Source: an uncultured Gemmatimonadales bacterium (GTDB taxonomy: Bacteria; Gemmatimonadota; Gemmatimonadetes; Gemmatimonadales; GWC2-71-9). Taken from it: 64,000 nucleotides of DNA. The stretch is taken from NCBI GenBank assembly GCA_963777835.1, contig CAVZRK010000006.1, positions 988,010-1,052,009 on the forward strand, read 5' to 3'. A program made the position numbers and the translations under genes. Position 1 is the stretch's first letter. The number at the start of each line of letters is the position of its first letter. The notes beneath the pieces are model-generated. The model did not search any database and was not told where the DNA came from. It saw only the letters and a list, made by a program, of their open reading frames with translations. Below, one piece after another: positions 1 through 64,000 of the stretch.

Positions 1-1278
1 ATCTACTCCGGCATCGGCCCCGCGGAAGCCGCCGAGCAAGTGCTGAAGGAGTTCGATCACCAGGCCTACCTGACCGGCGGCGCTCCACTCCCGGACTACG
101 TGGAGCCCTTCGACTCCGTCGGGCGCGTCAAGCTCCTGCCGGACTGGGAACGGATCTACACCCAGGTGTACGCCGACCCGGAGTATCGCCGGGACTGGGC
201 CTGGTTCGTCCTGCCCATCCGGTCCGGGTACCCCGCCTCGCAGTCGCCCTTCGCGGGGATCGTCAGCCACGCCGAGACCGGCAACGTCCCGCCTTTCACG
301 CTGACCTACATGGGCGGGTGGGGTGGCTGGAACCGGAACGGCGCCACCGGCGGGTTCTACCTCTACGACCCGCAGCGACTGCACACGATCATCAGTGCGT
401 CCTCGCTGGACCAGGTGCAGAACAATCTGGGGTGGCTGAACGCACCTGTCGTGGCGCTGATCACCCTGCCGCCCATCGACGTGATCTACAAGGTGCTGTT
501 ACTCCCGGTCCGCCGGCTCTTCGGGCCGTTCCCGGTGCACTACTCCCCGATCGCGGAACTGCCGGTCCGGACCATGTCGCTGGCGGGCGGTGTCATGACC
601 GCCAACATGACGCCGGAATGGACGGCGCTGCTCCTCAACGGCCCGCAACTCGGCGAGATCGTGGGCCGACTCGCCGCGGCGGCCGGTACGGGGGCCCTCG
701 GCGACGAATCCGACGTGGCCGCGGACGCGACCTCGTACGTCGTACAGATGGACTTCTACCTGGGCAAGCGGTTCGTCACCGAGAACACCTTTCACAACTC
801 CAGCAGCGGGCTCAGCATCTCGGTGCCGCTCGAGGACCGGCCCGACGACCCGTTCGACGTCACCGGCACGCTCAAGTTCTACGAACTGGCCAGCAGCATC
901 CGGTACAACCTGCTGACCGGCGGGCTGCAGCCGTATGTGAAGATCGGCTACGGCTGGAGCTGGTACCAGGCGGTGGATATCAGCACCGACGGGGTGCCGC
1001 TGGCGGACTCCGACGGTCCCTGGGTCCGGCAGCCCACTTTCTTTCCAGCGAGCAATCTCTGGCCCAACACCACGCACTGGGGGGCGGGGCTCGAGTTCTT
1101 CCTGCTCCGGAGCAACGCCCCGATCCCCCGCGGGATCGACGTGAGCCTGAAGGGGGAGTGGGCGTCGTATTCGAGCGACCTGGGCGTCACGTTCGAGAAC
1201 GCGGCGCTGCTCGGCTTCGACTCGGAGCCGACCGTCACGCGGAGCGTGCTGAGCTTCTTCGGGGTGGTGAGTTTCTGA
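1..1278 (+). CDS. hypothetical protein, 5' end outside the window; C-terminal part resembles an outer-membrane beta-barrel
   Basis: Frame 1 is open from nt 1 into ORF 40..1278 (TGA 1276-1278). No catalytic motif recognised. The last ~150 aa show alternating hydrophobic strands and end in ...FFGVVSF (OMP-like terminal Phe). Confidence 0.45.
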   Translation: MYSGIGPAEAAEQVLKEFDHQAYLTGGAPLPDYVEPFDSVGRVKLLPDWERIYTQVYADPEYRRDWAWFVLPIRSGYPASQSPFAGIVSHAETGNVPPFTLTYMGGWGGWNRNGATGGFYLYDPQRLHTIISASSLDQVQNNLGWLNAPVVALITLPPIDVIYKVLLLPVRRLFGPFPVHYSPIAELPVRTMSLAGGVMTANMTPEWTALLLNGPQLGEIVGRLAAAAGTGALGDESDVAADATSYVVQMDFYLGKRFVTENTFHNSSSGLSISVPLEDRPDDPFDVTGTLKFYELASSIRYNLLTGGLQPYVKIGYGWSWYQAVDISTDGVPLADSDGPWVRQPTFFPASNLWPNTTHWGAGLEFFLLRSNAPIPRGIDVSLKGEWASYSSDLGVTFENAALLGFDSEPTVTRSVLSFFGVVSF

Positions 1279-1285
1279 CTCGCTC

Positions 1286-1328
1286 GTCCCCCCTCTCCAC
1301 ATGGTGGAGAGGGGGACAGGGGGTGAGG
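1286..1328. repeat. REP-like palindromic element, copy 1 (CCCCTCTCCAC-ATG-GTGGAGAGGGG followed by ACAGGGGGTGAGG)
   Basis: 11-12 bp perfect stem with a 3-nt loop, 8 nt after the stop at 1278. A near-identical copy in the same orientation lies at 2966-3006. Confidence 0.8.
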
Positions 1329-1388
1329 TGAAACGACGCCGCGCTGATTATCATTGACGCTTACCCCCTACATGGAGCGGCGCTTCCA

Positions 1389-2956
1389 ATGCGAAAGTTC
1401 TCCCTGGTGCTCCTGGCCGCGGCCCTGGCCGTCACGCCAGCCGCGCACGCCCAGAACCCCGCCAAGAAGGCGGGGGGCAAGCCCAACATCCTCGTCATCT
1501 GGGGCGACGACGTCGGCTACTGGAACGTCAGCGCCTACAACCTCGGCCAGATGGGCTACCGGACGCCGAACATCGACCGGATCGCGCGTGAGGGCGCGCT
1601 CTTTACCGATCTCTACGGCCAGCAGAGCTGCACCGCCGGCCGCGGCGCCTTCCTGACCGGCCAGAGCCCCTTCCGCACCGGCCTCCTGAAGGTGGGACTC
1701 CCCGGCGCCAAGGAAGGACTGCAGCCCCAGGACCCGACCCTCGCCGAGCTCGTGAAGCCGCAGGGTTACGCGACCGGCCAGTTCGGCAAGAACCACCTCG
1801 GTGACCTCGACGCCATGCTCCCCACGATGCACGGCTTCGACGAGTTCTTCGGCTCGCTCTACCACCTCAACGCCGAGGAAGAGCCCGAGGACCCCGACTA
1901 CCCGAAGGACCCTGCCTTCCGCGCCAAGTACGCTCCGCGCGGCGTGCTGCACACCTGGGCGCTGCCCGACGGCGGCCAGCGGATCGAGAACACCGGCCCG
2001 CTCACCAAGAAGCGGATGGAGACGATGGACGAGGAGTTCGAGGCAGCGGCCGTCAAGGTTCATTCCGGCAGGCGCACAAGGACGAGAAGCCGTTCTTCGT
2101 CTGGTTCAACTCCACCCGCATGCACATCTGGACCCGCCTGCAGCCGAAGAGCGTGGGCGTCACCGGCCTCGGCGTCTATCCCGACGGCATGGTGGAGCAC
2201 GACGCGCTGGTCGGCCGGCTGCTCGGCCTCCTCGACAGCCTCGGCATCGCCGACAACACCATCGTGATGTACTCCACCGACAACGGCGCCGAGAAGTTCT
2301 CCTGGCCCGACGGCGGCACCTCGCCCTTCCGCAACGAGAAGGCAGTCGAACTGGGAAGGCGCCTACCGCGTGCCGGGCATGATCCGCTGGCCGGGCACCG
2401 TCAAGCCCGGCACCGTGCTGAACGACATCGTGTCCCACGAGGACTGGGTGCCGACCCTGGTGGCGGCGGCGGGCAACCCGAACGTGAACGCAGCAGTTGC
2501 TGACCGGGTACCACGGTGGGCGGGAAGACCTTCAAGGTGCACCTCGACGGGTACAACCTCACCGACTACCTGAGCGGCAAGGGCCCCGATCCCCGGAAGG
2601 ATTTCTTCTATTTCAATGACGATGGATCGCTGGTAGGATTGCGGTACAACCAGTACAAGGTGGTGTTCGCGGAACAACGCTCGCAGGGGCTGGACGTGTG
2701 GCAGGACCCCTTCACGCCGCTCCGGTTCCCGAAGCTCTTCAATCTCCGCTCGGATCCGTTCGAGATCGGCGACCACGAGAGCATCAGCTACGACAAGTGG
2801 CGCGTCGAACACGTGTACGTGTTGGTGCCCGCGCAGGAATACGTGGCAAAGTTCCTCAGCACGTTCGTCGCCTTCCCGCCGCGCCAAAAGGCGGGGAGCT
2901 TCACGCTCGACCAGGCGCTGCAGTCACTGGTGAACGCGGGACAGCAAGGCAACTAG
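1389..2956 (+). pseudogene. type I (formylglycine-dependent) arylsulfatase, reading frame broken at >=4 positions (true pseudogene or indel errors)
   Basis: Signal peptide [21 protein letters not shown] and sulfatase signature [13 protein letters not shown] (C-x-A-x-R). Homology continues through ORFs 1389.., 2120.., 2370.., a short QQLLTGYH stretch and 2516..2956 in different frames. Breaks lie near 2058, 2345, 2488 and 2515. Confidence 0.75.
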
Positions 2957-2965
2957 GCGGGGCGC

Positions 2966-3006
2966 GTCCCCCTCTCCACATGGTGGAGAGGGGGACAGGG
3001 GTGAGG
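2966..3006. repeat. REP-like palindromic element, copy 2
   Basis: GTCCCCCTCTCCACATGGTGGAGAGGGGGACAGGGGTGAGG, 10 nt after the sulfatase stop (TAG 2954-2956). It matches 1286-1328 apart from C/G run lengths. Confidence 0.8.
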
Positions 3007-3043
3007 ACTTCGCGATAGAGGGGGCCAAACGGTGTGGTGAACC

Positions 3044-3772
3044 CTACAGCCGTCCCTTGAGAAATTCTGGCGTGAGCCCCTGCAACCAACCGGCGAGTCG
3101 GGTGAACTCGCCGGTCACCATGAGCAGTCCCACGAAGATCAGCAGCACGCCGCTGGCCCGCATGACCCACGGCAGGTACTTCCGGAAGCGCTGGAACCAG
3201 TCGAGGAAGCTCTCCATGGCCCACGCCGCCACGAGGAACGGTACGGCCAGCCCGGCCGAGTAGGTGCCCAGCAGCGCCATCCCCCGCCCCACGTCGCCCT
3301 GCGTGGCCGCCATCCCGAGGATCCCGCCCAGGATCGGCCCGATGCAGGGCGTCCATCCCGCCGCGAACGCCATCCCGACCAGCACCGACCCGAGGTAGCC
3401 GAGCGGCTTCCGGTCCAGGTGCACCCGCTGCTCCTGCTGCAGGAACGCGAACTTGAAGACGCCGAGGGCGTAGAGGCCGAAGAGGATGATGAGCACGCCA
3501 CCCACCCGCTGCAGCCAGACCTGGTAGTACTTGAGCGCCGAGCCGAGGGCGGTGGCGCTCGCGCCGAGGATGACGAAGATGAGCCCGAACCCGAAGACGA
3601 AGAGGAGGGCGTGCGTCATCGCGAGCCGTCGGCGGCCACCCATCTCCTCCAGCGTCATCCCGGTGATGAAGCCGAGGTAGCTCGGCACCAGCGGCAGGAC
3701 GCAGGGGGAGAGGAAGCTCAGCACCCCCGCCGCAAAGGCCACGAGGAAGCTGATCTGGTCGGGAGTGCTCAC
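3044..3772 (-). CDS. ccdA: cytochrome c biogenesis / thiol-disulfide electron transfer membrane protein CcdA (DsbD family)
   Basis: 242 aa polytopic membrane protein with the CcdA motifs SFLSPCVLPLVPSY and WTPCIGPILG. GTG start overlaps the fur-family stop (GTGA, 3769-3772). Confidence 0.85.
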   Translation of the reverse strand: MSTPDQISFLVAFAAGVLSFLSPCVLPLVPSYLGFITGMTLEEMGGRRRLAMTHALLFVFGFGLIFVILGASATALGSALKYYQVWLQRVGGVLIILFGLYALGVFKFAFLQQEQRVHLDRKPLGYLGSVLVGMAFAAGWTPCIGPILGGILGMAATQGDVGRGMALLGTYSAGLAVPFLVAAWAMESFLDWFQRFRKYLPWVMRASGVLLIFVGLLMVTGEFTRLAGWLQGLTPEFLKGRL

Positions 3773-4239
3773 AGACCCTCCAGGGCGCGCCGCTGGCAGT
3801 CACGGCAGGTGCCGTGCAGCTCGACGCGATGCGTGCGATAGCGGAACTGGTGCTCGTCGGCGATGATGGGGAGCATGCGTTCGAGGCGCTCGGTCGTGAA
3901 CTCCTCCACCCCGCCGCACGCGGAACAGACCAGGTGCCCGTGGGAGCCCTGCGGCGCGGCCCCCTCGTAGCGTCGGAAGCCGTCGCCGAACTCGTGCAGC
4001 CGGATGAGCCCGCTTTCAACGAGAAGCTCGAGCGTCCGGTACACCGTGGCGATCCCGACCTGTTTCCCCTGTCGGGAGAGGCGCTGGTGCACGGCGGCGG
4101 CGGTCAGGTGGTCGGGAGAGGTGAACACCGCGCTGGCGACCAGGTCGCGCTGCTGCGTGACGGGGAGCCGATGTTCCCGGAGGTAGTTGCGGAAGCGCTC
4201 GAGGAGGTCGGCGGCCTCAGCCGAGGTCAGGTGCGCCAT
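3769..4239 (-). CDS. Fur-family metal-responsive transcriptional regulator
   Basis: Start trimmed to ATG 4239 (MAHLTSAEAADLL...). Winged-helix motif IATVYRTLELLVESG, metal/Zn sites HGHLVCSACG and HGTCRDC. The subfamily (Fur/Zur/PerR) cannot be decided. Confidence 0.85.
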   Translation of the reverse strand: MAHLTSAEAADLLERFRNYLREHRLPVTQQRDLVASAVFTSPDHLTAAAVHQRLSRQGKQVGIATVYRTLELLVESGLIRLHEFGDGFRRYEGAAPQGSHGHLVCSACGGVEEFTTERLERMLPIIADEHQFRYRTHRVELHGTCRDCQRRALEGL

Positions 4240-4621
4240 CGGCCTCAACGGGATACCACCGCTCCAGCGGGATCTGGACCGGCGGCTCCTCCTCGGTGCG
4301 CTTCGGCACCAGGGCCACGAGCTCGTCCAGCGCCTCGAGCGGCCCCCGGCCCACCTCGGCAAACTCGGACACGAACTCGCCGCGCTTCTTCCCCTTGAGG
4401 GTGTGGGCGTAGCGCGCCGTGTAGATCACCAGGCGGTCGTCCTCGACGCGGGAGAGGATGGCGGTACCGTACTCCTTGCCCTCGCGCCGGAACGGGCGAA
4501 ACACCCAGAGCCCGTGCAGGTCCGCCACCGGCAGCTGGGTGGCCACCGCCTCGGCAAGGAGCGCCCAGCCGGCGCCCGCGCCCGGCTCCGCCGGCGCAGC
4601 TAGCGGGTAGCCTGTTCCCAT
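4217..4621 (-). CDS. hypothetical small protein (about 134 aa)
   Basis: Only the C-terminal part of ORF 4217..5200 has protein-like composition (…LHGLWVFRPFRREGKEYGTAILSRVEDDRLVIYTARYAHTLKGKKRGEF…). Start is uncertain (ATG 4621 or downstream). It overlaps both neighbours by ~22 nt. Confidence 0.4.
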   Translation of the reverse strand: MGTGYPLAAPAEPGAGAGWALLAEAVATQLPVADLHGLWVFRPFRREGKEYGTAILSRVEDDRLVIYTARYAHTLKGKKRGEFVSEFAEVGRGPLEALDELVALVPKRTEEEPPVQIPLERWYPVEADGAPDLG

Positions 4622-5697
4622 TTTTCCACGTAGAGGCGGAGGACGTGCATGAAGTCCTGAGCGTTGGTCACCACGCCGTAGGCCTGGTGGGTGCCGCGGT
4701 CCTTCAGCTTGTTGACCACGAACTCGGTCTGGTCTACGCAGATCGTCATGAGCTCGCTGGGCACGCCGTCGTAATGGGTGTGGAAGGCGGGGAGCATGTT
4801 GCCCACCGCGATGGCGTGCAGCGCGGTGGCCACGAAGATGGCGCCGGTGGCGCGCACCGCGTGCTCCCGCATGGCGTCCTGCGCGGCGAGCGAGTCCTGC
4901 ACCACGCCGGGGAGGGGGCCGTCGTCGCGGATGGAGCCGGCCAGCACGTACGGCACCTTGGACGTGACCAGCGCGTGCATGATGCCGCTCTTGATGAGCC
5001 CCTGCCCCACCGCCTGCTCGATCGAGCCGAGCGCGCGCACCCGGTTGATGGCCCGCATGTGGAGCCCGTGGCCGCCGTCGGTCGGCTGGCCGGTGTTCGA
5101 CATCCCGAGGGTGGTGCCGAAGATGGCCGCCTCGATGTCGTGCACCGCCACGGCGTTCCCCGCCAGCACCGCCTGCACGTACCCGTTCCGGATGAACCAC
5201 TCGAAGTCGGCCCGCGCGCGTGAGTGCACCAGCGCCGGCCCCACCACCCAGATCACGTACCCGCCGCGCCGCTTCTCCTCGCCGATCCGGGCCGCCAGCT
5301 CCTCGTAGTTCACGGGGCGCTCGCGGCTCACCTCGGTGGACATGAAGCGGAACTCGTTGCCGCTGTGCGCGCCGGCCAGGAAGCCGGCGGAGTGCACGTA
5401 CACCCCCTGGCTGCCGTCCTCCGCCTCACCCATCACGATCTGCTCCCCCGCCTTGAGGCGCCGCGGTTCGGCGATGGTCAACTCCTCCCCTCGCCGGACG
5501 ATGACGCAGTCCATCCGGGGGCGGGTCGGCATGACCCACCTGCCACCCCCGAGGTGAACGTAGGTCGGGAGGTTCGAAGTGGAGAAGAAGTCTTCGGGCA
5601 GGACGCCGTCGGCCGGGAGGGGCGCAAACCGCGCCGCGGGTGCACCGGCAAAGGGGGCCTTGGTGAAGTCGGGTGGGGTGTAGCGGGGAGTGGCCAT
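4600..5697 (-). CDS. LOR/SDH-like conserved protein (TIGR00300-type; possibly an ornithine cyclodeaminase-type enzyme)
   Basis: Start trimmed to ATG 5697 (MATPRYTPPDF...). The 365-aa product carries GGYVIWVVGPALVHSRARADFEWFIRNGYVQAVLAGNAVAVHDIE, which I recognise from the LOR/SDH bifunctional-enzyme conserved-region family. The function call is tentative. Confidence 0.5.
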   Translation of the reverse strand: MATPRYTPPDFTKAPFAGAPAARFAPLPADGVLPEDFFSTSNLPTYVHLGGGRWVMPTRPRMDCVIVRRGEELTIAEPRRLKAGEQIVMGEAEDGSQGVYVHSAGFLAGAHSGNEFRFMSTEVSRERPVNYEELAARIGEEKRRGGYVIWVVGPALVHSRARADFEWFIRNGYVQAVLAGNAVAVHDIEAAIFGTTLGMSNTGQPTDGGHGLHMRAINRVRALGSIEQAVGQGLIKSGIMHALVTSKVPYVLAGSIRDDGPLPGVVQDSLAAQDAMREHAVRATGAIFVATALHAIAVGNMLPAFHTHYDGVPSELMTICVDQTEFVVNKLKDRGTHQAYGVVTNAQDFMHVLRLYVEKWEQATR

Positions 5698-5771
5698 AGG
5701 AAGGGGAATCTTAGGGGTGGCCGAGAGGGGATTCAAGTCGAATCCCCCTCGACCATGCCGGGCTGCTGGGC

Positions 5772-7917
5772 TCAGGGCGCCGAGGCCACCGGCGGCAATC
5801 CGTTCAGCGCGCGCGCCGCGCCAACCACGTCCCCGATACCCGCGAAATCCACCGCCAGGATGTTCGGCGTCATCCCCCGCTCGCGGCGGCATTGCCGCGC
5901 CCGCTTCACGATTACGTCCTGCTGGTTGACGATCTGCGCGTTGCTCGGCTTCGGCGTCGGGGTCGTCTCGATCCAGTGGTTGATGAGAAAGAGGTCGCCG
6001 CGAGGCGTCCCCCGGTTGGCCTTGCAGGAGAACTCCTCCGGCGTGTGGAAGGTGTACGGGGTCTCCGCCATGAGCCCGCCCCACGCGAGGTGATACCAGG
6101 GCAGCGTGCCGACGTCGTATTCCCCGAGCACCAGCACCCGGCCGCCGCTCTCCACCATCTCGCCGAGGGTCGGCCACGCCGGCTCGATGGGACCCTTGTA
6201 CACGTAGTCGATGAGCCCGCTGGCCACGAACATGGAATCGACGTCCGCCGGCACCACGTAGTCCTCGAAGTCGATGATGAGGACCTCGCCCGGGTGGGTG
6301 GCGAGAAAGTCGGTGAAGATGCGCAGGGTCGGCACGACGGGAATGGCCCCGAGCTCACAGTACCCGTGACAGAAATACAGGCCGCTCGGCCCAAGCTCGC
6401 CGGTGAATTGCTCGCGGATCCGCATCCCCGCCGCCCAGGCCTCGTTCCCGATGACGTTCGCGGTCTTGAGCTTGGCATAGGGGGTGGCGTCGAAATCTGT
6501 CCGGACCTTGTCGCCCATGACGTTGCCGCGGTAGGGGTCGAGCAGGAAGGCCCGCACGCCGCGATCCAGCAGCGACCGAATGTCGAGGTCCTGGTTCGGA
6601 AAGAGCCAGGCGGGGTTCGTGGCCGAGCCCATGGCGTTGTGCGCCCCGGGAAAGACGACTCTCGTGAGCCGGCGGCTGCACAACTCGACCGCGCCGTTGC
6701 AGGCGCCACCACTTGCCACCACCCTCGACCGGCGGCTCCGGAGGACGAATCCGCAGGACGACCGCCACGGCCCCGACGCCCAGCGCCAGCAGGCCCACGA
6801 TCCGGATGCCGGCCAGGGCCGTGGGCCAGAGGTGCACGTTCTCCCGAGCTCGACGGAGTTCCTCCGGCAGGTGCGGCTGGGCCAGCCGCCGCCACCCGGC
6901 AAGGCTCCTCAGGATCAGGATCGCGCCCGCGGCGACCGCGACGACCTTCAGCGCGGCTCCCGGATAGACCACGCCGGCAAGCCCGGCGAGCCCGAGCGCG
7001 AGCAGCCGTCCCGCTTCCGCCAGGGCACGCTCGCGGTGGCGGGACACGAACTCCCACGCCTGCCGCCCGATCACGCCAGGTTCGGCGCTGTCGCCAGGGA
7101 GGGCGATCAGCGCCAGCGCCGCGCCGACGATGGCCACGACGATGCCGACGGCCCTGAGCGGGGCGAAGAACGCCATCCACAGTCCATCCGCAGCGCCGGC
7201 GGCGCCGGCGTCAGGAATGGCCGACGCCAGCAGGAGCCGGCCTGCCGGGACGGCCAGCGCCAGCACGACGCCGACCGTCGCGACCCCGACGCCGAGCGAC
7301 AATCCGGTCCGGCGGCGCGTGGGGGAAAGGACCACGGCCAGGACGAGGCAGCCGACGCCGCCCAGGAGCGCCAGCCGCCCGAACCCGCGGAGGGTCTCCA
7401 GCGATCCGAGCACCCGGGCCGCGGCGCGGACGGTCGGCGCCGCCTTGTCGAGTTCCAGCACCGGTCGAAGCGTGGCCGGCACCCGGTCCGCCGCCTCGGG
7501 GCCGATGTTCGCCAGCGCCTCCTGGACGAGCACACCCACATCGGGGATGGCGAGGAGGATGTTCTCGGCGGTCGAGGAGAGCACCGCCTGGTGGGCCTTG
7601 ATCACGGCAGGACGGATCAACCCGCGAAACGGCCCCGAGGTGACGATTCCGCGCGTCACCACCACGAGGATCGGCCGGAACGCCGTGAGATCGGGCTTCT
7701 GCGCGATGATGACATCGGTGATCCGCAGCGCGATGAACTCGCCGACGCGCGGGTCCTCGAGGCTCGCGTCCACCCGGTCGGCGAAGGTGTCGTCCCGGAG
7801 CAGGATCCTGCCGACGTACAGCATCAGCAGGCTCACGGCCACGACGACAATGCCGGTACCCCCGAGCAGCAGCGATAACGGGCGAGATCCCCTGCGGGCG
7901 TTCGGCGGATTCGTCAT
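5772..7917 (-). CDS. membrane protein with C-terminal PI-PLC X-domain-like phosphodiesterase; one frame break near 6700-6725
   Basis: ORF 6355..7917 gives ~400 aa of multi-TM protein ending ...RIRPPEPPVEGG. ORF 5772..6902 becomes protein-like exactly there (ACNGAVELCSRRLTRVVFPGAHNAMGS...), the typical start of PLC-like phosphodiesterases. Total length is 3n+1. Confidence 0.6.
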
Positions 7918-7974
7918 CTGGTCCTTCTGGGGTGGGGAGCTGGGGGAAGGCCTGAACCTGCACGGCGCGTGCGG

Positions 7975-10395
7975 CTAGAGCAAGCTGACCGGATCGCGGT
8001 CGATGGTGACCCGCGGCTCGCCCGACCCGGCCAGGCGCGTCGCGGCATACCGCACCACGCGTCCGAGGACACCCCCCTCTCCCTTGAGGGCCACGTGCCA
8101 GCGCCAGCGGTCCTTGATTCGCGCGAGCGGACAGGGGGCCGGCCCCAGTACCGTGAGCTCGAGCCCGTGTCGCTCGGCGAGCGCCGCGGCCCACTCGGCC
8201 GTTTCCGCGGCCACACGACCCACCGCCGTCTCCTCCCGGCCGGAGACGACCAGGTTCACGAGCCCCGTGGCCGGGGGATAGGCGGGGGACGCCCGGAGTG
8301 CGAGTTCGTCCCCCAGGAATCCTTCCGCGTCGTGCCTGGCGGCGCGGAGGAGCGCGTGGTGGGTCGGCTGGCGCGTCTGGACCACCACCCGCCCCCCCGC
8401 AGGGCCCCGCCCGGCGCGGCCCGCCACCTGCGCGATCAGCTGGAAGGTCCGCTCGGCCGACCGGAAGTCGGGGAGATGCAGCGCGGTGTCGGCGTCCACC
8501 ACGCCCACCAGGGTCACGTTCGGGAAGTCGAGGCCCTTGGCGATCATCTGCGTGCCGAGGAGGAGGTCCACCTCCCGCCGCTCGACGGTGCCGAGAATGC
8601 GGTGGTGGGCCCACTTGGTGCTGGTGGTGTCGAGGTCCATCCGGGCCAGCCGCGCCGAAGGGAAGCGCTCCGCCAGCCAGCGCTCCAGCTGCTGCGTGCC
8701 GACGCCGCGCATCTGCGCGACGGCGTGGCCGCAGGCCGCGCAGCACTCCGTGAGCGGCGCCTCGTGCGCGCAGTAGTGACAGCGGAGCGCCGGCGGCGAC
8801 TGATGCACCGTCAGGCTGATGCTGCAGGAGGGGCACTCGGGCACGTGGCCGCAGTCGGGGCACTGCAGGAACGCCGCGAAGCCGCGCCGGTTGAGGAGGA
8901 GCATCCCCTGCTCGCCGCGGGCCAGCACCCGGCTCACCGCCCCGTCCAGTTCCTCGGACCAGGGAATCGCGCCGGAGCCGGGGATCTTCGGCGCCGTGCG
9001 CAGGTCCACCAGCACCACCGGCGGCAGCTTCCCCGCCCCGGCGCGCTCCGGCAGCGGCACCAGCGTGAGCCGCTTGCCCGGGCCCGCCTCGGACCAGCTC
9101 TCGAGCGATGGCGTGGCGCTGCCGAGCACCAGGCGGGCCCCCTCGAGCCGGGCGCGGACGGCGGCCACCTCCCGCGCGTGGTAGCGCGGCGACTCGCCGT
9201 TCTTGTAGGTGGCCTCGTGCTCCTCGTCCACCACGATCACGCCAGGCGCGGCCACCGGCGCGAAGATGGCCGACCGCGCCCCGACCGCCACGCGCCGCTC
9301 CCCGCGCCGCAGCGCGCGCCAGGCGTCGGCCCGCTCGCCGTCGGAAAGTCCGCTGTGGAGCACCGCCACGTCGTCGCCGAACATGCCACGGACTCGCCGC
9401 ACCGTCTGCGGCGTCAGGCCGATCTCGGGCACCAGGATAATGGCGCCGCGGCCGGTCTCGAGCCCGCGCCGGATCGCCTCGAGATAGACGAACGTCTTCC
9501 CGCTGCCGGTGATCCCGAAGAGGAGCGCCCCCTCCCCCGCGGCGAGCCCCTCGATGTCGGCGAGCGCGCGCCGCTGGTCGCCGGAGAGTCCCTCGGGCGG
9601 CGGCGTCCCCGCCTCGCCGGCGAAGGGATCGCGCACCCGCTCCACTTCCTCGACGGCGGCGTGCCCTCCGCCGACCAGCGCCCGGATCAGCGCCGTGCTG
9701 AATCCGAGTTGGGTGCGCAGGTGCGCGACCGGGGCGCTGCCGCCCAGCTGCTCCACCGCTTCGTACAGCGCGCGCTGCCTCGGCTTGCTCCCGAACGCCT
9801 CCTGGCGCTCGAGCAGCGTGAGCCGCCGGTCGGGAATCACCAGGAGCCGCTCGGTCACGGCGCCACCGCCGGTGTCCGGCGGCACGACGCGAAGGGTGAC
9901 CGCCCCGACGCGCGCCAGGCGGTCCACGGCGTCCCACACGCCGCGCTTCATCCCGCGGGCGATGGACGGAACCGACGCCGACCCGCCCTTCCGTTCCAGC
10001 CACTGGAGGATTTCGGCGCCCGTGCCGCCCGGGACCCGGGATGCCGCGGCGATATCCACCACGACTTCACTGCCGCCCCACAGGCCCGACGGAAGCGCCG
10101 CCTTCAGCGCGAGTCCGATCGGCGCGCCGTAGTAGCCGGCCATCCACTCGACCGTGCGGAGGAGCGCGGGCGTCAGCGCCGGCTCGTCGTCGGGCGTGGC
10201 GAGGATCGGCCGCGCCGTCATCTCGGGGGCGGGCGCTTCAATGGCGGTGACGATGCCGATCAACTCCCGGCCGCGCACCGGCACCACGACGCGCGCCCCG
10301 GCCGCCACGCGGTCGGCCAGGGTCTCGGGAATCTGGTAGGTGTAGGGAGTGGCGAGGGGGAGCGGAAGCGCGACCTGCGCGTACCGTTCGGTCAT
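7975..10395 (-). CDS. priA: primosomal protein N' (replication restart helicase PriA)
   Basis: Start trimmed to ATG 10395 (MTERYAQVALPLPL...). Walker A GITGSGKT, DEEH box VVDEEHE, Cys-rich Zn region CPDCGHVPECPSCS...CHYCAHE...CAACG. Confidence 0.9.
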   Translation of the reverse strand: MTERYAQVALPLPLATPYTYQIPETLADRVAAGARVVVPVRGRELIGIVTAIEAPAPEMTARPILATPDDEPALTPALLRTVEWMAGYYGAPIGLALKAALPSGLWGGSEVVVDIAAASRVPGGTGAEILQWLERKGGSASVPSIARGMKRGVWDAVDRLARVGAVTLRVVPPDTGGGAVTERLLVIPDRRLTLLERQEAFGSKPRQRALYEAVEQLGGSAPVAHLRTQLGFSTALIRALVGGGHAAVEEVERVRDPFAGEAGTPPPEGLSGDQRRALADIEGLAAGEGALLFGITGSGKTFVYLEAIRRGLETGRGAIILVPEIGLTPQTVRRVRGMFGDDVAVLHSGLSDGERADAWRALRRGERRVAVGARSAIFAPVAAPGVIVVDEEHEATYKNGESPRYHAREVAAVRARLEGARLVLGSATPSLESWSEAGPGKRLTLVPLPERAGAGKLPPVVLVDLRTAPKIPGSGAIPWSEELDGAVSRVLARGEQGMLLLNRRGFAAFLQCPDCGHVPECPSCSISLTVHQSPPALRCHYCAHEAPLTECCAACGHAVAQMRGVGTQQLERWLAERFPSARLARMDLDTTSTKWAHHRILGTVERREVDLLLGTQMIAKGLDFPNVTLVGVVDADTALHLPDFRSAERTFQLIAQVAGRAGRGPAGGRVVVQTRQPTHHALLRAARHDAEGFLGDELALRASPAYPPATGLVNLVVSGREETAVGRVAAETAEWAAALAERHGLELTVLGPAPCPLARIKDRWRWHVALKGEGGVLGRVVRYAATRLAGSGEPRVTIDRDPVSLL

Positions 10396-11408
10396 CGCGG
10401 CGTGACGCCGAGCCCCGGGCCGGTGGGGAGGCGGAGCTGGCCGCCCGCGATGGTGGCGCCGACGAACGGGTCCTCCGCCAGGAGCGCCGCGCCGTCGAGG
10501 TCCACGATGTCCACCAGCGGCGTGAAGTGCGCCGCCGCGGTAATGGCGAGCGAGCTCTCGATCATGCAGCCGACCATGACCGTCATGTGGTGCGCCCGCG
10601 CGACGGCGATCATCCGGATCGCCTCGCGGAGGCTGCCGCACTTGGCCAGCTTGATGTTGATGCCGTCCACCTGCCCCACCAGGCCGGGGATGTCGCTCGC
10701 GGTCCGGCACGACTCATCCGCGATGATCGGGATGGACGCGGCCATGCGGATGACCCCGAGTCCCTCCACGTCGGTCGGGACGAGCGGCTGCTCCAGCACC
10801 GTCACGCCGAACTCCTCGAGCACGGGCAGCATCTGGATGGTGTGCTTGACGGTCCAGCCGCAGTTGGCGTCCACCCGCAGCTCGCGGTCGGTGGCGTCGC
10901 GGATGGTCTGCAGGATCTCCAGGTCGCGGTCGCTGCCGAGCTTGATCTTGAGGATCGGGTATTCGGCGGCCTCGTGCACCTTCATCCGGATCCGCTCCGG
11001 CGTGTCGATCCCGATGGTGAAGGTGGACATCGGCGCCTTGGCGGGGTCGAGACCCCACAGCTTGTACACCGGCACGCCGAGCCGCTTGCCGACCAGGTCG
11101 TGCATGGCGGCGGACAGGGCGGCCCGCGCCGAAGGGTTGCCCCGGAGCGCCGTCTCGAGGCGGCGGTCGGTCTCCTCGAGGTCGAACGGGTCGGCCGGCA
11201 GGTGTTGCGCGTAATGCTGGAGCACCTCCATGACCGTTTCCGGGGTTTCGCCGTAGAACTTCGTCGGCGCCGCCTCGCCCCAGCCCTCGTGGCCGTCCCC
11301 GTCGGTCAGCCGCACCCAGACGGTCTTGTAATCGCTCTGCCCGCCCCGGGCGATGATGAAGGGATGCCGGGTGCGGAGGAGGAGGTATTCAGCCTGGAGA
11401 CGCAGCAT
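10392..11408 (-). CDS. dipeptide epimerase (L-Ala-D/L-Glu epimerase-like, enolase superfamily MR/MLE)
   Basis: 338 aa with the catalytic pattern KIKLG / RVDANCGW / LEQPL / IIADES / NIKLAKCGSL. The stop overlaps the priA start (ATGA). Confidence 0.8.
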   Translation of the reverse strand: MLRLQAEYLLLRTRHPFIIARGGQSDYKTVWVRLTDGDGHEGWGEAAPTKFYGETPETVMEVLQHYAQHLPADPFDLEETDRRLETALRGNPSARAALSAAMHDLVGKRLGVPVYKLWGLDPAKAPMSTFTIGIDTPERIRMKVHEAAEYPILKIKLGSDRDLEILQTIRDATDRELRVDANCGWTVKHTIQMLPVLEEFGVTVLEQPLVPTDVEGLGVIRMAASIPIIADESCRTASDIPGLVGQVDGINIKLAKCGSLREAIRMIAVARAHHMTVMVGCMIESSLAITAAAHFTPLVDIVDLDGAALLAEDPFVGATIAGGQLRLPTGPGLGVTPR

Positions 11409-11444
11409 GTGATGACCCGATGGAAGTTGGTGGCCGTAACCTAA

Positions 11445-11564
11445 CTGAATTCACGAAAACACGAAAACACGAAAGCACGAAAGAAAGACACCTGCCTATA
11501 CACTGGAAAATGGTCCTGGCTGAGTCACAGGTCCTTTCGTGCCTTCGTGATTTCGTGGGTTCAG
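11445..11564. repeat. inverted arrays of an octamer (CACGAAAR x4 ... YTTTCGTG x3) flanking a ~50-nt low-GC loop
   Basis: CACGAAAA CACGAAAA CACGAAAG CACGAAAG at 11452-11483. CTTTCGTG CCTTCGTG ATTTCGTG at 11534-11557. Outer CTGAA/TTCAG pairing. It fills the gap between the HDAC-family stop (11565) and the epimerase start (11408). Confidence 0.8.
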
Positions 11565-12461
11565 TCATCCCAGCGCCGCCACGAACGCCGCCGCGCCCTT
11601 CGCGAGCCGTCCCGGCACATACCCGCCCTCGAGGGTGCCGAGGATCGGCGCCTCCGGCATCCGCTCCCGAAGCCGCTCCGTGAGAACCCGGTAGTGGCGC
11701 GGCTGCAGCGTGAAGCCGCCGAGCGGATCTCCCGCCATCGCATCGAACCCCGCGGAGACGATGATCGCGTCCGGCGTCCACTCCCTGGTGGCGGCCTCGA
11801 CGGCCAGCCAGAGCTCCCGCACATACTGCTCCGGCTCCAGCCCGCCGGGCAGCGGCACGTTGAACACATTGCCCACGCCCCGCTCCGACGCCGCCCCCGT
11901 GAACGGCCACCACGGCGACTGGTGCAGTGACACGAAGCGCACCTCGGCGTCGTGCTCGACCAGCGCCTGGGTGCCATTCCCGTGATGGACGTCCCAGTCC
12001 ACGATCAGCACCCGGCGGCGCCCCAGCGCCTGGAACCGCCGCGCCGCGAGCACCGCGTTGTTGACGAGGCAGAACCCCATGACGCGGTCGGCCAGGGCGT
12101 GGTGGCCGGGTGGCCGTACCGCCGCGAAGGCGTGGCCCGCCCCGCCGTGCGCGTGTCCGGCCGCCTCGAGGACGGCGCCGGTGGCGGCGAGCATCGCGTC
12201 CCAGCTGCGGGCGTTCATCACGGTGTCGGGGTCGAGCCGCCCTCCCCCCGCCGCGTGGGTGTCGCGCAGGAGCTGGAGGTGCCCAGGGGTGTGCACTGCG
12301 AGGAGCACATCGGGAGTGGCGGGGCCGGCGGTGTGGAGCTCGACGCCGGGAAGCGCCCCCAAAGCCTCCATCACGGCCACGATCCGGCCCGGGGCCTCGG
12401 GATGCCCGGGGCCCGCGTCGTGGAGCGTACAGCTGGGGTGGCTGTAGACGGCGACGGCCAT
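11565..12461 (-). CDS. histone deacetylase-family (acetoin utilisation / acetylpolyamine-type) deacetylase
   Basis: 298 aa with motifs VRPPGHHA and IVDWDVHHGNGTQ. Confidence 0.85.
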   Translation of the reverse strand: MAVAVYSHPSCTLHDAGPGHPEAPGRIVAVMEALGALPGVELHTAGPATPDVLLAVHTPGHLQLLRDTHAAGGGRLDPDTVMNARSWDAMLAATGAVLEAAGHAHGGAGHAFAAVRPPGHHALADRVMGFCLVNNAVLAARRFQALGRRRVLIVDWDVHHGNGTQALVEHDAEVRFVSLHQSPWWPFTGAASERGVGNVFNVPLPGGLEPEQYVRELWLAVEAATREWTPDAIIVSAGFDAMAGDPLGGFTLQPRHYRVLTERLRERMPEAPILGTLEGGYVPGRLAKGAAAFVAALG

Positions 12462-12487
12462 CGTGCCCGCCGAGGGAGGAAAGGGGC

Positions 12488-13021
12488 CTACTTGACCGGG
12501 CGTCGGCGGACGGGGAGCACGATCAGCGCGGCGTTGTCCACCACCTGCGCCGACGCGAGCGACACGGTCTCGTCGCGGAGCGAGGCGCCGCGATACTTGA
12601 CCTCGTAGCCGCCGGGGTCGTTCGCCACGTGCATCATGACCAGCGCGCGGAGCTTGAGCTCGGCCACCGACGCGGTGGGAGGCAGCTTGAGTTCCACGGT
12701 ATCCCAGGTGTCCTGCACCGTGACGCGGACCAGCATCCCGTCGTCGCTCATGCGGGCACCACCGACGGGCGTCGGAAGGGTGGAGAGGAACCGCGCCAGC
12801 GCCTGGTCGAAGAAGAGCGTGGAGCCGCGCACCCGCGTGTGCCCGTCCGCCGGGAACACGGCGAGGGCGATCTCCTCGCCCCCCTGGCCGCGGAGGGTCA
12901 GGTATCCGGGCCCTTCCGACTCGGGAAACGCCGCCGACTGCGGCATCCGCTGCGTGAAGAACGCCTTGGCGCGGAGGAGCACCTCGGGGCCGGCCAGCGT
13001 GGTCACCGTTTCATGCACCAT
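12488..13021 (-). CDS. hypothetical protein
   Basis: Start trimmed to ATG 13021 (MVHETVTTLAGPEV...), 177 aa. The C-terminal ~85 aa (MLVRVTVQDTWDTVELKLPPTASVAELKLRAL...) looks like a small beta-grasp-type domain. No motif recognised. Confidence 0.45.
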   Translation of the reverse strand: MVHETVTTLAGPEVLLRAKAFFTQRMPQSAAFPESEGPGYLTLRGQGGEEIALAVFPADGHTRVRGSTLFFDQALARFLSTLPTPVGGARMSDDGMLVRVTVQDTWDTVELKLPPTASVAELKLRALVMMHVANDPGGYEVKYRGASLRDETVSLASAQVVDNAALIVLPVRRRPVK

Positions 13022-13032
13022 GACGAATCCGC

Positions 13033-14160
13033 TCAGCGCTTGAGAATGGTAATGCCGGTCGGCTGGGCCGGCAGCGGGGTCGTGCTCACCTTGGTGAGCG
13101 TGGTCAGGTCGATCACGTCCACCGCGCCGGGGTCGGCGCCGATGGACTCCTGCGTCACGTAGGCGTACCGGCTGTCGGGGCTGAACGCGACGCCGTGGAC
13201 GATCTTCTTGGTGGTCGGCACCCGCGCCAGCTCCTTGAGGGTCCGGGCGTCCACCACGCTGGCGCTCTGCGCCTTCTTGTTGGTCACCACGACGAACCGC
13301 CCGTCCGGCGACGGCTCCACGTTGTAGGCGCCGGCGCCCACCGCGATCTCGGCGCGCATCGTCAGCGACTCGGCGTCCCAGACCTGCAGCGTCCCCTTGT
13401 GGTTGCAGGCCACGTACAGCGTGCGGTCGTCGCGCGAGACGCTCACGAAGGTCGGGGCGCACTCGTTGTCCACGGCGGGGGCGGCCGCGGGCGCCGGCGC
13501 TGTGGCCGGCGCGCCGTGATTCATGCCGGCGTGGGCCCCGGCGGCGGCGGGCATGGCCATCCCGGAGCCGGTCTTCGCGCGGCGCGTGATGTCGAAGGTG
13601 GCGGCGTCGATCTGGAGCAACTCGTCGCTGTGCATGCAGGAGACCCACACCGCCGTCCCCGCGTGGTTCACCTTCACGCCGTGCGGCATGTCGCACGCCG
13701 GGATCTCGGTGATCTTCATCATGTCGGGGGTGTACACCGCCGAAATGGAGTTGACGCGGGGGTGGTCGCCGTGGAAGTCGGAGTTGGCCACGAACGCGAA
13801 CTCGCCGTCGGGGGAGACGGAGATGGTGGTCGGGAAGAATTCCAGCTGGGCGCGGCCGGCCAGGGTGTCGTTACTCGCGTCGAACCGCCAGAGCGTGCCG
13901 TACGGCGTGCCGTGGGCGATGGAGACGTAGTACCAGCGCTGGTCGGCGGAGACGGTGATGTTGTGCGGGCCGTCGATGTCGGCCGGCATGACCCCCACCG
14001 GCACCACCTTGTCCACCACCAGGGCGCTGCCTTCGGGGCGGAGCCAGGTGATGATGTCGCCCGATTCGCTGACGACCCCCACCCGGTACGCCGCGGTGGT
14101 CGTCTGGGCGGCCAGCGGCGCGGCGACGAGTGCCAATCCCAACAGGAACGTGCCCCGCAT
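13033..14160 (-). CDS. secreted YVTN-family beta-propeller repeat protein with a Met/His-rich loop
   Basis: ATG 14160 is preceded by GGAGGG (alternative ATGs at 14178 and 14190). Signal peptide MRGTFLLGLALVAAPLAAQ. Repeated ...SPDG..AYV.N blades. Inserted loop KTGSGMAMPAAAGAHAGMNHGAP. Confidence 0.65.
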   Translation of the reverse strand: MRGTFLLGLALVAAPLAAQTTTAAYRVGVVSESGDIITWLRPEGSALVVDKVVPVGVMPADIDGPHNITVSADQRWYYVSIAHGTPYGTLWRFDASNDTLAGRAQLEFFPTTISVSPDGEFAFVANSDFHGDHPRVNSISAVYTPDMMKITEIPACDMPHGVKVNHAGTAVWVSCMHSDELLQIDAATFDITRRAKTGSGMAMPAAAGAHAGMNHGAPATAPAPAAAPAVDNECAPTFVSVSRDDRTLYVACNHKGTLQVWDAESLTMRAEIAVGAGAYNVEPSPDGRFVVVTNKKAQSASVVDARTLKELARVPTTKKIVHGVAFSPDSRYAYVTQESIGADPGAVDVIDLTTLTKVSTTPLPAQPTGITILKR

Positions 14161-14195
14161 TCCATCCCTCCGGCGCATGAGTCGAGGCATGGAAG

Positions 14196-14897
14196 TTAAT
14201 CGCCCGCCGTCGGTTCCGCCGCCACGATCCCGGTGAATGGCCGGGGCTGGCGGAAGAGGTCGAACAGCCCCGCCCGCCGGCGCAGGACCAGCACCAGCTC
14301 CCCCGGCGGCGGGTCGTCGACCCCCTCCACCGTCAGGAAGGCGGGGAGGACCGTCCCCACCGGGGCCGTCGCGCGATACGCCCGGCCGTGCCAGCCGAAT
14401 TCCAGCGAATCGGGGAGCCGCCGGACCACCCGGTCGAGGAAGAAGTCGTCGTCCACCTGGTACACCCCCTCCGCCACCGCTTCGCCGCTCAGGTGGAAGA
14501 GCGGGTCGAACGGCTCCCCGTCCATCCGGGCGAAGTTCTGCTCGGCCGCCTCGTCGAACGCCTCGAGCGCCCCCTCGCGGGCCCGCCACTCGAGGTGGTG
14601 GCGAAGCTCGTGGGTGAGCGTTTCCCACGTCTCGGTGCGCCAGTCGAAGTCGGGGTCGAGCTCGGCCAGGGCGCGGAACGAGCCGTGATACAGCACGACC
14701 CGGCTCTGGATCTCGTCGGCAGCGGCGGTGTCGCCGGCGTGGAAGGGGATGCAGTGGCCGAGCGTGAAGATGTCGGCCCGGGTGGGATGCGGCACCGCGC
14801 GGGGCGAGACGGTGATCTCGGCGATGCCGTCGAGGAACTCCTCCGGCACCTCCTTGCTGAGGCGCGCCACGAGGGAACGGAAGTCACCGAGTCGCAT
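14196..14897 (-). CDS. zincin-like metallopeptidase family protein
   Basis: 233 aa with an HExxH motif in TLTHELRHHLEW. N-terminal part resembles the small Zincin_1-type putative metallopeptidases. Confidence 0.6.
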   Translation of the reverse strand: MRLGDFRSLVARLSKEVPEEFLDGIAEITVSPRAVPHPTRADIFTLGHCIPFHAGDTAAADEIQSRVVLYHGSFRALAELDPDFDWRTETWETLTHELRHHLEWRAREGALEAFDEAAEQNFARMDGEPFDPLFHLSGEAVAEGVYQVDDDFFLDRVVRRLPDSLEFGWHGRAYRATAPVGTVLPAFLTVEGVDDPPPGELVLVLRRRAGLFDLFRQPRPFTGIVAAEPTAGD

Positions 14898-14940
14898 TCA
14901 GTCCTGCCTCCCTGCCCCACTGCCCACCGGCCCCGCCGCG

Positions 14941-16212
14941 CTACGCAGCGCCGAGCGCCTGCGCCAGGTCCGCGATCAGATCCTCGTAGTGCTCCACCCC
15001 CACCGACAGCCGCACCAGCCCCGGGGTGAAGCCCATCCGGGCCTGGTCCGCAGGGGGGACGTCGGCGTGCGTCATCGAGCCGGGGTGTTCGGCCAGCGAC
15101 TCCGTGCCGCCCAGGCTCACCGCCAGCTTGACCATGGAGAGCGCGTTGAGGAAGCGGAACGCCGCCGCCTCGCCGCCCACGACGTCGAACGAGATCATCG
15201 AGCCCGGCGCCACGCACTGCCGCTGGTACACGTCGAACATCGGCGAATCCTCGGTCAGGTGCCCGAGGTAGTGGACCGCCTGCACCTTGGGGTGCTCCGC
15301 CAGGAAGTCCGCCACGTAGCGCGCGTTCTTCATCGCGGCCGTCATCCGCATCTTGAGCGTCTCGAGGCTCCGGAGCAGCAGCCACCCGGACCAGGGGCTC
15401 ATCATCGTGCCCATGAAGGTGCGAAGGGTGCGTACGGGGAGCATCGTCGCGAGGCTGCCCGACACCGCGCCGGCGATGATGTCGCTGTGTCCGCCGATGA
15501 ACTTGGTCGCCGAGTAGATGACCAGGTCGGCGCCGTGCTGCAGCGGGTGCTGGAAGACGGGGCCGAGGAAGGTGTTGTCCACCATCACCACGGCGGGACG
15601 GCCCGGCGCCGAGAGGCCGTGGGCCAGGTCGGCGATCCCCCGGATGTCCACCAGCGCGTTCGTCGGGTTGGCGGGGGTCTCGAGGAGCACCGCCGCCACC
15701 GGGCGGCCGGCGACCCGCGCCGTCAGGTCGGCGGCGAGGTCGGCCATCGGCACCCCGGCCTGGAAGCCGACGGGAATGACGCCGAGGCGGGGGAGGAAGT
15801 GCTTGATGAAGTGGTCGGAGCCGCCGTAGAGCGGCTCGCTGTGGATGAGCACGTCGCCGGGGGTGAGGAAGGCGAGGAGGGAGGTGGTGATGGCGGCCAT
15901 GCCGCTGGCGAACACGGCGCACGCCTCCGCCTCGTCCCAGAGCGCCAGCCGCCCCTCGAGGATTTCGAGGTCGGGGTTGTTGAGGCGGCTGTAGATCAGC
16001 CCCATTTCCTCCCCGCTCCGCTGTTCCCGGAGGCCGTACGCCAGCTCGAAGAACGCCTTGCCCGCCTCGGCGGACTCGAAGGCGAAGGTGGAGGTCTGGA
16101 AGATGGGGCACTTCACCGCCCCTTCGCTGAGCCGCGGGTCGTACCCGTAGCTCATCATGAGGCTCTCGGGCCGAAGCTTGCGCCCGCCGATCTCCCGCAG
16201 GTTGCCGCTCAT
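14941..16212 (-). CDS. PLP-dependent Cys/Met-metabolism enzyme (methionine gamma-lyase / cystathionine gamma-synthase family)
   Basis: Start trimmed to ATG 16212 ([10 protein letters not shown]...). PLP-lysine motif [13 protein letters not shown]-terminal [17 protein letters not shown] typical of the family. Confidence 0.8.
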
Positions 16213-16228
16213 CCGTCCGCCCCTGTTC

Positions 16229-16249
16229 TCAGTCCTCAGTCCCCGGTCC
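16229..16249. repeat. heptamer TCAGTCC x2 plus one degenerate unit (complement of GGACTGA)
   Basis: TCAGTCC TCAGTCC CCGGTCC spans the glyQS stop codon (16236-16238). The same heptamer forms arrays at 26199-26243 and 27629-27700. Confidence 0.6.
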
Positions 16250-17568
16250 GCTCCTTGATCCACGCCGCCAAGGTGTCCGCCGCCACACGGTCCTGGTTCA
16301 TCGCGTCCCGGTGCCGCACCGTCACCGTGCCGTCCTGGAGGGTCTGGCCGTCCACGGTGATGCAGAACGGCGTGCCGGCCTCGTCCATGCGCCGGTAGCG
16401 CCGCCCCACCGCCCCGCTGTCGTCGTAGAAGGCGGGCACCTGCCGCTTGAGGTCGTGGTAGAGCCGGGTCGCGAACTCCGGCATCCCGTCCTTCTTGACC
16501 AGCGGGAAGACGCCCGCCTTGATCGGCGCGATGGAGGGATGGAAGCCGAGCACCACGCGGGTCTCCCCCTCGACCTGTTCCTCGCGGTACGCGTCCACCA
16601 GCGTCGTCAGGGTCACCCGGTCGGCGCCGGCGGAGGTCTCGACGATGTACGGCACGAACCGCTCGTTGGCCGCCTGGTCGAAGTAGTCGAGCTTCTTGCC
16701 CGAGGCGGCCTGGTGCCGCTGCAGGTCGAAGTCGGTCCGGTTGTGGATCCCCTCGATCTCGTTCCAGCCGAAGGGGAACTCGTACTCGATGTCGTAGGCG
16801 GCCTTGGCGTAGTGGGCCAGCTCGCCCGGGCCGTGCTCGTGCCAGCGGAGCTTGGCCGGGTTGAGGCCGAGGGCGTGGTGCCACGCCATCCGGAGCTCGC
16901 GCCACTGCTCGAACCACTCGGCGTCGGCGCCGGGCTTCACGAAGAACTGCATCTCCATCTGCTCGAACTCGCGGGTCCGGAAGATGAAGTTGCCGGGGGT
17001 GATCTCGTTCCGGAACGCCTTGCCGATCTGCGCGATGCCGAACGGCACCTTCTGCCGGGAGCCCTGCAGGACGTTCAGGTAGTTGACGTAGATCCCCTGG
17101 GCCGTCTCGGGGCGGAGATAGACGACCGCCGCGGACTCCTCCACCGGGCCCATGAAGGTCTTGAACATCAGGTTGAACAGGCGGGGCTCGGTGAGCTCGC
17201 AGGTGCGTGTGCTCGCCCGGGTGCTTGCTCGGCTTCTGCGGGCACTGCGCGTCCTGGATCTTGTCGGCCCGGAAGCGCGCCTTGCAGGTCTTGCAGTCCA
17301 CCAGCGGGTCGGTGAAGCCCGCCACGTGCCCGGAGGCCTCCCACACCTTGGGGTGCATCAGGATGGCGGCGTCGAGTCCCTCGATGTCGTCGCGGGCGTG
17401 GACCATGGCCCGCCACCAGCGGTCCTTGACGTTCTTCTTGAGCTCGACGCCCAGCGGGCCGTAGTCCCACACGGAGCCGAGGCCGCCGTAGATCTCGGAC
17501 GACTGGAAGACGAATCCGCGCCGCTTGCAGAGCGACACGAGCTTGTCCATGAGGGTGGTGTCGGCCAT
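16236..17568 (-). CDS. glyQS: glycine--tRNA ligase (class II, homodimeric GlyQS type); one frame break near 17203
   Basis: N-terminus [29 protein letters not shown]... lies in the frame of ORF 14941..17673. The remainder (…[18 protein letters not shown]…[14 protein letters not shown]…) lies in ORF 16236..17168. Length is 3n+1. Confidence 0.85.
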
Positions 17569-17771
17569 CTGCCGGCTCACAAGGACGGGAGTGGAGGAGG
17601 AGTCGCGATACGCGGGATAATAGACGGGGCGGGAGGGGCCGACAAGCAACGGGTTCTCTGCAAGACCTTGCACGCAATCCGCGGCGCGATCGGCTCCCGG
17701 TTGCGCGAAAATGGCTCCGGGTCAAAGTGCTAACGCCTTGGCTCTCCATCACTTGACACTCAGCCGGGAGT

Positions 17772-17787
17772 CGGCACCCGAATTGCT
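17772..17787 (+). promoter_or_regulatory. candidate sigma-54 (-24/-12) promoter for the minor-pilin cluster
   Basis: CGGCACCCGAATTGCT matches TGGCAC-N5-TTGCW with the exact GG-to-GC spacing. It lies ~72 nt upstream of ATG 17859. Confidence 0.4.
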
Positions 17788-17858
17788 CCTCCGGGACCGC
17801 AGTCAGGCCACCCTCGTGGCCATGAGCCCGACCCAACGACCCGAAGCAGGAGTCCGAG

Positions 17859-19690
17859 ATGCGCCACGAACTCACCCCGCCGGCCCCGAGCCGGATCACG
17901 ACGCTCCTGGCCGACCGGCGCGGATTCGCGCTCGAGGCCACGCTCATCGTGCTGGTCCTGATCTCGGTGCTCGTCGGCGCCTCGGTGGCCGGCTACGTGA
18001 TGGTGCAGCGGGCAGGCAGCGTGGACTACCGGGGCACGCGGGTGACCTACGCGGCCGAGGCCGGGGCGGACGCCGTCATTTCGCAGCTGGCCCAGAACAT
18101 GACCGACGGCATCCTGAGCTCGGCGGACCTCGCGTCCATCACGCTCCCGTCGCTGAGCGGCTTCACCTTCGCCACCCCGACGGTCACGGCCGTCGGCGCC
18201 ACGGTGCCGCGGACCATCACCTACGGACCGTTCAGCGGGCTGGTGGGGCTCAACCAGCAGATCGACATCGGCATCACGGCCACCGACCCCGCCAATAACC
18301 GGGCCCAGGTGGTGGTCACCGCGAACGCGCAGTCGATCCCGCTCTTCCAGTTCGGCGTGTTCTACAACGAGGATCTGGAGATCCACAACGGCCCCACGAT
18401 GCAATTCGCGGGCTGGGTGCATACCAACGCGAACCTGTACCTCACGCCGGGCAGCAGCAGCGGCAACACCAACTTCCACGACCTCATCACCACCCCCGAC
18501 AGCCTCTTCTGGCAGCGGAAGAACACCAACTACCGGGAGCCCCGCGTCTACATCGACGACGCCGCGGGCACCCCGCAGTCGCTCAACTTCGACAGCCGGA
18601 GCAACCCCGGCCAGTCGTTCGTGACCGCCAGCAACGCCCTGTTCAACGGGCGGGTCATGACCGGCGTGAGCGGCGTGCAGCCCCTGCGGCTGCCGCTCCC
18701 GTCCGGCATGGATCCGATCCAGTTGATCATGCCGCGGAACGGCGGGGACGACGCCGACACCCGCGCCGTGAAGTTCGCCTGGAAGGCGACCGCCCACATC
18801 ACGGTGGACCTGGCCCAGCTGAACAACGTCAACACGTGCGCCGGCCTCACGATCATCGGCTCGCCGCTGCCCGACCGGCGCCACGTGCGGCCTGATCTTC
18901 AGCGGCAACGACCAGGGCTTCTGGGACGGCCGCGAGAACATCGGCGTGGACGTGTTCAACCTGAACGTCGGCCAGCTCCAGACCTGGGCGGCCGGCAACT
19001 CCGCGCGCGACTACAGCATCGTGTACATCACCTTCACCAACGCGAGCACGACGAACGCGAACCGCGACTATCCCGCCGTGCGCATCATCAACGGCGCCAC
19101 GCTCCGGGCCCCCATCACCATCGCCACGGACCGCCCGCTGTACATCCAGGGCAACTACAACACCATCGGCTGGCAGCCCGCCTCCTTCATCGCCGACGCG
19201 CTGACCATTCTCTCCAACGCGTGGAACGACGGCACCGGCAGCCACCCCGTCCCCACGTCGGGCACGAACAGCAACGCCGGCGGCGGCAGCGACCGCACCA
19301 ATCCGGCCAAGAGCGGCGCGTCCGCCACCACCGTCTACGCCGCCATCGCCGCCGGCCACTCGGCCACGCCCTGCGACTGGCAGCGGTCCGGCTGCTCCGT
19401 GCCGACCCCGCCCCCCGCCACGAGCGGCGGCAGCTACGGCGGCGGCCTGGAGAATTTCCCGCGGTTCCTCGAGAACTGGAACGGCATCGCCATGGTGTAC
19501 CGGGGCTCGCTCGTCTCGCTCTTCCAGAGCCGCTACGCCGTGCGCCGCCGGTGGGCCTGGACCTGCGTACTACGACGCGCCGAGCCGCGACTGGGCGTTC
19601 GACCTCCGCTTCCGCGACCCGAACAACCTCCCCCCGGGCACCCCGGTGGTGGGCAGCGTGGTCCAGACGTCGTTCCGGCCGGTGTTCTAG
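17859..19690 (+). CDS. PilX_N-domain type IV pilus assembly / large minor-pilin-like protein; two frame breaks (~18873, ~19550)
   Basis: AGGAG RBS. N-terminus RRGFALEATLIVLVLISVLVGASVAG (PilX N-terminal type). Continues in ORF 18946.. (CGLIFSGNDQGFWDGRENIGVDVFNL...), then a third frame (YYDAPSRDWAFDLRFRDPNNLPPGTPVVGSVVQTSFRPVF, TAG 19688-19690). Confidence 0.6.
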
Positions 19691-19691
19691 G

Positions 19692-20262
19692 ATGGCCGTC
19701 ACCGGACGCGACACCCGGGCGGGGTTCACGCTCATCGAGATGGTCATCGTCATCGTCGTCATGGGCCTGGCGATGATGATCGCGGTGCCCCGGTTCCGGG
19801 TGTCGGAGAAGACGAAGGCGCGGCAGGCGGCCAGCCAGCTGACCGCCGACCTCGAGGTGGCCCGCTCCAAGGCGATGGCCCACCGCGCCACCGTGCGGGT
19901 GGTCTTCGACCCCGTCGGGAACTCCTACACCGGATACCTCGACTTCGACCGCGACAACAACATCGGCGAGACGGTCGCCGAGCGCGACTCGCTCCACGCC
20001 TTCGGCACCCGGGTCCTCCCGACCGGCGCCACCTTCGGACGGGCCGGGCAGGCGGACATCACCGACTTCGCGGGCGCGGGCGCCATCACCTTCCCGACGC
20101 CCCAGATCAACTTCGACGGCCGGGGCCTCTCCACCCCCTTCGGCACCCGAGGCGTCGTCTATCGTGCAGTTTGCTGGTGACACGGCCGCCGTGGCCGCGG
20201 TCACCGTCTCCGGCGCCGGGGGCATCCGGCTCTGGACCTCTGAGGGAGGCTATTGGCGATGA
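19692..20262 (+). CDS. GspH/FimT-family type IV minor pilin; one frame break near 20162
   Basis: Prepilin motif RAGFTLIEMVIVIVVMGL. After ...GVVY the family-typical C-terminus (VQFAGDTAAVAAVTVSGAGGIRLW...) continues in the +1 frame to TGA 20260-20262, overlapping the next ATG. Confidence 0.6.
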
Positions 20263-20630
20263 AGCGGAACCATGAAGCGGGGTTCACCCTGATTTCGGTC
20301 ATCATGGCCGTGGTCATCCTCAGCATCGGCATCCTGGCCCTCGGCCGGTCGCAGGCCATGCTGGTCCGCGCCCAGGCCACCAGCGCGCAGCGCGACATCG
20401 CGCTCGGCATCGCGCGCAACTACGTCGAGGAAGTCCGGAGCCGCACCGCCGTCCCCGCCTCCGAAGGCGCGACGGCGGTGGACGAGACGGGCACGGCCAC
20501 GGGCGGCGGCAAGTATCAGCGCTCCCTCACGATCGCCGACCTCGGCAACAATCTCTACCAGGCCACGTGCAACGTCACCTACCCGCGGGGCCCGCAGCCC
20601 GTCCAGATCGTCACCCTCATCTACCGGTGA
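20259..20630 (+). CDS. PilV-like type IV minor pilin
   Basis: ATG 20259. N-terminal motif HEAGFTLISVIMAVVILSIGILAL, small ~120-aa protein. Confidence 0.55.
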   Translation: MKRNHEAGFTLISVIMAVVILSIGILALGRSQAMLVRAQATSAQRDIALGIARNYVEEVRSRTAVPASEGATAVDETGTATGGGKYQRSLTIADLGNNLYQATCNVTYPRGPQPVQIVTLIYR

Positions 20631-20635
20631 TCGCC

Positions 20636-21559
20636 ATGCGTGTGCGTCTTCCCGCCGGCCGGGCCGGCTTCACCCTCGTCGAACTGATGATCGCCATGAT
20701 CGTCGGGCTGGTCGTCCTGGCGGCCGCCACCGCCGTGGTCGCCTCCACCTGGCGCGGCCTGGCCGGCGGCCGGATGCGCGAGGGGCTGCAGCGGAACGCC
20801 CGGTTCATCAACGAGGCGCTCAACCGCGATCTCTCCGAGACCGGCGTGGGCATCGCCTCCAGCGTCCAGTTCGGCAGCCTCTCGGTCCGGAACGACACCA
20901 TCGTGATCCTGAGCGTGCCGTACGTGAACGACACCGCCGCGGCGCCGCACACCTTCCAGTACGGCGGCGCGCCGCTCGCCGCCGCCACCGGGAGCTGCGG
21001 CACCTATTGCGTGGACCTGGACACCGTCGCGTGGGACCTTGCCGCCAACGACCTGGCCATGCTGCAGGCGAACAACGAGCGGCGGCTGATCGAGGTCACC
21101 AACGTCACCCGCAGCGGCGCCATCGCGTCGGTGACGTTCCGCCCCGACACCATCCTGCTCCAGCACGAGGCGGCGTACGCACGCGGGCTCACGCTGCCGA
21201 ACAATGGCGTCGCGGTGACGAAACTCAAGTTCGTGGCGTATTGGGTGGAGAACGGCGCCCTGATGCGGGCCCAGGAACTGAACCCGAACGGCACGCCGAA
21301 GGGCGAGCTGATCGCGACCGGCGTGGACAGCATGCGGGTGCGGCTGGTGTTCAGCGATGGCACCGAGGCCGCCACCGCCAATCCGCTCGACGGCAACGGC
21401 GACAACGACTGGGACGACATCCTGGCGATCCGCGTCTTCGCCTGGTTGCAGTCCGACCCGACCGACCTGCGGGTGAACAACGGACAGCCGGTCACCCGGG
21501 CCTACGGCTGGTGGTTCGCGCCCCGGAACCTGCGCTACGAGAAGAACCGGATCAGCTAG
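20636..21559 (+). CDS. PilW-like type IV minor pilin
   Basis: Start trimmed to ATG 20636. Motif GRAGFTLVELMIAMIVGLVVLAAA, ~307 aa. Confidence 0.55.
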   Translation: MRVRLPAGRAGFTLVELMIAMIVGLVVLAAATAVVASTWRGLAGGRMREGLQRNARFINEALNRDLSETGVGIASSVQFGSLSVRNDTIVILSVPYVNDTAAAPHTFQYGGAPLAAATGSCGTYCVDLDTVAWDLAANDLAMLQANNERRLIEVTNVTRSGAIASVTFRPDTILLQHEAAYARGLTLPNNGVAVTKLKFVAYWVENGALMRAQELNPNGTPKGELIATGVDSMRVRLVFSDGTEAATANPLDGNGDNDWDDILAIRVFAWLQSDPTDLRVNNGQPVTRAYGWWFAPRNLRYEKNRIS

Positions 21560-21561
21560 GG

Positions 21562-22839
21562 TCAGACCTCGATGATCTGGTCCCGCCGCGTCCCCACGCT
21601 CACGTAGCGGATGGGGGCGCCGGCGAGGTCCTGCAGCCGGTCCAGGTAGGCACGCGCCTGCGGGGGGAGGTCGGCCATACGGCGCGCGCCCTCGGTGGAC
21701 CGCTTCCACCCCGGCAGCACCTCGTACACCGGCTTGACCCGCTCCAGCCGCTCCACCTCCGCCGGCAGTTCCTCCGTCAACTCTCCATCGATCGTGTACC
21801 CGGTGCCCACCGGGATCTCGCCGAAGGTGTCCAGCACATCGAGCTTCGTCACCGCCAGGCCGGTGAGCCCGTTGACCCGCACCGAGTAGCGCACCACGTT
21901 GGCGTCGAACCAGCCGCAGCGCCGCGGCCGCCCGGTAACGGCACCGAACTCGCCGCCGATCCGTTGCAGCGCCTCCCCCCCGTCTCCCAGCGCCTCCGTG
22001 GGCAGCGGCCCGTTCCCCACCCGGGTGGTGTACGCCTTCACCACGCCCAGCACCCCGTCGATGGCGGTCGGGCCGATGCCGGAGCCGACCGACGCGCCCC
22101 CCGCCGTCGTGTTGGAGCTCGTCACGTAGGGGTAGGTGCCGTGGTCCACGTCGAGGAGCGCGCCCTGCGCCCCCTCGAGGAGCACGCGCTTCCCCGAGCG
22201 CAGCGCCCGGTGCACCAGGAGGCCGGTGTCGGTGGCCAGGGGCAGCAGGCGCGGCGCCAGCCGCTCCAGCAGGGCCACGTGCTCGTCGAGCGAGGCGGGC
22301 GCCGCCCCCATCATGGCGAGGAGGCGGTTGGCCCGGTCGAGCCGCTCCGCCAGCAGGCCGCGCAGGGTGGCGCCGTCCCGGAGGTCGACGACCCGCACGC
22401 CGCGCCGCCCGTACTTGTCCTCGTAGGTGGGCCCGATGCCCCGCCCCGTCGTGCCGATCTTCTGGGACTTTTCGCTGGCGGCGTCGAGCAGCTTGTGGTA
22501 CGGCAGCACCAGGTGCGCCCGTTCGGACACGAAGAGCCGGCCGGCGGTGTTCACCCCGCGCCCGGTGAGCCCGTCGAGCTCCTTGAAGAGGGTCTCGGGG
22601 TCCAGCACCACCCCGTTGCCGATGACGCAGGTGGCGCCGCCGTGCAGGATGCCGGAGGGGATCTGCTGGAGGATGAACTGCTCCTCGCCGATCACGACGG
22701 TATGCCCCGCGTTGGCGCCGCCCTGGTAGCGCACCACGCAGTCGGCGCGCTCCGAGAGCACGTCCACCAGCTTCCCCTTGCCTTCGTCTCCCCACTGCGC
22801 GCCCACCACCACGACACACTGGGTCTTCGGATCGAACAT
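21562..22839 (-). CDS. purA: adenylosuccinate synthetase
   Basis: 425 aa with GAQWGDEGKGK P-loop, GTTGRGIGP and YTTRVGNGP motifs. Confidence 0.95.
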   Translation of the reverse strand: MFDPKTQCVVVVGAQWGDEGKGKLVDVLSERADCVVRYQGGANAGHTVVIGEEQFILQQIPSGILHGGATCVIGNGVVLDPETLFKELDGLTGRGVNTAGRLFVSERAHLVLPYHKLLDAASEKSQKIGTTGRGIGPTYEDKYGRRGVRVVDLRDGATLRGLLAERLDRANRLLAMMGAAPASLDEHVALLERLAPRLLPLATDTGLLVHRALRSGKRVLLEGAQGALLDVDHGTYPYVTSSNTTAGGASVGSGIGPTAIDGVLGVVKAYTTRVGNGPLPTEALGDGGEALQRIGGEFGAVTGRPRRCGWFDANVVRYSVRVNGLTGLAVTKLDVLDTFGEIPVGTGYTIDGELTEELPAEVERLERVKPVYEVLPGWKRSTEGARRMADLPPQARAYLDRLQDLAGAPIRYVSVGTRRDQIIEV

Positions 22840-22860
22840 GGTCCCTCACGCGGGCTCAGG

Positions 22861-22888
22861 CCAACACAAAGGGCCCCTTGCGGGGCCC
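22861..22888 (-). terminator. rho-independent terminator after the M28 peptidase gene
   Basis: Minus strand reads GGGCCCC-GCAA-GGGGCCC followed by TTTGTGTTGG. The same stem/tail sequence (GGGGCCCTTTGTGTTG) recurs at 54042-54070. Confidence 0.55.
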
Positions 22889-22929
22889 GTGCATCCTCGG
22901 GGAAAAGCTAGCGCGCGCCGCGCTCCCGG

Positions 22930-24012
22930 TCAAATCGGCGTGGCCACCAGTCGGCCGACCGCCTCGGCGGTCCGGAACTCGAGTCCCGCCGGCGTGTCGC
23001 GGGGCGTGTGCATCAGCCGGAGGGTGCCCCAGTCGAGCCGCGCCACCGTAAGCGCGGCCGCGCCGGTGCGCGCGAGCGGGTGGCTGTCCACGTACGCCCA
23101 GAGCGGCTGCCCGCGCTCGCGGACCACGGGCGCCACCCCTCCGAGCGCCGCGGCCACGCCGCCCGCCAGCCGCGCGCCCGGCGCGTCATGCGACACGACG
23201 TAGAGCGTCCCCTGGTCGTCGAGGGTGTCGAGGTTGACCACCTCGACGCCCACCAGCTGCGGACCGTACTCCCGCGCAAAGACCCGCGCGCCCACCAGGC
23301 CGAACTCCTCCGCGCCGGTGATCAGCACCCCGACCCCGGCGGCGGGGGCCGCCTCCGCCGCCACCAGCGCCGCCAGGAGCCCCGATCCGTTGTCCCGGGC
23401 CCCGACGGTCGTCCCCCGCAACCCGCCGCGCGCCGCGAGCCCGCAGGCGACGAGCGCGAGCACCGCCGCCCAGGCCACCGTGTCGCTCGACAGCGGCCCC
23501 CACAGCCGCGCGACCGCCAGCGCCGTGAGCGCCAGCACCGCCAGCACGACCACCGCGGCCCCGACCACCCGGCCCGCCATGGACTGGCCCTGCGCCTTCG
23601 TGTCGAGATGCGCCACGATCCACCGGCGCACCGGGGCGTCGCCCCGGGTGGCGATGAGGTTGGCGTCCTGGCGCACGCCGCCCCCCAGCGACGACCAGCC
23701 GAGCGCGGTGCCGCGCACCAGCAGCGCCAGCGCCGCCAGCCCGACCACCCAGGCCGCGAGCGCGCCCCACCGGGGGGCGCCGGGCACCGTGGCCAGGGGA
23801 ATCTGGATCAGCGTGAGCCAGCCGAGGCCGGCGGCCACCATCGGCAGGGCGTTGAGGCTGGAGGGGAAAAAGGCGAAGGGCTGTTCCACCACGCGGTAGT
23901 CGAGCGTGCGCAGGTGGTCGGCCACGAGCCGCCGGGCGTGCGCCGCCGCCGGGGTGCCCGCCTCCCGGGGAGAGTCCAGCAGGAGCGCCAGCACCTCGCG
24001 CGGACGCGCCAT
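22930..24012 (-). CDS. M28-family metallopeptidase with embedded transmembrane segments
   Basis: 360 aa with M28 motifs GARDNGSG and GAEEFGLVG plus HLDTK. At least four hydrophobic helices are interleaved (e.g. GRVVGAAVVVLAVLALTALAV). Confidence 0.6.
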   Translation of the reverse strand: MARPREVLALLLDSPREAGTPAAAHARRLVADHLRTLDYRVVEQPFAFFPSSLNALPMVAAGLGWLTLIQIPLATVPGAPRWGALAAWVVGLAALALLVRGTALGWSSLGGGVRQDANLIATRGDAPVRRWIVAHLDTKAQGQSMAGRVVGAAVVVLAVLALTALAVARLWGPLSSDTVAWAAVLALVACGLAARGGLRGTTVGARDNGSGLLAALVAAEAAPAAGVGVLITGAEEFGLVGARVFAREYGPQLVGVEVVNLDTLDDQGTLYVVSHDAPGARLAGGVAAALGGVAPVVRERGQPLWAYVDSHPLARTGAAALTVARLDWGTLRLMHTPRDTPAGLEFRTAEAVGRLVATPI

Positions 24013-24015
24013 GGA

Positions 24016-25086
24016 TCAGCGCGCCTTCTTCCGTCGGTCGCGCCCCTCGGGCTCGGGCTCGCCCCGGGTGGCCGCGTGCGCCGTCTCCTCGGTGATCGAC
24101 CCGCTCTTCACCAGGTCGGCCAGGCTCTGCTCGAAGGTCTGCATCCCGTGCTGGTCGCGGCCGAGGGACATCAGCGTCCGGAGCTCGCCCCAGCGCGTGG
24201 GGTTCTTGATGCAGGCCCGCACCTGCGGCGTGCCCACCAGCACCTCGATGGCGGCCACCCGCCCCTCTTCGTCGGCCCTCGGCAGGAGCTGCTGCGCCAC
24301 GATGCCGCGCAGCGCCTCCGACAGGCGCACCCGCCCGATGTCGCGCTCGTCCGGCTGGAACATGGCCACCATCCGCTCGATGGACGTCGGCACGTCCGGC
24401 GTCGGCATGACCGACACGACCAGGTGCCCCGTCTCGGCCGCCTTGACCGCGATGTCCGCGGTGTCGGGGTCGCGCATCTCGCCGATCAGGATCACGTCGG
24501 GATCCTGCCGGAGCGCGGCCCGGAGCCCGACCGCCATGCTCTCGGTGTCCACCCCCACCTCGCGCTGCGTCACGGAGCAGTTGATGTCCCGGTGCAGGAA
24601 CTCGATCGGGTTCTCGATGGTGACGACGTGCTTCTGCTTGGTGCGGTTGATGTGCTCGATGATGGCCGCCACCGTGCTCGTCTTGCCGCTCCCGCTGACG
24701 CCCGCCACCAGCAGCAGCCCGCGCTCGGAGTCGGCCAGCGTCGAGATCACGTCGGGAAGCCCGAGCGACTCGATGGACGGCACCGCGAAGGGGATGACCC
24801 GCATGACGATCATGAACGAGGAGCGCTGCCGCAGCACGTTGACCCGGAAGCGGCCGACGCCCGGCATGCCCCACGAGCAGTCGAAGTCGCGCATCCGCTC
24901 GAGGTGGGCGCGGTCCTCCTCGCTCGGGATCAGCTTGTGCGCGATGGCGCGGGTCTGGTCCGGGGTGAGGCGCTGCTTGGTGAGGGGGACCAGCCGGCCG
25001 TTGATCCGCGCCCGGAAGACGTCGCCCGCCTTGATATGCAGGTCGGACGCGCCCCGTTCGACGGCGGCCTTGATGATCTTTTCCAT
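24016..25086 (-). CDS. pilT: type IV pilus twitching-motility retraction ATPase PilT
   Basis: 356 aa. Walker A GVSGSGKTST, PilT-family N-terminus GASDLHIKAG, ILIGEMRD box. Confidence 0.9.
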   Translation of the reverse strand: MEKIIKAAVERGASDLHIKAGDVFRARINGRLVPLTKQRLTPDQTRAIAHKLIPSEEDRAHLERMRDFDCSWGMPGVGRFRVNVLRQRSSFMIVMRVIPFAVPSIESLGLPDVISTLADSERGLLLVAGVSGSGKTSTVAAIIEHINRTKQKHVVTIENPIEFLHRDINCSVTQREVGVDTESMAVGLRAALRQDPDVILIGEMRDPDTADIAVKAAETGHLVVSVMPTPDVPTSIERMVAMFQPDERDIGRVRLSEALRGIVAQQLLPRADEEGRVAAIEVLVGTPQVRACIKNPTRWGELRTLMSLGRDQHGMQTFEQSLADLVKSGSITEETAHAATRGEPEPEGRDRRKKAR

Positions 25087-25134
25087 GGGACCTCGTGCCC
25101 CCCGCTCGGGGGGCGGCCAGGGTTCGTCCCGCGG

Positions 25135-26139
25135 TCAGCGCCCTGCCGGCCCGGCGGCCGGCAGGAACCCCATCCGCGCCTTCACCTCGGCGAGCGTGAC
25201 CCGCGCGACGGCCCGCGCCCGCTCGGCGCCCGCGGCGAGCACCGCGCGCACCGCGCCCTCGTCGGCGCGCAGCGACGCGGCGCGCTCCCGGATCGGGGCG
25301 AGCGCGGCGGAGAGGTGGTCCGCCAGCACCCGCTTGCAGTCGAGGCAGCCCCACTCGGCGCCGCGGCACTTGCGCGCCACTTCGACCACCGTCTCCGGCG
25401 GGGAAAAATGCTTGTGCAGCGTGTAGATGTTGCAGATGTCCGGGTTGCCCGGGTCCTTCTTCGTCTTGCGCGCCGGATCGGTCATGGCGGGGCGGAGCTT
25501 CTGCCAGACCTCCTCCGGCCCCTCCAGGACGCCGATGGTGTTGCCGAGACTCTTCGACATCTTGGCCTGACCGTCGAGACCCAGGATCCGCCGCGCCGGC
25601 GTCAGGAGCGACTGCGGCTCCGGCAGGACGTCGGTGCCGCCGCCGAACTGGGCGTTCCAGCGCCGCGCGATGACGCGCGCGAGCTCGAGGTGCTGCAGCT
25701 GGTCGTCGCCGACGGGGACCTGCTCCGCACGGTAGAGCAGGATGTCGGCCGCCATCAGGATCGGGTAACTGAACAGCCCCGCCGGCACGCTCTCCAGTTT
25801 CTGCGACTTGTCCTTGAACTGCGTCATCCGCTCCAGTTCACCCAGCGGCGTGACCGACGTCAGCAGCCACATCAGCTCGGCGTGTTCCGGCACGTGCGAC
25901 TGGACGAAGAAGGTCGAGCGCGCGGGGTCGACGCCGGCGGCGAGGAGCCCGACCGCCATGTCGAGGGTCCGCCGCTCCAGGGTGGCGGCGTCGTGCTGCC
26001 CCGTGATGGCGTGCAGGTCCACGATGGAAAAGAAGCACTCGTTCCGCGCCTGGAGCGCCACCCAGTTCTGGACGGCGCCGAGCCAGTTGCCGATGTGCAG
26101 GTCGCCGGAGGGCTGGATGCCGGAGAAGATACGGGGCAT
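25135..26139 (-). CDS. trpS: tryptophan--tRNA ligase
   Basis: Start trimmed to ATG 26139 (MPRIFSGIQPSGDLHIGNWLG). KMSKS motif present. Confidence 0.9.
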   Translation of the reverse strand: MPRIFSGIQPSGDLHIGNWLGAVQNWVALQARNECFFSIVDLHAITGQHDAATLERRTLDMAVGLLAAGVDPARSTFFVQSHVPEHAELMWLLTSVTPLGELERMTQFKDKSQKLESVPAGLFSYPILMAADILLYRAEQVPVGDDQLQHLELARVIARRWNAQFGGGTDVLPEPQSLLTPARRILGLDGQAKMSKSLGNTIGVLEGPEEVWQKLRPAMTDPARKTKKDPGNPDICNIYTLHKHFSPPETVVEVARKCRGAEWGCLDCKRVLADHLSAALAPIRERAASLRADEGAVRAVLAAGAERARAVARVTLAEVKARMGFLPAAGPAGR

Positions 26140-26198
26140 TTGGCAAGCTACCAACCCGTCATGGCGCCGCAAGTGAATATCGGGGAATGACTTAGTGC

Positions 26199-26243
26199 AC
26201 TGAGGACTGGAGACTGAGGACTGAGGACTGAGGACTGAGGACC
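26199..26243. repeat. tandem heptamer array (ACTGAGG x5 plus one ACTGGAG variant)
   Basis: ACTGAGG ACTGGAG ACTGAGG ACTGAGG ACTGAGG ACTGAGG ACC in the map-trpS gap. No coding frame. Same unit as at 27629-27700 and 16229-16249. Confidence 0.85.
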
Positions 26244-26257
26244 GAACGGGGAGGCGC

Positions 26258-27037
26258 CTACCGCCCCCCTGCCCCGCTGCCCCCCTGCCCCGCCGTCAGG
26301 ATCCTCGGCCCGCCCTTCGTGATCGCCACCGTGTGCTCGAAGTGCGCCGACAGGCTGCCGTCCGCCGTGACGACGGTCCACTTGTCGGGGAGGGTGCGGG
26401 TGGCGGGGTCCCCCATGGTGATCATCGGCTCGATGGCGATGGTCATCCCCTCGAGGAGCCGGGGCCCGCGCTTCGGGACGCCGTAGTTCGGCACCTGCGG
26501 CTCCTCGTGGAACCGCGCCCCGATGCCGTGCCCCACCAGCTCGCGCACCACGCCGAACCCCGCCCCTTCCGCCACCGTCTGCACCGCGTGCCCGATGTCG
26601 CCGACGTGGTTGCCGACGCGCGCCGCGGCGATCCCCGCCGCCAGGCTCGCCTGGGTCACGTCGAGAAGCCGCTGCGTGTCGGGCGAGATCTCGCCGACGC
26701 CGATCGTGGTGGCGGAGTCGGCGTGCAGCCCGTCGAAGTGCACCCCGACGTCCACGCTCACGATGTTGCCCTCGCGAAGCACCCGCTTCTTCGACGGGAT
26801 GCCGTGGACGATCTCCTGGTTGATCGAGGTGCACAGCGTCTTGGGAAAGCCGTAGAGCCCCTTGAACGACGGGGTGGCCCCCTCGTGGCTCCGGATGAAG
26901 GCCTCCGCGATCCGGTCGAGGTCCTCCGTGGACATCCCCGCCTTCGTCTCGCGGCGGAGCAGCTCCAGCACGGCGCCGACGATGGACCCGGCGTGGGCCA
27001 TCGTCTCGATTTCCCGCGGGGACTTCAGGGTGATCAC
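26258..27037 (-). CDS. map: type I methionine aminopeptidase
   Basis: GTG 27037 (VITLKSPREIETMAHAG...) overlaps the adk stop (GTGA). Metal ligands in VDVGVHFDGLHADS, GHGIG and EPMI. Confidence 0.9.
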   Translation of the reverse strand: MITLKSPREIETMAHAGSIVGAVLELLRRETKAGMSTEDLDRIAEAFIRSHEGATPSFKGLYGFPKTLCTSINQEIVHGIPSKKRVLREGNIVSVDVGVHFDGLHADSATTIGVGEISPDTQRLLDVTQASLAAGIAAARVGNHVGDIGHAVQTVAEGAGFGVVRELVGHGIGARFHEEPQVPNYGVPKRGPRLLEGMTIAIEPMITMGDPATRTLPDKWTVVTADGSLSAHFEHTVAITKGGPRILTAGQGGSGAGGR

Positions 27038-27606
27038 GTGCCCTGCAGCGCCAGCGCCCGGCGGACCCGGGTCGCGATGTCGTCCACCGGGCCCACGGCG
27101 GGAATGCGGATCAGGCTGCCGCGCGACTCGTACCACGCGAGCACCGGCGCGGTCTGGTCGCGGTAGCTCTGCAGACGAGTGGCGACCGCCGCCGGATCGT
27201 CGTCCGGGCGGCCCTCGATGCCGCGGCGGCGCTCGATCCGGCCGATGATCTCGGCGTCGGGCACGTCGAAGAAGAGCACCGCGTTCAGCTTGCGCCCCCG
27301 GTCGGCCAGGAGCCGCTCCATCCCCTCGGCCTGCGGGATGGTGCGGACCACGCCGTCGAAGATGACCCCGCCGGCGGCGGCGGGCCGGTCGAGCTCGTCG
27401 CGGATCACGCCGAGGATGATGTCGTCGCTCACCAGCTTGCCCGCCTCCATGACCGCCCGGGCCTGGAGGCCGAGGGGGGTGCCGCGGCTGACGGCGTCGC
27501 GCAGGAGATTGCCGGTGGCGAAGGTGGGCAGGCCCATCGACTCGGAGAGCAGCGCGCCCTGGGTGCCCTTCCCGGCCCCCGGCGGGCCCATCAGCAAGAT
27601 ATCCAT
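27034..27606 (-). CDS. adk: adenylate kinase (short, no Zn lid)
   Basis: Start trimmed to ATG 27606 (MDILLMGPPGAGKGTQ...), 190 aa. GGGAGG RBS upstream. Confidence 0.9.
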   Translation of the reverse strand: MDILLMGPPGAGKGTQGALLSESMGLPTFATGNLLRDAVSRGTPLGLQARAVMEAGKLVSDDIILGVIRDELDRPAAAGGVIFDGVVRTIPQAEGMERLLADRGRKLNAVLFFDVPDAEIIGRIERRRGIEGRPDDDPAAVATRLQSYRDQTAPVLAWYESRGSLIRIPAVGPVDDIATRVRRALALQGT

Positions 27607-27620
27607 GATCCGCGCGCCTC

Positions 27621-27700
27621 CCGAAAAAGGACTGAGGACTGCGGACTGGGGACTGAGAGGGTGCCGCAGTGCAGTCCTCAGTCCTCGGTCCTCAGTCCTC
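27621..27700 (-). terminator. terminator-like hairpin built from inverted GGACTGA heptamers between secY and adk
   Basis: Heptamer units in both orientations pair imperfectly (ACTGCGG/CCGCAGT and GGACTGAGG/CCTCAGTCC). On the transcribed strand the hairpin is followed by CCTTTTTCGG, then the adk RBS. Confidence 0.5.
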
Positions 27701-27701
27701 G

Positions 27702-29040
27702 TCACGCCGCCCACCTCGTCGATCCTAGATGAACCGCTGCTGCCGTGCCCCGGAACTTGACCCGGCCGGACTTCATGAAACCGTCGTACTTGCGGAGCTG
27801 GCGGTGCTGCTCGACCTGCGAGAGCGTGTCGAGCAGGGTGCCGACCACGATCAGGACCGAGGTGCCGCCGAACTGCTGCTGGACGCCGATCCGGGCGCTG
27901 ATGAAGATCGGGACGAGGGCGATCGCGGCCAGGAAGATGGCGCCGGGCAGGGTGATCCGCACCAGGACGTCGTCGATGTAGTCGGCGGTGCTCGCGCCCG
28001 GCTTCACGCCGGGGATGAACCCGCCCTGCTTCTTCAGGTTTTCCGCCACGTCCACCGAGTTGAAGATGATGGAGGTGTAGAAGTAGCTGAACAGCAGCAC
28101 CATGACCGAGAAGACGATGCTGTACGGGAGGCTGCCCGGGTTGAAGAACCCGGCCACGTCGCGGAGCAGCGGGCTCTTGGTGAAGCTCGCCACGGTGCCC
28201 GGCACGATGATGATCGTCTGGGCGAAGATGATCGGCATCACGCTCGGCGGTGAGGAGCCGGATCGGGATGAAGGTCTTCTGCCCCTCGCGGATGCGGCCG
28301 CGGCCCATGACCTTGCGCGGGATCTGGATCGGGATCCGGCGCGCGGCGATGGTCATCATCGTCGTGAGCGCGATGACGCCCACGAGGACGGCCAGGTAGA
28401 AGAGGGCGCCGATCGGCGACACCACGCCGCCCTTGATGAGCGAGGAGAGCTGCAGGATCCCCGGCCAGAGCCGCTCGAGGATCGAGAAGGTGATGAGCAG
28501 GCTCATCCCGTTGCCGATGCCGCGCTCGGTGATCTGCTCGCCGAGCCACATCACGAAGATGGCGCCGACCGTCAGCGTCACCACCATGACGGTGCGCGAC
28601 GCGAAGCCCGGGTTGGCCACCGCGCCGGGGATCGACTCGGTGAAGAGCGTGAAGGTGTAGGCCTGGGCGAACGCGATGAACACGGTCATGTACCGGGTCC
28701 ACTGCGTGAGCGTCTTCCGGCCCTCCTCCTCCTTCTGCATCTTGCCGATGGTCGGCACGACGCCGCCGACCAGCTGGAAGATGATCGAGGCGGAGATGTA
28801 CGGCATGATGCCGAGGGCGAAGACCGTCGCGCGCGACAGCCCGCCGCCCAGCATGTCGTACAGCCCGAAGAACCCGGCGGCGGCCGAGTTCCGGATGAAG
28901 TCGGAGAGGGCCTGGACGTTGACCCCCGGGGCGGCGATGTGCGCGCCGATCCGGTAGAGCAGCAGGGCCAGGGCCGTGAACAGGAGCTTGCGCTTCAGCT
29001 CCGGGTCGAAATTGAACGCCGGGGTGCTCGGAGCAGTCAC
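27702..29040 (-). CDS. secY: preprotein translocase subunit SecY; one frame break near 28244
   Basis: N-terminal 265 aa in ORF 27034..29040 (…GIMPYISASIIFQL…). The remainder is in ORF 27702..28241 (MPIIFAQTIIIVPG…). Removing one base restores the conserved LTAGVMPIIFA. Length is 3n+1. Confidence 0.9.
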
Positions 29041-29511
29041 TTACGCCTCAACGCTGCCGCCGGCCGCCTCGATCTTGGCGCGGGCCGACGCGGACACCGG
29101 AATCCCGCGGACGGTGTAGGCCCGGGCGGCCTCGCCGGTGCCGAGGATCTTGATCGCCTGCTCCGCGTTGCTGATCAGCCCGGCGGCCACCAGCGTCTCG
29201 GGGGTCACGTCGCCCCCCGCCACCGCCGTGAGGCGGGCGAGGTTGATCGGCACCGCGGTGACCTTGAACGGGTTGGTGAAGCCCCGCTTCGGCAGCCGCC
29301 GGTACATCGGCATCTGGCCGCCTTCGAAGCCCGGGTTGGTCGAGCCGCCCGTGCGCGCCTTGTGACCCTTGTGGCCCTTGCCCGACGTCTTGCCGAGGCC
29401 GGAGCCGGGGCCGCGCCCGAGCCGCTTGCGCGACTGGGTGGAGCCGGCCGCCGGCTTCAGGGTCGACAGGGTGACCGACGGGGTCGCCGCTTCCTTCGCC
29501 TTCGCCATCAC
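29041..29511 (-). CDS. rplO: 50S ribosomal protein L15
   Basis: 156 aa, …GRGPGSGLGKTSGKGHKGHKAR…; position between rpmD and secY. Confidence 0.95.
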   Translation of the reverse strand: MMAKAKEAATPSVTLSTLKPAAGSTQSRKRLGRGPGSGLGKTSGKGHKGHKARTGGSTNPGFEGGQMPMYRRLPKRGFTNPFKVTAVPINLARLTAVAGGDVTPETLVAAGLISNAEQAIKILGTGEAARAYTVRGIPVSASARAKIEAAGGSVEA

Positions 29512-29768
29512 GCCTCCTGCGCCGGCGTCACCTCGACGAGGTGACGCACCTTGAAGAGCATCCCGCGGACCGACGCCGAGTTCACGAGCTCGACGGTCTG
29601 CTGGTGATGCCGAAGTCCGAGCGACGCGAGGGTCCGCCGCATGGTGTCCGCGTGGCCGATGCCCGAGCGGATCTGCTTGACCGAGAGGCGCTTGGCCTTC
29701 TTTTCGTCCGGAATGGTGGCCGCGTGGTGCTTCGGCCCCTGCCGCCCGACGACCGGGTTGCGTCCCAT
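29508..29768 (-). CDS. rpmD: 50S ribosomal protein L30 (with ~25-aa N-terminal extension)
   Basis: Core LSVKQIRSGIGHADTMRRTLASLGLRHHQQTVEL; spc operon position. Confidence 0.9.
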   Translation of the reverse strand: MGRNPVVGRQGPKHHAATIPDEKKAKRLSVKQIRSGIGHADTMRRTLASLGLRHHQQTVELVNSASVRGMLFKVRHLVEVTPAQEA

Positions 29769-29771
29769 GGC

Positions 29772-30401
29772 TCAGCCCTCCTGACGCGGCTTGTAGGCCA
29801 GGTCGCTGACCTCGATGCCCCGCTCGCGCGCCACCTGGCGGACCGACACGAGGCGCGAGAGCGCGTCCATCGTGGCGCCGACCATGTTGTGCGGATTCGG
29901 GGAGCCGAGGCTCTTGGTGAGGATGTCGGTGATGCCGGCGCAGCCGAGCACGGCCCGGATCGGGCCGCCGGCGATGACGCCGGTACCGGTGGCGGCGGGC
30001 TTCAGCAGCACGCGGCCGGCGCCGTGTTCCCCGATGATCTCGTGGGGAATCGTCGCGCCCGTCCGGGGCACCTCGATCATGTTCCGCTTGGCGGCGTCGA
30101 CGGCCTTGCGGACCGCCTCCGACACCTCGTTCGCCTTGCCGGTCGCCACGCCCACCTTGCCCTTGCCGTCGCCGACGGCCACGAGGGCGTTGAACGAGAA
30201 CCGCCGGCCGCCCTTGACCACCTTGGCCACGCGGTTGATGGCGATCACGTTCTCGACGTGGTCGCTGCTCCGGTCACGGTCCCGGTCGCGGCGGGGGCCC
30301 CGGTCGCGGTCGTTGCGCCCGCCGCGGCCGCGCCGCTGCTGGCCCTGCTCGGACGGCGCCTCGGTGGTGGTGCCGGGTGCCGCTGCCTGTTCGTCAGCCA
30401 T
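29772..30401 (-). CDS. rpsE: 30S ribosomal protein S5 (Arg/Asp-rich N-terminal extension)
   Basis: Start trimmed to ATG 30401 ([10 protein letters not shown]...). Core [28 protein letters not shown]. Confidence 0.95.
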
Positions 30402-30402
30402 G

Positions 30403-30776
30403 CTAGAACTCCAGTCCGCCGGCGCGCGCGCCGTCGGCGACCGCCTGCACGCGGCCATGGTATCGGTAACCTGCCCGGTCGAACACCACCGAGGAGAAGC
30501 CGGCGGCCTTCGCCTTCTCCGCCAGCGAGCTTCCCGACCGCCTTGGCGCGGGCCACCTTGCCGGTGCCCTCGATGGCGATCCCCTCGCTGGTGTCGCGTC
30601 ACGCCGAGGATCGTCACGCCGAGGTCGTCGTTGACCAGCTGGGCGGAGATGTGCTTCAGCGACCGGAAGACCACCAGCCGCGGGCGCTCGAGGGTGCCGG
30701 CGACCTTCTGCCGGACCCGGAGGTGGCGGCGGTAGCGCTGTTCCCGGCGCGTCTTGGGTGCGTGAATCGCGCGCAT
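30403..30776 (-). CDS. rplR: 50S ribosomal protein L18; two frame breaks (~30520 and ~30595-30605)
   Basis: [25 protein letters not shown]…[18 protein letters not shown], then [26 protein letters not shown], then [38 protein letters not shown], in three frames. Length is 3n+2. Confidence 0.85.
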
Positions 30777-30778
30777 GA

Positions 30779-31318
30779 CTACTTCGCTCCTGTCTTGCCG
30801 GCCTTGCGCCGGACCTGCTCGCCCTGGTAACGGATGCCCTTGCCCTTGTAGGGCTCGGGCGGCCGGACGGACCGGATCTCGGCGGCGACCTGCCCGACGA
30901 GTTCCTTGCTCGCGCCCTGGATCCGCACCACCGTGTTGTTCTCGACCGTGATCTTGATCCCCTCGGGCGCCTTGAACGGCACCTGGTGGGAGAGACCGAC
31001 GATGAGGTTGATGCCGTAGGGCTTGGTCTCGGCCTTGTAGCCGACGCCCTGCAGCTCCAGCACCTTCTGGTACCCGTTCGTGACGCCCTCGACCATGTTG
31101 GCCACGAGGGTGCGGGTCAGGCCGTGGAGCGCCTTGTGCCGCTTCTCGTCGCTGGGCCGGGACACCGACACCTGGCCGTCCGCGAAGGCCACCGCCATCT
31201 CGGGGTGCAGGCTCCGGGCGAGCTCGCCCTTGGGGCCCTTGACCGCGATATGGCTGCCCTTGAGGGCCACCGTGACGCCGGCCGGCACCGCCACCGGCTT
31301 CTTGCCGATACGGGACAT
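30779..31318 (-). CDS. rplF: 50S ribosomal protein L6
   Basis: Start trimmed to ATG 31318 ([17 protein letters not shown]...), 179 aa. Confidence 0.95.
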
Positions 31319-31326
31319 GGCGCCTC

Positions 31327-31722
31327 CTACCAGACGACGGCGAGGAGCTCGCCGCCGAGGTTGGCGGTGCGCGCCTCCCGGTCCGTCATCAGCCCCTTGG
31401 GGGTCGAGACGATGGCCATGCCGAGGCCGTTCTTGACCCGGGGCAGGTCGCGGCACTTGACGTAGTGCCGGAGGCCCGGGGTCGAGACGCGCCGGAGTTC
31501 CCGGATGACCGGAAGCTCGTTGTGGTACTTGAGGTACAGCCGCAGCACGCCGCGACCGCCATCCTCGAGCACCTTGCACTCGGCGATGTAGTGATTTTCG
31601 AGAAGCAGGCGCGCCAGCTCGACCTTGAGCTTGGACGCCGGCACGTCGACTCGCCGGTGGCCCGCGGAGCAGGCGTTCCGGATGCGAGTCAGCATATCCG
31701 CGACGGGATCTGTCATGCTCAT
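31327..31722 (-). CDS. rpsH: 30S ribosomal protein S8
   Basis: 131 aa, [17 protein letters not shown].... Confidence 0.95.
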
Positions 31723-31737
31723 GTTACGTGCGTCCCC

Positions 31738-31923
31738 TTACCAACTGGCCTTGCGCACGCCGGGGATTTCTCCCTTGAGCGCGAGCTCTCGAAAGCAGAT
31801 TCGGCAGAGGCCGAACTTGCGCAGGACTGCCCGTGACCGCCCGCACCGCTGACAGCGGCGGACGGCGCGCACCTTGAACTTGGGCGTGCGCTTGGCTCGT
31901 TCAATCCAACTGGTCTTTGCCAT
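31738..31923 (-). CDS. rpsN: 30S ribosomal protein S14, Zn-binding type Z (61 aa)
   Basis: Start trimmed to ATG 31923 ([46 protein letters not shown]...). CxxC...CxxC motif present. Confidence 0.9.
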
Positions 31924-31960
31924 CGTCTCTCCTGGTGGCGCCCCGCGGGGCGCCGGGTTT

Positions 31961-32629
31961 TCACGCCATCGGGACCGGCGTCTCTCCGCGGAACGGCCAG
32001 CCGAGCTCGCGAAGAAGCGCCATCGCCAGGTCATCCCGCCCGGCGTTCGTCACCACCGTGATGTCCATCCCGTGGATCTTCTCGACCTTGTCGTAGTCGA
32101 TCTCGGGGAAGATCAGCTGCTCCTTGATGCCGGTCGTGTAGTTGCCCCGGCCGTCGAAGCTCTTGTTCGCCAGCCCGCGGAAGTCCCGGACGCGCGGCAC
32201 CGCGATCGTGATGAAGCGGTCGAGGAACTCGTACATCCGCGCCCCGCGGAGGGTCACCGAGGCGCCGACCGGCACGCCGGCCCGGAGGCCGAAGTTGGCG
32301 ATCGACTTCTTGGCGCGGGTGACGACCGGCTTCTGGCCGGTGATCTGCCCCAGCTCCACCACCACCGCGTCGAGCAGCTTCGGCGTCTTGCTCGCCTCGC
32401 CCATGCCCACGTTCAGCACGACCTTCACGATGCGCGGGACCTGCATCGGGTTCGTGATGCCGAACTGCTTGGCCAGCCGGGCCCGGACCACCGTCTCGTA
32501 GTAGGTCTGGAGCCGGGGCGTGCCCTCGGCCGCCTTCGGCGCCGCGTCGGTCGCCCCGGGGGCGGCCTTGTCCTTGCCGGCCTTGGGCGTGCCGCCGGTC
32601 TTCGGGGCCTTCTCCTTCGTGGTCGCCAT
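31961..32629 (-). CDS. rplE: 50S ribosomal protein L5 (Lys/Ala/Pro-rich N-terminal extension)
   Basis: 222 aa with core [19 protein letters not shown]…NVGMGEA…. Confidence 0.95.
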
Positions 32630-32630
32630 C

Positions 32631-33012
32631 TTACCTGCTCCTCGGAATCGGCTGCCCGGACTTCACGGCGATGCGCTCGACCGTCCCGTCGGCGTCCCGC
32701 CGCCGGCGCACCCGCGTCGGCTCGCCGCTCTTCGGGTCGATCAGCATGGTCTTCGAGTGGTGGATCGGCGCCGGGAACTCGATGATCCCGCCCTCGGCGG
32801 TCTGCGTGGCGCGGCGGTGCCGCTTCACGACGTTCACGCCCGTCGATGGTCACGCGGCCGGTCTTCGGGTACACGCGGAGCACCTTCCCCCGCTTGCCCT
32901 TGTCGTCGCCCGAGATGACCTGGACGGTGTCGCCCTTGGTGATCGGGAGCGAGAGCCGGACCACCGGCTTCTGGCGGACGCGCTTGGCCTTCTTGTGCAC
33001 GAGCGGCTTCAT
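32631..33012 (-). CDS. rplX: 50S ribosomal protein L24; one frame break near 32840
   Basis: [58 protein letters not shown] is followed in another frame by [29 protein letters not shown].... A GGG run where GG would restore the frame. Length is 3n+1. Confidence 0.85.
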
Positions 33013-33013
33013 G

Positions 33014-33382
33014 TTACAGGACCTCCGGCGCCAGCGAGACGATCTTCATGTAGCGCTTCTCGCGGAGCTCGCGCGCCACGGGGCCGAAGATGCGGGTCGC
33101 GCGGGGCTCGCCCTTGTCGTCGATCAGGACCGCGGCGTTCTCGTCGAACCGGATGTAGGAGCCGTCCTTGCGGCGGGTCTCCTTCACGGTGCGCACGATG
33201 ACCGCCTTGGCCACGTCGCCCTTCTTCACCTGGCCCGTCGGGATGGCGTCCTTGATGGCCACCACCACGGTGTCGCCGAGGCCCGCGTAGCGGCGCCGGC
33301 TCCCGCCGAGGACGCGGATCACCAGCGCCTTGCGGGCGCCGGAGTTGTCCGCGATTCTGAGAATGCTCTCTTGCTGAACCAT
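33014..33382 (-). CDS. rplN: 50S ribosomal protein L14
   Basis: 122 aa, [19 protein letters not shown].... Confidence 0.95.
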
Positions 33383-33401
33383 GTCTTCCTCGTTCCCTGG
33401 G

Positions 33402-33671
33402 CTACTTGGCCCGCTTGACGATCTCGGTCACGCGCCAGTTCACGGTCTTCGCGAGCGGGCGGGTCTCCATCAGGCGGACGGTGTCCCCCACCTTCGCGCC
33501 GTGCTCGTCCCGCGCCTTCACCGTGATGGTCCGGGTCATCATCTTGCCGTAGGTCGCGTGCGCGAACCGCCGGGTCAGCGTGACCGTGACCGTCTTCTGC
33601 ATCTTGTCGCTCTTGACGACCCCGGTGCGGGTCTTCCGCTGCGCGCGGGTCGTCGTGGTCGCTTCTGCCAT
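33402..33671 (-). CDS. rpsQ: 30S ribosomal protein S17
   Basis: 89 aa; …[29 protein letters not shown]…. Confidence 0.95.
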
Positions 33672-33680
33672 GGTGTGCCC

Positions 33681-33875
33681 TTACGAGGTGGTCGCGCGCG
33701 AGCGCAGGACCGTCAGGATCCGCGCGATGTCCCGGCGCAACGTCCGGAACCGCATCGGGTTGTCAATCGACTCACTCGCCGACCGGAAGCGCAGCCGGAA
33801 CCGCTCTTCCTTCAGCTCCGCGAGCTTCGCCTTCAGCTCGTCGTCGGACAGGTCCCGCAGTTCAGTCACGTTCAT
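33681..33875 (-). CDS. rpmC: 50S ribosomal protein L29
   Basis: 64 aa; MNVTELRDLSDDELKAKLAELKEERFRLRF.... Confidence 0.9.
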   Translation of the reverse strand: MNVTELRDLSDDELKAKLAELKEERFRLRFRSASESIDNPMRFRTLRRDIARILTVLRSRATTS

Positions 33876-33878
33876 CGC

Positions 33879-34292
33879 TCAGATCTCCTCGCGCTTGACG
33901 AAGCGCGTCCGCACCGGCAGCTTCGCCTGCGCCAGGGCCAGCGCCTTGCGCGCCAGCTCCTCCGTGACGCCCTCGACCTCGAACAGCACCCGCCCCGGCC
34001 GCACCACGGCCACCCAGCCCTCGGGGTTGCCCTTGCCCTTGCCCATGCGGGTCTCGGCGGGCTTCTTCGTGATCGGCTTGTCCGGGAAGATCCGGATCCA
34101 CACCTTGCCGCCGCGCTTCATCTCGCGGGTCATGGCCACGCGGGCCGCCTCGATCTGGCGGTTCGTGATCCAGCCCGGATCGAGCGTCTTGATGGCGAAC
34201 TCGCCGAACGACACCGCGATGCCGCGCGAGGCGATGCCCTTGGTCCGGCCCTTGAACGTCTTGCGGAACTTGACCCGCTTCGGTGCCAGCAT
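33879..34292 (-). CDS. rplP: 50S ribosomal protein L16
   Basis: 137 aa; [19 protein letters not shown].... Confidence 0.95.
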
Positions 34293-34297
34293 GGTCC

Positions 34298-34957
34298 TCA
34301 GGCCCCCGTGCTGTAGGTGCGGCCGGTCAGTTCCTCGACCACCTCACCCTTGAAGATCCAGACCTTGATCCCGATCGTGCCGTACGTCGTCTTGGCCGTC
34401 GAGGTCGCGTAGTCGATGTCCGCCCGCAGCGTGTGGAGCGGCACCCGGCCCTCGCGGTACCCCTCGGTCCGCGCGATCTCCGACCCGCCGAGCCGCCCCG
34501 ACACCCGCACGCGGATGCCCTGGGCGCCCATGCGCATGGCGCTCTGCACCGCGCGCTTCATGGCGCGGCGGAAGCTGATCCGCTGCACCAGCTGGTGCGC
34601 GATGTTGTCGGCCACGAGCTGCGACGCCACCTCGGGCCGCTTGATCTCCTCGACGTTGATCGCGGCTTCCTTGCCGGTCAGCTGGGCCAGCTCGTCGCGC
34701 AGCTTGTCCACTTCCGCGCCGCGCTTGCCGATGACCACGCCCGGCCGCCCGGTGTGCACCGTGACGGTCACCTTGCCCGGCTTGCGCTCGATGTGGATGT
34801 CGGCGATGGCCGCATGCCCGAGGCGCGCCTTGAGGTACTTCCGGATCAGCTCGTCTTCCTTGAGCAGCGCCGGCATGTCCTTGGTGGCGAACCAGCGGGA
34901 CCGCCACGGCTGCACGATGCCGAGCCGGAAACCGATCGGATGGGTCTTCTGCCCCAT
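34298..34957 (-). CDS. rpsC: 30S ribosomal protein S3
   Basis: 219 aa; [24 protein letters not shown].... Confidence 0.95.
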
Positions 34958-35313
34958 TAGTTGCTCCCCTTCGTCGCCACGTGAATGGTCACGTGGCTCG
35001 TCCGCTTGCGGATCGGGGTGGCGCGGCCCTGTGCCGCGGCCGTGAACCGCTTGAGCGGCTGCCCCATGTCCACCATCGCCTTCGACACGTAGAGCGCGTC
35101 CACGTCGAACGCCTCGTTGTCCCGCAAGGCGCTCTGCTCGGCGTTCGAGACCGCCGACTTCAGCGTCTTCTCGATCTGCCGGGCCGCGAGCTTCTTGTTG
35201 AACTTGAGGATCGCGTACGCCTCGTTGACGTCCTTGCCGCGGATCAGGTCCGCGACGAGACGCATCTTCTGGGGCGACTGGCGCACCAGTCGCTGAATCG
35301 CTGTGCCTGGCAT
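34957..35313 (-). CDS. rplV: 50S ribosomal protein L22
   Basis: Start trimmed to ATG 35313 ([27 protein letters not shown]...), 118 aa. Confidence 0.95.
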
Positions 35314-35315
35314 CG

Positions 35316-35606
35316 TCACTCCGGCTTGGCCTTCTTGTCCGCCACGATCTTGCCGCTGTGGCCGCGGAACAGCCGCGTGGGCGAGAACTCGCCCAGCTTG
35401 TGTCCCACCATGTTTTCCGTCACGTACACCGGCACGAACTTGTTGCCGTTGTGGACGGCGAAGGTGTGCCCCACGAACTCGGGCAGGATGGTGCTCGCCC
35501 GGCTCCAGGTCTTCACGACCTTCTTCTCGTTCTTCTGGTTCAGGGCCTCGACCTTCAGGAGCAGTGCGTCCTGGACGAACGGGCCCTTCTTGATGCTGCG
35601 TGCCAT
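35316..35606 (-). CDS. rpsS: 30S ribosomal protein S19
   Basis: 96 aa; [19 protein letters not shown]…GHTFAVHNG…. Confidence 0.95.
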
Positions 35607-35624
35607 GTCGTGATCCCCAGTGGC

Positions 35625-36464
35625 CTACTTCGTGGCCTTGCCGCGGCGACGGCCGCGAACGATGTGCTTCGTGGACGCCTTCTTCATGTGGCGCGTCTTC
35701 TTGCCTTCCGCCTTGCCCCACGGCGAGACCGGCGGACGGCCGCCCGACGACTTGCCCTCGCCGCCGCCCAGCGGGTGGTCGACCGGGTTCATCGCGACGC
35801 CGCGCACGCTCGGCTTGATGCCCAGCCAGCGGCTCTTGCCCGCCTTGCCGACCGACAGGAGCTCGTGCTCCGCGTTGCCCACCTCGCCGATCGTGGCCAG
35901 GCACCGCCCGTGGATCCGGCGGACCTCGGTGGACTTCATCCGCAGCGTCACGTACTCGCCTTCCTTGGCCACCACCTGGCAGCCCGCGCCGGCCGAGCGC
36001 GCCATCTGGCCGCCCTTGCCGATCTTGAGCTCCACGTTGTGCACCATCGTGCCGAGCGGGATCTCCGACAGCGGCACCGCGTTGCCCAGCCGGATGTCCG
36101 CGCCCGGGCCCGACATGACCGTGTCGCCCTGCTTCAGGCCGGCCGGGTGCAGGATGTAGCGCTTCTCGCCGTCGGCGTACACCAGCAGCGCCAGGCGCGC
36201 GGTGCGGTTCGGGTCGTACTCGATTTCCGACACCTTGGCCGGGATCCCGAACTTGTTGCGCTTGAAGTCGATCTTCCGGTACTGGCGCTTGTGCCCGCCG
36301 CCCCGGTGCCGCGACGTCAGGTGCCCCTGGTTGTTGCGGCCGCCGCTCTTGGTGAGCGGCTCCAGCAGGGACTTCTCCGGCGTGCCGCGCGTGATCTCGT
36401 CGAACCCGGAGACCGACCGGAACCGCGTGCCGGCCGTCATGGGTCGGAACTGTCGAATCGTCAT
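35625..36464 (-). CDS. rplB: 50S ribosomal protein L2
   Basis: 279 aa; …[22 protein letters not shown]…; …[18 protein letters not shown]…. Confidence 0.95.
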
Positions 36465-36468
36465 TGGC

Positions 36469-36756
36469 TCAGCCCTCGAATACCGGAAGCGTCTCGCCGT
36501 CCTTGAGGACGACGATGGCCTTCTTCCACCGGGCGGTCGTGCCCCGCGTCCGGCCCCGGGTCACCTCGTGCCGGCGCATCTGCATCGTGCGCACGTCGGT
36601 GGCGGTGACGCCGAACAGCTTCAGCAGCGCGTCCCGGATCTGGAACTTGTTCGCGTCGGGATGCACCTGGAACGCGTACTCCTTGCGCGCCTGGTACGCC
36701 GCCGAGCTCTTCTCGGTGATCAGCGGCTTGACGATCACTTCGTGCAGGGCGGGCAT
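36469..36756 (-). CDS. rplW: 50S ribosomal protein L23
   Basis: 95 aa; S10-operon position between rplD and rplB. Confidence 0.9.
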
Positions 36757-37560
36757 TTACTCGCTGCCTTTCTTCTTCGGGGCGGCCTTGGTCGACCGGC
36801 GCGCGCCCGCCTTCGGAGCCTTCACCTTGGGCGCCTTCGCCTTCGGCGCCGCCTTCTTCTTGACCGCGGCCGGCTTGGCCTTCACGGCCTTCGGCTTGGC
36901 GGCCTTGACCCGCTTCGGCGCGACGGCCTCGGCCGACTCGGCCGTAGCCTCGCCGCCCAGCGCGCCCTGCTCCACCACCAGCGCGTCCGCCCACAGGATG
37001 TCGTAGGCCGACGCCTCGGCGTACGGCAGCACCCCCGCCCGCGGCAGGTTCCGCGCGCTCAGGTACGCCGCCGAGTTGATGCCGTGGGTCAGCACGAGGA
37101 CCTTCCGGCCCTCGAAGCCCAGCTTGTCGAGCAGCGCCGTCATCTGGCTGGTCTTCGGCGCGGCGAAGTCGAGCCGCTCGACCACCGTCAGGAGCCCATC
37201 CGCCGCGCGTGCGTTGAGCGCCGACTTGCGCGCCAGCTGCCGCATCTTCTTGGGGATGCCGGTGCGCCAGTCGCGCGGGGTCGGGGCGAAGGCCACGCCG
37301 CCGCCGCGCCAGTGCGGCGCACGCGTGGTGCCCTGCCGCGCCCGGCCGGTGCCCTTCTGCTTCCAGGGCTTCTGGTTGCCGCCCGACACTTCCGCCCGGG
37401 TCTTGGCCTTCTGGGTGCCCTGGCGCTGGTTGTTCAGGAACACCTTCACGGCCTCGTGCAGCACGCCCTGGTTCACGGTGCCGTCAAAGGTCGCGACCGG
37501 CAGGGCAAACGGCGTCTTCAGCTTGGCGCCTGCCGACGAGAAAAGAGGAGCCTCAATCAT
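36757..37560 (-). CDS. rplD: 50S ribosomal protein L4 (with ~65-aa Lys/Ala/Pro-rich C-terminal tail)
   Basis: 267 aa with core …[30 protein letters not shown]… and tail …[32 protein letters not shown]…. Confidence 0.95.
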
Positions 37561-38179
37561 GGCGGCTCTTGCCTCCCTGCTTGGAAACGGTCACGATGCC
37601 GTTCTTCGACCCGGGGATGGCCCCGCGCACGAAGAGAAGGTTCCGTTCGGCATCCACCTGCACGACCGTGAGGCCGAGCTCAGTGTGTCGTGCCGCGCCA
37701 TGATGGCCCGGCATCTTCTTGCCCTTGATGACGCGGGACGGATTGGTGCCCGGCCCGATCGAGCCCGGCTTCCGGTGCCGCGTGTTGCCGTGAGTGGCCG
37801 GGCCGCCGCCGAAGCCGTGGCGCTTGACCACGCCCTGGAAGCCCTTGCCCTTGCTCGTGCCGGTCACCTTGACCCGCTCGCCCGCCGCGAAGATCTCGAC
37901 CGTCACGGTCGAGCCCGCCGCCGGCGCCGTGTCGCCCGCCACGTCGAATTCCCGGATGACCCGGGGCGCCGCCTCGAGGCCCGCCGCCTTCGCGTGGCCG
38001 AGGTCCGCCTTGTTCGCGCGCTTGGCCTTCTGCGCGCCGAAACCGAGCTGGACGGTGCCCGTCTTCACCTGCACCACCTGGCAGGGCCCCGCCTCGATGA
38101 CGGTCACCGGCGTCGCGGTGCCGTCCTCGGCGAAGACCCTCGTCATGCCGAGCTTCCGGCCAATGAGTCCGTTCGTCAT
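37553..38179 (-). CDS. rplC: 50S ribosomal protein L3
   Basis: 208 aa; [20 protein letters not shown].... Confidence 0.95.
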
Positions 38180-38181
38180 GG

Positions 38182-38493
38182 CTACTGGACCTTGATCTCG
38201 ACGTCCACGCCCGCCGGCAGGTCGAGCTTGGTCAGCGCGTCCACCGTCTGCGGGCGGGAGTCGTTGATGTCGAGCAGGCGCTTGTGGGTCCGGAGCTCGA
38301 ACTGCTCCCGGCTCTTCTTGTCCACGTGCGGGCTGCGCAGCACCGTCCAGCGCTCGATCTTCACCGGGAGCGGGATCGGGCCGGACACCTGGGCCCCGGT
38401 CTTCTCCGCCGTGCGCACGATGTCCGCCGCGGCCTGGTCCAGCACCACGTGGTCGAACGCCTTGAGGCGGATGCGAATTTTCTGAGCCATCAT
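38182..38493 (-). CDS. rpsJ: 30S ribosomal protein S10
   Basis: [15 protein letters not shown]... (start ATG 38493 or 38490). Confidence 0.95.
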
Positions 38494-38584
38494 ATTCTCG
38501 TTTCTCGAAGGCGGGGCCGTTGGGCAGGGAGGCCGGGGGGCAGTAACTGCCCCGCCGCCCTGCCTCCCGGCCCAGCCGGACCGT

Positions 38585-39787
<1,203 letters not shown>

Positions 39788-39835
39788 GGCTCGCTATCCT
39801 GTCGAGATGTGGGTTGCGCTGAGTGCCTCTCGGCC

Positions 39836-41935
39836 TCAGCCTTTCTGCTGCTTCGTGATGATGCCTTCGGCAATGTTCTTCGGCACTTCTTCGTAATGGT
39901 CGAACTGCATCGAGTACACCGCCCGGCCCTGCGTCATGCTCCGGAGCGTGGTGGAATAGCCGAACATCTCCGCCAGCGGCACGTGCGCCGCCACCACCTG
40001 CGCGTCGCCGCGCTGCGTCATGCCGCCGATCTTGCCGCGCCGGCTCGAGAGGTCGCCGATGACGTCGCCGAGGAAGTCGGAGGGGCTCACCACCTCGACC
40101 TCCATGACCGGCTCCAGCAGGACGGGGTTGGCCATCCGCGCCGCTTCCTTGACGGCCATCGAGCCGGCGATCTTGAACGCCATTTCGCTCGAGTCCACGT
40201 CGTGGTAGCTGCCGAACACCAGCGACACCTTCACGTCCACCATCGGGTACCCCGCCAGCACGCCGTTCTCCAGCGCCTCGCGGATGCCCGCCTCCACCGG
40301 CTTGATGAACTCCCGGGGGATGACGCCGCCGACGATCTTGTCCTCGAACACGAAGCCCTGGCCGACGTCGGCCGGCTCCGCGTGGATGACGACGTGGCCG
40401 TACTGGCCCTTGCCGCCCGACTGCCGGATGAACTTGCCCTCGACGTTCTGCACCTTCTTGCGGATCGTCTCGCGGAAGGCCACCTGCGGCTTGCCGACGT
40501 TGGCCTCGACCTTGAACTCGCGCTTCATGCGGTCCACGAGGATTTCCAGGTGGAGCTCGCCCATGCCGGCGATGATCGTCTGGCCCGTCTCCGCGTCGCT
40601 CCGGACCCGGAACGTCGGGTCCTCTTCCTGCAGCTTCTGGAGCGCGATGGTCAGCTTGTCCTGGTCCGCCTTCGTCTTCGGCTCGATGGCCACGTCGATG
40701 ACGGGGTTCGGGAACTTCATCGCCTCGAGGATGATCGGGTTGTCCTCGTCGGACAGGGTGTCGCCCGTCCGGGTGTCCTTGAGCCCGATGGCGGCGCCGA
40801 TGTCGCCCGCCCACACTTCCTCGATCTCTTCCCGCTTGTTCGCGTGCATCTGGAGCAGCCGCCCCACCCGCTCGCGCTTGTCCTTCGTGCTGTTGTACAC
40901 GTAGCTGCCCGACTTCAGCGAGCCCGAGTACACCCGGAAGAAGGTCAGCCGGCCCACGTAGGGGTCGGTGGCCACCTTGAAGGCCAGCGCCGAGAAGGGC
41001 TCGTCGTCCTTCGCCTCGCGGTGCGCCGGCGTGTCGTCGTGGAGCGGCAGGTGCCCCTGCACCGGCTTCACGTCCATCGGGCTCGGCAGGTAGTCGATGA
41101 CCGCGTCGAGCAGCGCCTGCACGCCCTTGTTCTTGAACGAGGCGCCGCAGAGCACCGGCACGATCGACCCGGAGCAGGTGGCCTTCCGGATGGCCGTGTG
41201 GATCTCGTCGAGGCTCAGCTCCTGGCCGGCCAGGTACTTCTCCATCAGCGCGTCGTCGGACTCCACCGCGGCCTCGATCACCTCGTGCCGGGCCTGCTCG
41301 ACGCGCTCCTTGAAGGCGTCGGCCACCGGCATCTCGGTGAAGGTCTTGCCGAGGGTCTCCTCGTCGAAGATGAACTCGACCCGGCGCAGGACGTCGATGT
41401 GCCCGGTGAAGGTCTCGCCCGAGCCGACCGGCAGCTGGATCGGGAACGCCCGCTTGGTCAGCCGGCCCCGGATCATCGACAGGCAGCGGTCGAAGTCGGC
41501 GCCGACCCGGTCCATCTTGTTCGCGAAGATGATCCGCGGCACGCCGTACCGGTCGGCCTGGCGCCACACCGTCTCGGTCTGGGGCTCCACGCCCGCCACC
41601 GAGTCCAGCAGGGTCACCGCGCCGTCGAGCACCCGCAGCGACCGCTCGACCTCGACCGTGAAGTCCACGTGGCCGGGCGTGTCGATGATGTTGATCCGGT
41701 GCACCACGTTGTTCCGGGGCCAGAAGCAGGTCGTGGCGGCGGAGGTGATGGTGATGCCCCGCTCCTGCTCCTGCTCCATCCAGTCCATCGTGGCCGCGCC
41801 CTCGTGCACTTCACCGATCTTGTAGTTCTTGCCGGTGTAGTAGAGGATGCGCTCGGTCGTAGTCGTCTTCCCGGCATCGATGTGGGCCATGATGCCGATG
41901 TTCCGGTACAGTTCGAGCGACGTTGCACGCGACAT
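39836..41935 (-). CDS. fusA: elongation factor G
   Basis: 699 aa; [20 protein letters not shown] motifs. Confidence 0.97.
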
Positions 41936-41963
41936 ACGATCCCTGTCTCTGGTCTCTATTCAG

Positions 41964-42013
41964 CGAAAAAGCGGGGCGACCGAGCCGGGCAGGTGCCCGT
42001 GGTATCGCTCCGC
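41964..42013 (-). terminator. terminator/attenuator-like hairpin in the long rpsG-fusA spacer
   Basis: Minus strand reads GCGGAGCGA-N25-TCGCCCCGC (9-bp stem, one mismatch) followed by TTTTTCGC. It ends ~30 nt upstream of the fusA ATG. Confidence 0.35.
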
Positions 42014-42159
42014 GCACGTCCGGGGTTTCCCCCGAGACGAGGAGTCTCATGGACTCCCTCGCAGTTTCGTCGGAAGACCAGAGGTGGCTGGCGGTCTTGG
42101 CCGCCGTCACGTGGTCCGATTATCGGGCGAGCACCAGGCTCGCCCGTCCAGCTAGGCGC

Positions 42160-42630
42160 CTACCAGCGGTAGTGCGCGAACGCCCGGTTGGCCTCGGCCA
42201 TGCGGTGCGTGTCTTCCTTCTTCTTGATGGTGCTGCCCTCGCCCTTGGAGGCCAGGATCAGCTCCGCGGCCAGCCGCTCCGCCATGGTCTTCTCGGAACG
42301 CTCCCGCGCGTAGCCGATGATCCACCGCATGGCCAGCGCGCCGCGGCGGTCCGGACGGACCTCCACCGGCACCTGGAGCGAGGCGCCGCCGACCCGCCGG
42401 CTCTTCACTTCGAGCGCGGGCTTGGCGTTGTTGACCGCCTGCTTGAAGACCGTGACGCCCGGCTGCCCGGTGCGCTCCTCGATCAGGTCCATGGCGGTGT
42501 AGAAGATGCCCTCCGCCGTGCTCTTCTTGCCTTCGGTCATCAGGTTGTTGACGAACTTGCTGACCGTCTGGCTGTCGTATCGCGGATCGGGCGGCACCGG
42601 CCGCCGGACCGCCTTGTTCCGGCGGCTCAC
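42160..42630 (-). CDS. rpsG: 30S ribosomal protein S7
   Basis: 156 aa; [20 protein letters not shown].... Confidence 0.95.
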
Positions 42631-43022
42631 TTCTTCCCTCCGGCCCCGCCGGCCTTCGGACGCTTGGCGCCGTACTTCGAGCGCGACTGGCGGCGGTCGT
42701 TGACGCCGGCGGTGTCGAGGCTGCCGCGGACGATGTGATAGCGCACGCCCGGCAGGTCCTTCACGCGGCCGCCGCGGATCAACACGATCGAGTGCTCCTG
42801 CAGGTTGTGCCCCTCGCCCGGGATGTAGGCGATGACCTCGAAGCCGTTCGTCAACCGGACCTTGGCGACCTTGCGGAGCGCCGAGTTCGGCTTCTTGGGC
42901 GTCGTGGTGTAGACGCGCGTGCAGACGCCCCGCCGCAGCGGATTCATCTTCAACGCGGGCGACTTGCCCTTGTAGGCCGGCGTCTTGCGACCGTTCCGGA
43001 CGAGTTGGTTGATGGTCGGCAT
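42627..43022 (-). CDS. rpsL: 30S ribosomal protein S12
   Basis: Start trimmed to ATG 43022 ([13 protein letters not shown]…[12 protein letters not shown]…), 131 aa. Confidence 0.95.
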
Positions 43023-43076
43023 ACCCTGCGCTTTTCCGTGGTCGATAAAATGGCCGCTAAATGGCGGCAGACACCA

Positions 43077-43105
43077 AAGATAGAGGGCGTTCAAACCGGA
43101 GTCAA
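43077..43105 (-). promoter_or_regulatory. candidate sigma-70 promoter of the str operon (TTGACT-N17-TATCTT)
   Basis: Minus strand reads TTGACT ccggtttgaacgccctc TATCTT, ~55 nt upstream of the rpsL ATG. Same architecture as the tRNA promoter at 57854-57882. Confidence 0.45.
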
Positions 43106-43223
43106 GGGAGGGACTTCGGGTTCCGAAGGAAGAACCCCGCACCTCGTTCCGGCAAGCGCCAGAGCAGCTACGGGGCTCTATCCTGTTGTGAATCAATTAC
43201 TTATCACTGGAGCGACCCAAGGC

Positions 43224-44768
43224 CTACCGCACCCTGGTAATCCGTCCCTGCCGGTCGATGCCCCGGATCGGACCGGTCCGCGGCAACTCGCGCATTTGCA
43301 GGACATTCTCGATTCGGCCAGGCGCACCGGCCGGCGGCGCCGTCATGCTGTAGGCGTCCGCGGTGGCGTAGCTGACGGTGTAGGCCAGGTCGGCCAAGCT
43401 GCCGATCGTGATGGCGCTGAGCGGGCTCGCCCCGGCCGCGACGTACCCCGTCATGAGTTCGGTGGTCATGACCGTCTCGCGCCAGTGCCCGTCCTGCGTG
43501 CCCGGGCCGCCGGTGTTCTCCACCGGCACGGGGGCGAGGCTCGGGAAGGCGGTCAGCCCCCCCGCCGCCGTGTAGTACGAAATCGCATTCGTCCCGTTGA
43601 ACTGCGTGGAGTCCGTGCCGCCAAAGGTCAGCAGCGACGGCGTGACGTACGTCCACAGCGTCCCGAACCCGAGGACGTGCCCCATCTCATGCAGGATGAC
43701 CGTCTGCAGGAGGCCCATCGACTCAAGCGTGCCCATGTCGGCCACGTCGAAGGTCATGTCCCCGACCAGGGTCAGGTAGCCCGGGATCCGGACCCAGCAC
43801 GGGCTGGCGCCGCCGAGGATCTGGCCCGGCCCGTCGATCGGCGCGATCGTCGCGTAGATCAGCACCGACGTGATGACCTGGTCGATGGCCGGTGTGTTGT
43901 CGCTGCAGCTCTTCGCATCCGCGATCACCGTGTCCGGCGTGAAGCCCGACACCACGATGCTGCTCCAGCGGGCCGCGGCGTCGAGGAAGGCGGTACGCTG
44001 GTTGGCCGTCACGGGCGTCAGGAACACCACTTCCACGTTGTACGTGCTGGGCACGGCGGTGCCGAGCGTCACGAAGTCAAAGAACACCGATCCGTTGCTC
44101 GCGAGCGTCGCCGTGGTGATGTAGCCACTCATCGTGCCGCCCACGATCCGGGTCGCCGAAGTCCGCCCCACCGCGTCCGTCACCGTCGCCCCGACGGAAC
44201 CTGACCCGCCGCCGGAGATCGACCAGTTGACCGTGGTCCCGGCCACCGGATTGCCATAGGCGTCGGTGACCTCGGCGACAAGGGGTGCGGCCGTCCCCTG
44301 GAAGAGGACCGCGTTCTGGTTGTTGCCCGACACCGCCGTCACCTTCACCGGGGCGCCGGCGTTGCCGCTCGCCCGGAAGGTGACCGGCGAGCCGGACAGC
44401 CCGGCGGCCGTGGCCGTCGCGACGTTGTTGTTGACGCCGGACACCGTGCCGATGGTCCAGGTGGTCGAGGCCTCACCCTGCGTGTTGGTGGTGACCGGCG
44501 CGGCCGCCGCGACCGCGCCACCGCCATCGGTCACCGCGAAGGTCACCGCGACGCCCGCCACGGGATCGCCGCCGGCGTCCGTCACCCGCACCCCGATCGG
44601 CGTCGGCAGCGCCGTGCCGACCGTGCCGTTCTGCACGCTGCCGGACGCCACCGCGATGGTCGTCGCCTCCTGCGAGGGGCCGCTGCCGCCGTCGCCGGAG
44701 CAGCCGAACACGAGCCCCGCCGCCACTGCCGCCAGCCCCGCCCGCGCCATTCCGCTTTGCACCCGCAT
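43224..44768 (-). CDS. lipoprotein with N-terminal Ig-like (Big-type) repeats and a leishmanolysin-like (M8-type) zinc metalloprotease domain
   Basis: ATG 44768 preceded by GAGGGAG. Lipobox LVFGCSG. Repeated …GTVGTALPTPIGVRVTDAGGDPVAGVAVTF… and …LVAEVTDAYGNPVAGTTVNW… segments. Catalytic HEMGHVLGF. Only the last 514 aa of ORF 43224..45851 are protein-like. Confidence 0.7.
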   Translation of the reverse strand: MRVQSGMARAGLAAVAAGLVFGCSGDGGSGPSQEATTIAVASGSVQNGTVGTALPTPIGVRVTDAGGDPVAGVAVTFAVTDGGGAVAAAAPVTTNTQGEASTTWTIGTVSGVNNNVATATAAGLSGSPVTFRASGNAGAPVKVTAVSGNNQNAVLFQGTAAPLVAEVTDAYGNPVAGTTVNWSISGGGSGSVGATVTDAVGRTSATRIVGGTMSGYITTATLASNGSVFFDFVTLGTAVPSTYNVEVVFLTPVTANQRTAFLDAAARWSSIVVSGFTPDTVIADAKSCSDNTPAIDQVITSVLIYATIAPIDGPGQILGGASPCWVRIPGYLTLVGDMTFDVADMGTLESMGLLQTVILHEMGHVLGFGTLWTYVTPSLLTFGGTDSTQFNGTNAISYYTAAGGLTAFPSLAPVPVENTGGPGTQDGHWRETVMTTELMTGYVAAGASPLSAITIGSLADLAYTVSYATADAYSMTAPPAGAPGRIENVLQMRELPRTGPIRGIDRQGRITRVR

Positions 44769-44843
44769 GCTGCGCTCCCTCGCGATTCGCTCGCCCAAAG
44801 TGTCGGCCGGGCCCAGGGGGTGACTCGGCGCTGGTGATTTCTT

Positions 44844-44884
44844 CCCGAAACCGAACAGCGTCCGGAACCGGGTTCCGGACGCTG
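44844..44884 (-). terminator. rho-independent terminator after rpoC
   Basis: Perfect 28-nt palindrome CAGCGTCCGGAACC/GGTTCCGGACGCTG (44856-44884), followed on the minus strand by TTCGGTTTCGGG. Confidence 0.6.
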
Positions 44885-44911
44885 CAGGGGCCCTCACAAG
44901 ACAAGCCGTGG

Positions 44912-49483
<4,572 letters not shown>

Positions 49484-49549
49484 TGCTGCCTCATTCTTGA
49501 ATCCGGCGCGGATGCCGCGCCGGCGGACACGTCGTCAGTCAGCTGCCGC

Positions 49550-54027
<4,478 letters not shown>

Positions 54028-54041
54028 GGCTCACTCTCATG

Positions 54042-54070
54042 CAACACAAAGGGCCCCGGGATGGGGGCCC
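54042..54070 (-). terminator. rplL-rpoB intergenic attenuator/terminator hairpin
   Basis: Minus strand reads GGGCCCC-CATCCC-GGGGCCC followed by TTTGTGTTGC, 15 nt upstream of the rpoB ATG. A second perfect 11-bp hairpin (CGCCCGCCGGG-AGGA-CCCGGCGGGCG) lies at 54170-54195, right after rplL. Confidence 0.55.
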
Positions 54071-54205
54071 CCGCCGGAAGGCGAGGACCCCGCGGGGCTC
54101 GGACGTCGCTGGAATTCAGGACCAACGCAGGTTCGTCATGCCGTCTCGCTGAAACAGGGTGGTCGCAGGCGCCCGCCGGGTCCTCCCGGCGGGCGGGTGC
54201 GGGCC

Positions 54206-54577
54206 CTACTTCATTTCGACGGTGGCGCCCTGCTCTTCGAGCTTCTTCTTCAGTTCTTCCGCCTCGGCCTTGGAGATGCCCTCCTTGATGACGCCACCGG
54301 CGTCCACCAGGTCCTTGGCTTCCTTCAGGCCCAGGCTCGTCACTTCGCGCACGACCTTGATGACCTGGATCTTCTTGGCGCCGCCGTCCTTGAGGACGAT
54401 CGAGTACTCGGTCTGCTCCTCGACCGCCGGGGCCGCCGCCGCCGCGCCCGCCGCCGGGGCGGCCATGACGGAGACGTTGAACTTCGTCTTGAAGGACTCG
54501 ATCAGGTCCGCCAGCTCGAGCACGGTCTTGTTGCCAATCGCGTCGAGGATCTGCTCATTGCTCATCGTGGTGCTCAT
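54206..54577 (-). CDS. rplL: 50S ribosomal protein L7/L12
   Basis: Start trimmed to ATG 54577 (GGAGAG RBS; [27 protein letters not shown]…). C-terminus …[38 protein letters not shown]. Confidence 0.95.
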
Positions 54578-54596
54578 CGGGATGCTCTCCGTCGGG

Positions 54597-55091
54597 TTAG
54601 GATGCCGCGGCGCTGCGCTGCTCACGCAGTGCCTCGAGTGCGCCGACCATGGTGTACAGGACGCCGTTCATTGCGCCGGCCAGCTGGGCCAGCAGGACTT
54701 CGCGCGGCGGGATCTCGCCGAGCCGCTTCACGTGGGCCGGGGTGACGGTTGCGCCGTCCACCCGCCCCATCTTGACCGTGGGCTTGTCGCCGAACTCCTT
54801 GGCGAACTCGGTCAGCACCTTGGCGGCCGAGAGCGGGTCGTGCGACAGCACGAGGCCGGTCGGGCCGTTGAAGTGCGCGTCGAGCCCCTCGATCTGGTTG
54901 GCCGCGAGGGCCCGCTGCGCCAGCGTGTTCTTCACCACGACGTAACTGGCGCCGGCCGCCCGGAGGCGACGGCGGAATTCCGTCATGCGGAGCACGTTGA
55001 GGCCGCTGAAATCCGTGACATAGACGTTGGGAGACGCCTTCAAGGCTGCCGTGAGGGTCTCGACCTCCGCCTGCCGTTCGGTCTTGCTCAT
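54597..55091 (-). CDS. rplJ: 50S ribosomal protein L10
   Basis: Start trimmed to ATG 55091 ([33 protein letters not shown]...). The ATG overlaps the rplA stop (ATGA). Confidence 0.9.
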
Positions 55092-55777
55092 TTGTACCCC
55101 GCCGTCTCGAGCCGCACGCCCGGGCCCATGGTGCTGGACACGGTCGCCGACCGGATGTAGACGCCCTTGGCCGCGGCCGGCTTGGCCCGCATGATGGTGT
55201 CCATGAACGCCTGGAGGTTTTCCGCCAGCTGGGCCTCGCTGAACGACACCTTGCCGATCGGGACGTGCACGTTGCCGGTCTTGTCGACCCGGAACTCGAT
55301 CTTGCCCGCCTTGATTTCCCGGACCGCCTTGGCCACGTCCAGCGTGACCGTGCCGGCCTTCGGGTTCGGCATCAGGCCGCGGGGACCGAGCACGCGGCCG
55401 AGCTGGCCGAGCTGGCCCATCACGTCCGGCGTGGCGACGATCACGTCGCACTCGAGCCACCCGTCCTTCAGCTTCTGGAGGAACTCGAGCCCGACGAAGT
55501 CGGCCCCGGCCGCCTCGGCCTCCTTGGCCTTCTCGCCCTGCGTGACGACCAGCACCCGCACCGTCTTGCCGGTGCCGTGCGGCAGGACCACGGTGCCCCG
55601 GACGACCTGGTCCGCGTGCCGCGGGTCCACGCCGAGCCGGACCGCCACGTCCACCGTCTCGTTGAACTTGGCCTTGGCGGCCGCCTTGACGGCGGCGCAC
55701 GCCTCGGCGCTGTTGTAGGTCTTGCTGCGGTCGACCGTGGCCGCCGCGGCGAGGTACCGCTTGCCGTGAGTGGCCAT
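55088..55777 (-). CDS. rplA: 50S ribosomal protein L1
   Basis: Start trimmed to ATG 55777 ([19 protein letters not shown]…), 229 aa. Confidence 0.95.
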
Positions 55778-56202
55778 CAGTCGATGACCTCCAGCCCCAT
55801 CGACCGGGCAGTGCCGGCGATCATCCGCATGGCGCTGTCGAGGGATGCGGCGTTGAGGTCGGCCATCTTGATCTCGGCGATCTTCTTGACCTGCGCCGAG
55901 CTGACCTTGCCGACCTTGGTCCGGTTGGGCTGCGCGCTCCCCTTCTCGATGCCCGCCTCCTTGAGGAGGAGGTTCGGGGCCGGCGGGGTCTTGGTGATGA
56001 ACGTGAACGTCCGGTCGCCGTAGATGGTCACGACGACGGGGATCACCATTCCGCTCTGGCTCTGGGTCCGCGCGTTGAACTGCTTGCAGAACTCCATGAT
56101 GTTGACGCCGTGCGGGCCCAGCGCCGTCCCGACCGGGGGCGCGGGGTTCGCGGCGCCAGCCGGAACCTGCAGCTTGACGAGCGCCTGGATCTTCTTCGCC
56201 AT
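55777..56202 (-). CDS. rplK: 50S ribosomal protein L11
   Basis: 141 aa; [40 protein letters not shown].... Confidence 0.95.
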
Positions 56203-56308
56203 ACGACTCCTCGTGGTGCGCCGGGGCGATCAACCGCCCCTGGCTCCCGCGTGTTCCGCGCGGTGGCGGTGCAGCCCCCGGAGGGGCGCAAGAGCGGCGC
56301 CTGCCGCC

Positions 56309-56851
56309 CTAGTGACCGCGAAGCTGGAGGTAATCCAGCTCGACGGTCGTCGGCCGGCCGAAGAGGCTGACCGACACCTTGACCTTGCCCTTGTCGGCCA
56401 GCACTTCCTCGACCGTGCCGCTGAAGTCGGAGAAGGGGCCTTCCGTGATCTCGACCACCTGGCCGGGCAGGAAGGGAATCTCCTCCTTCGGCGAGGCGTC
56501 CGACGTCTGCTCGGCCACGCCCAGGAGCCGGTTGACCTCTTCCTGGCGCAGCGGCTGCGGCAGCTTGCCAGTGCCGACGAACTTGATGACGCCCTGGATG
56601 CTGTTGACCAGGTGCAGCGCCTCCTGGCTCATCCCCATCTCGACGAGGACGTAGCCGGGGTACAGCTTCCGCTCGACGGTGACCTTCTTGCCGTTCTTGA
56701 TCTCGACGGCCTCCTGCACCGGCACCAGCGCCTGGCGCACCAGCCGCTCGTCGGCGGCCCGAGGATCCTCGTCGATGCGCCGCTGCAGCAGCCCGCGGAC
56801 CTTGTTCTCGTGGCCGGCGGTCGTCTGGATCGCGTACCAGCGGTAGTCCAT
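56309..56851 (-). CDS. nusG: transcription termination/antitermination factor NusG
   Basis: Start trimmed to ATG 56851 (MDYRWYAIQTTAGHENKV…). KOW motif FLPGQVVEITEGPFSDFSGTVEEV. Confidence 0.95.
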   Translation of the reverse strand: MDYRWYAIQTTAGHENKVRGLLQRRIDEDPRAADERLVRQALVPVQEAVEIKNGKKVTVERKLYPGYVLVEMGMSQEALHLVNSIQGVIKFVGTGKLPQPLRQEEVNRLLGVAEQTSDASPKEEIPFLPGQVVEITEGPFSDFSGTVEEVLADKGKVKVSVSLFGRPTTVELDYLQLRGH

Positions 56852-56856
56852 GGCGA

Positions 56857-57111
56857 TCACCGAGCCAGCCGCGCGACGCCGTCCACCAGGATCAGTTGGA
56901 GCAGCAGGTCGAGCCAGCCGATCAGGAGCCCGAGGGCCACCGACATGATCAGGATCATGCGCGTGGCCTTCTTCAGCTCGTCCGTGGACGGCCACGAGAC
57001 CTTCTTCATTTCGGCCCGCACGGCGACCAGGAAGTGCCCGGTGCGGCGGACCCAGCCGCCGAGCCCGGTGCCGGCCTCCAGCGCGCGCCCACCCTGCGCG
57101 GAAGTCTCCAT
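56857..57111 (-). CDS. secE: preprotein translocase subunit SecE
   Basis: Start trimmed to ATG 57111; 84 aa; …VRAEMKKVSWPSTDELKKATRMILIMSVALGLLIGWLD…. Confidence 0.85.
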   Translation of the reverse strand: METSAQGGRALEAGTGLGGWVRRTGHFLVAVRAEMKKVSWPSTDELKKATRMILIMSVALGLLIGWLDLLLQLILVDGVARLAR

Positions 57112-57113
57112 GC

Positions 57114-57266
57114 CTACTTCGACTCCTTGTGGAGCTGGTGCTTGTCGCACCGCGGGCAGTACTTCTTCCACTCGACGCGCTCCGGATGCTTCCGACGGTT
57201 CTTGTCGGTGAAGTAGTTCCGGTTCTTGCAGTCGGTGCACTCGAGAATGATCTTTTCGCGCGGCAT
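57114..57266 (-). CDS. rpmG: 50S ribosomal protein L33 (50 aa, Cys-containing type)
   Basis: Not in the ORF track (too short). My translation of the minus strand gives [50 protein letters not shown], stop TAG at 57114-57116. Canonical position upstream of secE. Confidence 0.85.
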
Positions 57267-57387
57267 AGTTCAGCGGGGCAGCGAGGCAGCGGGGCGGCGG
57301 GGCAGTGTGTGCCGGTCGCCGGTCCGTCTGTCCGCCTGTCCGCCCTCCGTAAAAGTGGTACTCCAGCGCCCTGCGACGCCCTGCCAG

Positions 57388-57460
<73 letters not shown>

Positions 57461-57474
57461 AACCTCACGTCCAG

Positions 57475-57547
57475 AGCGGGCGACGGGACTCGAACCCGCG
57501 ACCCTCAGCTTGGAAGGCTGACGCTCTACCAACTGAGCTACACCCGC
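57475..57547 (-). tRNA. tRNA-Gly (anticodon TCC)
   Basis: GCGGGTG…GCTCAGTTGGTAGAGC…TCAGC-CTTCCAA-GCTGA…GCGGGTTCGAGTCCCGT-CGCCCGC-T cloverleaf. CCA not encoded. Confidence 0.9.
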
Positions 57548-57585
57548 CGGTGTCCTGCTGCCTGACCATGGCCCGCTGCCAGGCA

Positions 57586-57669
57586 TGGTGGGGGTAGGAT
57601 TCGAACCTACGTAGGGCGAAGCCCGGCAGATTTACAGTCTGCTGCCATTAGCCACTCGGCCACCCCACC
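57586..57669 (-). tRNA. tRNA-Tyr (anticodon GTA, long variable arm)
   Basis: GGTGGGG…GCAGACTGTAAATCTGC…variable arm CGGGCTTCGCCCTAC…GGTTCGAATCC…CCCCACC-A. Confidence 0.9.
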
Positions 57670-57751
57670 GCGCTGCCTGCTACCCCCCGATACAGAACCC
57701 CGCCACCAACTGGGCGGGGTTTGAACCTCGAGAGTTTTCCTGCACTTCAGC

Positions 57752-57827
57752 TGGAGCTGACGAAGGGACTCGAACCCCCAACCGGTGGTTTACAAAACCA
57801 CTGCTCTACCAATTGAGCTACGTCAGC
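57752..57827 (-). tRNA. tRNA-Thr (anticodon TGT), CCA encoded
   Basis: GCTGACG-TA-GCTC-AATTGGTA-GAGC-A-GTGGT-TTTGTAA-ACCAC…GGGGGTTCGAGTCCCTT-CGTCAGC-TCCA. Confidence 0.9.
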
Positions 57828-57853
57828 GCGAAAGCCAAAATAGGCAGACCCAT

Positions 57854-57882
57854 ATGATAGAGGGGGACATAGCAATAGTCAA
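57854..57882 (-). promoter_or_regulatory. candidate sigma-70 promoter of the tRNA/rpmG-secE-nusG cluster (TTGACT-N17-TATCAT)
   Basis: Minus strand reads TTGACT attgctatgtccccctc TATCAT; the -10 ends ~27 nt upstream of the tRNA-Thr(TGT) 5' end. It lies in a locally AT-richer patch. Confidence 0.5.
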
Positions 57883-58107
57883 CTGCTGACGAGCGGCGGG
57901 GATGCGGGGCTGGGGGGGGGCCCGACCCTGACCCCTGGCCAGCCGATTTCCTGCTTCCTGTATCGGTTTCCCCCTGATACATTCGGATGCTTCCGCTCCA
58001 CTACTGTCGCCAGAATGACGCCCTTTCCAGGTTCGGCCGCCCTCCGGCCGTCGCCTCGGCACGGCCGGTCGAAGGCGGCTCCACGAGCACCCCGGGACGA
58101 CGATAAC

Positions 58108-59118
58108 ATGGCCGACCTCAACAAGATGACCGACTGGGACCAGTTGAAGGCGATGCTGGAAAAGAAGGCGAACGAGTCCGGCCCGAACAAGATCGACGAG
58201 ACCGCCCTCAAGGACCACATGCGCTCCCGGGTCAAGGGCCAGGAACCGATCATCGAGGACGTTGCCAAGCTCCTCCGGCTCCAGTCGGCCAAGCGGACCA
58301 GCGACCGCCCGATCGCCAACCTCCTCTTCCTCGGGCCGACCGGCACCGGGAAGACCGAGCTGGCCAAGGCGATCGCCGAATATCTGTACCAGGACGAGAA
58401 GGCGATGCTCCGCTTCGACTGCTCCGAGTTCACCGGCCCAGAAGCCAAGACCCGGCTCATCGGCACGCCGGCCGGGTACGTGGCGTCCGAAATGGGCGGC
58501 CAGCTGACCCGCCCAGTCCTTTCGAACCCCCGCCGCTTGGTCCTCTTCGACGAAATCGAGAAGGCCTACAGCGAGGTCTTCGACCTCTTCCTGCAGCTGA
58601 TGGGCGAGGCCCGACTCACCGAGCAGGGCTCCGGCAAGACGGTGGACTTTTCCCAGACCATCATCATCCTCACCAGCAACGCCCACGCCGAGCAGATCGG
58701 GAAGATCAAGGCGGAGGTGTCGGATTATCACGAGATGGTCAACGCGGTGAAGAGCTACCTGGCCGACAGCAAGGTGTTCCGCCCCGAGATCCTCGGCCGC
58801 ATCGACCGGGTGTACGTCTTCCAGCCGCTCGAGGGGATGGTCATCGCCGAAATCGCGATCCTCAAGCTGGCCAAGCTCGGCAAGGAGTACGGGGTCAAGG
58901 TCCAGTTCGTCGCCCCGGAACTGCTGGTCCAGGCGCTGATCGCGGGCCAGAAGGTGAGCCGGTTCGGCGTCCGCGAGCTCGACCGGGTGATCTTCGACAT
59001 GTTCGCCCTCCAGCTGACCGAGGCCAAGGAGAACGGCGTCAAGGAAGTCACCATCGACGTCGGCGACGACGGCAATCCGCGGGTGACCCCCGTCGTGCCG
59101 AACGCGCCGTCCGCGTGA
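58108..59118 (+). CDS. orphan single-module AAA+ ATPase of the ClpA/ClpB NBD2 type (soluble)
   Basis: Walker A LLFLGPTGTGKTELAKA. LIGTPAGYVASEMGGQLT (cf. the ClpB GYVG pore-loop region). Walker B LVLFDEIEKA, sensor-1 IILTSN, FRPEILGRIDRVYVF, D2-small-like tail with FGVRELDR. ATG 58108 preferred; ATG 58015 of the ORF track is possible. Confidence 0.75.
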   Translation: MADLNKMTDWDQLKAMLEKKANESGPNKIDETALKDHMRSRVKGQEPIIEDVAKLLRLQSAKRTSDRPIANLLFLGPTGTGKTELAKAIAEYLYQDEKAMLRFDCSEFTGPEAKTRLIGTPAGYVASEMGGQLTRPVLSNPRRLVLFDEIEKAYSEVFDLFLQLMGEARLTEQGSGKTVDFSQTIIILTSNAHAEQIGKIKAEVSDYHEMVNAVKSYLADSKVFRPEILGRIDRVYVFQPLEGMVIAEIAILKLAKLGKEYGVKVQFVAPELLVQALIAGQKVSRFGVRELDRVIFDMFALQLTEAKENGVKEVTIDVGDDGNPRVTPVVPNAPSA

Positions 59119-59163
59119 ACTCACACTACCACCCTGCCCCACTCCGCTCCGAGGTGACGCCGC

Positions 59164-60090
59164 ATGGCTACTGGACCTGACGCCGGCGGGCCGCGCGGCC
59201 CCGATCGCATCCGCCCCGCCTCTTCCTCCCCGCGCGGACGGGACGCGGAGCCGGTCGCCGGCCGCGGCGGCGCCTACAGCGCACCGCCCCCGGCCGATCC
59301 CTCCGGAGGGCCCGGCAAGGGGAAGCGTTCGACCCCGTGGTGGCTGCTCGGCGCGGTGGCCGTGGTCCTCGTCGGAGGCATGCTTTACCAGGGCACCATC
59401 GGCGGCGCACCGACCCAGCCGCCGGCAGTCGAGCAGACGACTTCCGCGGCCGTGACCGTGCTGGCCCTCGGCACGGCGGACATTGACCAGCCCGCGACCG
59501 ATCTCGCCAAGGCGCTTATCGCCGAGGGCGCCCTCCCCGCCCCGCCGAAGGGGCCGTCTGCAGCGACGGTGCCGGCGGGCCCGCCCCCCACGACCACAAC
59601 CGACGCACCGACCGCCGCTCCCGACGTCGCGCCGCCTGCGGCTGCGACGCCCCAACCCGCGCCGGTGGTCCACCGCCCGAAGCCTGCGCCCGACAGCCCG
59701 AAGCCGGCCGCGCCGGCCCCGGCGCCCGTGGCGGAGACCGAACAGGCGGTTCGCCAGATGCTCGCCCAGGCCCCCGAAGAGACGCGTGCCGGGATTGCCG
59801 ACGGCCGGCAGGTCATCTACAGCCTCCACGTCCTCGACGACATCGCGGAAGACGGCGACATCGTCGAGATCTTCGTGAACGGCACCTCCTACGGCCGGAT
59901 CCTGCTCAGCAACGCCGGCCAGGACGTGCTGATCCCGCTCCCGGTCGGCACGAACGCGCAGGTGCATGTGCTCGCGGTCCAGGACGGTGGCGGCGGAGTG
60001 ACTTTCGGCGTGACCACTTCCCAGGGCGAGATCCGCAGCACCGTGATGCCTCAGGGCGGCAGCGACGACTGGAGCGTGACGATCCAATGA
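59164..60090 (+). CDS. bitopic membrane protein: Arg-rich N-terminus, one TM helix, Pro/Ala/Thr-rich linker, unknown ~110-aa C-terminal domain
   Basis: GAGGTGA RBS 8 nt upstream. TM WWLLGAVAVVLVGGMLY. Linker …PPKGPSAATVPAGPPPTTTTDAPTAAPDVAPPAAATPQPAPVVHRPKPAPDSPKPAAPAPAP…. C-terminal beta-rich part …IVEIFVNGTSYGRILLSNAGQDVLIPLPVGTNAQVHVLAVQDGGGGVTFGV…. The stop overlaps the next ATG (ATGA). Confidence 0.65.
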   Translation: MATGPDAGGPRGPDRIRPASSSPRGRDAEPVAGRGGAYSAPPPADPSGGPGKGKRSTPWWLLGAVAVVLVGGMLYQGTIGGAPTQPPAVEQTTSAAVTVLALGTADIDQPATDLAKALIAEGALPAPPKGPSAATVPAGPPPTTTTDAPTAAPDVAPPAAATPQPAPVVHRPKPAPDSPKPAAPAPAPVAETEQAVRQMLAQAPEETRAGIADGRQVIYSLHVLDDIAEDGDIVEIFVNGTSYGRILLSNAGQDVLIPLPVGTNAQVHVLAVQDGGGGVTFGVTTSQGEIRSTVMPQGGSDDWSVTIQ

Positions 60091-61214
60091 CCAGAGCGGA
60101 ATCGCAGGCGGCGCCATACCAGTTGATCATGATGGTGGTGATCCTGTCCGGCGCCGTCATCGGCCTCAACCGCGTCAGTCCCCTGATCGCGCCGGGCATC
60201 CTGGCGGCGTCGCTCGTGGGGATCGCCGTCCTCCTGCTTCGCGGCCGGGCGGAGGCACGGCGGGAAGCCGGCAGGGCGCATCTGGTGGATCACGCCAAGC
60301 TCAACAAGATGTCCATCAACCGGTTCTTGCCGTGGCTCAAGGAAAACGTGCGCGGGCAGGACGCCGTCGTGGACGTGATCTTCTCCGAGCTCGAACGGGG
60401 GCTGAAGCTGGCCAAGCCGGGGCGGACGATCGGCGCCTTTCTTCTCGTGGGCCCGACTGGCACCGGCAAGACCTTTCTGTCCACGCTCATCGGGCAGGCG
60501 CTCTTCCCGAACTCCAAGCCGGTGGTGCTCCGGATGAACCAGTACAAGCACCCCGACGACGTCTACACCCTGCTCGGCCCGCCGCCCGGCATGCCCGGGT
60601 ACGAGGTGGGCGGCGCGTTGACCCGCCCGGTGCTGGAGAACCCGTACCGTGTGGTGATCTTCGACGAAATCGAAAAGTCGCACAAGGACGTCCAGCATTG
60701 CCTCTACGACGTGCTCGACGCCGGCAACTGCCGAGAGAAGAGCTCGGGCAAGCTGGTGGACTTCAGCGGCACCGTCTTCTTCGCGACCTCCAACGCAGCG
60801 GTGCCCGCCCTGCGGCAGATCCGCGCGCAATCGAAGGACGCCGCGACGTGGCTGGGACAGAGCCGGGACGCGCTGGCCGACGCCGGCGGCTTCGACAAGG
60901 CGTTCCTGGCGCGCTGGACCGGGATCTACCTGATGGACGAGCTGCACCCCATGCACGTGGCCGAAGTGGCGTGCCTGCAGCTGGCCTCGCATTGGAAGGA
61001 GTATGACATCGAGGTGGCGCACGCCTCCCCCGAGGTCATCCTGAGCGCGGTGGAAGGCAACGAGGCGTTCAAGGAGTACGGCGTGCGCCAGCTGGGCGCT
61101 TACCTCCAGACCGTCACGAAGGACGCGATCCTGAAGGCCAAGGAAGACGGCGCCAAGAAGGTGTGGCTCGGGGTCGGGCCGGACCGTTCCCTCTCCATCT
61201 CACGGACGGAGTAG
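60087..61214 (+). CDS. membrane-anchored AAA+ ATPase of the ClpA/ClpB NBD2 type (two N-terminal TM helices)
   Basis: TM hairpin YQLIMMVVILSGAVIGL / ILAASLVGIAVLLL. Walker A FLLVGPTGTGKTFLSTL. LLGPPPGMPGYEVGGALT. Walker B VVIFDEIEKS, sensor-1 FFATSN, D2-small-like tail with YGVRQLGAYL. Confidence 0.75.
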   Translation: MTRAESQAAPYQLIMMVVILSGAVIGLNRVSPLIAPGILAASLVGIAVLLLRGRAEARREAGRAHLVDHAKLNKMSINRFLPWLKENVRGQDAVVDVIFSELERGLKLAKPGRTIGAFLLVGPTGTGKTFLSTLIGQALFPNSKPVVLRMNQYKHPDDVYTLLGPPPGMPGYEVGGALTRPVLENPYRVVIFDEIEKSHKDVQHCLYDVLDAGNCREKSSGKLVDFSGTVFFATSNAAVPALRQIRAQSKDAATWLGQSRDALADAGGFDKAFLARWTGIYLMDELHPMHVAEVACLQLASHWKEYDIEVAHASPEVILSAVEGNEAFKEYGVRQLGAYLQTVTKDAILKAKEDGAKKVWLGVGPDRSLSISRTE

Positions 61215-61216
61215 CC

Positions 61217-62458
61217 GTGCGTCCACTTCGCAGCGACCCCTGGTTCCAGGCCTTCGCCATCCTGGCCGTCGTGTCCGCGGGCGTCACCGCCATGAACTTC
61301 GTCCCAGGGCTCGGCGGGGCCGGCAAGGCGCCGGCTCCGCAGACCGCAGCCGTGCCTGACACCAGCGGTTCCGACTCCGTCCCTCCGGCCGACACGGCCA
61401 AGAAGCCCGCCGCGACCCCACCCGACACTACGGCGGTTGCACAGGCGGCACCCGCTGCCACGCAGCCCCCGGCCACGGTCGCGAGCAAGCCGGTCACGAC
61501 GCAGGCGGCTCCCCCGGCGGGCACCGGAGCCGCCAAGCCGGCCGCCACGCCCCCGGCCTCGCCACCCCCCGCGGGAGGCAAGCCCTCCAAGGCGATCGTG
61601 GGGGCCGACTCCGGGTTCATTTCGGAGGTCGCGTTCGCCGACGCCAAGAACGGCATCCTGGTCGGCACGGGCGGCCTGGTAGCCCGGACCACCGACGGCG
61701 GCGTCACCTGGACCCCGTCCGGGCCAGAACTCACGCCGAAGACCCGCATGCTGACGGTGAGTTACCTCTCCGCGCGCGACGTCCTCATCGCGGGCGGCGG
61801 AGGGCATATGTACCGCTCGACCGACGGCGGGAGCAGCTGGACGTTCGTGGAGCGGAGCTCGGCAGGCCTGATCATCCATCTCGCGCTGCGCGGCCAGCAG
61901 GCGGTGGCCGTCGGAGGGAGCGGGCTCATGCTCCGCTCGAGCGACGGCGGAGCGACGTGGCGCGAGGTCCGGGCCGGCGTCTCGACGGGGCTCCTCTACG
62001 CCGCGTTCGCCGGGCAGGACAACGTCGTGGCCGTCGGGAAGGACGGCATGGTCCTGCGCTCGAAGGACGGCGGGCAGACCTGGACCCAGATCAAGGCCGG
62101 CACCTCGAAGTCCCTGGCAGGCATCGCCATGCTCGGCGGCGGCAAGGGATTCGTGGTGGGAGACGGCGGGACGATCCTGGAGACGGCCGACGGTGGCGCG
62201 ACCTGGGACCCGGTCACCGCCCCGACCAACGTGGACCTGACGGCCGTCGCCTTCGCCGACGACCAGAGGGGGATTGCGGTCGGCGCCCACGGCGCCATCC
62301 TCCTCACCGAGGACGGCGGGAAGACCTGGCGGGCGCGGCCCACGGGGCAGAACGTCACACTGAGCTCGGTGGCCTTTGCCGGCACCCGGACCGTCGTCGC
62401 GGTCGGGAGCAAGGGACTCGTCCTGAGGAGCGCGGACGGCGGCCAGACCTGGCAGTAG
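61217..62458 (+). CDS. membrane-anchored seven-bladed BNR/Asp-box beta-propeller (Ycf48/HCF136-like)
   Basis: GTG 61217, 2 nt after the preceding stop (the track start 61163 overlaps the upstream gene). TM FQAFAILAVVSAGVTAM. Pro/Ala/Thr linker. Seven S/T-x-D-G-G-x-T/S-W boxes (TTDGGVTW, STDGGSSW, SSDGGATW, SKDGGQTW, TADGGATW, TEDGGKTW, SADGGQTW). Confidence 0.7.
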   Translation: MRPLRSDPWFQAFAILAVVSAGVTAMNFVPGLGGAGKAPAPQTAAVPDTSGSDSVPPADTAKKPAATPPDTTAVAQAAPAATQPPATVASKPVTTQAAPPAGTGAAKPAATPPASPPPAGGKPSKAIVGADSGFISEVAFADAKNGILVGTGGLVARTTDGGVTWTPSGPELTPKTRMLTVSYLSARDVLIAGGGGHMYRSTDGGSSWTFVERSSAGLIIHLALRGQQAVAVGGSGLMLRSSDGGATWREVRAGVSTGLLYAAFAGQDNVVAVGKDGMVLRSKDGGQTWTQIKAGTSKSLAGIAMLGGGKGFVVGDGGTILETADGGATWDPVTAPTNVDLTAVAFADDQRGIAVGAHGAILLTEDGGKTWRARPTGQNVTLSSVAFAGTRTVVAVGSKGLVLRSADGGQTWQ

Positions 62459-62497
62459 GCGCCGTCAGTCAGTCGCCAGCACGCACTTGCATGCAAT

Positions 62498-62531
62498 TCG
62501 GCCCCCGGTCCAGCGATGGACCGGGGGCCGA
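62498..62531. terminator. bidirectional GC-rich hairpin between convergent genes
   Basis: TCGGCCCCCGGTCCA-GCGA-TGGACCGGGGGCCGA, a 15-bp perfect stem between the stop at 62458 (+) and the stop at 62549 (-). Only short T tracts flank it. Confidence 0.55.
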
Positions 62532-62548
62532 TTCGCGATCAGACCTGC

Positions 62549-63022
62549 TCAGTCGCTCAGAAACTTGATGTAGGACTTCACCTGGGCGCCGTACAACTTG
62601 ATCCAGGCCTTGATGATGTCGTCCGTGACCCCACCCGCAAAGTCCAGGTCGCTCTCGAGCACCGGGTTGCCGTCGTCATCGGCATAGGCGCGGCCGAAGC
62701 GGTGGTCCGCGTTCCACTCATTCATCTGCTTGGCGTTGACCTGGGTGTCGCCGAACCCGATGTACAGCTGGGCATCGGTATTGTCGTTCGCCATGATGAG
62801 CAGGACCTTCTTGCCGTCGAGGTCCACACGCCACGACGTGTCGCTCTTCTTTTCGAAGTCGAGGCCCATGCTGCTCAGGATCGATTCCATGTGCTTGGCC
62901 GAGACCGAGCTCATGATTTCCTGGGCGCTGGCGGTTGCGGGACGCGCGGCGGCGGCCAGCATGACGAGGCCGATTGCGGCAAGCGCCGCGCGGGCGGCGC
63001 CTCGGGACGAGCGGTTGAACAT
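62549..63022 (-). CDS. YbjN-like (putative sensory-transduction-regulator fold) protein with a signal peptide
   Basis: 157 aa. Signal peptide …AALAAIGLVMLAAAARPATASAQE. The body (…FEKKSDTSWRVDLDGKKVLLIMANDNTDAQLYIGF…DLDFAGGVTDDIIKAWI…) resembles YbjN/T3SS-chaperone-like domains. Confidence 0.5.
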   Translation of the reverse strand: MFNRSSRGAARAALAAIGLVMLAAAARPATASAQEIMSSVSAKHMESILSSMGLDFEKKSDTSWRVDLDGKKVLLIMANDNTDAQLYIGFGDTQVNAKQMNEWNADHRFGRAYADDDGNPVLESDLDFAGGVTDDIIKAWIKLYGAQVKSYIKFLSD

Positions 63023-63097
63023 TGAGGATCTCCGGGAGGGGTAAGTGAGAAGAGCATCCAGAATTTGGCGCCCAGCACCCGCGGGTACAAGGCCCGC

Positions 63098-64000
63098 CTA
63101 GCCGACCCTCCACTTGGTCCCGCCCGGCCCGTCTTCCAGCGTGACCCCCCGCCCCGCCAGTTCATCGCGGATGGCGTCCGCCTTCGCGAAGTCCCGGGCC
63201 TGCCGCGCCGCCCGCCGGGCCTGGATCCGTTCCTCGACCCACGCCGCCAGCTCCGCGTCCGCCGCCTTCGGAGTCGGGAGCACGTCCAGCACGCCCGCCG
63301 CCCAGCGGAACGCCTCCCGGGCAGGCCCGGAGGCCCCGGCGCCCCGGTCGAGGGCCCGGTTCCCGGCGGTCACGAAGTCGAACAGCGCGGCCACCGCCCG
63401 GGGGGCGTTGAGGTCGTCGTCCAGGGCCGCCGTGAACTGCTCCCGAAGCAGGGTGGCCGCCCCCTCGAGTTCCGCGGTCGCCGCGGCGCCCACGGCGCCG
63501 TTCGGCGCGGCCGGCGCACCCTCGAGCCGGGCGGCGAAGTCCCCCAGCCGCCGGAGCCCCGCCACCGCCTGCGCGATGGACTCGTCGTTCAGGTCGAGCC
63601 GCTGGCGATAGTGGGTCTGGAAGAAGAAGAGCCGGAGCGCCGCCGCATCGACGCCGTCTTCCTTGAGGTCCCGGGCCGTCGTGATGTTGCCGAATCGCTT
63701 CGACATCTTGGCGCCGCGGATGTTCAGGAATTCCGCGTGCATCCAGACCCGCGCGAAGTCCGGCTTCCCGGTGTGCGCGCAGCTCTGGGCGATCTCGTCT
63801 TCGTGGTGCGGAAAAATCAGGTCCACGCCGCCGCAGTGGATGTCGAGGACGTCCCCGCCCCACTTTTCCCGCAGCAGGTCGAGCGCCATGGCGGAGCACT
63901 CGAGGTGCCAGCCCGGACGCCCTCGGCCGAAGGGCGCGTCCCACGCCGCCTTCACCGCCTCGTCGTCGGGCTGCGCCGCCTTCCAGAGCACGAAGTCCCG
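63098..64000 (-). CDS. cysS: cysteine--tRNA ligase, N-terminus outside the window
   Basis: …GWHLECSAMA…FPHHEDEIAQS…KMSKRFGN… and the C-terminal anticodon-binding/DALR-like part. The frame is open to nt 64000. Confidence 0.9.
   Translation of the reverse strand, partial: RDFVLWKAAQPDDEAVKAAWDAPFGRGRPGWHLECSAMALDLLREKWGGDVLDIHCGGVDLIFPHHEDEIAQSCAHTGKPDFARVWMHAEFLNIRGAKMSKRFGNITTARDLKEDGVDAAALRLFFFQTHYRQRLDLNDESIAQAVAGLRRLGDFAARLEGAPAAPNGAVGAAATAELEGAATLLREQFTAALDDDLNAPRAVAALFDFVTAGNRALDRGAGASGPAREAFRWAAGVLDVLPTPKAADAELAAWVEERIQARRAARQARDFAKADAIRDELAGRGVTLEDGPGGTKWRVG

Follow-up and report, generated by a model that had tools for sequence, protein, structure and literature searches.

A co-directional, tightly packed four-gene operon (G1-G2-G3-G4) at positions 58108-62458 of the window, the 64,000-nt stretch of Gemmatimonadota DNA that we analyzed, appears from its sequence to encode a four-component inner-membrane AAA+ machine, which is conserved and for which no match to a described system was obtained in the literature and libraries searched. 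As the best explanation of the whole, held at somewhat less than even confidence, we propose that the G1 motor is tethered to the inner membrane by G3 and would act there on its bitopic partners. All four genes lie on the plus strand. G1 (58108-59118, 336 aa) is a soluble single-module AAA+ ATPase of the ClpB/ClpC NBD2 type, G2 (59164-60090, 308 aa) is a bitopic membrane protein, G3 (60087-61214, 375 aa) is a membrane-anchored paralogue of G1, and G4 (61217-62458, 413 aa) is a bitopic protein with a GTG start. The ATG at 58108 was favored over 58015 as the G1 start because the orthologues share MADL..MTDW, and the GTG at 61217 was favored for G4 because of homology to L095 (MSMRPLRSDPW). The packing described in the original prediction was confirmed. 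The G1/G2 gap is 45 nt and contains a Shine-Dalgarno-like GAGGTG, read from the sequence at 59152-59157 (plus strand), 6 nt 5' of the G2 start codon; the G2 stop overlaps the G3 start as ATGA, and the G3/G4 gap is 2 nt.

The four-part arrangement recurred in many independent contigs. G1, G2, and G3 occurred together in Gemmatimonadota, one Pirellulales MAG, and several further metagenome lineages. When loci were found from G1 and, separately, from G2, the three genes were linked in every locus with enough flank. The module is syntenic far outside close relatives. Gene order was permuted in L008 and L115, which indicates that linkage itself is selected and is more than an inherited order. All four genes were under purifying selection, with dN/dS of 0.006-0.06 in the folded parts against the closest relative. 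These results demonstrate, at the level of genomic sequence, that G1-G4 are co-inherited and translationally packed.

In Pfam, G1 matched AAA_2 (1e-43); among PDB sequences, it matched the D2 domains of ClpC and ClpB best (~1e-50). The alignment identified Walker A (GPTGTGKT), the pore-loop Tyr124, Walker B (DEIEK), sensor-1 (TSN), the Arg finger in GRID, and sensor-2 in GVRE. These features, and the C-terminal small domain, are shared with the NBD2 of ClpB/Hsp104 and ClpC/ClpA, and G1 is ~42% identical to the NBD2 of E. coli ClpB. In the ClpB model TIGR03346 (853 positions), G1 aligned to positions 558-844 and G3 to positions 563-826, both through the small domain. The Pfam ClpB_D2-small model gave no match in either protein at E <= 0.01. 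Thus, the profile results expected beforehand were obtained for AAA_2 (G1 and G3), BNR/Ycf48 (G4), and the absence of a family for G2, but not for the small domain. The hydropathy scan showed no TM helix in G1, in agreement with its predicted solubility. G1 was 64-78% identical to orthologues in other lineages, and its dN/dS against the closest relative was 0.006. By its motifs and alignment, G1 qualifies as a complete ClpB-NBD2-type polypeptide-threading motor.

Unlike ClpB, ClpC, and ClpA, both G1 and G3 are single modules that lack the N-domain, NBD1, and middle domain, and they are encoded with two bitopic proteins. A ClpP-docking loop was not seen in either of them, including an IGF/L loop in G1 when the alignment was inspected by eye. 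Scores were 4-10 times under the equivalog cut-offs; for example, G1 reached 221 bits on TIGR03346, whose cut-off is 1232. Neither ATPase passed any of the curated cut-offs for ClpB, ClpA, ClpV, ClpG, and ClpK, as would be expected of proteins outside the characterized Clp families. The JGI pipelines label G1 and G3 'ClpA/ClpB/ClpC', and these names would suit a reading in which the genes are mere neighbors, or ordinary Clp fragments (a split or decayed clpB, or a T6SS ClpV), with no joint function. We consider this exceedingly unlikely. An ordinary Clp chaperone was rejected because the scores lie far below every Clp equivalog cut-off, fragments because the 120 family members among the matches listed were uniform in length (323-381 aa), and decay of clpB because it is excluded by dN/dS of 0.006-0.04. 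ClpV was rejected because no T6SS genes lie nearby, and chance neighborhood because linkage is kept in distant lineages with permuted order. A lone ClpB-NBD2 module can act as a single-ring unfoldase in Skd3 (human CLPB), a mitochondrial NBD2-only disaggregase. Skd3 was among the PDB matches of G1 (7us2, 8zr0, 7ttr; ~1e-33) over the large AAA subdomain only (query 32-203). It differs in having ankyrin repeats and in lacking both a membrane-anchored paralogue and partners like G2 or G4.

G1 and G3 had been described as paralogous single AAA+ modules, and both matched AAA_2 (5e-28 for G3) and shared 34% identity over 300 aa. The predicted N-terminal two-helix anchor of G3 was recovered in the hydropathy scan as a TM hairpin at residues 9-51 (nt 60111-60239; helices 9-27 and 33-51), and a ClpB-NBD2-type AAA+ module follows it. 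In the alignment, G3 retains Walker A and B, sensor-1, the Arg finger, and sensor-2. Its pore loop reads G-M-P-G instead of GYVG (residues 168-171, nt 60588-60599), with Met for Tyr, and all 11 of the 11 aligned G3 sequences have G[MTSV]PG in this position. G3 orthologues were 54-66% identical, and dN/dS against the closest relative was 0.037. Both proteins keep the catalytic residues, but the two ATPases are not equivalent, since the threading pore loop is kept by G1 and lost by G3. The Walker motifs are also missing from the TM-anchored paralogue of L115 and L116, and the G1 orthologue is intact (64% and 48% identity, respectively). Because the pore loop is lost and the Walker motifs are lost elsewhere, G3 is more plausibly a regulator or membrane anchor of G1 than another motor. 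As the window copy keeps all ATPase residues, however, G3 may instead be a second active motor. In L110 and L112, three-gene variants without G1, the single TM-anchored AAA retains GYVG; membrane-bound threading activity was therefore likely the ancestral core.

Two known systems resemble G3 in part. Torsin is a ClpB-D2-derived AAA+ protein without aromatic pore loops, and its partner LAP1/LULL1 is membrane-anchored, AAA-like, and catalytically degenerate. By analogy, the anchored G3, without its pore loop here and Walker-degenerate in L115 and L116, may be comparable to this pair. Pfam Torsin matches were weak (22-25 bits against a cut-off of 27), and, unlike Torsin, both G1 and G3 keep the Arg finger and the ATPase domains lie in the cytoplasm instead of a lumen. 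FtsH with HflK/HflC is similar in that an N-terminal two-TM anchor is followed by a cytoplasmic AAA+ domain at the inner membrane, encoded with bitopic periplasmic-domain proteins. Unlike FtsH, G3 belongs to the ClpAB-D2 clade and not to the classical AAA proteins, it has neither a protease domain nor SPFH partners, and a second, soluble ATPase (G1) is present.

G2 starts with a cytoplasmic, disordered, Pro/Gly/Arg-rich tail (residues 1-55; pLDDT < 50 in the full-length AF2 model) that is K/R-rich immediately N-terminal to the single TM helix at about 56-76 (56-74 in the hydropathy scan). A YSxPPP-like motif of this tail was not found in distant variants, and the tail is short in some annotated G2 genes, e.g., L111. 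The orthologue alignment and AF2 showed a conserved strand and helix at 98-121, followed by a Pro/Ala/Thr linker and the C-terminal domain. This signature domain (residues 186-308; nt 59719-60087, plus strand) consists of two helices and a beta-sandwich of eight strands, and it contains the motifs EDGD and DGGGGVT. AF2 modeled this domain with pLDDT 94 and pTM 0.83, and it is predicted to be periplasmic. Its fold had no PDB match at E <= 1e-3 (best MmpS5, TM 0.39), and no family for G2 was found in Pfam, NCBIfam, or PADLOC. These results agree with the earlier description of one TM helix, a Pro/Ala/Thr linker, and a beta-rich domain without a family. The signature-domain profile collected 1245 representatives of 50%-identity clusters, the domain was C-terminal in 150/150 representatives listed, and its dN/dS against the closest relative was 0.063.

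G4 was built as predicted, with one TM helix, a Pro/Ala/Thr linker, and a propeller with seven Asp boxes. Its anchor (nt 61217-61306) contains DPWFQ, the TM helix at 12-30, and N27; the linker spans residues 33-130, and residues 131-413 (nt 61607-62455) form a seven-bladed BNR/Ycf48-like propeller. Pfam PSII_BNR matched at 8e-36 (124 bits), the NCBIfam Ycf48 equivalog gave 127 bits (cut-off 326), and the translation contains seven S/T-x-D-G-G-x-(T/S)-W boxes. The photosystem II assembly factor Ycf48/HCF136 shares the seven-bladed BNR/Asp-box propeller with G4 only; unlike Ycf48, G4 has a TM anchor followed by a long linker, and its gene does not accompany photosystem II genes. The idea that a Ycf48-type propeller defines the module was not borne out: the propeller is specific to the Gemmatimonadota lineage and is replaced elsewhere by WD40, Sel1 repeats, or a beta-helix, Sel1 being the commonest G4 type. 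Across the BNR, WD40, Sel1, and beta-helix versions, the aligned anchors kept W9 and N27 nearly invariant, at fixed spacing. The anchor was 100% identical in L090, and propeller dN/dS was 0.045. The conserved element of G4 is its N-terminal TM anchor, which carries interchangeable repeat ectodomains, and not the propeller. The K/R counts flanking the TM helix are about equal on both sides, so the positive-inside rule leaves the topology unsettled, and in WD40 versions they favor a cytoplasmic C-terminus. In the L098-L100 lineage, the operon includes an extra Sel1-like protein that is Cys-rich and has a signal peptide, which points to a periplasmic side to the function.

A G4-type gene was always present and very variable in fold and number, with two tandem Sel1 copies in L111 and the extra secreted Sel1-like protein in L098-L100. 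This would also be expected if G4 were a client and not a sensor, with the AAA+ pair and G2 as a dedicated chaperone or assembly device. Such a device would maintain large repeat proteins in an unfolded state for export or retrieve them from the membrane for reuse, and the conserved anchor could then act as a recognition tag. We regard this as improbable, since Sec export of large repeat proteins does not require an AAA+ unfoldase, the cytoplasmic N-terminus of G4 (~8-10 residues) is too short for a threading start, and G2 is left without an obvious role.

In the mechanism that we prefer, with G3 as the anchor of G1, the two-helix hairpin would keep the motor at the cytoplasmic membrane face, in a mixed ring or stacked rings, an arrangement assumed by analogy. 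The TM helices of G2 and G4 would assemble with this hairpin inside the membrane, and the motor would engage a cytoplasmic handle, for which the disordered N-terminal tail of G2 (25-55 residues) is the best candidate. By a pull on this handle, the motor would extract its bitopic partners or remodel them. The periplasm-facing, interchangeable ectodomain of G4 (here the BNR propeller) and the G2 beta-sandwich would supply target or ligand specificity, and cytoplasmic ATP hydrolysis would therefore be coupled to a periplasmic event, or the reverse. The output of the module could be envelope protein quality control, signaling, or defense.

For quality control, a retrotranslocation machine like that of ERAD may be envisaged, in which the G4 repeat domain and the G2 sandwich would bind misfolded proteins of the periplasm or membrane and the anchored AAA+ ring would pull them into the cytoplasm. 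The single-pass Sel1-repeat protein would parallel Hrd3/Sel1L, G2 would be a second receptor, and the membrane AAA+ motor, of the ClpB unfoldase type with its pore loop kept, would parallel Cdc48. The chromosomal site and strong purifying selection suit housekeeping, and all named hosts belong to diderm phyla. However, this is pure analogy, Sel1L is anchored at the opposite end, and each G3 subunit contributes only a two-helix hairpin, with no multi-pass channel former. No protease partner is encoded, G1 lacks a visible ClpP-docking loop, and the mobile-element variants are hard to explain. We therefore consider this reading quite doubtful.

These variants fit a role in anti-phage or inter-bacterial conflict, where the variable periplasmic repeat domain of G4 would sense an invader or toxin at the envelope and the AAA+ pair would trigger a response, e.g., by disrupting the membrane or extracting a membrane effector. 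In Alphaproteobacteria, simpler trios without G1 (G2-like, TM-AAA, and a third gene) were found next to an integrase and on a plasmid. The L112 variant adjoins an integrase and DUF927, and the L115 variant lies directly after an integrase and an excisionase-type HTH, downstream of a tRNA-His gene. On a 38-kb Methylorubrum plasmid, the variant is close to the gene for a T4 coupling protein, and a relaxase and an ImmA/IrrE-DUF4411 pair lie at a distance of a few kb. Repeat scaffolds such as BNR, WD40, Sel1, and beta-helix serve as sensors in conflict systems, and a constant anchor with swapped ectodomains would suit such a role. Dodola (DolA/DolB) and the PADLOC candidate PDC-M37 both contain a stand-alone ClpB-like AAA+ protein, and G1 and G3 matched the DolB and PDC-M37B profiles. 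These matches cover positions ~120-300 of 375-390, that is, the generic AAA core only; no DolA- or PDC-M37A-like partner is present at the locus, and G2 and G4 matched no PADLOC model. The window copy occupies a stable chromosomal site that is shared by Gemmatimonadota relatives, its GC resembles that of the surrounding DNA, and no relatives were found in IMG/VR contigs. No recognizable effector domain (nuclease, protease, or pore-former) is encoded. The identity of G1 across distant lineages and the low dN/dS, even in the propeller, are atypical of arms-race genes, and we judge a conflict role unlikely. Neither an NCBIfam equivalog nor a PADLOC system matched the four-gene module, and no description of it was found in the literature; the original view that no described system has this architecture stands.

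The operon is bounded as first described. On one side, a promoter-like site at 57882-57854 would serve four minus-strand tRNA genes (57387-57827). On the other, a perfect 15-bp GC-rich hairpin at 62498-62531 lies between the convergent G4 and YbjN-like genes. The hairpin has no T tract and was not called in a consensus terminator scan. Its 95-nt stretch folded at -49.6 kcal/mol (z = -5.0), and 0/200 shuffles folded as well; it is likely a bidirectional terminator. In the 5' intergenic region, the inverted repeat TGTATC-N11-GATACA (57959-57981) falls in the best-conserved block upstream of G1 in the alignment with the Gemmatimonadota relatives L091 and L094, and it may act as a promoter or operator of the four-gene operon.

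The four genes at 58108-62458 lie co-directionally on the plus strand of a genome of about 68% GC, and cluster members of the encoded proteins carry Gemmatimonadota labels. G1 (58108-59118) encodes a soluble ClpB-NBD2-type AAA+ ATPase, G2 (59164-60090) a bitopic protein with a C-terminal beta-sandwich, G3 (60087-61214) a TM-anchored paralogue of G1, and G4 (61217-62458) a bitopic protein with a BNR propeller. G1 and G2 are separated by a 45-nt gap carrying a GAGGTG Shine-Dalgarno sequence, G2 and G3 share an ATGA overlap at 60087-60090, and G4 begins with a GTG start at 61217 after a 2-nt gap. These coordinates and junctions had been given in the original prediction, and all were borne out by the sequence. 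Four tRNA genes lie upstream on the minus strand (57387-57827), then secE-nusG-rplKAJL-rpoBC; an Rfam search of the region returned these tRNAs and nothing else. Upstream of G1, the most strongly conserved block contains an inverted repeat (TGTATC-N11-GATACA, 57959-57981), also present in two related Gemmatimonadota loci (L091 and L094). This repeat may be a regulator-binding site. A consensus promoter scan found no sigma-70-like promoter for the operon. Downstream, beyond a perfect 15-bp hairpin (62498-62531, z = -5.0), which the consensus terminator scan did not call, lie a YbjN-family gene in convergent orientation and cysS. The YbjN-family gene (62549-63022, minus strand; Pfam 5.6e-14) has a signal-peptide-like N-terminus (MFNRSSRGAARAALAAIGLVMLAAAARPATASAQE). 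It also adjoins the operon downstream in L090-L093, L095, and L096 (68-93% identical), with cysS likewise in all of these but L095, and could be a lineage-specific accessory part or a stable neighbour only. Many long antisense or overlapping ORFs were present on both strands of 54159-62568, for example at 57823-60117 on the minus strand (764 aa). They were rejected as genes, since stop-codon-poor frames are usual at roughly 68% GC.

G1 (336 aa, no TM helix) matched Pfam AAA_2 at 1e-43 (149.5 bits, cut-off 27), and G3 (375 aa, with a pair of TM helices at its N-terminus) matched it at 5e-28 (98.8 bits, cut-off 27). The two proteins are 34% identical, and Walker A, Walker B, the sensor-1 Asn, the Arg finger, and the sensor-2 Arg were aligned in both. 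The best PDB sequence matches were ClpC and ClpB D2. At the domain level, the alignments indicate that G1 and G3 belong to the ClpAB-NBD2 clade. The E. coli ClpB NBD2 sequence used as reference for the motif alignment reproduces the known positions Y653, E678, N719, R756, and R815; the aromatic pore-loop residue of this protein is Tyr653. All motifs are complete in G1 (GPTGTGKT, the pore loop G-Y-[VIH], DEIEK, TSN, the Arg finger GRID, and sensor-2), and the pore-loop Tyr124 is invariant in 17 orthologues. G3 keeps its catalytic residues, and the pore-loop Tyr is replaced, as GPPPG[MTSV]PGYEVGG, in 11 of 11 aligned G3 sequences. The G3 pore loop of the window reads G-M-P-G, in contrast to the aromatic G-Y-V-G of NBD2-type modules. 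A loss of the Arg finger in G3 (FRPEF to FDKAF) was rejected by ClpB numbering, according to which the finger is the NRID arginine, retained as ARW. The ClpP-docking IGF/IGL loop was absent from both proteins by alignment inspection; G1 reads AHAEQIGKIKAE after the sensor-1 TSN, with no [ILV]G[FL] tripeptide. G3 orthologues also carry cysteines that are not found in G1 or ClpB, in C-L-[YF]-D-x-L-D-x-x-x-C-R-E-K and V-A-C-L-Q-L (residues ~205-220 and 300). Two of these cysteines, 11 residues from each other within the large AAA subdomain, might serve in redox chemistry or metal binding.

We compared the module with known systems. G1 and G3 aligned with ClpB, ClpA, ClpV, ClpG, and ClpK over the second nucleotide-binding domain and small domain only, and their equivalog scores were 4-10 times under each Clp cut-off. 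ClpB/Hsp104 is defined by NBD1 and NBD2, an N-domain, and a coiled-coil middle domain (NCBIfam TIGR03346, cut-off 1232 bits), whereas G1 scored 221.6 bits and G3 131.9 bits, over profile positions 558-844 and 563-826 of 853. For ClpV/TssH, the scores of G1 and G3 were 169.5 and 134.2 bits against a TIGR03345 cut-off of 885, and no T6SS genes were found in the window flanks or the related loci. The ClpA equivalog gave 189 bits against a cut-off of 993. Against Torsin (Pfam PF06309, cut-off 27 bits), G1 scored 22.1, and the TM-anchored AAA of a Xanthobacteraceae MAG locus (L112) scored 25.1. In FtsH, an M41 zinc protease domain comes after an AAA domain of the classical type; G3 has no Peptidase_M41, its best model is AAA_2, and it falls under the cut-off of Pfam AAA (PF00004). 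Matches to DolB and PDC-M37B, the AAA+ proteins of Dodola (DolAB) and the PADLOC candidate system PDC-M37, were partial (profile positions 117-301 only). No neighbouring protein matched the partner DolA or PDC-M37A, and PADLOC returned AAA-core matches only. G4 scored 126.8 bits against the Ycf48/HCF136 equivalog NF010237 (NCBIfam, cut-off 326). Ycf48/HCF136 is a lipoprotein or lumenal and is encoded with photosystem II genes, whereas G4 is N-terminally TM-anchored with a ~100-residue linker, and nothing in its flanks suggested a photosystem II context. At the system level, ClpB, ClpA, ClpV, Torsin, FtsH, Dodola/PDC-M37, and Ycf48 therefore each fail at least one tested defining feature. The nearest functional analogies are with Skd3, an NBD2-only unfoldase, with Torsin-LAP1, a pore-loop-less AAA+ protein with a membrane-anchored degenerate partner, and with FtsH-HflKC, a two-TM AAA+ protein with bitopic periplasmic partners. 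No description of the module was found in full-text literature searches or in Kaur et al. 2020 (PMC7159879).

G2 had no family in Pfam, NCBIfam, or PADLOC. Its last 123 residues were modelled by AlphaFold2 as two helices and an eight-stranded sandwich (pLDDT 94). In the full-length model, a disordered 55-residue N-terminal tail and a TM helix were present, together with a conserved strand-helix element at 98-121 (pLDDT 96). A Foldseek search of the domain against PDB gave no relative at E <= 1e-3; the best match, the bitopic accessory protein MmpS5 (TM 0.39-0.47), was taken as generic beta-sandwich similarity. Matches in BFVD reached a TM of at most 0.54 and carried no informative names. With a profile of the domain, at least 1245 sequences were recovered, each representing a 50%-identity cluster, and 851 of these had E <= 1e-10. 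Among the matches listed, the domain was C-terminal in 150 of 150, in proteins of ~90-390 residues. These results indicate that the G2 signature domain is a sizeable uncharacterised family. The domain is not strictly tied to the ATPase, because in L114 (Rhodovulum sp. P5 plasmid pRGUI01, 6182-7375) it is the C-terminal domain of a secreted protein of 397 aa whose gene has no AAA+ gene nearby.

L114 was the sole exception seen to the pairing of a G2-type DGGGGVT beta-sandwich gene with an adjoining TM-anchored AAA_2 gene. This pairing is present in the window and in L001, L006-L009, L090-L103, L105, L106, L110-L113, and L115-L117. The neighbours were present beside all G1 homologues on long contigs (68-70% identical), one of which comes from a Pirellulales MAG. 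In L006 and L007, G1 is followed by genes for a G2-like protein and a TM-AAA and by a large fourth gene, and in L008 and L009 the order is permuted to G2-G3-X-G1. A metagenome scan from G2 gave 20 loci, with the order G1-G2-G3 in every locus with enough flank. Loci of more distant G2-domain proteins agreed with this. L111 has G1-G2-G3 and two tandem fourth genes. L115, from a low-GC host, encodes a G2-like protein, then a degenerate AAA with a TM anchor, a protein of beta-helix fold, a G1 orthologue at 64% identity, and an FG-GAP protein. L116 encodes a G2-like protein, a small TM protein, a TM-AAA whose Walker B is degenerate, and a G1-like protein (48%). Three-gene variants without G1 were found in L110, L112, L117 (a Hyphomicrobiaceae MAG), and the Methylorubrum plasmid pB146-2 (L113). 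The hosts are Gemmatimonadota and MAGs labelled Pirellulales, Verrucomicrobiota, Bacteriovoracaceae, and Alphaproteobacteria. A genome scan from the G1 alignment gave 80 further loci (L010-L089), which were discarded as ordinary Clp genes (36-46% identical), none with a G2 homologue; ordinary ClpB and ClpC proteins likewise contain the scan pattern [IV]LFDEIEK.

Selection was measured as dN/dS against the nearest relative, L090. The values were 0.006 for G1, 0.037 for G3, 0.063 for the G2 domain, 0 for the G4 anchor (100% identical), 0.045 for the G4 propeller, and 0.16-0.22 for the linkers. Since these values are low, all four genes are functional. G1 was among the most constrained genes measured here, and the motor therefore does something important. 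Positive selection on the propeller was unsupported (dN/dS 0.045-0.13 in close relatives). The pipeline names of the genes are all that would suggest coincidental neighbours or Clp fragments, and with conserved linkage, uniform lengths, and strong constraint this explanation is hardly credible. The module is a genuine, widespread unit. No described system matched it among the equivalogs, PADLOC models, and literature searched, in line with the earlier remark that none is known with this architecture, and the linkage recurs in distant lineages. The original observation was confirmed, and its interpretation was supported in part.

G1 is the most conserved component of the module, and the anchored paralogue G3 is the degenerating ATPase. 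Walker motifs are also lost in the TM-anchored AAA of L115 and L116. In the three-gene variants, the sole TM-anchored AAA retains GYVG (L110 and L112). Because G3 is degenerate, G1 is conserved, and the AAA of the G1-less variants keeps GYVG, the sequences suggest that the ancestor was a membrane-bound threading AAA+ protein and that a later duplication gave rise to G1 as the motor and G3 as an anchor or regulator.

G4 consists of an N-terminal TM helix, a ~100-residue Pro/Ala/Thr linker, and a seven-Asp-box BNR/Ycf48-like propeller (Pfam PSII_BNR 8e-36, at the domain level only). The original prediction had treated the propeller as part of the quartet. It is present in the G4 of the window, but outside Gemmatimonadota it is swapped, and only the anchor is constant. 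In the gene after G3, the BNR propeller was confined to Gemmatimonadota relatives (L090-L096); Sel1 repeats were found in L006, L007, L101, and L111, a WD40 propeller in L099 and L100, and a beta-helix in L008 and L115. All types share an N-terminal anchor with a nearly invariant W and N, 17 residues apart around the TM helix, followed by a low-complexity linker. With a shared anchor and differing repeat folds, G4 is therefore a conserved membrane anchor with an exchangeable repeat domain, and the propeller is a lineage-specific plug-in. Charge bias does not decide the orientation of G4. The variable fold and copy number of G4 would fit a client of the machine, but its cytoplasmic end is too short for threading, and we consider this role improbable. 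On the 803-kb contig of L006, the G4-type anchor (MKKMINLLTSSGWFMILAVTAGISGVFTIYNQ) and the Sel1 repeats lie in different frames (10900-11300), through either an assembly-error frameshift or a pseudogene. In the L098-L100 lineage, an additional gene separates G3 from the WD40-type G4 (L098 9450-10679; L099 4533-5762; L100 1814-2962). Its product has a signal peptide, paired cysteines in Sel1/Hcp-like repeats, and a C-terminal domain.

In Gemmatimonadota the operon occupies a constant site, and the tRNA cluster precedes it in L091 and L094. The window copy shows no compositional sign of recent horizontal transfer, its GC being flat (0.63-0.74) and like its surroundings. The versions outside Gemmatimonadota occupy varied sites, several on or near mobile DNA. 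L112 adjoins an integrase and DUF927, L115 lies directly after an integrase and downstream of a tRNA-His gene, and L113 is a 38-kb plasmid with a T4 coupling-protein gene close and a relaxase and ImmA/IrrE a few kb off. An IMG/VR scan gave no relative. The module lies within ~5 kb of a tRNA gene in four unrelated lineages (Thr, Arg, His, and Pro), and within 0.6 kb in three (window 57387-57827; L006 7317-7390; L115 1786-1861; L110 11937-12014). In L115 the integrase is between the tRNA and the module. Such proximity is the pattern expected of cassettes arriving on tRNA-integrating islands. A T4SS coupling-protein-like gene (T4SS-DNA_transf/TrwB) follows the AAA pair of L116 directly on the same strand (10136-12187), and another lies near the Methylorubrum trio on the opposite strand (L113 4307-5857); these may reflect a conjugation link or coincidence. 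The mobile settings, and the exchangeable repeat as a possible sensor, are what a defence or conflict system might show. However, the extreme conservation under purifying selection, the stable site, and the lack of an effector domain or a PADLOC match beyond the AAA core make this reading unlikely.

The module comprises a complete ClpB-type threading motor, an anchored paralogue without the threading loop, and two single-pass proteins, tightly packed and co-inherited. A plausible but tentative model is that a G1 motor docked on G3 acts at the inner membrane on the bitopic partners. G1 would be docked there by G3 as a mixed or stacked ring, and the TM helices of G2, G3, and G4 would form the membrane part. 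The disordered G2 tail of 25-55 residues would be the cytoplasmic handle gripped by the motor; the partners have no other sizeable segment in the cytoplasm. On the periplasmic face, the G2 sandwich and the ectodomain of G4 would confer specificity. That the function extends to the periplasm is supported by the additional gene product of the L098-L100 operons, a secreted Cys-rich Sel1-like protein. The G3 of the window may itself be an active second motor. ERAD-like quality control shows a striking parallel in its parts list, but the case for it is one of analogy and we give it little weight.

ClpB-NBD2 motors that form a single ring have been described in mitochondria (Skd3) and in a few defence candidates. 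The literature searches gave no report in which such a motor is combined with a membrane-anchored paralogue and with two partners facing the periplasm. The module would belong to a known kind, namely membrane-associated AAA+ remodelling machines, and that it is categorically new is doubtful. It is similarly doubtful that it represents a new class of trans-membrane AAA+ machine, in which a ClpB-type motor on a pore-loop-less membrane paralogue pulls single-pass partners and exchangeable periplasmic repeats choose the target. If this were true, the module would either correspond in bacteria to retrotranslocation of the ERAD type or be an immune module that senses the periplasm, the latter coupling recognition outside the cytoplasm to ATP-driven unfolding inside. 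The periplasm contains no ATP, and the module offers a testable way to learn how periplasmic events might be coupled to cytoplasmic ATP in bacteria. It also offers a new uncharacterised domain family in G2 and a natural example of AAA+ paralogues that have subfunctionalised, one as motor and the other as anchor. The cultured Methylorubrum sp. B1-46 carries the reduced three-gene relative on a small plasmid, and experiments are therefore feasible.
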